Positions 1-64,000 of a DNA stretch of 64,000 bases are shown here, piece by piece. Every line of letters starts with the position of its first letter. The first letter of the stretch is position 1. This DNA comes from Negaprion brevirostris. Its lineage: Eukaryota. The position numbers and the translations under genes were made by a program. The notes below the pieces were generated by a model, which saw nothing but the letters and a program-made list of their open reading frames with translations, ran no database searches and was not told the origin of the DNA. The DNA lies in the NCBI GenBank assembly GCA_030324005.1, contig JARDVH010000106.1, forward strand, positions 50,570,895 to 50,634,894, given 5' to 3'.

Positions 1-359
1 TCTGCTGTGCAGTTACAGGGACCCGGGTCAGATCTCCGGCTTGGATCAATGTCTGTGGGAGTTTGCACATTCTCCCCATGCTTGCGTGGGTTTTCTCCAG
101 GTTCCTCCCACATCCCAAAAACGTGCTTTTTAGGCTGACCGGTGTCAATAAATTGTCCCTGAATTGGATCTCCCTTAATCTGGCTTAATATACTTCTCTA
201 AATTTGCACCCCCTTTATTGTGGAGTCCATTAGAAGTAGACAAAAACGTCAACGATCGACAAAAGACTTGAACAAGGCACTCACTGAGTGTTAAAATGGG
301 CAGCACAGGCTTGTAGGGCCGAAGGGCCTGTTTCCTGTGCTGTACTGTTCTTTGTTCTT
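1..359 (+). mobile_element. HE1-type tRNA-derived V-SINE (5' end cut by window)
   Basis: gggacccgggt..., V-domain gagtttgcacattctccccatgcttgcgtgggtttt, CR1-like tail gggccgaagggcctgtttcctgtgctgtactgttctttgttctt. Confidence 0.8.
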
Positions 360-2428
360 AGTAACCAATACTGCATGATTATCCCAAAAGCTTAACCTCA
401 TTTTCTGCTTTCCCCACAGTAAATTGAACAAAGGAGTATTTGTGAACTTCAATAAAGTTATTATGGCCTGGGAGTAGGAAGGTGGGAAAATTGCAGCAGA
501 AGGAACACAACAGAGCCACCACCGACCCAATGTGGAATTCCTTCAATTGCAAGCAAGAAACATCCTTTTTATGGAACAGTGATTCCGCTCATCTCATTTT
601 ATCATCTTGAAGATAATGCCTAGACTTAGTAAAATCCCACTGTTGAATATAGACTTTATCTTGCAAGAAGACCCAGTGATCAAGTTAATTCAATTTGTCA
701 AAGAATTGGCTTTGATTAGAATTAAACTGAAATGTTTTTATGTGAACTCCATATGTGCCAAACTAAAAGTTTAGCAAAAATTGAACATAGGCACCAAAAA
801 GCTAACAATGAGAATAGCCCTGATTGTAAATCATCATGTGTAAAATTAATTACATGGACTTTGTAATTCAAGCTGCAGTCATATTCAAGTCCTTATTGTA
901 TTCGAGGTGAAAATCCATGAGTACATGAAACCAGAGGGCAGAAAATTGATGGCATACGTCTCAGCGAATCCAGAAGACTTAAGCTTACTGGTTCATTTTA
1001 CACAGTGCTTCAAACAATGCCTCCCACTTTCTCAGAGCCATTCCTTGCATCAAACATGCTTCTACCTCTTGTTATGATCAACATAGAGACTAATAACTGT
1101 CAAAGCAAAATTTGAACTTTCCCAGGTATTCGGTAAAAGATTTCATAATTTAAAACTTTTACTGTGAGAAATGCAAAAAGAACATTAATTGAACACTGCT
1201 TATTTTCATAAGTAGGAGATATTTTAAACTACTGAAATTTGCCCTTTTCAACTTTTAATGACAGCCAAAAACTCAATTTTGTTATGATCCTCAGTCTCTT
1301 TAGTAATTTGCAGCTCCAAATTGTGTTTTATTTCTGTTCTTTTCCTTTCCCAATACTACCTTCCACATTTACAAAACAAAAGCAACATGTCCCAAAGGTG
1401 GTTTCTGCTATTACGATTTTGTGCGAGGAATGCAATGTTGCTCATTATTCAGTTTAACAGCCAATTAATCATTTTGCCAGGATTTTATTATTGAAATAAC
1501 ATAGGCACTTTGTATGCAAACCATTATCATTTGGGTGATCCTTTCCATTATTGTTATATATGTTGCTGTGTCTATCACAATCTGTTTTTATTTAATTTAC
1601 TCCGTTAAAATGAACCACATGTAAATGATTTACTATTAGATAATTGTGATGCAGTGTTTTTTCTAAGTCAATAAAGGAAGAGTATTCAATGCCATTTCAA
1701 ATTTGTTTTCTCAAAATGCTTGCCTCATTCCATACTTGTTCAATATGTGACCTGCTGTTAAGAACATTAGTCCCAATTTTAAATTGGAGCAGCGGTATTA
1801 TAGATGGAAAACAGTGCAGAGCCTCACAGCCTGAAAAATCTCATCTCCTGGCTCTGATCTGCTCTATCAGATTCCAGCTTGAACATAGTGGACCATCAGA
1901 CAACAGGACCGATCATATATACACAGTTAAATTGTTCAGAAGTCAGGTCATCTCTGTTCCTCCCAGCCCTAAGTCCAATACAGTAAAATCACTTACTTGC
2001 CTTTTTTTCATTACTCATCTGACTGGCCCTGACTCACCTTCCCAACTGATTGTCTTTCTAATCATAACTTTCCAACTAAAGTGGCTCAGGAAAATCATTT
2101 GGTGTTATTCTTGCCTGCTTTGAGAAAAGGTTAAAATTTGGATGTTTTGGGGAGAGAGCAGGGCCTCAGCAGTCTGATGGATGATTTTAACTTCCCATCA
2201 GGTTTCTGTTAGGTTGGTAGAGTTAAAAAGCCCAAATTACACCAATAATAGGCTCAGTTCCATCATGGTGGAAAATCAACCAGTTTCCTACTCTTGTTTC
2301 ACCCGTACAGCTAAAATACAAATTCTTACGCAGAGCAGTGAGATAGTCAAGACATTGAAGGACCGGCAGACTGAAACAACGGCATTTGTTCCTGCCTCAA
2401 AAGAAGAGATTTACAATAATAATGCACC

Positions 2429-3039
2429 NNNNNNNNNNNNNNNNNNNNNNNNNNNNNNNNNNNNNNNNNNNNNNNNNNNNNNNNNNNNNNNNNNNNNNNN
2501 NNNNNNNNNNNNNNNNNNNNNNNNNNNNNNNNNNNNNNNNNNNNNNNNNNNNNNNNNNNNNNNNNNNNNNNNNNNNNNNNNNNNNNNNNNNNNNNNNNNN
2601 NNNNNNNNNNNNNNNNNNNNNNNNNNNNNNNNNNNNNNNNNNNNNNNNNNNNNNNNNNNNNNNNNNNNNNNNNNNNNNNNNNNNNNNNNNNNNNNNNNNN
2701 NNNNNNNNNNNNNNNNNNNNNNNNNNNNNNNNNNNNNNNNNNNNNNNNNNNNNNNNNNNNNNNNNNNNNNNNNNNNNNNNNNNNNNNNNNNNNNNNNNNN
2801 NNNNNNNNNNNNNNNNNNNNNNNNNNNNNNNNNNNNNNNNNNNNNNNNNNNNNNNNNNNNNNNNNNNNNNNNNNNNNNNNNNNNNNNNNNNNNNNNNNNN
2901 NNNNNNNNNNNNNNNNNNNNNNNNNNNNNNNNNNNNNNNNNNNNNNNNNNNNNNNNNNNNNNNNNNNNNNNNNNNNNNNNNNNNNNNNNNNNNNNNNNNN
3001 NNNNNNNNNNNNNNNNNNNNNNNNNNNNNNNNNNNNNNN
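2429..3039. other. Assembly gap (largest); many further ~100-N gaps
   Basis: Run of N. Other gaps start at ~4939, 7435, 18401, 20013, 24677, 30830, 31906, 40811, 43977, 47455, 51982, 60721 and 61446, mostly flanked by repeat ends. Confidence 0.99.
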
Positions 3040-3967
3040 CAATTCACACTGAGCAACCAAAGATATTCCCATTCTACCAGGGAGAATAAAACAAAAATCA
3101 TCAAATGCTTGAACAGATTTCATATATCAGTTCTACATTAACAACTGCAGACTGAATTACCACAAATCTTCTATGCTAAACCCTAGTACGGAAATTTAGC
3201 AGAACAGAAAACCTTTTGTTTGTAGCTACTGTAACAAAAACAGGAAAAGCAGGAAGTCCTCACTTCCTGGGCAGGTGGTGAAGGGGTGATTAGCCTCATC
3301 ACCATGTTTGCTCAAGCTCTTGCCTGAAAAATTCCCCATTTCAGAGCAAAGCATTAAGGACTTCTCTGACTGTCAAGTTAATGAGGAACATAGTTGAGTA
3401 TGATGCTTTCATTAATTTTTTTAAAAAGTACAAGTGCAAAATGTGAAATGATTCTATTTTTAAAATCCCTGGCTATAAAACATTACTCAGTTTTGATCAG
3501 TTATATTGATCTGCTGAAAAACATCTCTCTCAAAGCAATCATGGCTTTCCTAAGGGAATTGAAAATTCCCTGCAGAGGAAAGACTTGCAGGGCTACAGGG
3601 CAGGAGACTCAGGCAGGACATGATGGCCTCCCTCCTCTGATTCCACTAAACTGTTGGTTACAGTCAAGTTCAATGGTTGGATAATAGAAAAATATGGCAT
3701 AAAAATAGGTCATTCAGCCCATCACACCTGTGTTGGCTCAATAGATCTTTTTAATTCTTCCTTTTTCCCCCCCAGTAGCCTTACAAATACTTTGCACTCA
3801 AAATTGGGTGCATTTGCAGAGAAGTTATTGGATATCCTTGTCCCACTCTTTTAGGCAGTACACAATGGCCATAACTTATTGGGTAAAAAAAGATGCTTCC
3901 ACATGTCAGCTCCACAACATAATAGAAAGTTACCACGTCCCAAAATGCAATGATGATGATGATGAGG

Positions 3968-4340
3968 TTTTAATCCACAGGGTTTATTTTTCCTTTGTTT
4001 TCAGTGCAACTTTTTTTCATTAACCAAACAACAAATTCAGGACTCTCAACTTACAGAAATCAAAGATGACATTCTCCCAAGCAAAAAGCTGTACAAGTAA
4101 ATGCAATTTTCTAAAGGAGCTGTATGCTTCAACTTTGGTTAAACTAAAAAAGAGATTTGATGCACTAAAACATAATCATGGGTTGCTATGGAATCCAGGA
4201 ATATTTTCAGCTGAATCCTTATTCAAAATCTTCAATACTGGCAGCAATCTAAAAACAAAAGTGCTATAATTATACAAGCAATATCTGGGTTAATAGATGC
4301 AGGTTCAATGATTTTAACTGGCATACAGTTGCTTCTTTTT
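3968..4340 (+). repeat. Unclassified old interspersed repeat, copy A
   Basis: Colinear with 53330-53670; see findings. Confidence 0.8.
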
Positions 4341-4744
4341 GTTGATTTATGATATGGAAAACAAAAAATAAAACTGGCTTCAACAAAAGTAGCAAAAATT
4401 TAAATGCACTTACATATTACGGTACAGATTTCAAACTCAAATTTCTGACAGACTGCGACTAACCTGTGTTATTCAAAACAATACAAAGTTGACATAAACA
4501 CAATTCCATGATGTTCATAACCAGCCTTGATTTACAAAACAGTTTTAAACTGGGAAGGGGGAAATGTAGAGTATATAGTGTTGCTTATAAATTACTTAAA
4601 TTGAATCAGGCCAGATTGAAGTTCTTGGGAATAAGATTAGTATTTATGGTACTGATTTGGGTTCAAAAGGCTGTATAAAATGTACACCATATTGTTGGGA
4701 GAATTCTACAGTGCCACTCAGTGGAAGTCAGAGGAATGAACATT

Positions 4745-4938
4745 TTTGAACAAAAGAACAAAGAACAAAGAACAAAAACAGCCTGGGAAACAGGCCCTTC
4801 GGCCCAACGAGCCCACGCCGCCATCCCAACACCACCAGTCCCCCTCTGCACCTGTGACCCTTGTCTAATGTTTTATGGCCATCCAGATTGAGGGAATCTG
4901 ATTTAGGGACAATTTATTCCTGCCAATCAGCCTAACAG
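4745..4938 (-). mobile_element. V-SINE 3' part running into gap
   Basis: (aagaacaa)n tail, ggaaacaggcccttcggccc and agggacaattta shared with the copy at 1-359. Confidence 0.65.
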
Positions 4939-6049
4939 NNNNNNNNNNNNNNNNNNNNNNNNNNNNNNNNNNNNNNNNNNNNNNNNNNNNNNNNNNNNNN
5001 NNNNNNNNNNNNNNNNNNNNNNNNNNNNNNNNNNNNNNTGAGTGAAGAAGTTCCTCCTCAACTCTGTTCTAAACTGCTCCCCCCTTTATCTTGAGGCTGT
5101 GCCCCCTAGTCCTACTGTCCTTTCTGAGCAGGAAGAGTCTCTTTTCACATGGTGTCCTGCCAGTTCAATATAGTCTCCTGCGCATTTGCACTGCTCCATG
5201 CAAATATCACTGCTGCACCCAAAACATGGGTTTTGTAGGCAGGAAATGTATGCAGGTCTTATTTTAGAACTATAGACGAAGGGCAGAAGAACGATAATAA
5301 ATAATTAAGTTTCCACTAAATGTTCAAACAGCACAGGCACCAAACAAATAGCTGCTCTCACCATAACTGGACCATCTCCCCCTCCTAATATTTTAATTAT
5401 AATCAAATGATCAATTAACCGTCATTCACAATTTACAAAAGGGACAAGAAAAACTTTGCTGATGCAAAAGCAGAAAACTCTGGAGGCATTCAACACAAGA
5501 TGCTGCTCCAGTGTTTCTTATTCATCAGTTTGCTGCTTTAAGTTACCCACATCATTTCTTAAAATAGTTCAAAAGGTTTTGTTGATTGACACTGAATGAA
5601 TTTCAATATAGCAGTGTGAGGTCAATAAAATCCTGTTCTGCTGCCACATGATACAAGGTCTCAGCCGGGAGCACATTGTAAGGCAGTAAATTTGGCGGGG
5701 AAACCAGTAGAATGTGGATGTGCAGCATTGGCAGCAAACACAGCCTTGTTCTTTAGCCTTGGTGTGGTTGTTAGCCATGTCAGGAGGCTATGCAAAAAGA
5801 GTGATGAATGGCTCTGGTTTGCACTGGGTTCACAATTTTTTCCTCAAAAATTAAACAATTTTCTAATGTAATAATTGAGAAGTGACATTGCAATGTTTGA
5901 TCTAAAGGATGACTTCACCAGAGTCCCATCCCCGAAACAATTGGAACTGGACATGTTGAGAACCCTGTCAATTATGGTGAGAGATTGAAGAAAAGGAAGG
6001 GCATATCAAAAGGTTAGTCTGGAACATGGGAATCATTAGAACAGATGTG

Positions 6050-6990
6050 ATGGGGGTGGAGAAATTGGGAGAGGTGGAATCGAGTCCTCAGAGGAAGCAG
6101 GATGTGAGAAAATGTATGAAAAATAGCTGTGCAAGTCTGTAGGTTTGTTGTGGATATTGGCAAATAACCTTTCTACAGAAATGGGAAAAAAAAGAAGGGG
6201 AAGGGAAGAGACTGTAAAGCCAGCTTCATCCTCCATACTTTGCTTTTGAAAGACCATTTTCAAGGTGGGTATATTGCTTTTAAATCTTCAATTGAAGCTG
6301 GCTTTACAATCTCTTCCCTTCCCCTTCTTACCTTCTCTATTTCCATTTCTGCAGATGGGTTATTCACCAANNNNNNNNNNATAATAAACCTAGACTTGCA
6401 CAGCTACCTTTCCTATATTTTCTCACATTCTGCTTCCTCAAAGGACTCAATTCCATTCTCCCAATTTTTCCATTCCTGTTCTAATGACTCCCATCTACCA
6501 GACTAACTTTTGATATGCCCTCCCTTTTCTTCAACCTAGAACTTCTCACTATGTCCAGTTCCAATTGTTTGTGAAGTTCACAATGAGGTCTCCTCTAAAC
6601 TGGAAAGGCTAAATGCAGATTGGGAACATCTTTCTGGAACACCTCCATTAGTTAACAATTATGACTCTGAACTTTCAGATACTTATGATTTTATTCTTCA
6701 CTCTCATTTTGACCTGTTTGCTCTCAGCATCCTGCACTTCCAATGAAGATCAACATAAACTGAAGGAACAGCATCTCATCCTTTAAGTACCTCCTAGACT
6801 GAACATTGAATTCAATAGTTTCAGACCATAATCATTGCTGCCTCTGTTTTTGGATGACAATTGCTGATAATTCTTCTGCATTTTCCCATTGACACTTCAA
6901 GGCACATCTTTTACCCTTTTCCTCTGTATCATCATATCTTTGGTCATTTAAAGTCTCCTATCTTCCACTCGATCACAGACCCTTTTATAT
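6050..6990 (+). mobile_element. Penelope-like element relic with inverted 5' segment
   Basis: ORF 6240 DLHSYLSYIFSHSASSKDSIPFSQF resembles the PLE post-RT motif; decayed GIY-YIG-like sequence at 6585-6830 (…KLKEQHLI…); 6061-6228 is an inverted copy of 6295-6470. Confidence 0.75.
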
Positions 6991-7734
6991 CACAGGAGTA
7001 CTACATTCAGGTGGTAGCCATTTAGTCCCTTGTGTCTCTACCGGGTTGTCAAATGTGCATTATGACTTGTCATTCACCTGCTTCCACCCATAATCTTGCA
7101 CATTATTGATGGTTATTTGAATAGAAATAACTGCATCAAATGAACCTGCCTCCATCACACAGGCACTGCATTCCAAACCTGGACCACTTAGTTTTTTTTA
7201 TATAAATACCACATTCACTTTAAATGTGTCCTCTCATTCTTGATCCTTTTGTGAGCGGGAACAGTGTCTCACTGTCTACTCTGTCCAGCCCTCTCATTAT
7301 TTTGAATAACTCCATCAAATCTCTTTGTCTTCTCTCAAAGAAGAACAGACCAACCTCTCCAAGCTGAACACTCTCATCACTGGAACCAATCTTGTAAATC
7401 TTTTCTGCACTCTCTCCAATGCATTAACATCAATNNNNNNNNNNNNNNNNNNNNNNNNNNNNNNNNNNNNNNNNNNNNNNNNNNNNNNNNNNNNNNNNNN
7501 NNNNNNNNNNNNNNNNNNNNNNNNNNNNNNNNNNAAACTCCCACAGACACTGGCCCAAATCCATGTGTCTGCAAAGTTTCTACAAATATATAAAATGAAA
7601 AAAAGAGTGGCTAAAGTAAACATTGGATGAAGGGGCAATGCTCTGAAAACTCATGCTATCAAATAAACCTGTTGGACATTAACATGGTGTTAAGAGACTA
7701 CTTACTGACCCTACCTCAGTCCAACGCTAGCAAT

Positions 7735-9225
7735 TCCACACCTGATGGAATGCATTCCACAGTACTAAAAGAGATGGCAGGGGAAACAGCAAGTGCACTA
7801 GTGGTAATTTACCAAAATTCACTGAACTCTGGGGTGGTTCCCACAGATTCTCTGTTTTCCAATGTGACGCCACTGTTTAAAAAGGGAAGTAGACAAAAGG
7901 CAGGTAACTGTAGGCTGGTAAATTTAACTTCTGTAGGAAGGAAAATGCTTGAATCTATCAAGGAAGAAATAGTGAAATATCTGGATATAAATTATCCCAT
8001 TGGAAAGATGCAGCATGGGTTCATGAAGGGCAGGTCATGTTTGATGAATTTGGTGAAATTCTTTGAGAACATTACATGCGCAGTAGACAATGGGGAACCT
8101 GTGGATGTGGTGTATCTGGATTTCCAATAGGCATTTGATAAGGTGCCACACCAAAGGCTGTTGCATAAGATAAAGGTACATGGTGTTATGGGTAATGTAT
8201 TAGCACGGATAGAGGATTGGTTAACTAACAAAGCAAAGAGTGGGGATAAATGAGTGTTTTTCTGGTTGGTAATCAATGACTAGTCGTCTGCCTCAGGGAA
8301 TCAGTGTTGGGATTGCAATTGTTTACGATTTACATAGATGATTCAGAATTGGGGATCAAGCGTAGTGTGTCAAAATTCGCAGATGACACTAAGATGAGTG
8401 GCATAGCAAAGTGTCAGAGGATGCTGAAAGTCTGCAAAGGGATATAGTTTAAGTGAGCAGGCAAGGGTCTGGCAGATGGACTACAATGTTGGGAAATATG
8501 AAGTCATCCATTTGGTAGGTGTAACAGCAAAATGGACTATTATTTAAATGGCACAAAATTGCTGTTGTATAGAGGGATCCAAGTGTCCTTGTGCAGGAAT
8601 CTCAAGGAGCTGGTTTGCAGGTGCAGCACCTAATTAAGGCAAATGGAATTTTGTCCTTCATTGCTAGAAAGATAGAGTTTAAAAACAATGAGATTATGTT
8701 GCAGCTATATAAGATGCTGGTGAGGCCACACCTGGAGTTCCGTGTACAGTTTTGGTCTCCTTACTTGAGAAGGGATATACTGGCATTGGAGGGGATGCAG
8801 AGGAGATTCACTAAACTGATTCCGAAGTTGAGTGTTGACTTATGAGGAGAGACTGGAATTCAGAAGAATGACGGGAAATCTTATAGAAACGTACAAGACT
8901 ATGAAGGGAATAGATAAGACAGAAGCAAGGAAGTTGTTTCCATACTCACATGAAACTAGAACTAGGAGGCATGGCCACAAAATAAGGGGGAGCAGATTTA
9001 GGACTGAGTTGAGGAGGGTTGTGAATTGTGGAATTCCCAGTGAAGCAGTTGAGGCTACCTCATTGAATGTTAAGACAACGAAAAATTTTTTGAACAGTAA
9101 AGGAGTGAGCGGGCAGGCAAGTGGAGCTGAGTCCATTAAAAAAAAAATCAACCATGATCTTATTGAATGGAGGAGCAGGCTCAAGGGGTCACTTGACCTT
9201 CTCCTACTCTTAGTTCTTACATTCT
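7735..9225 (+). mobile_element. CR1 LINE, 5'-truncated, decayed RT
   Basis: ORF fragments NVTPLFKKGSRQKAGN, QHGFMKGRSCLMNL, VDVVYLDFQ, aaattcgcagatgacactaag (KFADDTK), LVRPHLEFRVQFWSPY; stops and frameshifts; CR1 3' tail. Confidence 0.92.
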
Positions 9226-9229
9226 TAAT

Positions 9230-10700
9230 CAGCATCTTGTATTCTTGCTCTTGTATTCTATGCCCTGATTAATAAAGCCCAGGATACTATATGCTTTATT
9301 AACGGCTATCTTCAATTGTCTTGTTGCCTTTCAATGATTTATGCACTTATACATCCAGGTCCCTCTGCTCCTGCACCCCATTAAGAATTCTACCCCTTAT
9401 GTTGTATTGTCCATCCATGTCTTTCCAACCCAAATGCATTATCTCACACTTGTTCTCATTGAGCTTTATCTTCTACTTATCTGCCCACTCCACCAATTTC
9501 ACTTTGTCCCTTAGAAGTTCTCCTCAGTTTAAATTACTTGAGTTTTGTATCACCTGCAAACTTTGAAATAGTCCCCTGCACACCAAGATCTAAATCATTA
9601 ATCCAAATCAAGAAAAGCAAGGAACCGAATACTGACCCCTCGAAACTCCACAACAAACCTTCCTCCAGCCTGAAAAACATCCACTAACCTCCGTTGTGTC
9701 CTGTCACTCAGCCAATTTTGCATCAATGTTGTTGCTGTTCCTTTTATTTCATGAGCTTTAACTGCTCAAGTCTGTTGACACTTTATCAAATGCCTTGTCA
9801 AAGTCTGCATATACCATTTCAACAGCTTTACCCTTATAATCAAACTGCTGTTACCTGACAAAACTCAGGACAGTTAAACACAATTAATTCTTTATAAATC
9901 TATGATGCCTTTCCTTAATTCATCACATCTGTCCAAATGAATTAATTTTGTCCCAAATGATCATTTCTGGAAGTTTCCCCATCTCAAAAACTTTAAACTG
10001 ACTGACCTGCAGTTGCTGGACTCATCTCTTCGTGCTTCTTTGAACAAAGGTGCAGCATTTGTAATTCTCATAATACCTGACACCACCCCAAACTCTAAGG
10101 GAAACAGGAAAATCACAGCTAGTCCTACGCATTTTCCACTTCAACTTTCTTCCGTATTCTAAGATGCATTTCATGTGATCCTGGTGTCTTATTAACTTTT
10201 TAAATACAGACAACCTATCCAATTCAACCACCTTATCAATTTTAAATGTTGCAAGTGTCTGGACTATTTCATCTTTCAACCATGCTTTGCAACGGCATGT
10301 TCTTCCCAGGTACAGACAGATGCAAAGTATTCATTTAATTGCTCAGCTATGCCCTCCACCCCCACGTGTAAATTTCTTGTCTCTGATCAACCCCACTCCT
10401 TTTACCACCATTTTACTACTTATATGCCTACAGAAGACTTTAGGATCCCCTTTATTATTGGATCCAGTCTTTCTGCATGCTCCCTCTTTGCTTATCTTTC
10501 TTGCTTTTTCATTGATCCTGGTTGTATTACCCACATGACATTTGTCATAAGCACACTTTTTCTTTACCAGAATCTCATCTGTTTCATCATCCCGGATTTG
10601 TTTTGTCATATTTCTGGAAGCTGCCCAAACACAATTTCTTTAAAAAGTGGCCCATTGTTCAGTTATCATTTTGCTTACCAACCTTCTTTGTTAATAAGTT
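9230..10700 (-). mobile_element. Older CR1 LINE fragment
   Basis: Minus-strand ORF with KGDPKVFCRHISSKMVVKGVGLIRD (CR1 pre-RT) plus decayed RT motifs. May be continuous with the minus-strand CR1 piece at ~7240-7434 (ALERVQKRFTRLVP). Confidence 0.75.
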
Positions 10701-11869
10701 CAATAGTTAAAAGTCAATTATGCTGAAATAAAACTCAACGTTGCCATTAGTTTTAGTGGAAAGTATCAGTAAATCATGACTTAAGACATCCTAAACTAAT
10801 GTTTATTCATCTCAGGCATTTTTGCATTAAAAAATTCAAATTTGCCTCTGAAATTTGTGCGAGATTCCAAAATGTAAACTCTCAAAATACAATATACAAT
10901 GAATTTACTCAATCTTGAATGCTTGCAAATGTCAGCTTGAGTATGATTTAAGAGATTCTCTCAATTGGAGGATTTGGAAGTTTTAAAACAAACCTGCATC
11001 AAATAGACATTTTATATCTGTTCCAGTGATAATTGTACCCTTCCCCATTTCTAAAATTGCTTCAACTAGCTCACTGGGGTCATGGGTAGAGAGGTGGACT
11101 GGTAGTGTTGAGATGGCAGCGCAGACTCGTTGGGCCGAAGGGCCTGTTTCCTGGGCTGATTTTGTTCTTTGAATAAACTAAAGCAAACTCTGAGCTGCAT
11201 CTGCAAATCAGAAACAGAAACTCAATTTCCTAATCAAGTACCAGTGAAGAACAGGATGCACAGTGATAATTCTAAGACCTGCATCCACAGCACTTAGGCA
11301 GATCACTGCAGTAACTCTGTCACCTGGCCAATGCTAAACCACATTAGGCCACATACGTGATGCCTAACTGCCTGCGCAGCAACTTCAAAATGTGGTTAAC
11401 ATGAGACCAAACTGAATTTAGAGCATTTCCTGAAACTAGCATTTCAATTCTAAATGTCTAATTTTTAAGAATTAAAGAACATTGTTGCTTTCACTCAGAA
11501 CTAACTAGAATTTCTCCAATGTAAAGGTCAGCAAGGTCCAGGTCTTCAACTTATTTCTCCTATTTCTAGGCAGTAATAGAGAAAGCTCTCTCAAAGTGAA
11601 TTTATCTTGAAGCAAGTTTACTTGCCATTCAGTTAGCATCAAAAGCTACAACCAACCCATTCACTGCCAAACTCTATTCTACCTTGTGAATGGACAGATT
11701 TGACTTCAAAATCAGAATCCAATGGTATGGATAATACAACACCACCAGTTCTGAGGTACGTCAGGGGAATTTTGCCCTAAAGAATGCTTACTGTTATGAC
11801 CTGGATGGGAGCAATCTACACAGATTACCCAGCCCCAGGACTCCACAGGTCACATTGGCTTCCTTTTGC

Positions 11870-12161
11870 ACTGAAAGGATTCTTTCAGCTCATCAAGCTT
11901 GTACCGACAACAATCCCATCCAGGGCCTATCCGTGTAACCCCACATACTAATTCTGCTAATCCTCCTGATACCAAGGGACAATTTAGCGTGGCCAATCCA
12001 CCTAATCTGTGCACCTTTGGATTGTAGGAGGAAACCAGGGATCTCAAAGTAAACTACAGATACGGGACAAATGTGCAAACTCCACAGAGTCACAGTCAAC
12101 TGAACCCGGGTCCCTGGCATTGAGAGGCAGCAGTGCTAACTACTGTGTCACGATGCCACCC
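11870..12161 (-). mobile_element. HE1-type V-SINE
   Basis: Minus strand head gtagttagcactgctgcctctcaatgccagggacccgggttc, V-domain, ggattggccacgctaaattgtccctt. Confidence 0.85.
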
Positions 12162-12829
12162 AAAAAGATCTTCAACTACTTGCTGGTCATCGAATCAAAC
12201 ATTTACAGTCGTACCGACCCTTCTCACAAATGCATTTGTCATAAAGTGTCTTAAAACATGATTCCAAGTTTGGGTTATATCACTCCAATACAATCCCTGC
12301 AATTAATCACAAATCAGGTTCCCAAATTGTGGCTATGACACAGATGGGGAAGGATTACCTAACCCTGAGTGCATTTTATTTTGAAAGGAAAATGCCCTTG
12401 GTGACATTCTCCCGTGGAAAAGAAAGTAATTCCAAATTTCTTTTGGGATCAGCAAATCACTCAATGTACATGGTTAACATTTTATTTTGTTAATACTTCT
12501 GTCTTAAAGCTAAAAGTAGGGGACAATCTTCAGAGCACCTGAATGGAAAGAGGTCAAATATTTGCTCAAAAGGAAACAAGTGGTAAGAGAAAGGGAAATC
12601 CATTTTTCTAGGGGACATCAACTAAATAACATGGGAAGCCCCAAAACTGATTAGGTCAGAATGGTAAAGGTCATGCTTCAGAACTATGCACTAGGGAACA
12701 GAGATCTGATCTTGAACTGATACTAATTAATGGCCCAGACATAGTTTGGAAAATAGAAGTCATGGTCAGCTAGACAAGAACAACCACAGCGACATTACAT
12801 TTTAGAATCCAGAAATTTCAAACAAAATT

Positions 12830-13600
12830 AGAGCAAGTTTCAGGAGTAAATCAATGGCCACTTGAGCCTGCTCTGGTATCAATGATGTAGATCTTCTGCC
12901 TCAGCTACACTTACCTACCTGTTCTCTATATGCCTCAATTCCCACATACACCAAAGATCTATTTCCTAACCTTGAATTTATTCCGCGACAAATCTTCCAC
13001 AACCATGACTGAAAACAAATTCTCACCTCAGTTGTAAATGATTGAGTCCCTACCCTCAGACTGTTCCCCTGTATTTTAGATTCCTCATCCATGGGAACAA
13101 TGTCTAGTGGCTACCCTGTCAAGCCCTTTCAGAACTTTTTGATTCAATAAGATCACCTCAGTCTTCTAAATTCCAGAGTGTAAGGCCCATTTATTCATAA
13201 TTGGGCAGCCCTTTCAGCCCAGGAACCAACTTTGTCTATCTTTATTCCATGTCCCTACAACAGGCATCCTTCCTAGATTGTGGCCGAAGTGCATACAAGT
13301 ACTCTAGGTGGGCTCTCACCTAAACCCTATACAAACATAGCAAGATTTGCTCATTATATTCCAGTCCTCTTGTAATAAATTATTTGCCTAATTCCTTATG
13401 TCACTGCATGTTAACTTGGTGTTCCTTGTATAGATACATCCAAGTTACACTCAGCATCAACATTTAGAAGTTTCACATCTTTTAAAAATATTCTGCTTTT
13501 GTATTCTTCCACTTATTTGAGTAATCTCACACACCAGACACTATACTCTATCTGCCACCTTGTTGCATTGTCAGTTACCCCATCTACATCACTTTGCAGA
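12830..13600 (-). mobile_element. Decayed CR1 3' region
   Basis: taccctgtcaagccctttcagaac, caataagatcacctcagtcttctaaattccagag, typical reverse-strand CR1 3' motifs. Confidence 0.7.
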
Positions 13601-14999
13601 TGAGAAGTTAGGTATATCACATCAAAAAGGTTCATGTCATAACACATCACTTTAAAGGAATTAAGGATGAATGTGAGGAAATTGTGGAGGTAACTGGACA
13701 ACTTGTTCAATACAAGGACAAGGATGATTCAGTAAGCGCAGACTAAGCCCTATATGAAACAAAAGGCAAATCAAATCAAAGATTAAATAAAGAGCAAAAA
13801 TTACTTTGACTGGAAAGAAACAAGTTCACCAAGATAAACACTTTTTATTCATTCATGGGTTGCAGCGTCCTGGCTGGGCCAGCATTTAATGCCCACCCGA
13901 GGGCATTTAAAAGTCAATAACATGACAATATGCTAAAAAAGACACAGCTGCAAAGACAAAACATAAAAGCATTTTCTTCGGCACTTCGGAGCAAACATCA
14001 ATCGAGGAAGAGATGTTTGGTCAGGAAATGGTAGCAGAATGATTATTTCCTACAAATCAGGAGTAAACAACATGTCCTTCTGCAATTGAAAAAATAACAA
14101 CGTGTGGTAAGGAATCATAAGCAGACTAAAAAGGTCTCAAAAGCAATAAATTCTTCAAGGTAAATGACATTTATTCCAGAGTGGCAACAGAAAGGAGAAG
14201 CACATGGTGGTGCCCAGTTTTGTTTTTAAAAACAACAAAATAAACACAGGCAATTACAAACGTATGAGTCTTGAATTCTGTGTAACATGATGGAACTGAT
14301 CTTAATAAACTTGGATTAACTGTCCAATAACCAACACAAGCTCAGAACAGGATGTTCCTGTCTATCCTTTTTGACTTCAATGAATTTGCATTTCCAATGG
14401 ACTGAGGAAAACCCTATAATGTGTTGTGATTTCAAAAGGCATTTGCAAATTCTACATTGCAGATTATCAGTCAATATGAGAGCTGTAGTTATTCAGGGTA
14501 AATCTTGGGATTCATTTGAATATTACTGAAGGGTAAACAATGGTATTTGTTAAAGTTTTAGTGGGTGCTCCATCTGAAAAACCATTCCACAAATTGATCA
14601 GCATTTGTGAAGATTTCTAATATCAGTCCTAAATTTCTCCTTTATCTGCTTGGTCCTGTGTTTATTGTCCTATTAATGTAATTTACTATGAGATAATTTC
14701 CTACAATTATTTTTTCCACAATGTTAAATATGGTGTATGTCTAAAAGGTCACTTCTGGGAAGGGAAAGACACCAACTTACTGCTATTGAAGCATTTTATC
14801 TACAATCTTTTCTGTTCTTTGAAATATTGGTGCCAGTGATGAGGTTTGCTGTTTGAAGTCTTCAACCATATCAAGCTCAGTATGGAAATGAATAAAGTTT
14901 GTACAATGCTGTACCATTTGTTTCCAGGCTGTAATGCACTTGACTTTACCAAAAATACATGTTAAATGCTCCATTGCTTTCCAAGTAAAACCAAGTAAG

Positions 15000-16628
15000 T
15001 TATTTTTCTTCACTTTGTGACTTTATTTGTAAAATATTGCGGCCACCAGAATGTTCATATATGTACCATACATGCACTGTCCCTATTTGCCTTTGCACAA
15101 TTTTGCCTCCCACTAAAACTTCAGACGAGATCATACATTAAACAATTATTTAAATTGTAGAGAGCAGAACCATACAAAGATAGGTGTTTCATGTGTAGAA
15201 CACAAACATCCTATTCACTCAAATTTTTTTCCCATTCAGCTGTCCAGACCCAACAAATGTGTGATTTCACAAAGAACAAGTACTTTATTATAGTTATAGC
15301 AACCTGAAGCATTTGAACTAAACATCACCTTTAATAATACATTATAACATTGTATGCATAAAAGTACCAGCAAGTTCATAATGAACTTTGATTTGTGGGT
15401 CCAGCAAGTTTCATTCTTTTGCGAATGAAAAAAAGTTCCAACAGTTCTCTTCTACATTGCAGTGTGCGACCATTTAATTTCAGGCTGCGTTTAGCAAATT
15501 TTAGTACAGGCTGGTTTCTTAGTGATGTGCAAACTCACTCTCATTAAAGAGCTATTGATTACTAAATGCACCTACATGGAGAAGGTGGTGTACAAAACAT
15601 ATCTTCTGTGCTGTAAACAAGATGATTTCTTTACAGAGTGGAAGCTCAGGAATTGCTTAAGTAGCAGAACAACTCCCCGCAAGAATGGGTGGGTGCGAGT
15701 CTTGAGCAGGTTGTGGAATACTTGCCTTTGGCATAAGTTTGCTGTACAGTTATGGAGCAAGGCCTAAAGGAAGCTTTGTTAAAAAGAAATTAAAAAGCAC
15801 ACATGACTTTTAAAATTGAAGGAAAGGGCCCACAGCCTAAAATCATTTCCCTAATAAAGAGCATGCAGCACTGTTCTGATCTGCAAAGACTCAATTATTC
15901 ACCAGTGTCAGTGATGTAGTTCAAAAGACACAGTACAAGCAAAAGGGATTGTTGATTATGATTGTATTTTAGAACACACAAAAGGCAATACCTCATCATC
16001 TGTCAATTATGACAGTCTCATAAATTTAATATATAACTGATTTGTGTAAAGATTGCAATTACCCTGAAGAAAGCAGCAATTACAAGTAACTCAAGTCTTT
16101 TACCCTACTGTAGTGTCACTGCAGTCCCTTTTGCCTGCAAGACTGAGTCAATATGCTAACAGTTAACAGATGTAGCACAAGGGACAATCCACCCCAAATG
16201 AAAGCAACCAGAATCCTTCATGATGGACATTTTTTTTTTTTTGCAGACAGACTTTCATTTAGGTAACCAAATTCATCCTAAGGATAGATACCCTTCAAAG
16301 ATAGGATATCAAAACATCATCCCGACTTGTGATCCACAGGCCTAGAAGTGGCAACTGTGGTCAGCTTCACTGAAGACCATCTTCTTGGCAGCTGAATGTT
16401 TACCGAGTGCATCACATAAAGAAACATCACTGCGACAAGATGCTGCTTTAAAGTTTAGCATTTCTACTGTGATGCAGACAGCCACGATTGCATTGTGAAT
16501 TTAGCTGACTTTCGATGTGCAGCAGATTTGAATTTTCATCTTCACTAAGGCCTGACAGATGGTTTACAAATGTTCAGCCCCCTAAGTTGCAGGATCCTGC
16601 TTATTGGCAAGTGCAAGCCCACTTCGGT
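15000..16628 (-). other. TAB3: Probable TAB3 3' UTR
   Basis: AT-rich tract after the stop codon with no recognisable repeats. Candidate minus-strand AATAAA at 15284-15289, 15022-15027 and 14661-14666. The true 3' end cannot be determined from DNA. Confidence 0.6.
15022..15027 (-). terminator. Candidate polyadenylation signal of TAB3
   Basis: AATAAA on the minus strand followed ~25-45 nt later by U/GU-rich cttacttggttttacttgg. One of three candidates. Confidence 0.4.
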
Positions 16629-16777
16629 TCAAGTGTACCTTGGCATTTCACACTGTTCACACCGGTTCAGCGCTGGATGGTTCAGAAAGGTGCAGCTGTT
16701 GCAATTCCAAGGAGCACCTTCAAAATCCTCATCGCGTTGATGAGGCCTTGGGCTGTATGCCAAGACTGGACCAGCTT
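16629..16777 (-). CDS. TAB3: TAB3 last coding exon, NZF/RanBP2-type zinc finger (K63-polyubiquitin binding)
   Basis: tatctgtattgcag|AA, stop TGA at 16631-16629. Reads (E)[48 protein letters not shown], with the W-x-C-x2-C-TF-x-N-x6-C-x2-C motif and the TAB3-type terminus MPRYT. Confidence 0.96.
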
Positions 16778-17559
16778 CTGCAATACAGATAAAGTTAAGT
16801 TCAGACATAATGGTAATTTCACACCATAGTCACCAAGTTTTCTGATTCAGAATAAATTTAGTCAGTACAAATAACTTAATATTTAAGAAAAAAATAAGAA
16901 AATGTTGCTTGAAATTAAATTTTTCACCCCTAACTTCAAGCATCTGCATAAGCACAATTAACAAAATATGTTTGCATTTGACTCAAAACATTCTGCTGGC
17001 AATTATTTTTCATAATGAAATACTGGAATCGTTCTGTCAGATTAACAGTTAAAAAATAACGCTCGGGAGAATCTAACAAAAAGCATTTCCTTAACACATG
17101 CTGAGTTTAAAAATTAAATCACAAGATGGCAAAGTTAAGCACTTCAAAAGCTTTAGGCGTATTTTTTTTTAAACGACCAACCAGTGCAATGTAGGATAAA
17201 AATATAGGTCAGAGTTTTCTATTGTATATCAAGATGATGGGCAAGTGCATCAACTGCAGACCGTGTAAAAGAGCTGATTAATACAGTTCTTTCACTTCTA
17301 GTACTTGGATTTGAACCTAAATGGGATGTGGCTGTCCATCTGTGCTTAGTTCAGTCCAGGTGTGCCAGCAAATATTGAGTCTCACTTAAAGCCGCCACAC
17401 AACTGGGAAATAAAAATTATCCTAGAAGTCACATCAGACGTTTGCTTGTCAGATAAGTTAAAGATGCATTTCTGAAGCGTGTTGAAGGATCTTTCATTAT
17501 CTAAAATGATCCTTGACCATGCAAATCTCAAGTATTAAGAACTGTGAGGATCATAGTGA

Positions 17560-18245
17560 CAGAGTTCAAGAAGACATATGTAGGAAGACACATAGCAGAT
17601 GAAATTTAAAGCAGAGAAGTATGAAGTAATACATTTTGGTAGGAAGACCGAAAAGAGAAGTAATATAAAATGCACGATTGTGCACTTCATAATAGAAACA
17701 TGAGTACAAAAGCAAGGACGTTATGATGAACCTTTATAAAACACTGGTTGAGCCTCAATTGGAGTGATGCACAATTCTGGGCAACGTACTTTAGGAAAGG
17801 AGGATGCACAAAAGGTTTACAAGAAAGATTCCGAGAGTTATGAGGAAATAGAAAAACTGAGGTTGTTCCCTTAGGAGTAAAGGATGAGAGAAATTTGATA
17901 GAGATGTTAACAAATCATGAGAAGTTTAGACAGAGTAGATTAGAAAAAACTGTTTCTGACAGTGGGTGGTTGAGAACTAGAGGTTTCAAATTTAAGGTGA
18001 TTGCAAAATTAGCAATACCAACATGAGGAAAACTTATTTTTAGCCAGTGGGTTTTTAGGCACTAGATTGTACTGGGCAGTGCCAACTCATGCTTTGAAAA
18101 GAAATTGGATAAGCTCCTGAACACAAAAATGCTGGACTCTAGGGAAACTGCAGGGTAATGGGACTAGCAGAGTTTTTTTTTCCTGAGAGAGCTGGCATGT
18201 GCTGAAATGGCATTCTTCCATGCTATAATTATTCCATGATTCTAC
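17560..18245 (+). mobile_element. Decayed CR1 3' region
   Basis: cagatgaaatttaaagcagagaagtatgaagtaatacattttggtagg (QMKF..EK.EVIHFGR), ctttataaaacactggtt. Confidence 0.75.
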
Positions 18246-18326
18246 CTACAAGATGCACAAGAACCCGTTGAGGCTCTTTTGACAGCACCTTTCAAACCCC
18301 TCACCTATATTCCTGAGAATAGCATA

Positions 18327-18800
18327 TAACATAAGAAATAGGAGCAGGAGTAGGCCATCTAGCCCTTCGAGCCTGCCCCGCCATTCAATAAGATCATGGC
18401 NNNNNNNNNNNNNNNNNNNNNNNNNNNNNNNNNNNNNNNNNNNNNNNNNNNNNNNNNNNNNNNNNNNNNNNNNNNNNNNNNNNNNNNNNNNNNNNNNNNN
18501 AGATCATGGCTGATCTGAAGTGGATCAGTTCCACTTTCTCACTTTCTCCCCATAACCCTTAATTCCCCTGTCTATCAAAAACCTATCTACCCGTGACTTA
18601 AATATATTTAGTGAGGAAGCCTCCACCACTTCAACGGGCAAAAAATTCCAGAGATTCACCACCCTTTGAGTGAAGTTGTTCCTCCACAATTCCAATCCAA
18701 GCTCCCCGCCCCACCCTTCAAGGCTGATTCCTCTAGTCCTGCTATCCTTTCTAAGTGGGAAGAATCTCTCTACCTCTACCCTAATCATCCCCTTCACCCT
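18327..18800 (-). mobile_element. Young CR1 3' end (with gap)
   Basis: taacataagaaataggagcaggagtaggccatctagcccttcgagcctgccccgccattcaataagatc; ORF RVVNLWNFLPVEVVEASSLNIFKSRVDRFL. Confidence 0.85.
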
Positions 18801-18959
18801 ATCCTATGTGGGAAGACAAGCACCTGCTGGTCACATATTTTGAAAATATATTGCTGATCTTTTACTTATGCTGAGACAAAATGTTGGAACTCCCTCAACA
18901 GCAATGTGGTTGCAGCTACGGCACAAGAACTGGAGCAGTTCAAGAAGCTGGTGAATCTG

Positions 18960-20012
18960 ATGCAATGGCAATAAACCTCCACAAAACAAAGATAGTCATT
19001 GGTTTCAGGAAGTGTAATGGAGACAATGCCTCTGTCTATGTCATCTGATTTGATTTGTCACATGTATTAGTATACAGTGAAAAGCATACCGTTCATAGAG
19101 AAGGAAATGAGAGCGCACAATGGGGACAAAATAGAAATGATTGAAAGCTTCAAGTTTTTCAGTGTCCAGAACAAAAACAACCTGTTCTGGTCCCTCCATG
19201 TTGATGCTACAGTTAAGTCCATCAAACGCTTCTACTTTCTCAGGAGACTAAGAAAATTTGGCATGTCCGTTACAACTCTCACCAACTTTTACAGATACAC
19301 CAGAAGAAGCATTCTTTCTGGTTGTATCACAGCTTGGTATCACTCCTGCTCTGTCCAAGACTACAGCGAGAGACTACAGCATCTTCCTTAGACAACAGTA
19401 GTGCCAGAGGATTGGAGAATTGAAAATGTTCCCCTTGTTCCAAAAGATTAGTATTTTAAACTTAAATCAGAGTAACTATGTGGGAATGAAAGTTGAGTTA
19501 GCTGAAGTCAAAAGATGTGCCGGCTAGGTTGAATGGCCATGAGAAATTGACGCTAGTGTCAGAGAATAGCGGGGTAAACGTGTGGAGTTACAGGAATGGG
19601 GCCTGGGTGGGATTGTGGTCAATGCAGACTCAATGGGCCAAATGGCCTTCTTCTGCACTGGAGGGATTCTATTCTATGAAGTGAAACGGGATACTATGCT
19701 CGGAGATTGGTCAATAGAGAAGCAGCGGCAGCCATTTAAGGCACTGGCCTAGTGTATTACTGCTAGACTATTATTCCAGAAACTCAGCTAATGTGCATTC
19801 TTTCTGGTTGTCTCACAGCTTGGTGTGGCTTCTGCTCTGGCCAAGACTGCAAGAAACTACAAAGGTTTGTGAACAAAGCCCAGTCAATCACACAAACCAG
19901 CCTCCCCATTCATTGGCTCTGTCTACACTTCCCACTGCCTCGGAAAAGCAGCCAGCATAATCAAGGATCCCATGCACCCCAGACATTTTCTCTTCCACCT
20001 TCTTCCTTTGGG
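18960..20012 (+). mobile_element. Rex1/Babar-type LINE RT fragments, interrupted by CR1 and SINE pieces
   Basis: IEMIESFKFFSVQ..NNLFWSLHVDATVK..RFYFLRRLRKFGM..TLTNFYR...SILSGCITAWY, then ILSGCLTAW...KKLQRFVNKAQSIT. Confidence 0.75.
19510..19678 (+). mobile_element. HE1-type V-SINE 3' half
   Basis: aaagatgtgc..ggttgaatggccatg...gggccaaatggccttcttctgcactggagggattctattctatg. Confidence 0.7.
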
Positions 20013-21054
20013 NNNNNNNNNNNNNNNNNNNNNNNNNNNNNNNNNNNNNNNNNNNNNNNNNNNNNNNNNNNNNNNNNNNNNNNNNNNNNNNNNNNNNNNN
20101 NNNNNNNNNNNNNNNNNNNNNCAGCATTCAGCTTGCTAAGTTTCACTGGTCAGAACACTGATTACTCGAGTTTAAACATCTTGTTGAATTTGTACAAGAC
20201 ATTGGTATGGCCCAACGCCAAAGTCTACTAGCTTTTCAATTTCAAATGATTGTTTTTGTGCAGCATTAATGGAAGTGAAGAAGTCTGATACAATTTTTGA
20301 GATCTGCGATGCAACAGTAATAACTGCATTACGATAGCACATTGACTGTTACTAAACGATATCACAATTTATACCTAATCAATATGTGGTAGTGTCCCAG
20401 AAAAAGACGACTAGCTTTTGATCCACTAATCACTTTGCTACTCCTTTATTTCTTTAATGCAATGGTCCTCTGTGCCATAATTTAGCTTAATCACTTAAAA
20501 TTTGTGGTGTGTACAACTGCCACTATACATTCATTTGCTGGACTATGATGCAGTGAACATTTTTCTTTATGGATATTCAAGCTTCAAGATTAAAAACATG
20601 CAAGTGAGAAACAGCCACAACTCTAAAGAGAAATAGAATTGGTCGTGTTTAAAACCATATCAACAGCTTTACAATATAATTTAGAATTCATCACAGCCAA
20701 ATAGTGATTTTTTAGGATTGCAAATATTTTGAAATGGTATCACACAGCCAGACAGTAAGGTGTAAGATGAGGCTACGGAAAAGAAAAATCACAAGTAAAT
20801 GTATTTAGGTAGTTGGAAATATTAGAAACGTTACAGCTATTTACATGTTTAACAGCAATCTCTCAGGCAATCAATAGGTTTGGCAATATGATTTAATTAG
20901 GCTTGTAAAGGAAAGATGTATGATCTGCTGCAAGTTCACCTAATTCAGCAAATACTCTTGAATTGGCCCTGGCACCAAGACATCTAACACACAGGAACAT
21001 ATTTTTGGTACCTGAGGCAGTTGTCATAGCCTTAAGTTATCAATCTGTCATGGA

Positions 21055-21610
21055 CAGACATGTGGGCCTGCTGCAACGTTCCAGTGAAGCTCAACAGAAA
21101 CCAGAGGAACTGCATCTTATCTTCCGGCTCGGCATGTTACAGTCTTCCAGTCTCGAATTCAACAACTTCAGTTTATTAGCTCTATCCCACCTAACCATTT
21201 TGTCTTAATTTTATTTAATTTTTAAACTGTTCTGTCTTATATTTCCTTATCGTCTTTATTTTTCTTCCCCCCCCCTTTTACTTCCCAATTTTACCTCTCT
21301 CCAACACATCTCCCATGTCCCCCCACATCTTCATCTGTCACAGTTTGCCCTCTGATTTCAGTCTCTCTGCCATTTGGCCTTTCACAGCTTCTATTGTTTC
21401 AAATGGACCCCATAATCACCTCTGGACCCTTCCTCTTGTTTTTGTGGCTATGATACATCTTTCATTCCCTCACCCTACAGTATAAACATCTCCCACTTTC
21501 TATGCCTTTTAGCTTTGTCATCTGGACTCAAAATGTTAGCTTGTTTCTCTCCTTACAGTTCTGATAAGATTTTCCAGCATTTTCTCTTTCGGTGGGGATT
21601 TGCATTTTCT
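21055..21610 (+). mobile_element. Penelope-like element 3' relic
   Basis: GLLQRSSEAQQKPEELHLIFRLGMLQSSSLEFNNF (GIY-YIG C-terminal part), a pyrimidine-rich tail and the typical terminus ttttccagcattttct. Confidence 0.7.
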
Positions 21611-21640
21611 CAGCAAGGCTTTGAGGACAGAACACAGCAA

Positions 21641-21916
21641 AGACATGGTGGTTAGCACTGTTGCCTCTCTGTGCCAGGGCCCCGGGTTCGATTCCCAGCT
21701 GAAGTCTACACATTCTCCCCATGTCTGTGTGGGTTTCCTCCAGGTGCTCCAGATTCCCCAGTCCAAAAGACGTGCTGGTTAGGTGCATTGGCCATGCTAA
21801 AATTTTCCCTCAGTATACCTGAACAGGTGCCAGAATGTGGCAAAAATAGAAGATTTTCACAGTAATGTAATTGCAGTGTTAATGCAAGCCTACTTGTGAT
21901 ACTAATAAACTTTAAA
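21641..21916 (+). mobile_element. V-SINE, actaataaa-tail subfamily
   Basis: gtggttagcactgttgcctc (A box), ccgggttcgattccc (B box), V-domain, tail gcaagcctacttgtgatactaataaacttt. Confidence 0.85.
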
Positions 21917-23239
21917 TATTAACAAGCGCTTAAGGTATTTGTAGTGATCATTTTGAATAATTGCCTATGCTTTAAAGAATTGCACAGCACAAGAGGTTCC
22001 ATGGCAACTTTAGGCCAGTGTATTCCCAACAAAAAAAACTGGATTATATTTACTTTTCTTCCAAGCAAATGTTAAACATGCACTTATCTATGGCTAAACT
22101 ACTAATCAGAGTTGACAAATTTAGCTAATCTTAAACTCCCAGATGAAATACATTCCCCTGCCACTAACTATAGATCTAACAGAGGGTGCATTGTGAAATG
22201 GTCTATAATTAGACGAAACCTCTATTTTAGAGAATTCAAACAAACCATGCTTTACTGACATTGAAAAACAATGGACATCTTGCATGTGCCTGGAATTAAG
22301 ACTTTTTGCTGTGTCTTTCAGCAAGATCATTTGCACTATAACTTGTTGATAGTGAGAACTGATAACAAGGGCAATTAGACATCTGGAACCAACAAGGTGA
22401 AACCAATGAGATTACAGGATTCAGAAACAAAGGAACCATGGGGAGGAAGAGGCGGGAGAACAGAATCAAAATCAGTTATTAAAAAAAACGGAGCAGGAAA
22501 GAGGGATTAGATTGACAGGAGAGAGAGAAAAATGCAAGCAAAAATAAAATTCCCTATATTCCAGGCTGAGACTCAGCAGTTTAAATCTTTCCCTTTCAGG
22601 GAACAGTAAAGATCGAATAACATGATTACACACCTAAAAGGGAACTTAGGCTGTAATAATTAAGCTTTAATTTATTGTAGTGAGTTTGATGGGCAATTAA
22701 TGCACAAATTCAGAAAGGGCTTAAAAATTACTAGGGAGGCAGATGACATGCTGTTTGTGCAAGGCAAAAGTTGGATGGACCATCGTGTGCTGGAGAGTCA
22801 CAACTCATTGTGCATCTATTCTTCCTCTGAACATGTTGGCTAATTTGGTATTAATGTCATGCATCATGAACTTAATTTTCTTTACAGNNNNNTGACTTTA
22901 TAAATCTGCTGTGTCCATCTCAGTATTTGATTAATATGTTAAACGTGTCTGCTAAGTCAGAAGTGTCACCCAGTTAGATCCTAGCTAATCTGTTAATTGC
23001 AACTTCCATTTATTCAGCACTTTTAATTTAACCATTTCACAAAGGGAGGAGAGTTGAGATTGAGACAGTCTTGTTTTCCAATAGCTTGTGATTAATCTCC
23101 TTTTTCAAACAGCTGGGTCAAAGTGATTGGTTTTGAGAAGTCGTTCAAAGTCCATGAAGGAGAGGTACACAGGTTTGGAAGGCCATCCTGCAGAACAGTC
23201 AAGATGACTAAAGACATTGCTACCCATGAAGGAAAAAGA

Positions 23240-23600
23240 TGTTTTATACCTGTCACATTTTCAGGATGTCCCAAAGCACACAACTAATACATTACTTTTG
23301 AAGTATAATTATTGCACAAAAAAAAGGCAAATTGTACACAGGGAGGTCTGAAAACAGCAAAGAAATATACCACAAATTAATTTGCACACTGGGAAAACTG
23401 TCCTGCACTTCTATGAATAGCACCATGAAATTCCTAGTTGATTAGACAGGTAGGATCTCAGTTTAATGGCTCATGTGAATGACAACATTAACAGTGCAGG
23501 AATCCATCAGTGCTGCAAACAACTGTCAATCCAGATCAAATTCTCATATCCTCATGAGGCTTCAAAGGCACAGGTCCTACCAGTATTTAAGTACTGAACA
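23240..23600 (-). mobile_element. Ancient Deu-domain SINE (SacSINE1/AmnSINE-like)
   Basis: caggatgtcccaaagc tail and gaatagcaccatg...ctcagtttaatggctcatgtgaatgac...acagtgcaggaatccatcagtgctgca, resembling the reverse-strand Deu domain. Confidence 0.6.
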
Positions 23601-26002
23601 GGAAGGAAACGAGGTGCAAAAAAAAAAAACCAGCAGGAAGGATTGAGACTTTAAGCAGGGGACATTACATAGATAACGTGGGTGATGAGGTAACGAGGAT
23701 AAAACTTTTACATTTGATTTGTTGGGAACAGGAAACTAATGTAAATCAGCAAGGATTGGGATGATGTGAAAATTCAGTTTAGTATGAAATAGGATGTCTG
23801 TGGCAAAGTTCTGGCTGATTTGGAATTCATGGAAGGTGGAGATCTGATGACCATCATGTAGAGCATTGGAAAGATAGAAGATTTTAGTCATCAAGTTGAA
23901 GCTGGAAACATTGCAATGATTAAAATAAGCAGTCTTGGAGTTGGAGTAAATATGGACTTTGACAATCAACTTTTGGTCAAGCATGGCGAAGATGCAGCCA
24001 GGCATGAAGGTGAATTGGTGACCAAAGAGCAGAATTTTTAGTAGGTGCCACAAAAAAATGGTTTGCTCTGACTTTCAACTGGAGGAATGCATGGCTCAAC
24101 CACAGTCTGTCTGCAAAAAATAAGCATGAATTTAAGGGAGGAGGAAAAGAGATGGAGTTGGGCTTTTTGTCAGCATACACAGGAAGGTTTACCTCGTGGT
24201 TGCAGATGATCTAAGATGTAAAAATGGATAGGTGGGGAAACTATGGAGGTGAAAGAAGAGACAGCTTTGCCAAAAATGCACTGATTGTCACCATGCAAGA
24301 CTGTCCCGCAGAGATGGATCCTGAAAGGGAGGTAATGGGGCAGGATAGCACTGCCTAATACATTGAAAACTGCAGAGGTCGAGCAGGTTAAAGTACCGTG
24401 GTCAAAGGACATAAAGTTACTGCCTGACTTATGGCCTAATAGTTGTCAGGTTATTTTATTCAAAAGCATAATTCAAAAAGGCAGGCAATGCATTGCATTA
24501 CACGCTTTCCTATGATGTGCCAACATGTAAAAGACAGAACTCAGTCAGGAGAAAGAAATGCTGTTCACAGTGTTGCAAGCATAATTCTGCAGATGCTGGA
24601 AATTGGAAATAAAAAGGTGCTAAACTCAGTAGGTCAGGCAGCATCCATGGAGAGAAATAGTTAATGCTTTGAAATGNNNNNNNNNNNNNNNNNNNNNNNN
24701 NNNNNNNNNNNNNNNNNNNNNNNNNNNNNNNNNNNNNNNNNNNNNNNNNNNNNNNNNNNNNNNNNNNNNNNNNNNNAACTCAGTAGGTCAGGCAGCATCC
24801 ATGGAGAGAAATAGTTAATGCTTTGAAATGTTAGCTCCATTTCTCCCCACATTTGCTGCCTGCTCTGAGTATTTACAGCACTTTTCCTTTGTATTTCTGT
24901 TTATAGTGTCTATGTGACATGCTACTAATGGAGTAGTTTACATGACTATTTGTGGCCGAATAGTGGGGATATACTGACTTTGGTGAAGGTCAGGACGCAG
25001 ATTCAGGAGGTGTCTACTCTCAGCTTCCTGAATTTTAAAATCTTCATTGTCATCTAAAGACACTGAACTATCCAGCAGCACTGACTCAGCATTTTCAAAA
25101 GTCTACTCAATTCAGATTTGCTGAATTTGAATTACCTGACTACACTTGCATTTGTAAAACATTAAACTCTACTTTGCTCATTACTAAATTCAAGTTACTG
25201 AATAATTCAAATTTTATAGTTCAAGAATATTTGCTTGCCAGTAAACAGCAGATTCCATTCCACCCCTCTAAAACCTCTCAATCGTTTGACCCTTTCTCCC
25301 AGTATAAACAAATGGCTGTCATTTCTAAAACATTTGCAAAATATTTGACATGGGTCATATTATGTTACATGAGAATTTTTGCTTTGGAAGTTCCTGGACC
25401 ATTAAGACTATAAATTGAAAGAGTTATGCATTAGCTTCATAGCTCCTCCAGTGGGCCAGGGAAAATTCACCCTTAACGCTGCAGGTAAAAAAGATCAAAG
25501 AGAAAAGCTCTGTCCAAAATCATTAGCATCCAGGATCTGTGACACTATGAAATCTTAGGAATAATGCACCATGAAAATGCCATTAGATCCTCTGCAGAGT
25601 GAAATCCCTTTTGAAGAAGATTGGATAAAGGAACGCATCGTGATTAGAACGGTGTAAACAGGAATTCAAATTAAACCATATCACAAAGTTTACTATACAA
25701 TTAGCAGACAAAACATTCCACATGAAACATGAGCTGTTACTCCAAATATAATCAATAAAACTGGTTTCTTCAGGGAACCAATAGGTCAACGTATCTTAAA
25801 ATAAATAATATTAAAAGCAATGACAGTTTAAAGAATTAGACATCAATCCAAGATGCTAATTGAATGTTCAAAGTCTGAAAATATAAAAATCAAGAACAAT
25901 AAGTTTATTTAAAAAAAACATTTTGGACTGGTCCTTTTGCCTTATGAGCTGAGAATATCTACTCCAATCTGGTAGTCAGGTGACATTCAAGGAAGTACCC
26001 AC

Positions 26003-26098
26003 CCTCAGCTGGAGCAGCCTGGAAATCAGAGGAGTCCTTCTTTAACTTTGAAGTCACACTAATTTTCCTTGCTTTTCTCTCTAGAGTACCTGAAGGGT
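26003..26098 (-). CDS. TAB3: TAB3 coding exon, symmetric 96 nt (not in ORF track)
   Basis: tgtcttgtacag|AC...GAGG|gtgggt; phase 1 to 1. Reads (D)PSGTLERKARKISVTSKLKKDSSDFQAAPAE; compare human DPCTIERKARRISVTSKVQADIHDTQAAAAD. Confidence 0.88.
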
Positions 26099-27276
26099 CT
26101 GTACAAGACAAGTCATGAAGATTGAGAGGGATAAAGGGGCAAACCTCTGAAAACCTACATCACAACCCCAGCACACACGTAAGACGCCACAACTAGATAC
26201 AACACAAAGCACATTTCTTAAACATTTATCTAGCTATTTCACATCACTAGGGTAAAGTATAGAATTAAAAAAAAATCCAACAAAACATAGGAGCAGCTGA
26301 CACCTTCATGAAACCCAGAGATTCATGCACAGACAATCCTGCACAGACATCATTGGTGGGATAGCACTAAGGTGAGAAAATAATTCACAAGTTCTTCAGT
26401 TTTGCTGTGATGTATGTCCCCGGGTTGCCCACAAGTTTGGTTCAAGAATATCACTCCCACCCAAAGAATAATGGACCTTAACAGAACCAGTAGGTGTCAA
26501 AATAAAACCAGTTACTGGATGGATGCCTGTTGGACTATTAAGATTGTGAAGACAAGTTTATGATACCAAGCAGGATTTTATTCTTTCTGTATTCCCACTG
26601 GCTACATTCATAAGCTCCTGAAACCTCAGACTACTCAGGTGTTTGAATGTTAACATGAAGCTTCTAAAATGCATTCTTTCAAAATAAATATACTGCATGT
26701 GAGGAGAATGTTTTCTGTAAGGAAAAAGAAACCTTACAGGCTGAGTTACGAAACATTTTCATTTTGTGCATTTTAAACAACAACATGAAGGCTTGAGTTT
26801 AATTAAGTATCTTCTTCCATCTTTTAGTTTGTTAAAAAGGATAATAATGTTCAATTCTCACACTGCAACACCTTTGCACAATTGAGCTGTAACAACTGGA
26901 ACAGATTGGTACTATTCCATCTCCAATTCAACTACACCAAATAAATGATGCAGTTGATTTATCCCAGATGAATATTATTTTGAAAACTGATTAAGATTTA
27001 CATTTTCTGAGATGAAGAATTAAATTGGAGCTGTGCAAATTTTCATCTTCTCCAAGTTGGTATAAAAATTTTAACAACATGACACGAGGTTTTACATGCA
27101 AGCTCCTTCCAAGTCTTATTTTCTCATTCTGCTCCTCCATTTATGCCACACCACATACACTGAATGAGGAATGCACTTTCCACATTGAAGCCACATTGTC
27201 TACATCACCTCCTGTGCCTCAACAGCTAGTTTGAGTAAGAAGTGACTGGGATATCCTCATATTACTCTCCTCTTCA

Positions 27277-27584
27277 GCAGCACGGTGGCAGTGTTTAGCA
27301 CTGCTGCCTCACAGCGCCAAGGACCCAAATTCAACCCCGGCCTTGGGTGACTGTGTGGAGTTTGCACATTCTCCCCGTGTCTGCATGGGTTTCCTCTGGG
27401 TGCACCCACTTCCTCCCACATTCCAAGATATGTGGGTTAGATTGATTAGCCATGCTAAATTGACCGTGTCAGGAGAATTAGGAGGGTAAGTATGTGGGGT
27501 TATGAGGATAGGACCTGGGTAGGATTGTTGTCAGTGCTGACATGATGGGCCAAATGGCCTCCTTCTGCAATACAGATTCTATGA
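27277..27584 (+). mobile_element. HE1-type V-SINE, near full length
   Basis: gcagcacggtggcagtgtttagcactgctgcctcacagcgcc...ggagtttgcacattctccccgtgtctgc...gattctatg. Confidence 0.88.
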
Positions 27585-28234
27585 AACGACTTCATCTGTT
27601 TTCAATACTTGAGGACTGAAATAAGATCATGATTTCAATGTTTTACAGGGATAAAACCTGACAGCATTGCAGAATGCGATCAGACACCAATCTACCCCAT
27701 TTAAACAATGGGAATGCCTCAAGTTTAGAGGCACTTTCTACTATGCTAAAACTACAAGTATAGGAGATATTAGCCATTAAGCCTACTACAAAAGCTTGAC
27801 TTTTGAGATTGTGGAAGGCAAATATTCTAACGTCAAAGTTAAATGAAAACTTTTTAGCAAATGTTCGCTCACAATCAAACTCTCCACAACAAATGAGTCA
27901 CACACAGTACTTTGTACAAAACATGGTTGTTTCTTCATGGGCTTGAAGAAACGAACAAGTCACACATTGTAACCTGTAACACAAAGAGTTGGTGTTAATG
28001 TCACTAATTATGGTCGATACTTTTTCCACTGGTTCCAGTTGTTTGTTTTCCACTCCACTCAATCTGAGTCAAGTCACTAGCTCAGTAATGACTAAAACAC
28101 AGTATCACATGAAATACCATTTACACCAAATTAAAACAAATTACTTGGACAACTTTCAAAAAAATTTGTGTTTTGCAATTTCTCTGCTGCTCCCTTATAA
28201 AAACACTCCATAACTTCAACACTTAATCTAGGCT

Positions 28235-28480
28235 AGCACTTCAGTGCATTACTGAGGTATTATTAGAGATGGCATCTTTTGCAAAGAAGCTGAGGTTCTA
28301 CCTGCCTGCCATAGTGGCTACACATATCCAAGAGGAGAAGAATTCTCTGGGCCAACATTCCTCCTTTAGTCACATCAGAATAAACAGATTTTTGGTTGTT
28401 TCTGTATTTGCTTTTTGTGGCTTCAGCATCTGGCTACAGAAGTGTCATCTTCAACTGTCCCTAGATTCAATTCAGTCATG
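28235..28480 (+). mobile_element. Ancient Deu-domain SINE
   Basis: cacttcagtgcattactgagg...gagatggcatctttt...ctgggccaacattcctcc. Confidence 0.5.
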
Positions 28481-28559
28481 AGTTTCTGACTTGGATCTGC
28501 AGGTAACTAAACAGGCCACTACACAATTCAAATATCTTTGGGCACATGGGGCAGGATGT

Positions 28560-29530
28560 CCCAGGAGATATACAGATCTAGGGTGCAAGATTTGCTTCCT
28601 TTCCTTCTCTGCCACCACTCTGTCTCATCATTAAGACTTTGCATCCATTCTAATGGACAAGTTGCTGCTATTTTGAATGATTAGTAGCAAGCTCCTCAGT
28701 CATTAATGTCAATTCTACTGAACTTCAAGGAGAGTTTCAAAGTGCCGTTGGACCATTTCCTTTGTCCTTCTTGGAATATCCCATCATTTGGGAGCTGAGT
28801 GAGCAGCACATAGGGAGGAGATGCTCTCCAGCCATTTGATCAGAGTATCTATTTCAGTGAAGTTGATTTTATAGGACTTTTGCCCAAATGCTTGTGGAAA
28901 TGGCTTTAAGAACAGTCCGCTCATGAAATCCAGAAGATGCAACTGGAGCATCACTGCTGAAATTTCCTGAGCGCTCTAATATGTTGCTGATACATGGTCC
29001 AGGTTGCACTGCAATACAGGAGTGTGTGTTATTTGCTCGCCACAATAGAACTTTTGTTGATTTGGCGGTATTTGCTATCTACTGCGCTTTGCAATAATTC
29101 ATAGAAAGCCAAGCTAGCGTAGGTGATTCAGTGTTGGATCTATTTGTCAATGGTGATCTTTTGATAATTGTCTCTGTCAAAGCATGGGAATTGCTCAGCA
29201 TATTCAAGAACCTCTCCTTCAACATATATGGGAGGTAGAAAATTTCACTAACCAGATGTGCGTCAATCTGAGTTTTGTTTTGGCCACATTTAAAGACAAG
29301 CAGAGTTTCTTGTATGAATGATTGACAGTGGGTTTGCAAATCTGATGTACAATAGATGAAAAACTGTAGATCATGCATGGTCAATTTAGTTTTGGCACGG
29401 TAGTGGCTGAGGTTAGGGTTTTTCCATTTGCATGGTCTAACACCGACACTAGCAGGCAGAAGATCTTTGACCATGTGAATAGCCACCATCAAATAGATTG
29501 TAAATAGCATGGAGACTTTTGCAGATGCAG
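28560..29530 (-). mobile_element. RTE-clade LINE relic
   Basis: Minus-strand translation near 28930-29010 gives ATWTMYQQHIRALRKFQQ, resembling the RTE motif ETWTLYRRHIKALEQFHQ; heavily decayed. Confidence 0.6.
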
Positions 29531-29949
29531 ATCAAGATTTTGAAGGGAACTGTTTCAGATCTCTCAAGATAGTTGCCATTATACTATCAAGAAACAATGC
29601 AAGATTGTGATGAAGTTTTTTGGACATCAAAACTTTTGAAGAACAATCCATAGAACCATTTAGTCAAATACTTTGGTCGTGTTGAAGCTTATTGTTTTTC
29701 CCCCATTCATTTGATTGCTTGTCGCAACTCTCCCATTGACGCGTGTTCGCTCTTGGACACCGTCACAGTACTGCTGAGCAGTTGGAATGCTGCCTTCCTG
29801 ACTGGTCACCTTGGATTGTTTTGACAGGCAATGTAGGCTGCTCATTTTTGTTCCAGATGACTTTCAGCATAATTTTCATCGAATCAGTCACAAATACGTT
29901 GATTCAGCTATTGGTTGATTGAGCAAGAGTATTTCAGGACCAGGATTTC

Positions 29950-30540
29950 AAACCCAAAGTCATGATAAAAGGTTTATCAGATAGCAGTGATCCCTATGCT
30001 GTTATATACTTCAGAGACTCGAACAACCTCCAGCTCGGCACTTCATAACACTGGACAAGAGTTACTAGCAGTGTCTTTGTAAAACCCTCCAAATCCAGTG
30101 GCAAGAAAAGTTATCCAAGAGCAGCAGCCTCTGCCAGGCCAAGGAGCCCAATGAGATACTGATTATTTAAAAACAGCTCCACTGACTCGGACATGTCATT
30201 CACATGCCTGACAAAAGACTTGCACCTGCAAAGAACTCCAGAAATGATCAAGCATCTTTGCCAGCTCACAAGAGACCCTGCCTTGGGCCCAACCAAAGTG
30301 GAGATGGCTCATCCAGGAAAGCACCAAACAGAGACCTTTTCAGGAATACACGTGGGTGAAATTCAGAAGGAGCATGCAAATGTTCAAGCAACCCATCTAA
30401 CCAATCCTTCAACCAAACGTGGCAGATTTCACACTGGACTTATCAGCCAACTCAGCACCATTGAGCCAGAACGGAAGCAAATTATCCTTGATCCCAAGGG
30501 ACACCTTAAAGCTAATGTGGCAAACGTCATGATTCCAGGT
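29950..30540 (+). mobile_element. RTE-clade LINE relic
   Basis: tgactcggacatgtcattcacatgcctgacaaaagac = *LGHVIHMPDKR (RTE WLGHVxRM motif); agggacaccttaaagcta = RDTLKA. Confidence 0.5.
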
Positions 30541-30559
30541 GTGCTGTCGAAGGAAACTT

Positions 30560-31640
30560 GACATTCTGTATTGGGTATGCATTGCTGCCACTGTGCAGTG
30601 GTGGTGGGCATGGATGTTTAAGTTGATCAATGGAGTGGCAATCAAATGGGGTGGCTTAGTACCGGATGGCACCAAGCTTCGAGTGTTGTCAGAACTGAAC
30701 TTATCCAGGAAACAGAAGTATTCCATCACACTCCTGTCCGTCTTTCAAAGAACAAAGAACAACACAGCACGGGAAACAGGCCCCTCGGCCCAATGAGCCC
30801 GCGCCGCCGTCCCAGTGTTTCAGTAACCTNNNNNNNNNNNNNNNNNNNNNNNNNNNNNNNNNNNNNNNNNNNNNNNNNNNNNNNNNNNNNNNNNNNNNNN
30901 NNNNNNNNNNNNNNNNNNNNNNNNNNNNNCAAGCCAGTTCTCCACCCATCTACATACCTGGCCTTGTATCCCATGAGCCTTCACCTTTTCTATCAGCCTA
31001 CCATGACGGACCTTGTCAAACGGTGTCTAAACTCGAGAAGCAAGAAGTGAGTTACTATGCTCAGAAGTCCCAGCCTCTGACCTGCTCTTATAACCACAAT
31101 ATTTTTATTGCTGGCCCAGTTCAGCCTCCATTCAATGGTAACATTAAGCTGCTGATAGTGGGGATTCAACAATGGCGCTATTGAACATCAAAGGGAGATG
31201 GTTAGAGACTCTCTTGTTGGAGATAGTCTGTCGGGCACTTGTGCCATGTGAATGCTACTTGCATTTAACAGCCGAAGTCAAGATACTGTCCAACTCTCGC
31301 TGCATATAAACATGGACTACTTCTGCATCAGAAGAGTACTGAATGGTGGTGAACATGTCAGTGAGCATCCCTACTTCTGAATTTGATATAGGAAAGGGCA
31401 TTAATGTTGCAGCTGAAGAGGGTTCAATCTCGTACAATACCCTGAGGAGCTCTTGCTGAAGGCTCTTGGGACTGAGGTGCTTGGCTTCCAACAACCACAA
31501 GTATCCTTCTTATACTCCAACCAGTGGAGAGAGCTCCTCCTTGTATCCACCCTGGGCCTCTTGATGCCACGTTCAGTCAAATGCTGACTAGAGGTCAAAG
31601 GCAATGAGAGGAGTAAAGATTGTCTAGGGCACTTGAACTC
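30560..31640 (-). mobile_element. CR1/L2-group LINE fragment, interrupted by a younger insertion and gap at ~30745-31040
   Basis: Same family as 61320-62290 in the opposite orientation (ctctcttgttggagatagtc, gctggcccagttcag, ctgaggagctcttgc); decayed PQG/FTD motifs. Confidence 0.65.
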
Positions 31641-31649
31641 CATGTTATG

Positions 31650-31815
31650 GGACCCTTTTGTCTAATTGAGCAGGAAGGGGCATCTGTTTAATAACCCCAA
31701 GAGGGTACTTCTGACAGCACACCACTTCCCCATGCACTAAAGGGTCAGCCTGGATAGTGTGCTGAGTGTTCTGATTCAGAGGCAAGAGTGTTAGCACTGA
31801 GCCAAGCTGACACCA
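31650..31815 (-). mobile_element. Ancient Deu-domain SINE
   Basis: ctgacagcacaccacttcccc..gtcagcctggatagtgtgct..ttctgattcagaggcaagagtgttagcactgagccaagctgacac. Confidence 0.6.
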
Positions 31816-32756
31816 TTGTTTCAGTGAACACCTAAGAACATAAGAAATAGGAGCAGGAGTAGGCCATCTAGCCCTTCGAGCCTGCCCCGCCATTCAATAA
31901 GATCANNNNNNNNNNNNNNNNNNNNNNNNNNNNNNNNNNNNNNNNNNNNNNNNNNNNNNNNNNNNNNNNNNNNNNNNNNNNNNNNNNNNNNNNNNNNNNN
32001 NNNNNAGTCCCCCCTCTCATCCTCTAAGGGTCCAACGTTCACCCTAGCCAGCCTCTTCCTTTTTATATATTTATAAAAACACCCCATTCAATGAGCAAGG
32101 ACCAACACTAAAATCATGACAATAACGTTCAATGTGAACTATTAAAAATTCTAAAATCTACCCACTAATAAATTCCTCACATCTGGCAAAATACAATGTT
32201 AGGATTCATGAATCCAAATCTCAGACCTTAGCCAGTCTTCCACAGTTTCAGCTCTAACTATAGATTTATTGAAAACACCCCAAGCATATGGAGCTATGGC
32301 AAATTGGCTGAAAATTCCCACAATTTATTTTGACCTGTCTATTGACAAGCAGTTAAGCCTTTGCCTTACTGCTTCTAGCATAAAGCAGGCTGTTAAAGCA
32401 CAAATATAGCACAATTGCTGACTTAGAAAATTGAATGCGGGGATCATTTTGCAGCACTTTTGGATAGGTAGAGCAGCAGCAAAATTCAGCGTTCAAAAAG
32501 ATATCTTCAATGACATTGCTCATGGAAATTGGAAAGCTTCTGCACCAAAAGCACAGCCTTTGAGCTGAACTCGATCCTCAAGGAATAAATTCAATGTAAC
32601 TCTTATGGCTAATTTGAATTAGCTTTTGAAAAGTATCTCATGAAATTGTGGCTGAAAAAGTATATAGATCAATTAAATGAAAAAGCTGAATGACTGAAAC
32701 ACTGGACAATCTGACTGGTTTGGTTTTTACCCTCCCAGGTGATAGATTTTCTTCTG

Positions 32757-32922
32757 AACAGGTTTATTTGGAATCACGAGCTTTCTGCGCACTACTTCTT
32801 TGTCAGGCATCACTCACCTGATGAAGGAGCAGCACTCCAAAAGCTCGTGATTCCAACTAAACCTGGTGTTCTGAGACTGCTTACTATACCTATCCCAGGC
32901 CAATTGCTAGCACTGCCACACC
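32757..32922. mobile_element. Palindromic Penelope-terminus-derived element with two opposed degenerate hammerhead cores
   Basis: caggtttatttggaatcacgagcttt ... aaagctcgtgattccaactaaacctg inverted arms; plus-strand TCAC-CTGATGA-AGGAGC..CTCC-aAAAGCTC-GTGA. Confidence 0.7.
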
Positions 32923-32989
32923 TGTGCTTCCTCGCTGGTATTGCATTTTAAAATCACAATATTTTGTGTGAATATATAAAATATTCACA

Positions 32990-33290
32990 TCCCTAACCTC
33001 CTCCAAGCTAACCACACTCTCAGGTCTCTGCACTTACCCAGTTGAAACCACAATGACATTTTAATTGCTCTATTACTAGTGACTGCATTTTCAGCTGCCA
33101 AGGTCCAAACTCTGGAGATGTCTCCTAAACCTCTGCACTTATTAGCTTAGGACACTCCCTAAAATCTGTCATCTATATTAATATTTATTTACGTGGCTTC
33201 ATCTCAAATTTTATTTGAAATCACTTATGTTGAGCATCTGGAGATATTTTACTATGTCAAAGATATTACATAATGCAAGTTCTTGTTACG
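32990..33290 (+). mobile_element. L2-type LINE 3' tail
   Basis: ttttaattgctc...ttcagctgccaaggtcc...ttttactatgtcaaag..aatgcaagtt; same family as 46880-48045. Confidence 0.55.
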
Positions 33291-35469
33291 ACATGACTAC
33301 CAGATCATCTGTGGTATTGCTTAAGATATTATTTTATAAATGAATAAACACGTTACAAGATGTATTAGTATGACTTAATGATGGTAACTACATAGTATTT
33401 TGGTAATTTTATGCTGTGAAGCTTTTGAAAATACCCCAAGTGAATTATAGTTGCTATGGGAGTAAAAGTTCTTCCTTTATATCAAGTTGTTCAGTGGTAG
33501 CTTGTCCACTCCCATTGTAGTTCATATCTTGCTGTTTCAAGATCGTGCTTTGTGGGCAGCACTCACCGCTTGAGGGAAGCAGCGCAAGCTGATATACTAT
33601 ATTTAATATACCATACCAAAAAGTCTTGCATGGTATTGCTTGAGATATGTAATGCATTTAAGAGCTAGGCTAAATAATTGTGTCCCTTTACCGAAAAAAC
33701 TCATTCAGCACTTCACTTTCCAACCGCAGGCCTTCCCTGCTTTTGTCTCTTATTTAAACATAATTAGTTACCACCATTAAAAACTTTCAGACATCCTACC
33801 AAGAGTTTGCTAGGCAGTGGCAACTTTTCAGTGCAATTCATCTGAAATTGATGTGCCCAACTAAACCTAAAAGAATTTTAAGCAAAAATTACATTACAGG
33901 CAAACCAAATTTCCACAATTCTGTGTGCTATTTTAAAGGCAATGCATAAGTAAACCACGTCCCAGGACAAATTAATAACTGTTGAGAGTTCCTGCTAAGT
34001 ATCATTTACATGCTTTCATAAAAGCCCTAAAAATTAAGCTGTTGATGTTGGGCACCAGGAGACACTTAAGNNNNNNNNNNTAATCTTTAAAAATTTAGTA
34101 CAGAACTGACACCAGTAAAACTAGCATGTTTTTTAAAAATATTTTCAGCAATTTAAAATCAGTTGACTCAGGTGGTGGACTGACACTATCACAAATGATA
34201 CAAACAGTACTTTCAGCTAGCCATTTAATCAAACTGAACCTAGTTACCACTCAAATTTATCTTGAAGCAAAACTTGTTTTTTTTAAGTTAATTTTAAAAC
34301 AATGCACAATTGTTTTAGGTCATGGCTGATTGTGCATTCTATAAACTAATCTGAGCAGAAACCAGAGAAAATAACATTCAAGAAAGGGACAATTTGCATC
34401 AGAATTGCTGAGTTTACTTAAAACAGAAATGATACATGCCATACTTTGGTATTTTGTGCAGCTATTTTCTGTTTCTTGATAAGAGTTGAAAAGAAACAAA
34501 GGTAGCTTGAGAAATTTGAATGTCAGGGTTTTGGTAGGTTAAAGTTAAGGCTGTAAGTGGCAACAGACCATTAAACCTGCATATTTAATGCTGTGAAATA
34601 TTGTTTTTTGTTCAAAACCAAACTTGTCCCATCTGAGTGAAAAATGACAAAAACATTGCCCAGGGCATTCAAGTGATTTAGATGAACAATAAGACCAAAT
34701 ATTAAGTGACAAGAGGTTGTAAATCAAGAAACTGTGCAAGTGTAAACATAATTGCAATTAGTAATTCGTGCTTGAATTTTAGTTATAACTTCAGGCATGC
34801 TACAAAAAAAATCCATTTCTTTTGTGAGTAATGCCACAAATCAAAGAATGATGCAGCACAGATGGTGGCGATTTGGCAGGATGTATTTGCACTAGTAATT
34901 CATCCCATTCCATGTTCTTTGCCAATAGCCCCACAAATATATCCCCTTTAAAGTATTGATCCAATTTTCTTTTCAAAGTTATTCTTGAAGCTGTTTTCAA
35001 CACTCTTTCTGATAGCGCATTTTAAGTCATAACTTGTATAAAACAATATTTTTCCTCACATTGCCTCTATTCTTCTGTCAATTCCCATGAATCTGCATCC
35101 TCTAATTACCAGCCCTTCTTTCAGTGATTTTTTTTAAACAAATCATTTGCAGTGTTTCAAAATCACTTCTGTAGGAGGTCAGACCTGTTGAGTTTATCCA
35201 GCATTTTCTGTTCTTATTCTGGCAGTGGATTGACACCAATGAAAAATGCTTTACAATAAACCCACTTTCAGTTGTTTTATCAAACTATACTTAATTATCC
35301 TTGAAATATATGAAGGAACATTTTTAAAGCATGCTCTTTAAAATATACATTTTAAAATGATGCATGATTGCACAAATTCATGACAAGCTTTTTATTTAGC
35401 AGGAGTTTAAGTAGCAACTAGGAAAATGTACATTCAGAACGTGCACAACTTGTGTCAGGTCTCTGATTT

Positions 35470-37500
35470 TGCGCAACTTTTCATTCACTTTCTCAGTTCA
35501 ATCTCAAGTAACTCAGATCTTTATTCCTCTGGTAACATTCTAGTAAATGTCCTCTGCACCCTCCTNNNNNNNNTGCTTGACCTCTTTCATGAAATGTGGT
35601 GCGCAGGATTGAATGAAATCCTCCAACTGGAGCGAAATCAGTGTTTTGCACAAGCTCGCCACCACCCATTGCTCTCTGCCCCTTAGCCAATCTGATACCC
35701 ATGTGGCCACTGCCTCTTTAATTCTACATTGTTAACAAGTCTATTATGTGGAACTTTATTACATGCTTTCGGAAAGTCCATAAGCAAAAGTCCTTTTCTT
35801 TAATTAAGGTGGATGCAGAGGGTTGATTTCGCACCTCAGCTGTACCCTCTGCCTCTAAAGCCATCTTTTTAAAGTAATGTTTTGGGTTCCATTCAATATT
35901 ACCGGCTTATCTATTTTCACACTTCTTTCTCAGCCCTTCTTTTCCTTTTCCCGTTTTCCAATATTTTTATATTTAGCTTAGTCATTTACCTGTCAATCTT
36001 TGATTCCAATCCACCTGGGCAAAAGCCCTTTATAATTCAATGAAATTATTGCTCCTCTAATTGAATATTTTCACATTTGATATTTCACTGTCATATTCTG
36101 TAACGACTCTAAGCCTAATAATATTGTGATCACAGTTATCCAAATATTCTCCCACTATTAACATCTGCCTTAGTCTTTAACACTTTCACCACCACAAACT
36201 TTTCCTTAAGGCCACCTCATCTTTGTCATTTAATCTCTCCTGAGCTCCAACTTGTCCCTGACTTTCTATTTTGTTCCACCTGCTCTCTTCAATAACAAAA
36301 TCCACGACACTGCAACTGCTCTTCAGTTCTAAAGAACTATATAGACTTAATGTTCAACTCTTGTTTCTCTCTCCACAGATGCTGCCAGACCCCCCAAGAT
36401 TTCCAACATTTCCCTGTTTAGTATTCTCTTATGTGCTTGAAATATCTTGGTTAACTATTTGCTTTACAATTCCCTTGTCTGCATGATCTCCATTTCTGAA
36501 CTATTCTTTACTATCGGGGTTTGTCTTTGGCACTGTTTTGCACAACTTGCATCTCCTCTAATTCTTCATCCTGGTGTCCTTCCCCACTAAATTAGCATTT
36601 TATAACATACAGTAGCTTCGATAGTTAGAAGTGTCCACAAACAGACTTTCAAACAGAGCAGGTTTTCAAACACATGGAAGGGTTGAGGCTAGGTAAAGAT
36701 ACAACTAAGTTAACCCAAAAAAAATACATCCTTGTGACAGGATAGTCTGTCTAACGGCAAGGTAGCATATGATCATTAATTGTTTACAACCATTGTTCCA
36801 GTGTAACTGCTCTGAACTAGGGATCACAATATCAACTTTTTCGAATCTACAAAAATAGGGATAAAGGTTATTTGTCAAAACTACCTTCAGGAGGATAGAG
36901 AATAGAAATATGGACATTAGATAAAATTTAATGAAAATAAGTAAGCAATTCATTTTGGAAAGAATAAACAAAAGCATACAGACTAAAGACTAAAATTTCT
37001 AAAAGGGGTAGAGAAACAAACACTTAGGGATTCAAAATTTCACACCTTTATAACTGGGAAGCTAAGTTAATAAGATCAGGGGAAAAAGTTTGAGGTTCTA
37101 GATTTCATGAATGGGGTATCAAGTACAAAAGCAAAAAGTTAATGTCTGGTTTTAAGTATCTGTCTTCAGGATAGATACCATTGAGGTTGTGGAAGCTTGG
37201 TTAGATTAGTTTAATTAGGGCCTCATAGTTCTCAATAAAAGCTCAAAAAGCAATCAGGTGGAGAAATCTAAATCTGGAAGTAACCACGAGAAAAAACAGA
37301 TTTCACTAAACAACTAACCAGTGACATAGAAAGATAAATTTATCACAAAAACATCAAGGAGATTTGACAGTCAGCAGCATATAGAATATCCAAACAAAAG
37401 AAGTGGATGGATTTTTTTAATATATAGGTTGAGATGGATCTAGATTGATTGTTCTTTCATGCATCTGGAATAGACGTAAGGGGCCAAATTGTCATCCCAA
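35470..37500. mobile_element. Cluster of highly decayed CR1 fragments (minus ~35470-36150, plus ~36720-37500)
   Basis: tctagtaaatgtcctctgcaccctc, tggaactttattacatgctttcggaaagtccat, atggacattagataaaatttaatg...aattcattttggaaag. Confidence 0.55.
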
Positions 37501-38060
37501 GATCTTGCAAAAGTGATAGAATTCATAATTTGTACTTATATCTGTGTCATACTTTCAAAACATAGTTACAGATCTAATCAAAGGCCTAACTTGATCTATT
37601 TTACTTTCTTACTAGATTAAACCTGACTCAAATTGTGTATTGTATCTTACTCAAAACAACCCCACTTCCTCTCCAACATCTAACTAATTGAAATTGCAAT
37701 GAAACAACCTACCCTCTAACGCATTTTATGTAGTTCAAGTACAGGCATAAGTAGACTGAATTTTATCCCATCAATTCTATTAAGAAAATATTCTCATTGA
37801 ATGGAGGCTACCTCCACTCTAATACCATCCATAAGTTTACTTCTCTATTATTTGGGTATAGATGGATAATCAAGATAGCTGAACAGAGGTATTTCCCATT
37901 TTCTCATGGATGTGGCATGTGAGTTAATGATTAGGATAGGCATTTTCTAATCCATAGTGCTATCCCTGTTATCGGTTAAAAGTCAAAAAAGTCTAACACA
38001 TTTGTAAGAAAATAAACATCAAGAACAATATTGAACATAGAGTATCAGTCAGTAACTTAC

Positions 38061-38153
38061 CTTTTTTGCTATGCTTTGGGGGAACAGCTCCTACAGGGCC
38101 AGTAAGTCCAATGTTGTCATAAAAATTATTAATGGCTTTTGGGTCAAAGTTCC
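38061..38153 (-). CDS. TAB3: TAB3 coding exon (not in ORF track)
   Basis: atttcag|GG...AAAG|gtaagt; 93 nt, phase 1 to 1. Reads (G)NFDPKAINNFYDNIGLTGPVGAVPPKHSKK; compare human GNFDPKAMNNFYDNIEPGPVVPPKPSKK. Confidence 0.94.
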
Positions 38154-40334
38154 CTGAAATTAACACAAATGGAAAGAATTAAGGAACAAGATTTCAAGCT
38201 AACTTTTAAAATAGCATTCAAACAAGCACAAATAACTAAAACATGACAAGCAACAGTTTAATTATGGAACTCAAGTTTGGGATGAGGCAGGAGGAATACA
38301 GGCTGCACAAGGGGATGGAGCAGTTGAGATGTGGGGCATGGGAGGATAGGCCAAAGAAGATTGGAATGCAGTGTGATGTGGCAAAGGCAGCTGCAAGAGC
38401 AAGTGGGAGGAGGGAGGAAGGAATGAGGAAAGAGGGAGTGAGGAGAGGTGACCTGCTGAAGGGAGGGGAAGGAGACGTGAGCGAGTTGGGGGGCAGGGTG
38501 CGTGATGAAATAAGAAATCTCATAGGCATACTTCCATTTATTTTGTGTTTTCCAAGAACCTGATTTATAGGAAACTTTATATTTCCAACTACTAGAGATT
38601 AGACACTATTCATAATACATTGTTTTACCATATGGTGCATGTGTTCTTTTGCTCTTTTATCCAACGTAAATAACCCTATATTTATCCACAATACATTTCG
38701 TAGTTTAATAGTTAGTTAAAATTTGTTCTTTCCTTCCTACATTTCAATCTGTGTCTGTAAGCATTGATACCCAAAATCCACATTATTATAAAAACTTGTC
38801 TGAAACATTCATAAAAAATAGGAGTAAGTCATTTGGCCCTTCAAATCTGCTGTCATTTATTATGATCAAGGCTGATCATCAAATTCAATACTCTGATTCT
38901 GCCTTCACTCTGTATCCCTTGGTCCATTTAGCCCCAAGAGCTATATCTAGTTGTTTCTTGAAATCAAACAACATTTTGGCCTCAACTGCTTTCTGTGGTA
39001 GCAGATTCCACAGATTCACCACTCTCTGGCTGAAGAAATTTCTCCTCACTTCTGTCCTAAAAAGGTTTATCCCTTATACTCAAACTATGACTGCTACTTC
39101 TGGACTCCCCTACTATCAGGAACATTATTTTTGAATCTATCCTGTCAAGTAGGCACTTATAAAAAAAACCTAACAGGATTAGACAGGGTAGATTCAGAAA
39201 GAACATTAACCTCTCACTCTTCCAAGCTCCAAATGAATAAAATCCTAACCAACTTAGTCTCTCCTCATATGACAGTCCTGCCATCTCAGGAATCATTCTG
39301 GTAAACCTTCACTTCGTTCCTCCATAGCAAAAGCATCCTTTCTCAGATAAGAAAGCTAAATCTGCACACAATACTCCAGGTGTAGTGTCTCAGCAATACA
39401 TTACACAATTGCAGCAATTCTTATACTCAAATTCTCTCGCTATGAAGGCCAATGTATTATTTGCCTTCTTTACTGCCTGTTGTAACTGTGCACTTACTTT
39501 CAGTGATTGATGAGGACACCAAGGTCTCACTGACTACCCCCCTCTCTCAATTTACAGCCTTTCAAATAATAATTTGCCTTCCTATTTTTGCTACCGAAGT
39601 GGATACCCTTACATTTGTCCACATCATACTAAATTTGCCATGCAGATGCCCACTCACTCAGCCTGTCCAAACCATGCTTCAGCATCTCTACATCCTCCAA
39701 AGCTCTCATCCTTCCACCCAAATTTGTATCAGCTGCTAATTTGGGGATAATATATTGATGACTTGGATGAGGGCACTAAATGTCTGTGAAGAGTTGGGGT
39801 CCCAGCACAGACCCCCTGCTGCCACTAGTCACTGCCTGCCAATCAGAAAAAGGCCCATTTGCTCCAACTCTTCACTTCCTGTCTGCTAACCAGCTCTCAA
39901 TCCATCTCAAGACACTACCCACAGTCCCATGCACTTTAACATTACAGTTATTTGCCACGTAAAACCTTGTCGAAAGTCGAACTAAACTACATCAAATAGT
40001 TCTCCCTAGTCAACTCTACTAGTTACATCCTCAAAGAATTCCAGTAGAATTGTCAAGCAAGATTTCCCTTTTGTAAATCCATGCTGACTTGTCAGATTAT
40101 ACACTGCTTTCCAAATGCTGAGAAATGAAATATTCAATAACGGATTATACCAACTTCGAGTATTGATGTTCTCACTAGTCTTTAGTTACCCATTTTCTCT
40201 CCACCACCCTTTTTGAATAGTGGGCTTACATCAATTATCCTCCAATCTGTTGGAACTATTCCAGAAGCAAAAGAATTTTGGAAAGTGACCACCAGCAGAC
40301 CAACTATTTCAAGGGCCACTTCCTTAAGTGCCCA

Positions 40335-40596
40335 ATGCAGGAGGCGGCCACCTGGTCCATTGAGTCTGCACCAACCCTAATCCTATCCAGGCCTAATTCC
40401 TGTAACCCCACATGTTTACCTTGTTAATCCCTTGACACCAGTGTCAATTTAGCACCAATCAACCTAACCTGCACATCTGTGGACTGTAGGTAGAAAATCG
40501 GAGCACCTGGAGGAAATCCATGCAGACATGGGAAGAATGTGCAAATTCCACACAGTGACCCGAGGCACTGTGAGGTGCACTGCGAACCACTGTCCC
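40335..40596 (-). mobile_element. HE1-type V-SINE nested in CR1
   Basis: ggagcacctggaggaaatccatgcagacatgggaagaatgtgcaaattccacacagtgacc (V-domain, reverse strand); CR1 sequence on both sides. Confidence 0.8.
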
Positions 40597-40734
40597 GTTG
40601 CTTTCCCCAAAACTAATACTGATTTCCTTCAGCTCCTCATTAAAACTTGTATTTCTCAGAATTTCTGATACATTATTTGTGTCTTCCTTTGTGAAGACAG
40701 AAGCCAAGTACAAATTTAGATGGCTGATGATGAT

Positions 40735-40986
40735 GGCGGTTGGTGACTAGTGGAGTGCCCCAGGGGTCGGTGCTGGGGCCTCAGCTATTTACCATTTATA
40801 TAGATGATCTNNNNNNNNNNNNNNNNNNNNNNNNNNNNNNNNNNNNNNNNNNNNNNNNNNNNNNNNNNNNNNNNNNNNNNNNNNNNNNNNNNNNNNNNNN
40901 NNNNNNNNNNCTTATTGAATGGCGGGGCAGGCTCGAAGGGCTGGATGGCCTACTCCTGCTCCTATTTCTTATGTTCTTACGTTCTT
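40735..40986 (+). mobile_element. Young CR1 (centre collapsed into gap)
   Basis: [22 protein letters not shown] before the gap; canonical 3' tail after it. Confidence 0.85.
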
Positions 40987-42020
40987 AATTGTTCCCAACA
41001 ATGAATTCCCCTATTTATGACAGTGAGGGGCCTACATTCATTTTTGTCAACCTTCTCTTTACATACAGTCAGTTATTATGTTACCTGCCAGCTTACTTTC
41101 ATGCTCGATTTTTCCTTTTCTTAATCAATCCCTTGCTCATCTTTGCTGAATTTTAAACTACTCCCAATCCTCAGGTCTATTGTTTTTTCTTGCCAATTTG
41201 TATGTTTCTTCTTTGAATCTAATACTACCTCTAAGTTCCCTTGTAAGCTATGGTTTGGCCACAGTTCCCTTTTCATTCTTGCGCCAAATAGAAATAAAAC
41301 AACTTTTGAAGTTTACCCATTACCTGTCCAACAATCGATAATTATATAGCACCCCATTATCTACCACACATATTTCTGGACTTGTCCATTATATAATCAT
41401 GAGCTTGTTTTCATGTTGGGGAAATTACAAGGATTTCCAAAGCCATAACAAAACGTTGGTGGCTGCCAGAACGAAGCACAGCCAGTTCAAAATCGTTCCA
41501 ACTGTGACATCTTGTGAATTAATTTACTGTATTCTTGTTTTAAACTATGCACTAACCTATTTTCTTCAACAATTATTTAAAAACTCAAAAGTTTGCTTTA
41601 CAATTTCAACAAAGTTTTCTATTAGCCCAACGGGGTGCTGACAAAACGTGACAAAAAAGTAGGGTAATTGAGCCAAGACTTTGGACAGATGCTCCTAGTA
41701 TCTGTCCACTGCAACTTCAGGGGGTTTCCAAGCAACAATATTAAGAGGGATGAAAATTATTTCAAATAGCTGGAGATAAAGAGAAGCTGATGACATTAAC
41801 GAGGAAGCTTAAATAAGTTGTCAAAAACTGCCATTTCTGAACCTTTTTACAGTCCATTGCTTCATTAATAGAAACTGTACAGACTTAATGGAAGATTTAA
41901 ACTTAATTTCTTAGGATCAGAATTTCACTAAAGACCTTATACAAACGTAAAAGTCAACATTTCCAGACTAGCTCTTTTGACCAAAAACCATGAAGTTCAC
42001 TTTTACTTTAATATGTACAG

Positions 42021-42364
42021 CAGGGTGAGCAACCATACCAGATTTTTAAGAGATGGTCCAATAATCAAAGCAATTGTCTTATGTTCCCACGATGTTGCTT
42101 TTCCCATTTCAGAGCTTAACTTTACAGCTATCCCGTATACACCGGCACATTCATACTGTTCCTAGCTGCCTGGCCTGATTATTTGTCCAGTAATACCCCC
42201 GGCGGCACTTTGCTCTTGCACACTCCCATGCAGCCAACACAGTCATGGAATTGTCAGCACATCCATGGACCACCAAGTTCGCTAGAAACCCTTGCCCCAT
42301 TGTGTGGTTCCCCCGCACCAAACCACCCCTTAATTTTTTTTCCCCGACCAGAGTTGGTCACCTT
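42021..42364. mobile_element. Possible non-autonomous hAT (Blackjack-like) element
   Basis: Imperfect TIRs cagggtgagcaac / gttggtcacctta (10/13), resembling TAGGGTGACCA termini; no 8-bp TSD visible. Confidence 0.4.
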
Positions 42365-43627
42365 AAAAAACTGTGTCAAGTTAATGCAATATAGGCTGTT
42401 GGATTTATGAATACAAATTCAAAAGCTGGCATTTTACATTTTATGTAAAATATCGTTGAGGGGTCATATGACTTTTCTTCCCTGTCAATTTACATGGAAC
42501 TGCTCAAGGCCCTGAAGAGCTAATCTTCACGTCTGGACAAAACATTCAAATGCAAAATGAACTATCGGAACATTTCATCAAGTCATCATTAAAATGCAAC
42601 AGATCTTTACTCCGGATAATTACTGCCCTTATCCAAATAATTAAAAGAAATTGGTTATAATACGGCTTGCAGACTTTTTGGCTTCCAAGTGGAATTTCAA
42701 AGAATGGGTGTGAAAAATGATATGCGAGTGGGTGAAACTCAAACCCTGTTGTGCGTCAATGGCTTAGGTACCAGAAAACATTCGAGGATAATGGCCAGAA
42801 ACACACAGGTCACATAATAGAAACCAGGTTTTCAGACGAGGACTTTAATGAGACATTTTTGAAACAAAAGGGGAAGAAAGATGCAGATCAGTGAAGGAAG
42901 AGGTCCTTGCATAAAGAATCATCAACAGGCAGAAAATTTAGGCTGGCCTTTTTTGTTCTGTTTGTGGAACGAAATCAAGTTTCACTACAGGAGCTTTTTT
43001 GCAGCTTGCCTGGAGTAAAGCAAGAAGAAACCTCCCACTACAAGCAGTGAAACACAGTAAATTCATCTTCCTTAACCTCCAGGCTCTATTTTGTCAGTGG
43101 ATCATATAAGGAACTACTGGCTTTCAACATTTCAAGATTTCATCTTGGAATCTTCAAGGAAAGTTCAGAATGAAAGCGTGATAATATCTCAAGATGGATT
43201 AATAAAGTTCAGATGGGGGAAGAAAAAAAAAAATCAAGTTTTACCGAACAGCCTGATTTGCATGGCAAGTAATGTCATGCAGACCTGCCAGGGTTACTTG
43301 AACTGTAGGCTTCAAGTGATAAAAATAGGAGATGGAACATCACCAAAAAGAAATGGACAACAAAGCACCACAGATAAATGAGTGAAAATGGAGATTAGTC
43401 CTTTTGCCTCAGCATATTGGTTTCCTGGCAGTTACATATTACTCATTGAGCATCTAGGGTAAATAACAGCAAAATCTTAGACACAAGGCCTAGCCTATGT
43501 TAAATTAACCGATGTTAGCCAGGACATCATTGGGCCATTCAATTGTCCGAGAGTCCCACTTATCATTTTAGCACCTATGCAAGAAACAGTTCTGAATTTC
43601 AGGTAAGGAGAAAAGTTGGTTCAGCTT

Positions 43628-44183
43628 TGCTGCAAAAAGTTAGGGTGCACGGAGTTGGGGGTAAGGTGTTAGCAAGAATAGAGGACTGGTTGTCTAATGG
43701 GAAAGAGAGAGTTGGAATCAATGGGTGCTATTCTGGTTGGCAGTTGGTGACTAGCGGAGTGCCACAGGGATCAATGCTGGGGCCTCGACTGTTTATCATT
43801 TACATAGATGATCTGGTGGGAGAGGGCTGAGTGTAGGGTAACGAAATTTGCTGATGACAAGATGATGAGTTGAAAAGTAAATTGCATGGAAGGTGCGGAA
43901 ATTGCTATAGCTCTAGCTCGTTAGAGGGGTCAGTTTTTGTACAAAGCGTGCAGGAAGGTTTTTTGACCCAGTATGTNNNNNNNNNNNNNNNNNNNNNNNN
44001 NNNNNNNNNNNNNNNNNNNNNNNNNNNNNNNNNNNNNNNNNNNNNNNNNNNNNNNNNNNNNNNNNNNNNNNNNNNNCGGGAAAGTGGAACTGATCCACTT
44101 CAGATCAGCCATGATCTTGTTGAATGGCGGGGCAGGCTCGAAGGGCTAGATGGGCTACTCCTGCTCCTATTTCTTATGTTCTT
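43628..44183 (+). mobile_element. CR1 fragments (RT + 3' tail, gapped)
   Basis: [19 protein letters not shown]...[23 protein letters not shown]...KFADD; tail at 44077-44183. Confidence 0.85.
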
Positions 44184-45007
44184 AGATGCCCCTGAAGCTG
44201 CCTAGTTTGTCAAGATTCAGGAGTGCATAATGTCTATTAAGCAAGATCCAAGAAGCTCAACAGCCACTTTGTCAATCGCCTGCAAAGAGCAGAAAAATAT
44301 GGAAAGAATAAGAAGTTTTTAGGCCCAATGAAACAGTTCATATAAAAAATGTGACATCTTCACCAATCGGAGAATACGTACTCTGATTTGTAACAATAAC
44401 TTGGGGGGAGGGGTGGAGCAGGTCAATGTAGCAATGCTTCAACAAAATATAGCTAAGGTGAAGCAAAGTTCAAAAATAACAATGACACAGAAAAGCCTTT
44501 CAAAAACCATTCCCACCACATAAACACCATCACTTCAAACTAAACATCTGAAATAAAGCATTTTCTTTCATAGAACATTGCGATGTCCTACTTGGCACAT
44601 TTTGTTGCTGTTAGCATGCAAGTTTGCACTGCTAGCAGAGTAATGCCAATCTGGAACAGAAGGTCATTTTCCCTTAAATCAGAGGCTTATCTGAATTTTC
44701 CACCCTTGACCAAATTTTTGATAAACGAACCCATCAAACTAATTGACAAGTACTGCAATGTCAGGAAATTCCTGTCTGATTAAGTTCACCAGTTTTGTCT
44801 TTTGCCTACTTATGTGACCCTAAAATGTAAAAAAAAAGACTAGCAGTTTTATTACAGTATTACTCTACAAAACTAACATTCTCACATACTTTTAATTGAA
44901 AAATTTAAGTAATCAAATATGAATGCTTATTGAGATGTGATTTCTATTTAATTTTTTTACTTTGTCTTTTGATTTTCTCTACCTATTCTAATTATTTACA
45001 CCATGCC

Positions 45008-45294
45008 TTTTTTTAAAAATGTTTATTCTAATTCAATCCAATCACGTCCAATTCAGGTGGGACATTCCCGATCCAAGCTGACAAGACAGGGCTCTCACCT
45101 CTATGATCTACATGATCCAAGTTGATTGGAGTAGCACAGCTCCTCCTCCAAGGTTTGATCTCATTTGCATCTTAGCCATATGGCCAAGATGCCGCTTTTA
45201 AAAATTGCTTCAAATGAAGCTGAAATGTAACCTAAATGACTTCAACCAAGCACAGCATGTTGATACTACGCTTGATCTTAGCCAAAAGGCTGAG
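45008..45294 (-). mobile_element. Putative U2-headed SINE-like element
   Basis: U2 head, a second degenerate U2 5' copy at 45169-45189, a unique body, then AATAAA and an A-rich end. No clear target-site duplication. Confidence 0.5.
45262..45294 (-). pseudogene. U2 snRNA 5' fragment (U2 nt 8-40)
   Basis: Minus strand CTCAGCCTTTTGGCTAAGATCAAGCGTAGTATC vs U2 CTCGGCCTTTTGGCTAAGATCAAGTGTAGTATC (31/33), including the branch-point-pairing GTAGTA. No Sm site or 3' half, so not a functional U2 gene. Confidence 0.88.
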
Positions 45295-47106
45295 GCCTAA
45301 TCTTTAGTTCTGTAAAGAATTATATTCAAATTGCTTTAGCCATTTTTCTCATTTTCTTCACTCCAAATATTCACTTTGGAGAATGAAACAACACTTTAAA
45401 AACTAACGTTCAAACAGTAATCTCAGGTTCACAGATCATGCAATATAGTGGTAGAAGAATTGAGAAATTACAGTAAACAGATGCAATGTCAGGCAGAATA
45501 GAATTAGTATTATCCAATTTAGGATGACTTGGTTACAAATATTTGTGCTGCAAATAGAAAACTGCCCCATTCACTCATGTTAATATTTTTCATGTGGATG
45601 AACTCAAACAAAGGGTCATGGTGCAAGAGGTGCTGCCTGCATTCTGATCATCTTGTAGGAATGGCCAAACTATGCACAATATTCTCAGGACTTCCTCAGC
45701 CCAATAAAGTTTCCCAGGTTATGACCAGATTTATTACAAGTAATTACAAAAATCAACTTGTTCTAGAAAGGTCAACTGTCTTCAGTACTTCTTATCTTCT
45801 GAATGTACAAGTTAACAACCTGAGATGCAAGAACAACAATACTGTGCTTTCATAGAAACCATGCATCAGTGTAGTTTCCTTTAGCTACCCGACGACATAC
45901 TTTCTTGGATCACCCCCTTCTTCTGAAGGGTACTGCAGGAGGGTGAATTCAACATAAAAACTTTCACTTGTGAAAAGCATTAAATAACAATCAGAAACAA
46001 TTATGTCAGTTCAAGATGTTAAAGAACAGAAATAAGAATGGGAAAGACTTGAATTGTGTTAAGTGACAAAATGTGGTTGATTAAGGGAATGAACATATAA
46101 ATGCGTACGGAAACCAGAACTAATAGCAATAACTGCAGTAAATGCAAAACAAACTTGACTTGCATGTTAAAGCAACCACTTTGGACTAGAAGAGGGTATT
46201 TTCTAAGTGGTGAAAAACTCAACAATGGAGGCCCAAAATAACTTGGGGGTACGTTATCTGCATAGATCATAGAAAGATACAAAAAACTAAAAGGTCAACA
46301 GAAAGCTGGCCATTACATCTAGAAGACTGAAGTACAAGCAGAAGTGGAAGTCATGCTTCAAGAATACCAAGCTTTGGTTAGAACATACTTTTAGTACTGA
46401 GAGCATTTCAGAAGTGAAATTAGGAAACAGCTGCACATGCTAGATATTTGGAACAATCTTCCTCAAATGGCAATTGATGTTAGATCAACTGATAGTTTTA
46501 AATTGAAGATTGATAGGTAATATGTCAAACCCAAAAGGTATTAAGTAAGGGCTGTGGGACAAAGTTGGATGTGGAATTAGGTTGCAGGTCAGCCACTGAA
46601 TATCAAAACAGACTCATCTACTCATTCCTTTTTCCTGTAAAAACCTTTTAATACACAATGGATGTAAATAAATGAAAAAAGGAGAGTGTTCAAGCAGGAC
46701 AATGACAAAGAATTCAAGTCAAACAACACCAAAGTTTCATGCATTCATGGATAGGGGCAAAAGCAATACTAATGTTCTGTGCTTTGATATTTAGTAAACT
46801 CTTAAATGTCTGTTGGCTCATGAATTACACCATCCTGTGTTTGAATAATGTTCAATTCTACATAAAAGCTTAAACACATCCACATTGTCACTAAGACCAT
46901 CTATCCCCACCTCCATAATATCACCAACTCCATCCTTGCCTCAGCTTTTCTTCCTTGTTTTTGGTACCTTTAAACTTCACATTCCAATGCTCTTCTGACT
47001 GGCTTCACATCTTCCATCCCCCCAAGCCTTAAGTAAATTCAAAGTTCTGTTGCCCAGATGCTAACTCTCACCAAGGTCTGTTCAGCCCTGCATTCAATGA
47101 TCTACA

Positions 47107-47302
47107 AAACAGAAAATGCTGGAAAATCTCAGCAGGTCTGATAACATGACAGCATCTATGAAGAGAGTAGAATAACGTTTCAAGTCTGGGTGTCCATGTG
47201 TCAGATTGGATAAAGCCAGCTCTATTCTCTCTCCACAGGTGCTGTCAGACCAGCATTTTCTGTTTTGGTTCAGATTCTAGCATCCACAGTAATTTGCTTT
47301 CA
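47107..47302. mobile_element. Palindromic Penelope-terminus element, second subtype
   Basis: aaaacagaaaatgctgg ... ccagcattttctgtttt inverted ends; degenerate minus-strand CTGAcac...GAAACGTT. Related relics at ~24585-24900, 36320-36425 and 49060-49145. Confidence 0.6.
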
Positions 47303-47327
47303 TTTCAATGACCTACACTGGTTCCCA

Positions 47328-47660
47328 TAAGAACATAAGAAATAGGAGCAGGAGTAGGCCATCCAGCCCTTCGAGCGTGCCCCGCCATTCAATAAGATCA
47401 TGGCTGATCTGTCGTGGCTCAGTTCCACACTCCCGCCCTCTCCCCATAACCCTTNNNNNNNNNNNNNNNNNNNNNNNNNNNNNNNNNNNNNNNNNNNNNN
47501 NNNNNNNNNNNNNNNNNNNNNNNNNNNNNNNNNNNNNNNNNNNNNNNNNNNNNNCTTGCCAACATTAAATTCCATTTGCCAGTTCCTGGCTCATTCGCCC
47601 AGCCTATCTAGATCCTTCTGCAGACTCTCCACACCCTCCGCGCAATTTGCCGTTCCACAA
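47328..47660 (-). mobile_element. Young CR1 (gapped)
   Basis: taagaacataagaaataggagcaggagtaggccatccagcccttcgag tail; MEFNVGK on the far side of the gap. Confidence 0.85.
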
Positions 47661-48049
47661 ATCTTATTGAACAATGCCTCAATTTTAAATTTCCCATTCT
47701 TGTTTTCAGATCACTCCATGGCTTTACTGCGTCCCACTTCAGAAATCTTCAGCCCAACCAGCTTTTAAGATTCCTGCACTCCAATTCTGTCCTCATGTGC
47801 ATCCCCAATTTTAATCATTCCACCAACTACAATTGTGCCTTCCACTGCCAAAGCCCCAAGCACCGAAGTTCCCACCAGCCCCTCCATCCTCCCCAGCCCA
47901 GCCAAATGTCTCCGCTCTCTTTCTTCCTTTAATGCACTCCCTAAAATCCAGCTCGCTGACCAAGCTTTTCGTCATCTGCACTCATAACTTGTAAAGTGGC
48001 TCAACGTTAAATTGCATGTGATAACATCTCAGTGAAGTATTCATGGAAT

Positions 48050-48945
48050 GGTAGGTCGTTGGGGAGAATTATAGAACAAAGAGACCTAGGGGTAGAGAGA
48101 TCATAGCTCCTTGAAAGTTGAGTCACCGGTGGACAGAATGGTGAAGGCAGCATTCAGTATGCTTAGTTTCATTGGTCAGAACACTGACCAGTTGGGACAT
48201 CTTGCTGAAGCTGTACAAGACATTGGCAAGGCCACACTCAGAAAACTGTGTTCTGGTCACCCTATTGTAGAAAAGGGCATTAAACCAGAAAGAGTGCAGA
48301 AAAGATTTACTAGGATGCTATAAGGACTTGATGGTTTGAGTTATAAGGAGAGGCTGGATAGACTGGAACTTTTTCCTCTGGAGTGTAGGAGGCTTAAGGG
48401 TTATTTTATAGACCTCTGTAAGATCATGAGGGGCATAAATCAGTTAGATGGTCAACATCTTTTCCCAAAGGTAAGGGAATCTAAAACTAGAGGGCAAAGG
48501 TTTGAGATGAGAGGGGAGATACACAAAAGGGTCCAGAGGGGCAATTTTTTCAGAGAGTGGTGAGTGTCTGGAACAAGCTGTTAGAGGTAGCAGTAGATGT
48601 GGATACAATTTTGTCTTTTAAAAAACGTTTAGACAGTTACGTGGGCAAGATGGCTATACAGAGATATGGGCCAAACGTGGGCAATTGGGACTAGCTTAGG
48701 TGGATAAAAAAAGGGCACAGTAAGTAGTCTCACAGCAACAGGTTAAAGTCCAACAGGTTTATTTGGTAGCATGAGCTTTTGGAGTGCTGCTCCTTCATCA
48801 NNNNNNNNNNCTTTAACCTGGTGTTGAGAGACTATTTGCTGTGCCTAATCCAGTCCAATGCTGGCAACTCCACATCAAAAAAAAAAAGTGTGGCATGGAC
48901 AAGTTGGGCTGAAGGGCCTGTTTCCAAGCTGTAAACTTTTATGAC
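48050..48945 (+). mobile_element. CR1 LINE 3' region
   Basis: ERVQKRFTRML, SYKERLDRLELFPLECRRLKG, ESKTRGQRF; tail gggctgaagggcctgtttcc. Confidence 0.88.
48714..48876. mobile_element. Palindromic Penelope-terminus-derived element (gapped centre) inside a CR1 3' end
   Basis: Arms ggcacagtaagtagtctcacagcaacaggttaaag and ctttaacctggtgttgagagactatttgctgtgcc are reverse complements; degenerate hammerhead core on the minus strand at ~48770-48800. Confidence 0.7.
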
Positions 48946-49373
48946 TGTGTTGTATTACATTATTAGACACTATAAAAACAAAAGTTTGTTGTCAGCAAAT
49001 AAGAAATTTAAAATAGAAACACACAATACTGTAAGTGTGTTGGTCCATCGTAGCAGAGCAAAGTTTGCATTTTGGGTCTCATAAAAGATCATATGCCTGA
49101 AAAGTGCTGCCTTTATAATGCTGACTGAGCAGCAATTTCAGTCTTTTTTTGAAAAGAGCAGAAGTACATTTGCATAAATAAACTGGTGTTACCTATTCAC
49201 ATACTATGTTGAACATCGACAGCATACACAACCACACAAGTTAATGTGCAAGAAAAGTTTCATTAAGTTTGCTTATCCGGTCATGCATCAATTGTCATTA
49301 GCAATGAAGAGTAGGCATTAAAACCCAAGCAACACATCCCTTACCCTCATGAAATGTAGTAAAGACCACAAAC

Positions 49374-49467
49374 CTCTGGACTGTAAAAGGTCAATTTCTT
49401 TCAAAGTACAGTCAATGTCTATTTGAAGTTGTCGGTTTAGACTTCGTAATCTAGTCATCTCCTCTGG
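49374..49467 (-). CDS. TAB3: TAB3 coding exon, coiled-coil part 2
   Basis: tttgccttcacag|CCA...AGAG|gtttgt; 94 nt, phase 0 to 1. Reads [31 protein letters not shown]. Confidence 0.95.
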
Positions 49468-52202
49468 CTGTGAAGGCAAAAGAAAACAGCGATTGCCCAA
49501 ACTATTAAAATTAAAACAAATGCATGCGCTCAGATTGTTGACAGACAATACATGACGAAGATGCCTTTGTATAATATTGGCTGACATCGCAAATACCAGA
49601 CATATTACATTACTGCTGTACACTCTGAATTAGCAATTGTTGCATAAGATAATGCATCTTACATGTAGCAGTCAGGGCATCATCAGATAGCACAGATGAC
49701 ATAACCAACCCAGCAAGAACTAAAATCCCTGATGCTCATCCGTTTGCTGTAACCTAACTTTCCCAGAACTTTAAATGTAATGGAAGGGAAATCTTCAGTT
49801 GCTTTCTATGGAGAAAAGAATCCAGCACAAGATTCAACGAGAGCTCTACGAAAGAATCATTTTCCCAATAATGAAATCATTCTCAATTTTTCATAACAAA
49901 TATGATTGAAGAATAGATGATGCATTTTCAAAGTATCAAGAGATAACAAACAAACCAGAATGGATCCATAGGAAGCTGCACTCTGGGTGTATCTTCAAAA
50001 ATCCTCACTTTAAACATAACCATGAGTACACCAGCTTGGACAAGCAGAAAAATAGTATCAAAGATTGTTAAAAACTTTAGGGTGACTGAGAAGGGATTAT
50101 CAATAACATTCTATAGCCAGTCAAAACAAAAAAGCCTTAGTCTAATCTATCACTGGTTCCTAGACTTTGCACTAAAACTTCTTATAAAAGTAGCTATTCT
50201 TCTCTCTGGTCCACTATAAAGTGGAAGAAGTGCAGAAAACAACTTACCCACAGCCATATTTTTGTTATGCAAAAATTAAGGGTTAGAGGTAGATGCAGTT
50301 AAGATACTGCCAATATGTCTAATGTCAGAACAGGCTCATCGGGCCAAATAGCCTATTCTGAGTCCAATGTTCTAACAGGCACAATCAGCAAGGTCAGGCA
50401 AAAAAACTTCAACCAATTTGGATGAAATTGCCTGCAATCAATTTTTGTCTTATTAGCTTTGTTGCCTGCCTACTACTCCTTAAAATATCGTCAGGTTCAT
50501 CATCTTATCGGAGACATAAAAAGTTACTGCTTCCATACAATATTTTTCAAAGGAAAATGTTGAGGGACTAGTGCTGAAACAGACAGCTAAGTTTCAGCAC
50601 ACAAGCATTAACATTATAACTGCATAGAAATATCTAATGTGTAGAGTCAGAAACTAGATGGTTAGCCCTTAACCTACATATATAACCTTGCTGGCAGAAT
50701 ACAGTACAATTGTTCAATCTACTACCATCATTGTGGCCCTCTGACTTAAAAAGTTGGATTGCAGCAATAAATAAGTTGAGCAAAACATTGTTTAACCAAT
50801 TCCCAGCAGTTGGACTTCCTTGAAAAGGGATAGCTAATTTAAAAAAATAAAGCAAGAATTTACATACATAGGGTCCATGACATACAAGTGAAACCAATCA
50901 GCCCAGCCCAGCCAATCCATGTTGGTTTTTATGCACCAAAGCTTCCTCCTAAATTTTCTCATCTTAACTGATCATAATCATTTTCCCGTCACCCTTAAAA
51001 GTTCGCAAATGTACTGTCCTTTCCTGCTCCAGCCTACATGCAACTCCAGATCCACAGCATTGTGGTTAACACTTAAATGCCCTCAGGAATGGGCAATAAA
51101 AGCTGGCCCAGCCCAGCACGTGAAAGAATGGGGAAAAAAGCTTGTGAAAATACTCCCAGCATTTCTGAAGTGAGTGTTCTAGGATTTTGACCCATTGACC
51201 ACAAAAGATAATATACATCAAGCGGAAATAAAACAAATTGTCTCAAAGACAATGATAATTCCATGCATCTGATGCCACTTACCTCTTGTATGAAGTCAAA
51301 TTCATAAGACTATGTACCAATGTGTCTTAAACTGAAGTAAAATATTTAATATCTTGATGCAATATTTGACATTTTTTCAGGAGAAAAGATGTATTCATTG
51401 AACAAGAACTTGGGCCAGCACAGTGGTTGCACAGATACAACATTTGCAATACTCTCTACCAATCACTTCACAAAATTTAAGTAACTTTAAAGAGTCTAAT
51501 TAACTGTTCACCTTCAAACCCTCAATGCACTGCTGCACAAAAGGAAGATTTTACCCAATGTCAGGTTTCCAATTCCAGCTGCTGAATGTGGCCATTCACC
51601 ACCAAGTTTGACTGACTCATTGGCCAAATGACATTTCAGCTCAGTAAAGAAAAATCATAAATTTCTCTCAATATCAAAGTCGTTCAGAAAGCTGAAAAGG
51701 TTAAGAGTAAAGATTTTATTTTGATGCTTTCGTTCCTACACCTTTCAAATGTATAAACCATCAGAAAATTTGTTAAGTCTATCTGGAAAATGAATTATTT
51801 TTTAAAGAAGTTGCTGAAAACATGTCATATTGGATCCTAAAGTCTAAAAAGGACAACACCAACAAGTGCATGGTTTGTCAGAGAGGCAGAGGCAGAATAC
51901 AGAAGTTGGAGATTCTGGATGGTAATTCAAATCAGTTTAGTAGGAGCTTAAAATTAAATCACACAGAAAGGTTGGGTAGAANNNNNNNNNNNNNNNNNNN
52001 NNNNNNNNNNNNNNNNNNNNNNNNNNNNNNNNNNNNNNNNNNNNNNNNNNNNNNNNNNNNNNNNNNNNNNNNNNNNNNNNNNNNNNNNNNNNNNNNNNNN
52101 NNNNNNNNNNNNNNNNNNNNNNNNNNNNNNNNNNNNNNNNNNNNNNNNNNNNNNNNNNNNNNNNNNNNNNAAACAAACAGCATTTTAAAATAGTGTACTT
52201 AC

Positions 52203-52363
52203 TGTAGGTATTGATGTATTAGAGTTCACTCTCCTCAACCGTCGTTGCATTAAATCATATTCCATTTCATTAACCTCGGCCTTCAGCTTCTCCAGCTTTT
52301 GCTTTTCCAGGTTTAGCTCTTTTAATAATCGCTCCATTCGAGCTCTCTGATGGAGCAAAAGCG
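52203..52363 (-). CDS. TAB3: TAB3 coding exon, coiled-coil (TAK1-binding) part 1
   Basis: gtgtctttag|CG...ACA|gtaagt; 161 nt, phase 1 to 0. Reads (A)[53 protein letters not shown]. Confidence 0.96.
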
Positions 52364-53329
52364 CTAAAGACACATTGTAAAAATCAATCACTGAGCAGAA
52401 AAAATAATATCTTGTTCAGATGGACAAGTATTAAAACCATTATGCGGTATGGAAATAACTCTGATTAAGCCAACATTGAGCAGGTTAGATAAACCCAAGC
52501 TAAAATCTTTCCCATCAGTCTTCTCTTCTCCTCACAAACAGACGGGGAAAAAAACTAATTTCCCAAGGCAAATATGATTCTTCCGTCAGTGACTCAAACA
52601 TCCAGAATAAGTAGTACATCCAAGATGAGAATTTTCTTTGTACTTTTGGGATCATTATAAAAATACCTGTCTAGGGCTCACTATGCGCAGAGACAAGAAT
52701 TTATTTTCAGCAGATTAGTAATAACCCTCTTTACTGACAGTACAGATAACCATCAGCGTCACAAAGATGCAAAGACAGCAATTCTTGCCAATGAAGTCTA
52801 CAGTGGGTTTATAAAAATGATTAAGACTTATCCATTCCCAAAGCAATATACTACAAGCTATTAATACAGAATGTATGTGATAACAGTTTTAATTACAAGC
52901 CCAGAGGCATTGCACTCTGCTAAACACTTTACAATAATATTCCTGGAAATAGACCATACAACTGACTGTTCACTACAATTAAGTTAGCAAAATTATTAAA
53001 GCCGTTCAAAGTAATTTGCGATTTACAAAATGAAAACTTACATTTTAACACTAATCATCTAAATAGTCCCATTTCCTCAAAGCCCTGAAAATACTTTCCC
53101 TCTAAAAATGTATCAAATTTTGAATGCTCCTATTGAATATATGCTTTCTCCACACTTATCAGGGAGTACATGACAACGGTAACTGATTATTCCAGGCTGC
53201 TCTGCCACCACAAAACACACATGGCAGTGCACGTTGAGTACATATTACCCAGTGTGTTAAAAAAAGTTTCTGCATGTCACTTCTAATATATAACACAAAG
53301 CTCCAGTTTCCAAAAACACAATGATAGGG

Positions 53330-53670
53330 CTTTAACCTACAGTTTATTTTTCCTAGTTTTCAATGAAAATTTTATTAAAAAAGGGCTTCAAATTTTTCCA
53401 ATTTAACAGCAAGGCAAATTATTGCAATTTTCTAAAAGAGCTGTATGCCTCAATTTGGTAAAACTGGAAGAGATTTTATGCACTAAAATAGAACCATGGA
53501 TTGCTATGGGATCCTACGATATTTTGCTGACTTCTTATTGAAAATCTTTAGCATCAATATATCAGCAATTCTGAAACAAAATAATGCAATTATATAACCA
53601 AGATGTGGGTTAATAAACTGAGTTTTAATGATTCTAACTGGCATACAATTAGAAACAACTGCCCTTTTTT
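53330..53670 (+). repeat. Unclassified old interspersed repeat, copy B
   Basis: Colinear with 3968-4340; see findings. Confidence 0.8.
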
Positions 53671-53954
53671 GGTGATGTAGGATATGTGATTTTCAAGTGA
53701 AACATTTTGTTCTCTCACCAACTGGCTATTCCCGCTTAAACAGCTGTAACCTTAGGCTAAGTGCACTGCAGAAACTATTCCAACAACCTAAAAAAGAAAT
53801 CAAATTTATTCTACAGGAAAGTATTACTTACTTACTCATAACTTCACCACTTAGAGTTGACAGCTTCCCTCATCAAGTGGAACGTTCAATTGCTCAGGGG
53901 TGACACAGGAAGCAATGATTTTAAAAGAGCGTGGATGAAGTGAGGTGCTCAATG

Positions 53955-54225
53955 TTCAATGCAAAGTTTATTTATTAGTATCACAATTAGGTTTACAGTA
54001 ACACTGCAATGAAGTTACTGTGAAAATCCCCTAATCACCACATTCCGGTGACACTGATGGCCAATGCACCTAACCAGCATGTCTTTTGGACTGTGGGAGG
54101 AAATCAGAGCACCTGGAGGAAACCCACGCAGGCACGGGAAGAAACGTGCAGACACCGCACAGTGACCCGAGCCAGGAACTGAACATGGGTCCCTGGCTGT
54201 GAGGCAGCAGTACTAACCATGCCAC
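53955..54225 (-). mobile_element. V-SINE, actaataaa-tail subfamily
   Basis: Reverse complement of the 21641 copy: aaagtttatttattagtatcac...gagcacctggaggaaacccacgca...tgaggcagcagtactaacc. Confidence 0.85.
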
Positions 54226-55205
54226 CCCCAGAATTTTATAGCTACAATCTTGCTTCAGTGGAATACAGGCTGAAATCAGGGGGTCAGACTAAAGCAGAAC
54301 ACAAGACAGGGAATAGGAAGAGACTCTGGTCAAGAAAACCCATCCTTCCAAACCATACACATTTCCTTCAATTTTTGAGCTTTTTTTGGCTTTTAAGTGC
54401 AAGCACAGGCAAACAATCTTTGTTCAAAATGATTCACATTCATTTAAAATAATTAACCTAGATCTTTGCTCAATCTTCAACGAAAACAAGTTGAATTTGG
54501 CTGTCTTTTATGAAGTCCTAGAATAACCCTTGCTTACTTTCTCTGATCTCTCCAATGTATTAATTTCCTTTTGAATGGGGAGGGTTGGGTTCCAATCTTG
54601 CTTTGCAGGTGTTAAAATTATGCATTTCAACATAATTCAAATGTTTATCCAATGGTCAAGCTGAAAGAACTTAAACTAAAACCAGTTGACAAAGTTAGAT
54701 TGAAAATGTTGGAGATAATCTTAGGCATCCTCTCTCCAAAAACACACCTGACAGCTATTAAGTAAAGATGTCAAGGACATGGAGCAAAGGCAAATAAATG
54801 GAGTTACAGTACAGAGTTGGCTCACGGTGCTGAAATGGCCTACTGTTCATTTTCATGCACAAATTTAGGTAACTTCTACAGCAGTTTAGACATTGCATGA
54901 ATGCAAACTACTCATTGTTTAAGTTCAGGGTCCAAACTAATTTTTAGAAGGGCAATTTAACATTTTTTCCTTGCACAAAGTGGAGAAATAAATCTGTCTA
55001 CAGCAAGCTTATGAATTTTTTTCCTAATTTAGAATAAGAGGAACTTATCAAGACTGATCGTGGCAGCGCATATCCAATAAATTTTAAACTGTCTTGCCTT
55101 ATCTCTCATATATGCAGTAAACTGCACAAGACACAACAATATTTAACTTGTGCTCTTGCAATACAATGTATAAAAATACCAAAATCTTAAGATAGCATAC
55201 TATAC

Positions 55206-56718
55206 CTTGAGTGTAAGCATAGTCATCTGATCCTGAACTCGACTTTCGCCGCTGCTCTTCATTTCGTTTGACACTAGATCCCGTTACTGCTGATATTGGT
55301 TGTATAGGTTCTGGGGCTCCAGGATGCTCTCCATGGCAATCAACTAAATTCAAGATACTCCCAGGGTCAAAAGTAGGTGATGCCACACCTCGTGAAATTG
55401 AAGGGGGCCTGTTTGGGGAAACTGTAATTTTGAAGGTGTATTTAGTATTTGGCTGAGTTACAACCACACGAGGAGAGTTCACTTGGTTACTGCCAGCAGT
55501 TGTGGACCTAGGTCGTGATGGTTGATGGTGAATATACGTTGGTGGTACACTATACACTGGCTGTGGCTGAACAACACTCATTTGTCCCGACATTCCTCTT
55601 GACGGTGAGCTGGAAGGTGAATTGGTAGCAATATAAAGCGTAGGCTGACTCCGTAAAGCAGGTTGACTGCTTACAGGGGATGAACTTCTTGTAATGCTGG
55701 CACCAGATCGTTGGGGTGTTTCCAATTTGATTTCTATCTGGTTTTTCATAGGACCTTTAGATAATCCAGACACAGAATAAGGGATGTAGGACAATGATTG
55801 ACTGCTTTGTTGTGGATAATTCTGTGGAGGCTGGTACGGGAGGTGTGTCATTGTAGGAGAACTAATAGGCATGAAGACATGGGAAGTCTGATGACCTTGT
55901 TGGCTGGTTTGTACCTGATGCTGTGGAGAACTGTAAGGTGAGCTGAACTGTGATGGGGGCGGCGATCGAAATGCTTGCTGAGGAAGCTGAGGCTGTTTGG
56001 GAGAATACTGAGAAGGCTGATAGGTCTGCTGCGGCTGATAAACTGGCGGAGGATGATGATTATACTGTGGAAGAGGGCACTGGCTTGAAGTCCAAGCTGT
56101 GTTCTGAGGAGTCTGTCGTCCAGATGCTGGCCTAATGTAAATAGAATTACCAATCCCATAGGGAGTATTCTGCATCTGTGATGGACCACCATGTATGTGC
56201 AAAGCAGTAGGAGCAGTCTGACCAGATGGCACATTCTGTGACAAGGTTACGGTAATAGGGTTCATGGTGTACCGAGGTATGGGCTGATATGTTGGAGAAA
56301 CACCTTGCATAGGTGATGCGTTCATGCTTGGTTGAAGGGAAGTCGGCTGTTGAGATGGTGGGGGAGGCGTACCTGTATTTCGTCCCTGGTCACTTACAAA
56401 GAAAGGATTGTAGCCAGATGGATTGGCTACAATTGCAGGGGCAGAATGTGGCTCCTGTATAAGTCGCACAAGTTGTTTACCACCTCCACGTTGAGGGTCA
56501 ATATGGCCATCACTTGTGCTATGGACCAGCGTTCGACCACCATTGATTTGACTCCCATCCCCTGCCTGGTATGTTGCTGGAGGCTGGATACCCAGATTAA
56601 TCTGCAGCATATGGTTCCTGCTCATTCTGGCATCATCGGGGCTGTGGAACTCCCCATAAAGATATTTGCTGCTTTCTTGGGCAAGGGCCAAACAACAGGC
56701 TTCCAGATTACTGTTATT
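55206..56718 (-). CDS. TAB3: TAB3 large coding exon (C-terminal half of CUE domain + Pro/Ser/Gln-rich region)
   Basis: Acceptor ttttcaattaag|AAT at 56718 and donor CAAG|gtatag at 55206; 1513 nt, phase 0 to 1. Reads NNSNLEACCLALAQESSKYLYGEFHSPDD...GGRTLVHSTSDGHIDPQ...QEPHSAPA...SSSGSDDYAYTQ, matching vertebrate TAB3 as recalled (NNNNLEACCRALSQESSKYLY...SSSGSDDYAYTQ). Overlaps ORF 55099..56691. Confidence 0.96.
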
Positions 56719-57844
56719 CTTAATTGAAAAAGAAATATAAAAAAAAATGTTGAGTCATTACAATATTATTGCAGCTCACATTGCAACCTGTGGACAGTTT
56801 CAAACATGCATATGAATTTTAATACGAATCCAATGTACTAGAGAAAAATATTTATCCAACAATGTAATAAGGCTTAAAATCACTGGTGTTTTAAAAATAC
56901 AATACAATGTTATGATGGTGAAGAGCTATTCTTTTTGGCAAAGTAACAGGGAAGAATTGGGTATTGTGAAAAGAGAAGTTGGCTTGTGACAATACATTCT
57001 CAACAGCCTAGCGATTTGAAGGCAGTACAGATTAAGCATGAAAAAAAAAGCGCACAAGTAGCATGTGAAAACATATGTTAGGAAAAATCAAGTGGGCTGG
57101 AAGAGGATGGAAAATTGTTTGCTGTTGGAAGATACGTATCAAATGAAACTGAAGGACTCATCCCAATCTTTGGTGGGGTAATCTTAAATCCCAGTTTACC
57201 AATACGCAAAGAATGCAAATGAAGTCCCATCATTTGTGGGGGTTAAATTCCCGCAAAATTTTGCAGATCACAAAATCACAAATGATGAACATACTTCACA
57301 ACTGAAGTCTGAGATAAGTTCCAACCATTCTAAAATTTGATATACATAAAGGATCAAAGGCAATAAAAACTGTTTAAAGGGGAATTTACTGAATAAGTTG
57401 TCTAATTAAAAACAAATTCTCACACTTAGAGAATGGAGGTGCACTGTAATCAAGAATTAAATCACAAGGAACACCATATGCAAACAGTGGCAGATGATAT
57501 ATGCACCATGTGCACTTCCTATTGCAGGAAACATGTCATGGACAACTTTCTTCTTTAAAAAAACATTTAGGCATTCGGCATTTTCTAAAGATGGCCTATT
57601 TTTCATTTTTAATGCAGTGGATAAGTGAACATTTTGGCCCACAATGGGTGAATGTATGCAAATCAAAATATACTTTCACTCAAATTACATTAACATTGTA
57701 ATTCGTGAACCTTCTGCACTTCTTAAACTTTCTTTTTCTAAAGGTTGAGTTCAAGGAAAACAAATGACAGCTAACCTTTATGCCTTTGATACTAACAGTG
57801 AATACTACTTATATTCACTGATATGAATCGGTGTACCACAGAGC

Positions 57845-58195
57845 ACAAGGAAGAGAAGGAGTAGGCCCTTCAAGCCTGCCCCGCCATTCAATACGATCAT
57901 GCCAGCTTCAACTCTTTTTTTGTGCCATTTCCCCACAGCCCTCTAATCCTCAATCTACCAAATATTTATCCAACTCTATTTTAAATACTTCTAATGATCC
58001 AGCCTCCACCACCCTTTGGGGTAGAGAATTCCACAGATTCACCACCCTCTGAGAAGGGATTTCTACACAGCTCAGTTTTAAATGACCAGCCCTTTATCTT
58101 GTAGCTATGTCCTCTTGTTTGAGCCTCTCCCACTGGTGAAAACATTGCACCATCTACCCTGTCAAGCCCCCTGAGAACCTTTATATTTGAATAAG
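57845..58195 (-). mobile_element. CR1 3' end
   Basis: KVLRGLDRVDG..GEAQTRGHSYKIKG; gggtagagaattccacagattcaccaccctctgag. Confidence 0.8.
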
Positions 58196-60589
58196 GTTCT
58201 AGGCAGGGGCCATCACAAGTCAAGAACTATCTCAATATGCACTTTACAAAATGAGTTCACTCAACAGTAATGAGTACCAATTACCCTGAACATTTTCTTC
58301 AGTCTTACCAAGTTAGGAATCAAATCTGGAACCTCAAATCAGTACAATTCAAGTACCTTACCCTTGCAAAGGGATGAAACACTAGGTCATAGCTTCTCAA
58401 AAAGATCCAATATAAATCTTGAACTATAACTGTATTAAACAATGCAAAGTTCAATGCTAGCCTGTAAATCATAACAACAATGTTTCAGTTCCAATCAAAA
58501 ACATGTAAGTTGATATTCTGGTGTACAAAACAATTACAAATCATTTTCTGTTACCATTTAGCAAATCAAAATGTGTATCCCCATACTGCATCACTGGTAC
58601 AATATAATATTTCAGGATGCAAAATTTGGGCTATGGTAGTGAGAAGTCTATATAGGTGATTCAATGAAATTGAATAAAATCTAGACAACGCAGAGTTTTA
58701 GCATCTCAGATCTAGATTTCATTATTGCAGAATGATTGATCAGCAAAATCAATACAGAGGGAAATAGTAAGAAGTTTATTTGAAAATAAGAGTGTGGACG
58801 ACTTTTGTTCAAACCTGAAAAGTGATTCCACTGCACAAATTACACACCATTCTGCAAGAAACTGAAGGTTTTCCCTCAGAATATTTGGGTGTGAAATTAG
58901 AAAACAACACATTGGTGCAGTATTTACACTTACTTAAGGCTGAAGTTTATTTAGTAGGGGGATTTTAAAACTCAACCTGGCCAAAGCTGTGCTAGCCAGA
59001 GATATTTAATGCTGCAAAAAGCAAAATAAATTTAATCTCTCCAAATACTAGAGTTCTTCATATCAAAATCAGTACAATATTCCCTCTTCCCCCACAGGAG
59101 GGCACAATAAACTACACACCACATATATATGCATATTCTGCTACGTGAGAGATCAGTCAGAATGAACTTCCGTAACATATGATCAACGGTACAATCTCCC
59201 ACATTAATCCTGTGAAACTTCCTAGTAATCAGAAACACTCAATAATGTAATTTGGCCAACCTTCAAACACAACATTTATGTTTTTGATATACAACACTGC
59301 ATTTGTTCAAAACGTCTGAAAAATCCTAATGAATACATCTACAGGATTATATCTTAGTTATTAATTGTAGCCTTCTTATTGCACAGACTACAGTTCTGCA
59401 ATCGTACAATATACTCCCCCATACAAACCATTTTCTCGTAGCTAGGTGTCACTAAATTCAAATATTTTCAAATTCAATGACAGCAACAAAAAGTGCTTTG
59501 TCTAGTATCAGTGTCTTGTAATAGCAATGCTAGCATGGATTTTAGCCCCGAGAGGCATTCCTGCGATGGGTAGAAGAGGGGTGGCCTCGCTGCTTTGAGA
59601 TCAGGAAATCCAGAATAGATTTCCCTAAATATCCAGCAATTTTTAATTCCAGGACATCTTAAAATTCTTTTTCTTCACCTGCAGGCAGCCTGAATGACTG
59701 GCTACAGATCAGTCAGGAGATGGAAGTCGATAGTACAAGGCCACAACGGAGAAGAGCAGGAAGTTCTTGTGGTGGTTGTTTGGGGCAGGAATGGGATCAC
59801 ATGCAATCATTGGTGGGGGAAGCATGTTAATTTACTGGTAAGCTTATTGGACCTGAAGGAAATATTCCTCCTCTTGGCCCACAAGCAGTGCTACAGATGT
59901 AATTATCTCAAATTCAGTCCTTCTCATTCTCTTTTGTTCTCTATGCTTACTTACCCCTGGAGAACCTAACCAATGAGAGTCAAAAATAGTGTCATTATTA
60001 AAATGAAGGTATGCTGCTTCTTATAATGTTTGAATGTTAGACCCATGTTACTTCTTGTGAGCAGATTAATTGCTTGTCCCTCCCCTCATCCCATCTCCAT
60101 GAAAACCAAGTGTGGGGGGGTTGGGGGGGTTAAGATTCAGTCCATTATTCTCAAATTAAGTATCCAACAAACCAAAAAAATTATGTGCTTACAGTTACTG
60201 CTATTACACTGTGACTTGCAGATTTTTTTTTAAGGCGATGTACACAATTTCGTAATTTGTTTATAAAGCTTATTTTAATATATGTTCAGTATGCTGTGGG
60301 GTACCTAGATGCAATAATAAAGTCCAAGATCAGAACAGGCAATTGGAATCAACTGAAGTTTATTCTACGAATGAATCCAACTATATCTGAACTCCAGTTC
60401 CACTTCCTCCAATGTTGCATCTGGAAATTGCCCAAACCGAAATAGCTCCGAAAGTATATTTTTCCCATTCATGTACTCTGCTCCGCTTTTGCGTTATCAC
60501 CTGGGATACCTTACCTGCACTGTTCAATTTTTAATAAACTTGGAAAAAAAGTTCCCATTTAATTGTCTTATCATCAGCCTGTATGATGA

Positions 60590-60872
60590 TAATGCGCGGA
60601 GGGTGTGGAAAGTCTGCACAGGGATCTGGATAGGCTGAGCACACGGGCGAGGACCTGGCAGATGGAGTATAATGTTAGCAAGTGTGAGGTTATCCACTTT
60701 GGCAGAAATAATAGTAGGAGNNNNNNNNNNNNNNNNNNNNNNNNNNNNNNNNNNNNNNNNNNNNNNNNNNNNNNNNNNNNNNNNNNNNNNNNNNNNNNNN
60801 NNNNNNNNNNNNNNNNNNNNCAGGCTCGAAGGGCTAGATGGCCTACTCCTGCTCCTATTTCTTATCTTCTTA
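60590..60872 (+). mobile_element. Young CR1 (gapped)
   Basis: ESLHRDLDRLSTRARTWQMEYNVSKCEVIHFGRNN, then gap, then 3' tail. Confidence 0.85.
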
Positions 60873-61319
60873 ATGTTTTTTCAACTTATATTTATAAGTA
60901 ATTCCCTTACAATATCCTCCCTAATACATGGTAATATTTGCAAAAGCTAGAAGCAACATTCTAAGACTGATCTTGCCAGTGCATTGGAAAACGTTGGAGT
61001 AGCGTTTACTGGCTTGTATTCTACTGTTCTTGTTATATCTCTTGTGTATTGGAGACATGACCCATGGTAAAGCCTTTGGTTAAAAACAAATGGAGCTTTA
61101 TTAATGATGTGAGATCTCTTCCACGGCTATTTCTATTCTTGGTTTGCTGCACTAGGTTTATCACATCACTTCCGGTGCTTAGAGCATCTTTTTAAACTTC
61201 TTTTGACAGCCTATGTCCAAACATGAACAAAAAGGGCTGAATTAGTAAGGTGAGGGTGACTGTCAAATACGGCCTTGATATCAAGGGCAGAGTGTGAAAG
61301 TAGCACTAGCAAAACTGGA

Positions 61320-62290
61320 ATCAATAGGATTCACTGCAAAAACTCTTTGCTGGTTGGAGTCATACCCAACACAAAGGAAGATAATTGCAATTATTGAAGA
61401 TTAATTATCTCAATCTGAGGGCATCACTGCAGGAATTCCACACGGNNNNNNNNNNNNNNNNNNNNNNNNNNNNNNNNNNNNNNNNNNNNNNNNNNNNNNN
61501 NNNNNNNNNNNNNNNNNNNNNNNNNNNNNNNNNNNNNNNNNNNNNTAAACGACACCCACCAGCGTCTTCCTCCCTTTGCTGCTCCTAATCTCCACCCACA
61601 ACAATCTGCCACTATCATCACTGACCATAAACCAAACTGGACTGGCCATATAAATACTGCGACTATAAGAGCAAATCAGAGGCTCGGAATCTGTGGCAAG
61701 TAACTCAACTCTTGACTTTTCAAAACCTGTCCACCATCTAAAAAACACAAGTCAGCACTGAGATGCAAACAGTCTCCACATGATTCCACAAGTAGCTCAA
61801 ACAACACAAAAGGCTTGATCCCATCCAGGATCAAGCAGCCTGCTTGACAGGTACACCACCCACAAACATTCAATCCCTCCACTACCACCATAGTACCATC
61901 TACCAAATGCACTGCAGCAACTGTCCAAGGCCCCTTCTCCAGCAACTTCCAAACCTGCAACCTTTACCACCTGGAAGAACTAGAACAGTAGACACATGGG
62001 AATTCCACAACCTTCAAGTTCCCCAAGTCACATATCATCCTGACTTGCAACAATATCGCTGTTCCTTCACTGTCGCTGGGTCAAGATTCTAGAATGCCTA
62101 CCTAAACAGGACTGTGGGAATACCTATACCACGTGGATTGCTGTGTCAATATCCTGGAATGCCCTCCCCAATAGTACTATGGGTCTACCTACACCACACA
62201 GATTGCAGCGAATCAAGACGAAAGCTCACCATCTTCTTGAGGGCAATTAGGGATGGGTATTAAATCTGGGCTGAGCCAGTGATGCCTATG
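61320..62290 (+). mobile_element. CR1/L2-group LINE 3' fragment
   Basis: catcactgcaggaattccacacgg (ITAGIPHG), ORF NIQSLHYHHSTIYQMHCSN, tail gggcaattagggatggg..taaatctgggc and an A-run. Confidence 0.7.
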
Positions 62291-62821
62291 TTCCATCAAC
62301 GAATCGGGGGAAAAAAAAAATTATTTCTTCAAGTCCCTTTCTTAGTATCTTTTGCCAATTTAGTTTCATTCACTGCAAACTTATGACTCACATTTTTAAC
62401 TAATGTGCAACATTCAAGTTTAATTAATTCAATTGTCAGTCTGCATGTCTTATCACCTTAACTATTTAAATGCTAGAATCCACTATTAAGGAGATAATAA
62501 TAGAGATGATAGCAGGGTATTTTTTTAAAAATGATACATTGAGTCAGCATTGTCTTTTGGAAAAGAAATTCTGTTGGATAAATTTGAGTTCTTTGATGTA
62601 ACAAGCAGTATGAATAAAAGGCAACTAGTAGCTGCACTGCATTTGGATTTCCAAAAGGAATTTTGGAATGCGTAACATAGAAGGTTATTACACAAGATAG
62701 GGGCTTAGTTTCAGAGAAAATATAATAGCATAAATAGAGGACTAGCTAATTAAGAGGAAACAAAGGCGTGATAAATAGGGGGTAATTTTCCAGGATGGTA
62801 AAATGTATCTCGTGAAGTGAA

Positions 62822-62928
62822 CACAGTAAGAAGTCTCACAACACTGGGTTAAAGTCCAACAGGTTTATTTGTAGCTAACACCACTAGCTTTCGGAACTGG
62901 CTGTTCCTTCGTCAGGTGGTTGGGAGTT
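62822..62928 (-). mobile_element. Penelope-terminus-derived short element inserted in a CR1 relic
   Basis: Shares cagtaag..gtctcaca..ggttaaagtccaacaggtttattt with the copy at 48716 and aacaggtttattt with the copy at 32757; interrupts CR1 RT sequence just before tagtggggtgacacagggatc (VTSGVPQGS region). Confidence 0.65.
62880..62920 (-). ncRNA. Minimal type I hammerhead ribozyme motif (Penelope-type)
   Basis: ACCAC-CTGACGA-A-GGAAC-agcca-GTTCC-GAAA-GC-TA-GTGGT: stem I ACCAC/GTGGT, core CUGANGA, 5-bp stem II, GAAA, palindromic AGCT in place of stem III, UH = UA. Confidence 0.7.
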
Positions 62929-63284
62929 AGTGGGGTGACACAGGGATCACGGCTGGAGCCTCTACTATTTACAATCTATATTAATAACCTAGATGAAGTG
63001 ACTGATTGTTGTGGCCAAATTTGCTGACAAGAAGAATAGTCAGATGCCAAGCTGCAAAGAGGATATAAGAGTAAAGTCAGTAGACAAAAATTGGGAGATG
63101 GAGTATAATGTGGAACATGGGGTTATCCACTTTGACAGAAAGAACAGAAAAGCAGAGTATTATTTAAGAGAGGCACTACAGAATGTTGCAGTAGAGAGAC
63201 CTGTGTGTTCTTGTACATAACCACAAAATTAGTTTGCAGGCAGAGTGAATAATTAGGACAGCAAATTGAATGCTTAAATTTTTA

Positions 63285-63440
63285 AAGTTTCATTAATCAA
63301 TCACAAGTAGGCTTACGTTAATACTGCAAAGAAGTGACAGTGCAAGTCCCCTAGTTGCCACACACCAATGCCTGATCAGGTACACTGGAGGGAGAATTTA
63401 GCATGGCCAATGCACTTAACCAGCACGTCTTTTAGACTAT
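63285..63440 (-). mobile_element. V-SINE 3' part nested in CR1
   Basis: tcacaagtaggcttacgttaatactgc...gaatttagcatggccaatgcacttaaccagcacgtctttt. Confidence 0.7.
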
Positions 63441-64000
63441 TGACCTTTAATGCAAGCCGGAGGGAGCAATGAAATCGGCAAGAATTTTACAACATTGCTG
63501 AGATCAAATCTAGAATACAGAGCAAAGTTTGGTAAACTTAAGTACGGATATAATTGCATTGGAAGCAGTTCAGAGAAGGGGCACTAATCTGGTTGCTGGG
63601 ACGAGGGGTTTCTCTTTAGATGGAGAAGTTGAACAGGCTAGGTCTATATTTATTGGTTTAAAGAATGAGTTTATTGAAACATAAGATTCTGAGGGGAATT
63701 GACAGGGTTGATGATGACAGACTATTTCTTCTTGTGGCATATTTAGAACTAGGAGCGTGGTTTCAGATTAAGTATCCCAGTTAAAACTAAGATGAGGAGG
63801 ACTTTCTTCTGAGGGTCATTCATTGATGTTAAGCTGAGGAGCTAGCAGTGCACATCGACACCCATTTTCCCTCCTGCAAAATTACACTTATGCCTAGTGA
63901 CATCTCCATGGTGCTAATCAATACCAAATTTCTTCCTTGAGCTCCTTCACCAATTAAGTGTGTATATTCCTAGGAACTTGTTTTGACAGTAGTTGGTGAC

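What the first reader, a model, noticed from the sequence alone, without database searches (positions are those of the whole stretch)
45008..45294. SINE-like element headed by two tandem U2 snRNA 5' fragments
Seen: the minus strand reads U2 nt 8-40 (31/33), then a ~70 nt spacer, then a second U2-like piece TCTTGGCCATATGGCTAAGAT (18/21 to U2 nt 7-27) that runs into an octamer ATGCAAAT (45163-45170). A ~130 nt unique body follows, ending in AATAAA and an A-rich tract. Known: snRNA-headed SINEs (SINEU) are described from crocodilians, and the Keno (Tx1) and Utopia retrotransposons insert into U2 genes close to nt 37-40, where homology stops here. Inference: this is an independent U2-derived SINE family in a cartilaginous fish, or a mobilised U2/Keno-type chimeric transcript. 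It lies sense to the TAB3 pre-mRNA, so the intron carries U2 stem I plus the GUAGUA branch-pairing motif. I cannot exclude that the family is already catalogued.
Basis: partly seen in the sequence, partly recalled or inferred. Interest (0 to 1): 0.75.

Follow-up and report, generated by a model that had tools for sequence, protein, structure and literature searches.

The report
U2-headed retroposed RNA in shark intron
A shark gene intron holds a roughly 290-base insert that begins with a piece of the spliceosomal U2 RNA whose branch-point-reading sequence is folded away by a matching antisense arm, most likely an old copy of a U2-headed jumping element, though only this one copy could be examined.

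Summary
The minus strand carries U2 nt 8-40 (31/33; Rfam U2 34.5 bits, below the gathering score of 46; window-wide E 0.003), a second U2 stem-I piece (18/21), AATAAA and a 7-A tract. It forms a GC-richer island in a TAB3 intron of a galeomorph shark, sense to the gene. This strand-specific helix buries GUAGUA and displaces stem I. It suggests that head and body evolved together as an RNA, which argues against a one-off truncated pseudogene. Not shown: any second copy (none in the window; no eukaryotic genome, Repbase or Dfam was available), a target-site duplication, a ribozyme or an snRNA promoter. U2 does not resume downstream, so this is not a Keno/Utopia insertion into a U2 gene. The octamer is unremarkable. 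Best reading: a dead copy of a SINEU-like, Tx1/Keno-mobilised retroposon whose source was transcribed from a U2 gene (about 0.55). Family status is untested.

The parts
45262..45294 (-). U2 snRNA-derived head, U2 nt 8-40 (stem I, U6-pairing region, branch-point recognition sequence at 45269-45264); 31/33
   Evidence: cmscan; human U2 as printed
45237..45258 (-). Antisense arm that pairs with U2 nt 18-39 (45284-45263): a 15-bp unbroken helix, a 2x2 purine loop and 5 more pairs; 14 Watson-Crick, 6 G-U, 2 mismatches
45207..45220 (-). 5-bp hairpin
   Evidence: pair probability 0.98
45198..45206 (-). Single-stranded U tract between two hairpins, at element position 96-104, about where U2 has its Sm site; lacks the closing G of an Sm site
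   Evidence: aligned to the Sm region by cmscan; unpaired probability 0.93-1.0; meaning not shown
45167..45192 (-). Second, more diverged U2 stem-I piece (U2 nt 7-27, 18/21), extended into an 11-bp hairpin
45121..45151 (-). Weak hairpin, possibly a diverged U2 stem-loop III (24 of 31 columns to human U2 nt 117-146, by eye); suggestive only
   Evidence: by eye; not found by cmscan; pair probability up to 0.46
45028..45120 (-). Unique, unstructured 3' body; putative partner-LINE tail (inferred)
   Evidence: folds no better than shuffles; no homologue in the window or through two reading frames in the protein sets
45008..45027 (-). AATAAA, a T5 run and an A7 tract; putative 3' end
38154..49373 (-). 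Host TAB3 intron (GT...AG); element about 4.1 kb from the donor and 6.9 kb from the acceptor
   Evidence: tblastn exons; splice sites

Best explanation
This is one old, dead copy of a short non-autonomous retroposon with a U2-derived 5' end (SINEU-like, or a short internally deleted derivative of a Keno/Tx1-type element). Shown: the U2 head, the second stem-I piece, the predicted fold-back helix, the polyA signal, the short A tract and the intron location. Inferred mechanism: (1) the source element sat in, or was fused to, a U2 gene near nt 38-40 and was transcribed from the upstream U2 promoter, since U2 has no internal one; (2) its own 5' sequence evolved to pair with U2 nt 18-39, hiding the branch-point and U6-pairing sequences so that the transcript is not handled as U2 snRNA; (3) the U2 head was added or refreshed more than once, leaving an older inner copy, as in SINEU-1 and in R2 5' duplications; (4) the polyadenylated RNA was copied in trans by an L1/Tx1-type reverse transcriptase into an A/T-rich spot of the TAB3 intron, lost U2 nt 1-7 by 5' truncation, and has decayed since. 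It probably does nothing for TAB3.
For: GC step: core 0.44 against flanks of 0.31 and 0.21; 3 of 2040 overlapping tiles are as sharp, and the edges match the U2 head and the AATAAA/A tract. Fold of 45301-45008: z -3.81, 0 of 200 shuffles; 45301-45110: z -4.08. The five 100-nt windows starting at 45320-45200 give z -3.1 to -4.3 on the minus strand and -2.6 to +0.4 on the plus strand. The 15-bp helix was reached by 1 of 20000 shuffles of the downstream 30 nt, and only 2 loci in the window have a hairpin that long. The 5' arm is 21/22 U2 while the 3' arm has 8 departures, 6 of them G-U and none A-C; neutral decay of a perfect inverted copy gave 6 or more G-U in 2004 of 200000 runs and an intact 15-bp run in 506 of 200000. 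The two U2 pieces show opposite decay of the same CpG (U2 nt 10-11), as expected of methylated genomic copies (sequence; inference). Precedents: repeated U2-head addition, missing 5' ends and U2-headed Tx1 families (PMC4494074); pairing of element sequence with upstream target-gene sequence and decaying tandem duplicates of it in R2 (PMC3774820); short internally deleted R2 derivatives (PMC3414825 abstract).
Against: No second copy: blastn word 7, nhmmer of 9 segments and self-blast coverage of 0 over the element, while 7149 bases of the window are repeated. No TSD: the best candidate, 9/10, is matched by 5 of 21 AT-rich control tiles, and nothing sits at the ends. The tail is only A7. The hairpin was found after the fact, and the sense strand of this intron is G+T-rich, which favours G-U pairs. 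There is no covariation evidence from a single sequence. Duplication of head unit A into unit B beyond stem I is not significant (304 of 3000 shuffles; 1024 of 3190 window tiles). No partner LINE was identified, and Keno in sharks was not found in the papers searched.
Confidence: 0.55

Rival explanations
1. A highly diverged U2 paralogue (variant snRNA-like RNA of about 180 nt), or a retrocopy of one: U2 5' end, a new helix over the branch-point sequence, a hairpin, an Sm-like U tract, then stem-loops.
For: The structured zone is U2-sized, and structure stops near 45120. cmscan prefers a 1-192 global alignment at 34.5 bits over 23.2 bits for the truncated head alone. The U tract lies at about the Sm position and is unpaired between hairpins. 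45151-45121 resembles stem-loop III by eye. Human U2 itself has a BPRS-masking conformation, SLIId (10.1101/2021.08.01.454689).
Against: U2 nt 1-7 and 41-46 are absent and the stem IV loop is unmatched. Without the head, cmscan finds only the second stem I, not Sm, III or IV. No PSE-like, upstream octamer or 3'-box match with recalled consensus motifs. The U tract lacks the closing G. A polyA signal and A tract follow.
Confidence: 0.15
2. A one-off chimera: a 3'-truncated U2 cDNA joined by template switch to an unrelated RNA, or a fold-back inverted duplication at insertion. The hairpin is a by-product and there is no family.
For: Single copy in the window. Template-switch snRNA chimeras and 3'-truncated snRNA retrocopies are well known (PMC4494074 discussion; PMC5322556 abstract), and they break in single-stranded regions.
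Against: It needs two separate U2 pieces plus an antisense arm whose departures are nearly all G-U on one strand while the sense arm stays 21/22 U2. No TSD next to the truncation point. Seven 5' nt are missing. Tailless forms were found outside mammals only in anole among the vertebrates surveyed; the main text does not mention sharks.
Confidence: 0.2
3. A fragment of another repeat class that captured or targets U2 sequence: a U2-derived satellite or a non-autonomous DNA transposon.
For: Several hairpins. U2-derived satellites exist in Ciona (PMC4640811). DNA transposons targeting small-RNA genes exist (PMC3706591, search listing only).
Against: No terminal inverted repeats at the ends and no tandem array; polarised 5' head and 3' AATAAA/A tract.
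Confidence: 0.1

Closest known systems
SINEU-1 / SINEU-3 of crocodilians (Kojima 2015, PMC4494074; read parts 1-4 of 5, figures and supplements not seen)
   Same: Short (under 500 nt), non-coding, U2-derived 5' head not starting at nt 1, more than one snRNA-derived piece, internal oligo-T runs, A-rich 3' end; SINEU-3 joins U2 5' 32 nt to a later U2 segment, as the possible stem-III piece would here.
   Different: Shark rather than crocodilian (the paper found none outside crocodilians); copy number unknown; no Mariner-N4 target evident; an antisense arm over the branch-point sequence is not described in the text read; sequence relationship to SINEU bodies not testable.
Keno (Tx1 clade) and Utopia, U2-targeting non-LTR retrotransposons (PMC4640811; sections 6 and 8, passages, S1 Fig part 8 of 8 plus search rows, S4 Fig part 1 of 2)
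   Same: U2 homology ends within 2 nt of their site (after nt 38). The 3' end has AATAAA a few bases before the terminus, as in reptile and echinoderm Utopia ends (low-complexity likeness only).
   Different: No U2 nt 39 onward downstream, no U2 promoter upstream, no ORF (longest stop-free frames 29-50 aa); about 290 nt rather than several kb.
R2 5' ends and R2 SIDEs (PMC3774820 abstract and passages; PMC3414825 abstract)
   Same: Works-like analogy: element sequence pairs with upstream target-gene sequence, tandem target duplicates decay, short non-autonomous derivatives exist.
   Different: No HDV-like or hammerhead fold found by descriptor search; target is U2, not 28S; analogy only.
Tailless U2 retropseudogenes and snRNA template-switch chimeras (PMC5322556 passages, sections 16 and 19)
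   Same: U2 5' fragment ending in the single-stranded branch-point region.
   Different: Lacks 7 nt at the 5' end, no flanking TSD, followed by a complementary arm and a second U2 piece.
U2 spliceosomal RNA (Rfam RF00004)
   Same: nt 8-40 nearly intact; a U tract at about the Sm position.
   Different: Below the gathering score; nt 1-7, nt 41-46, stem IIa and the stem IV loop are missing or unmatched; no promoter or 3' box.

Membership tests
SINEU | 5' head derived from U1 or U2 snRNA | tested here: met
SINEU | Short (under 500 nt) and non-coding | tested here: met
   about 290 nt; longest stop-free frame 50 aa; no credible protein hit for two frames
SINEU | 3' polyA tail | tested here: inconclusive
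   AATAAA plus only A7; the pairing occurs at 3 places in the window
SINEU | Many dispersed copies sharing the non-snRNA body | not testable with these tools
   none in 64 kb; no eukaryotic genome collection available
SINEU | Target-site duplication or truncation at insertion | tested here: inconclusive
   no TSD above chance; old SINEU copies also rarely show one; no empty-site orthologue available
SINEU | Sequence similarity to SINEU-1/2/3 consensus bodies and Mariner-N4 target | not testable with these tools
   supplement not held; no Repbase or Dfam
SINEU | Crocodilian distribution as described | tested here: not met
   host is a galeomorph shark
Keno/Utopia insertion in a U2 gene | Upstream U2 ends at nt 38 | tested here: inconclusive
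   match runs to nt 40; site
Keno/Utopia insertion in a U2 gene | U2 resumes at nt 39 after the 3' end | tested here: not met
   flank after 45008 is not U2 (cmscan)
Keno/Utopia insertion in a U2 gene | Encodes endonuclease and reverse transcriptase | tested here: not met
   no ORF
Functional U2 snRNA gene (RF00004) | Reaches Rfam gathering score 46 | tested here: not met
   34.5 bits
Functional U2 snRNA gene (RF00004) | PSE/DSE upstream and 3' box downstream | tested here: not met
   scan with recalled consensus motifs found none
Functional U2 snRNA gene (RF00004) | Sm site flanked by stem-loops | tested here: inconclusive
   U tract at the right place but without the closing G
Tailless U2 retropseudogene | Near-complete 5' end (at most 5 nt unmatched) | tested here: not met
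   7 nt unmatched; criterion
Tailless U2 retropseudogene | TSD directly flanking the truncated fragment | tested here: not met
HDV-like or hammerhead 5' ribozyme (R2-type) | Double pseudoknot with catalytic C, or hammerhead core | tested here: not met
   0 matches, strict or relaxed, on either strand (own descriptor, not benchmarked on known ribozymes); no Rfam ribozyme hit

The most novel reading that the evidence does not exclude
Sharks carry their own family of U2-headed retroposons, independent of crocodilian SINEU, whose RNA has evolved a dedicated antisense arm that locks away the U2 branch-point and U6-pairing sequences. This would explain how an element can borrow the U2 promoter without entering or poisoning the spliceosome, and would make the open question of how snRNA-headed SINEs are transcribed directly testable. 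A bolder variant: the 180-nt structured part is an Sm-bound, U2-derived RNA with a switchable branch-point helix.
Probability: 0.3. Interest if true: 0.72.

Novelty: new variant of a known kind. Interest (0 to 1): 0.45.

Why it matters
SINEU was described only from crocodilians, and how it is transcribed was left as an open question (PMC4494074). A shark family would show that snRNA-headed retroposons arose more than once. The anti-branch-point hairpin offers a concrete, testable reason why a U2-headed transcript is tolerated. If the locus is single-copy it is a curiosity of little weight. No report of a U2-headed SINE in cartilaginous fish turned up in the searches (listings and abstracts; one search was swamped by 'SINEUP'). 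Repbase, Dfam and subscription journals were not searchable, so prior cataloguing is not excluded.

Tried and rejected
Other copies in the window: none by blastn, nhmmer of 9 segments or self-blast. A 13-nt match to the head at 8354-8366 is taken as chance (about one such match expected; it lies in what looks like CR1 RT-coding sequence, recalled).

Family members through spurious translations: phmmer of the 47-aa minus frame against 1.84 billion proteins gave 1 hit, at 32% identity summed over 9 stretches, read as a repeat-protein artefact and left unexamined. The 50-aa plus frame gave no candidate. Both tests are weak.

TSD: none above chance. Head-unit duplication beyond stem I: not significant. 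HDV and hammerhead ribozymes: none. snRNA promoter and 3' box: none. tRNA head: none in the window. Octamer as enhancer: rejected (12 in the window, internal).

C/D-box guide on the plus strand: weak snoRNA hits at E 1-9.8 reflect antisense-to-U2 sequence; the strand is wrong for intron processing. Splicing role for GUAGUA in TAB3: paired in the ensemble and 6.9 kb from the acceptor; the exon absent from one shorter isoform checked (P0014) is the one at 26099-26004, not the adjacent exon.

Left unchecked: any eukaryotic genome, Repbase and Dfam (not available); metagenome and viral contigs (closed); prokaryotic genomes; a Pfam scan of the flanks; a computed significance for the stem-III likeness (no stored U2 sequence, so by eye only, rough E 0.1-0.2 by hand). 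The SINEU supplement and the figures showing SINEU heads and Keno/Utopia 5' junctions could not be seen and may bear on novelty; bioRxiv supplements were closed.

Full report
Setting. The window holds most of TAB3 on the minus strand. tblastn with named shark proteins places coding exons near 56724-55200, 52364-52203, 49467-49374, 38153-38062, 26099-26004 and 16778-16632. Of 12 chondrichthyan proteins compared with the large exon, Mustelus asterias was closest (98.7% over 476 aa), then Cetorhinus 97.8, Carcharodon 97.4, Scyliorhinus 97.2-97.4, Chiloscyllium 95.6, Heptranchias 95.4, Heterodontus 95.2, batoids 91.6-93.6 and Callorhinchus 90.1. The host is therefore a galeomorph shark, probably carcharhiniform. 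The finding lies in the GT-AG intron 49373-38154, sense to the pre-mRNA.

Observation. It is real. cmscan gives a U2 hit at 45301-45120, 34.5 bits, E 0.0031 across the whole window and all 4227 families, but below the gathering score of 46. U2 nt 8-40 map to 45294-45262 at 31/33; nt 1-7 and 41-46 are absent. The second piece is found on its own as model nt 7-26 at 45189-45170, but weakly (14.1 bits, E 0.94). It is a palindrome, yet its 9-nt arm occurs only twice in the window, both times here. The two pieces carry opposite transitions at the same U2 CpG (nt 10-11), which fits decay of methylated genomic copies (inference). The octamer is one of 12 in the window and overlaps the palindrome. AATAAA at 45027 is followed by T5 and A7; that pairing occurs at 3 places in the window.

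What was missed. The 'spacer' is not neutral. Its first part (45258-45237) is complementary to U2 nt 18-39 of the head: an unbroken 15-bp helix closed by a 4-nt loop, a 2x2 purine loop and 5 more pairs, in all 14 Watson-Crick, 6 G-U and 2 mismatches. Pair probabilities are 0.78-1.0, also in an 800-nt context; GUAGUA is at most 0.1 unpaired and the register I checked for stem I has probability 0. The helix is strand-specific (-14.5 against -5.5 kcal/mol). It was reached by 1 of 20000 shuffles of the downstream 30 nt, and one other locus in the window has a hairpin as long. The whole element folds at z -3.81 and its first 192 nt at z -4.08, 0 of 200 shuffles each; windows starting at 45170 or further 3' fold no better than shuffles.

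The two arms differ in a telling way: the sense arm is 21/22 U2, while the antisense arm has 8 departures and no A-C pair. A simple neutral-decay model gave 6 or more G-U in 2004 of 200000 runs. Caveats: the test is after the fact, assumes 60% transitions, and the sense strand is G+T-rich. One sequence gives no covariation. I read this as moderate evidence that head and arm were selected together as RNA in a source element or gene.

Tests that failed. There is no second copy in the window by three methods. At SINEU-like copy numbers (about 1,000-8,000) in a gigabase genome (size recalled), well under one further copy is expected in 62 kb, so this neither supports nor refutes a family. No TSD. 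No significant duplication of the head unit beyond stem I. No ribozyme, promoter or 3' box. No ORF and no credible protein-level trace.

Comparison. SINEU elements are short, have U1 or U2 heads that often lack the snRNA 5' end, gained heads repeatedly, end in polyA, are probably moved by Keno-related Tx1-Mar elements (one with a U2 head), and were found only in crocodilians; their transcription is unresolved (PMC4494074). The shark element has this build, but membership cannot be claimed. Keno and Utopia insert after U2 nt 38 and are followed by U2 nt 39 onward (PMC4640811; PMC6136364 passages give 37 nt); that downstream U2 is absent here, so this is not an in-gene insertion. R2 supplies the mechanistic analogy: element sequence pairing with upstream target sequence, and tandem target duplicates that decay (PMC3774820), plus short deleted derivatives (PMC3414825 abstract). 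The paper on shark and chimaera SINEs that I searched describes tRNA-headed families and has no occurrence of 'snRNA' in its main text (PMC5499810 passages).

Rival worth keeping. The structured part is U2-sized, has an unpaired U tract near the Sm position, and 45151-45121 matches human U2 nt 117-146 at 24 of 31 columns by eye (sequence printed in 10.1101/2021.08.01.454689). cmscan does not recover that piece, so it is suggestive only. If real, it fits either a SINEU-3-like internally deleted U2 as the second unit or a diverged U2 paralogue.

Verdict. A genuine U2-derived chimeric insert, most likely a dead copy of a U2-headed non-autonomous retroposon (0.55); one-off chimera 0.2; variant-U2 RNA or its retrocopy 0.15; other repeat class 0.1. 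It works like SINEU or an R2 SIDE; it is not shown to be a member of either or to be a family at all. Novelty: new variant of a known kind, provisional on copy number and on Repbase/Dfam.

Noticed in passing
window 5935-6570: A self-inverted element of about 640 bp (arms 72% identical, short N gap inside); its centre hits miRNA models below their gathering scores. MITE-like or an inverted duplication.
   Followed up: partly
window 18328-18400, 31829-31905, 40911-40982, 44077-44188, 47328-47435, 60821-60872: Ends of a young repeat (92-100% identical) sit at the edges of 100-N gaps: probably a collapsed, recently active retroposon family.
   Followed up: no
window 44754-44765 and 45482-45493: An exact 12-nt direct repeat, 728 nt apart, brackets the element (D6). 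It may be chance or the TSD of a larger insert; no A tail precedes the downstream copy.
   Followed up: no
window 45070-45081 and 45114-45125: A 12-nt repeat (11/12) at 44-nt spacing inside the 3' body; an extended alignment was not significant (193 of 3000 shuffles).
   Followed up: yes
window 7615-8130 and 8832-9272: Stop-free frames that look like decayed CR1-type LINE reverse-transcriptase sequence (family assignment recalled, not tested).
   Followed up: no
window 11903-12145, 19506-19672, 21649-21920, 27284-27582, 40332-40567, 53963-54226, 63277-63438: An older multi-copy repeat of about 250 bp (69-80% identity), probably the common shark tRNA-derived SINE (label recalled).
   Followed up: no
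window about 59445-59490, minus strand: A 16-bp AT-rich hairpin, the only one in the window longer than the U2 fold-back.
   Followed up: no
window 26099-26004: This 96-nt TAB3 exon has no match in a 705-aa skate isoform (P0014) while present in 736-aa isoforms: probably an alternative exon.
   Followed up: partly
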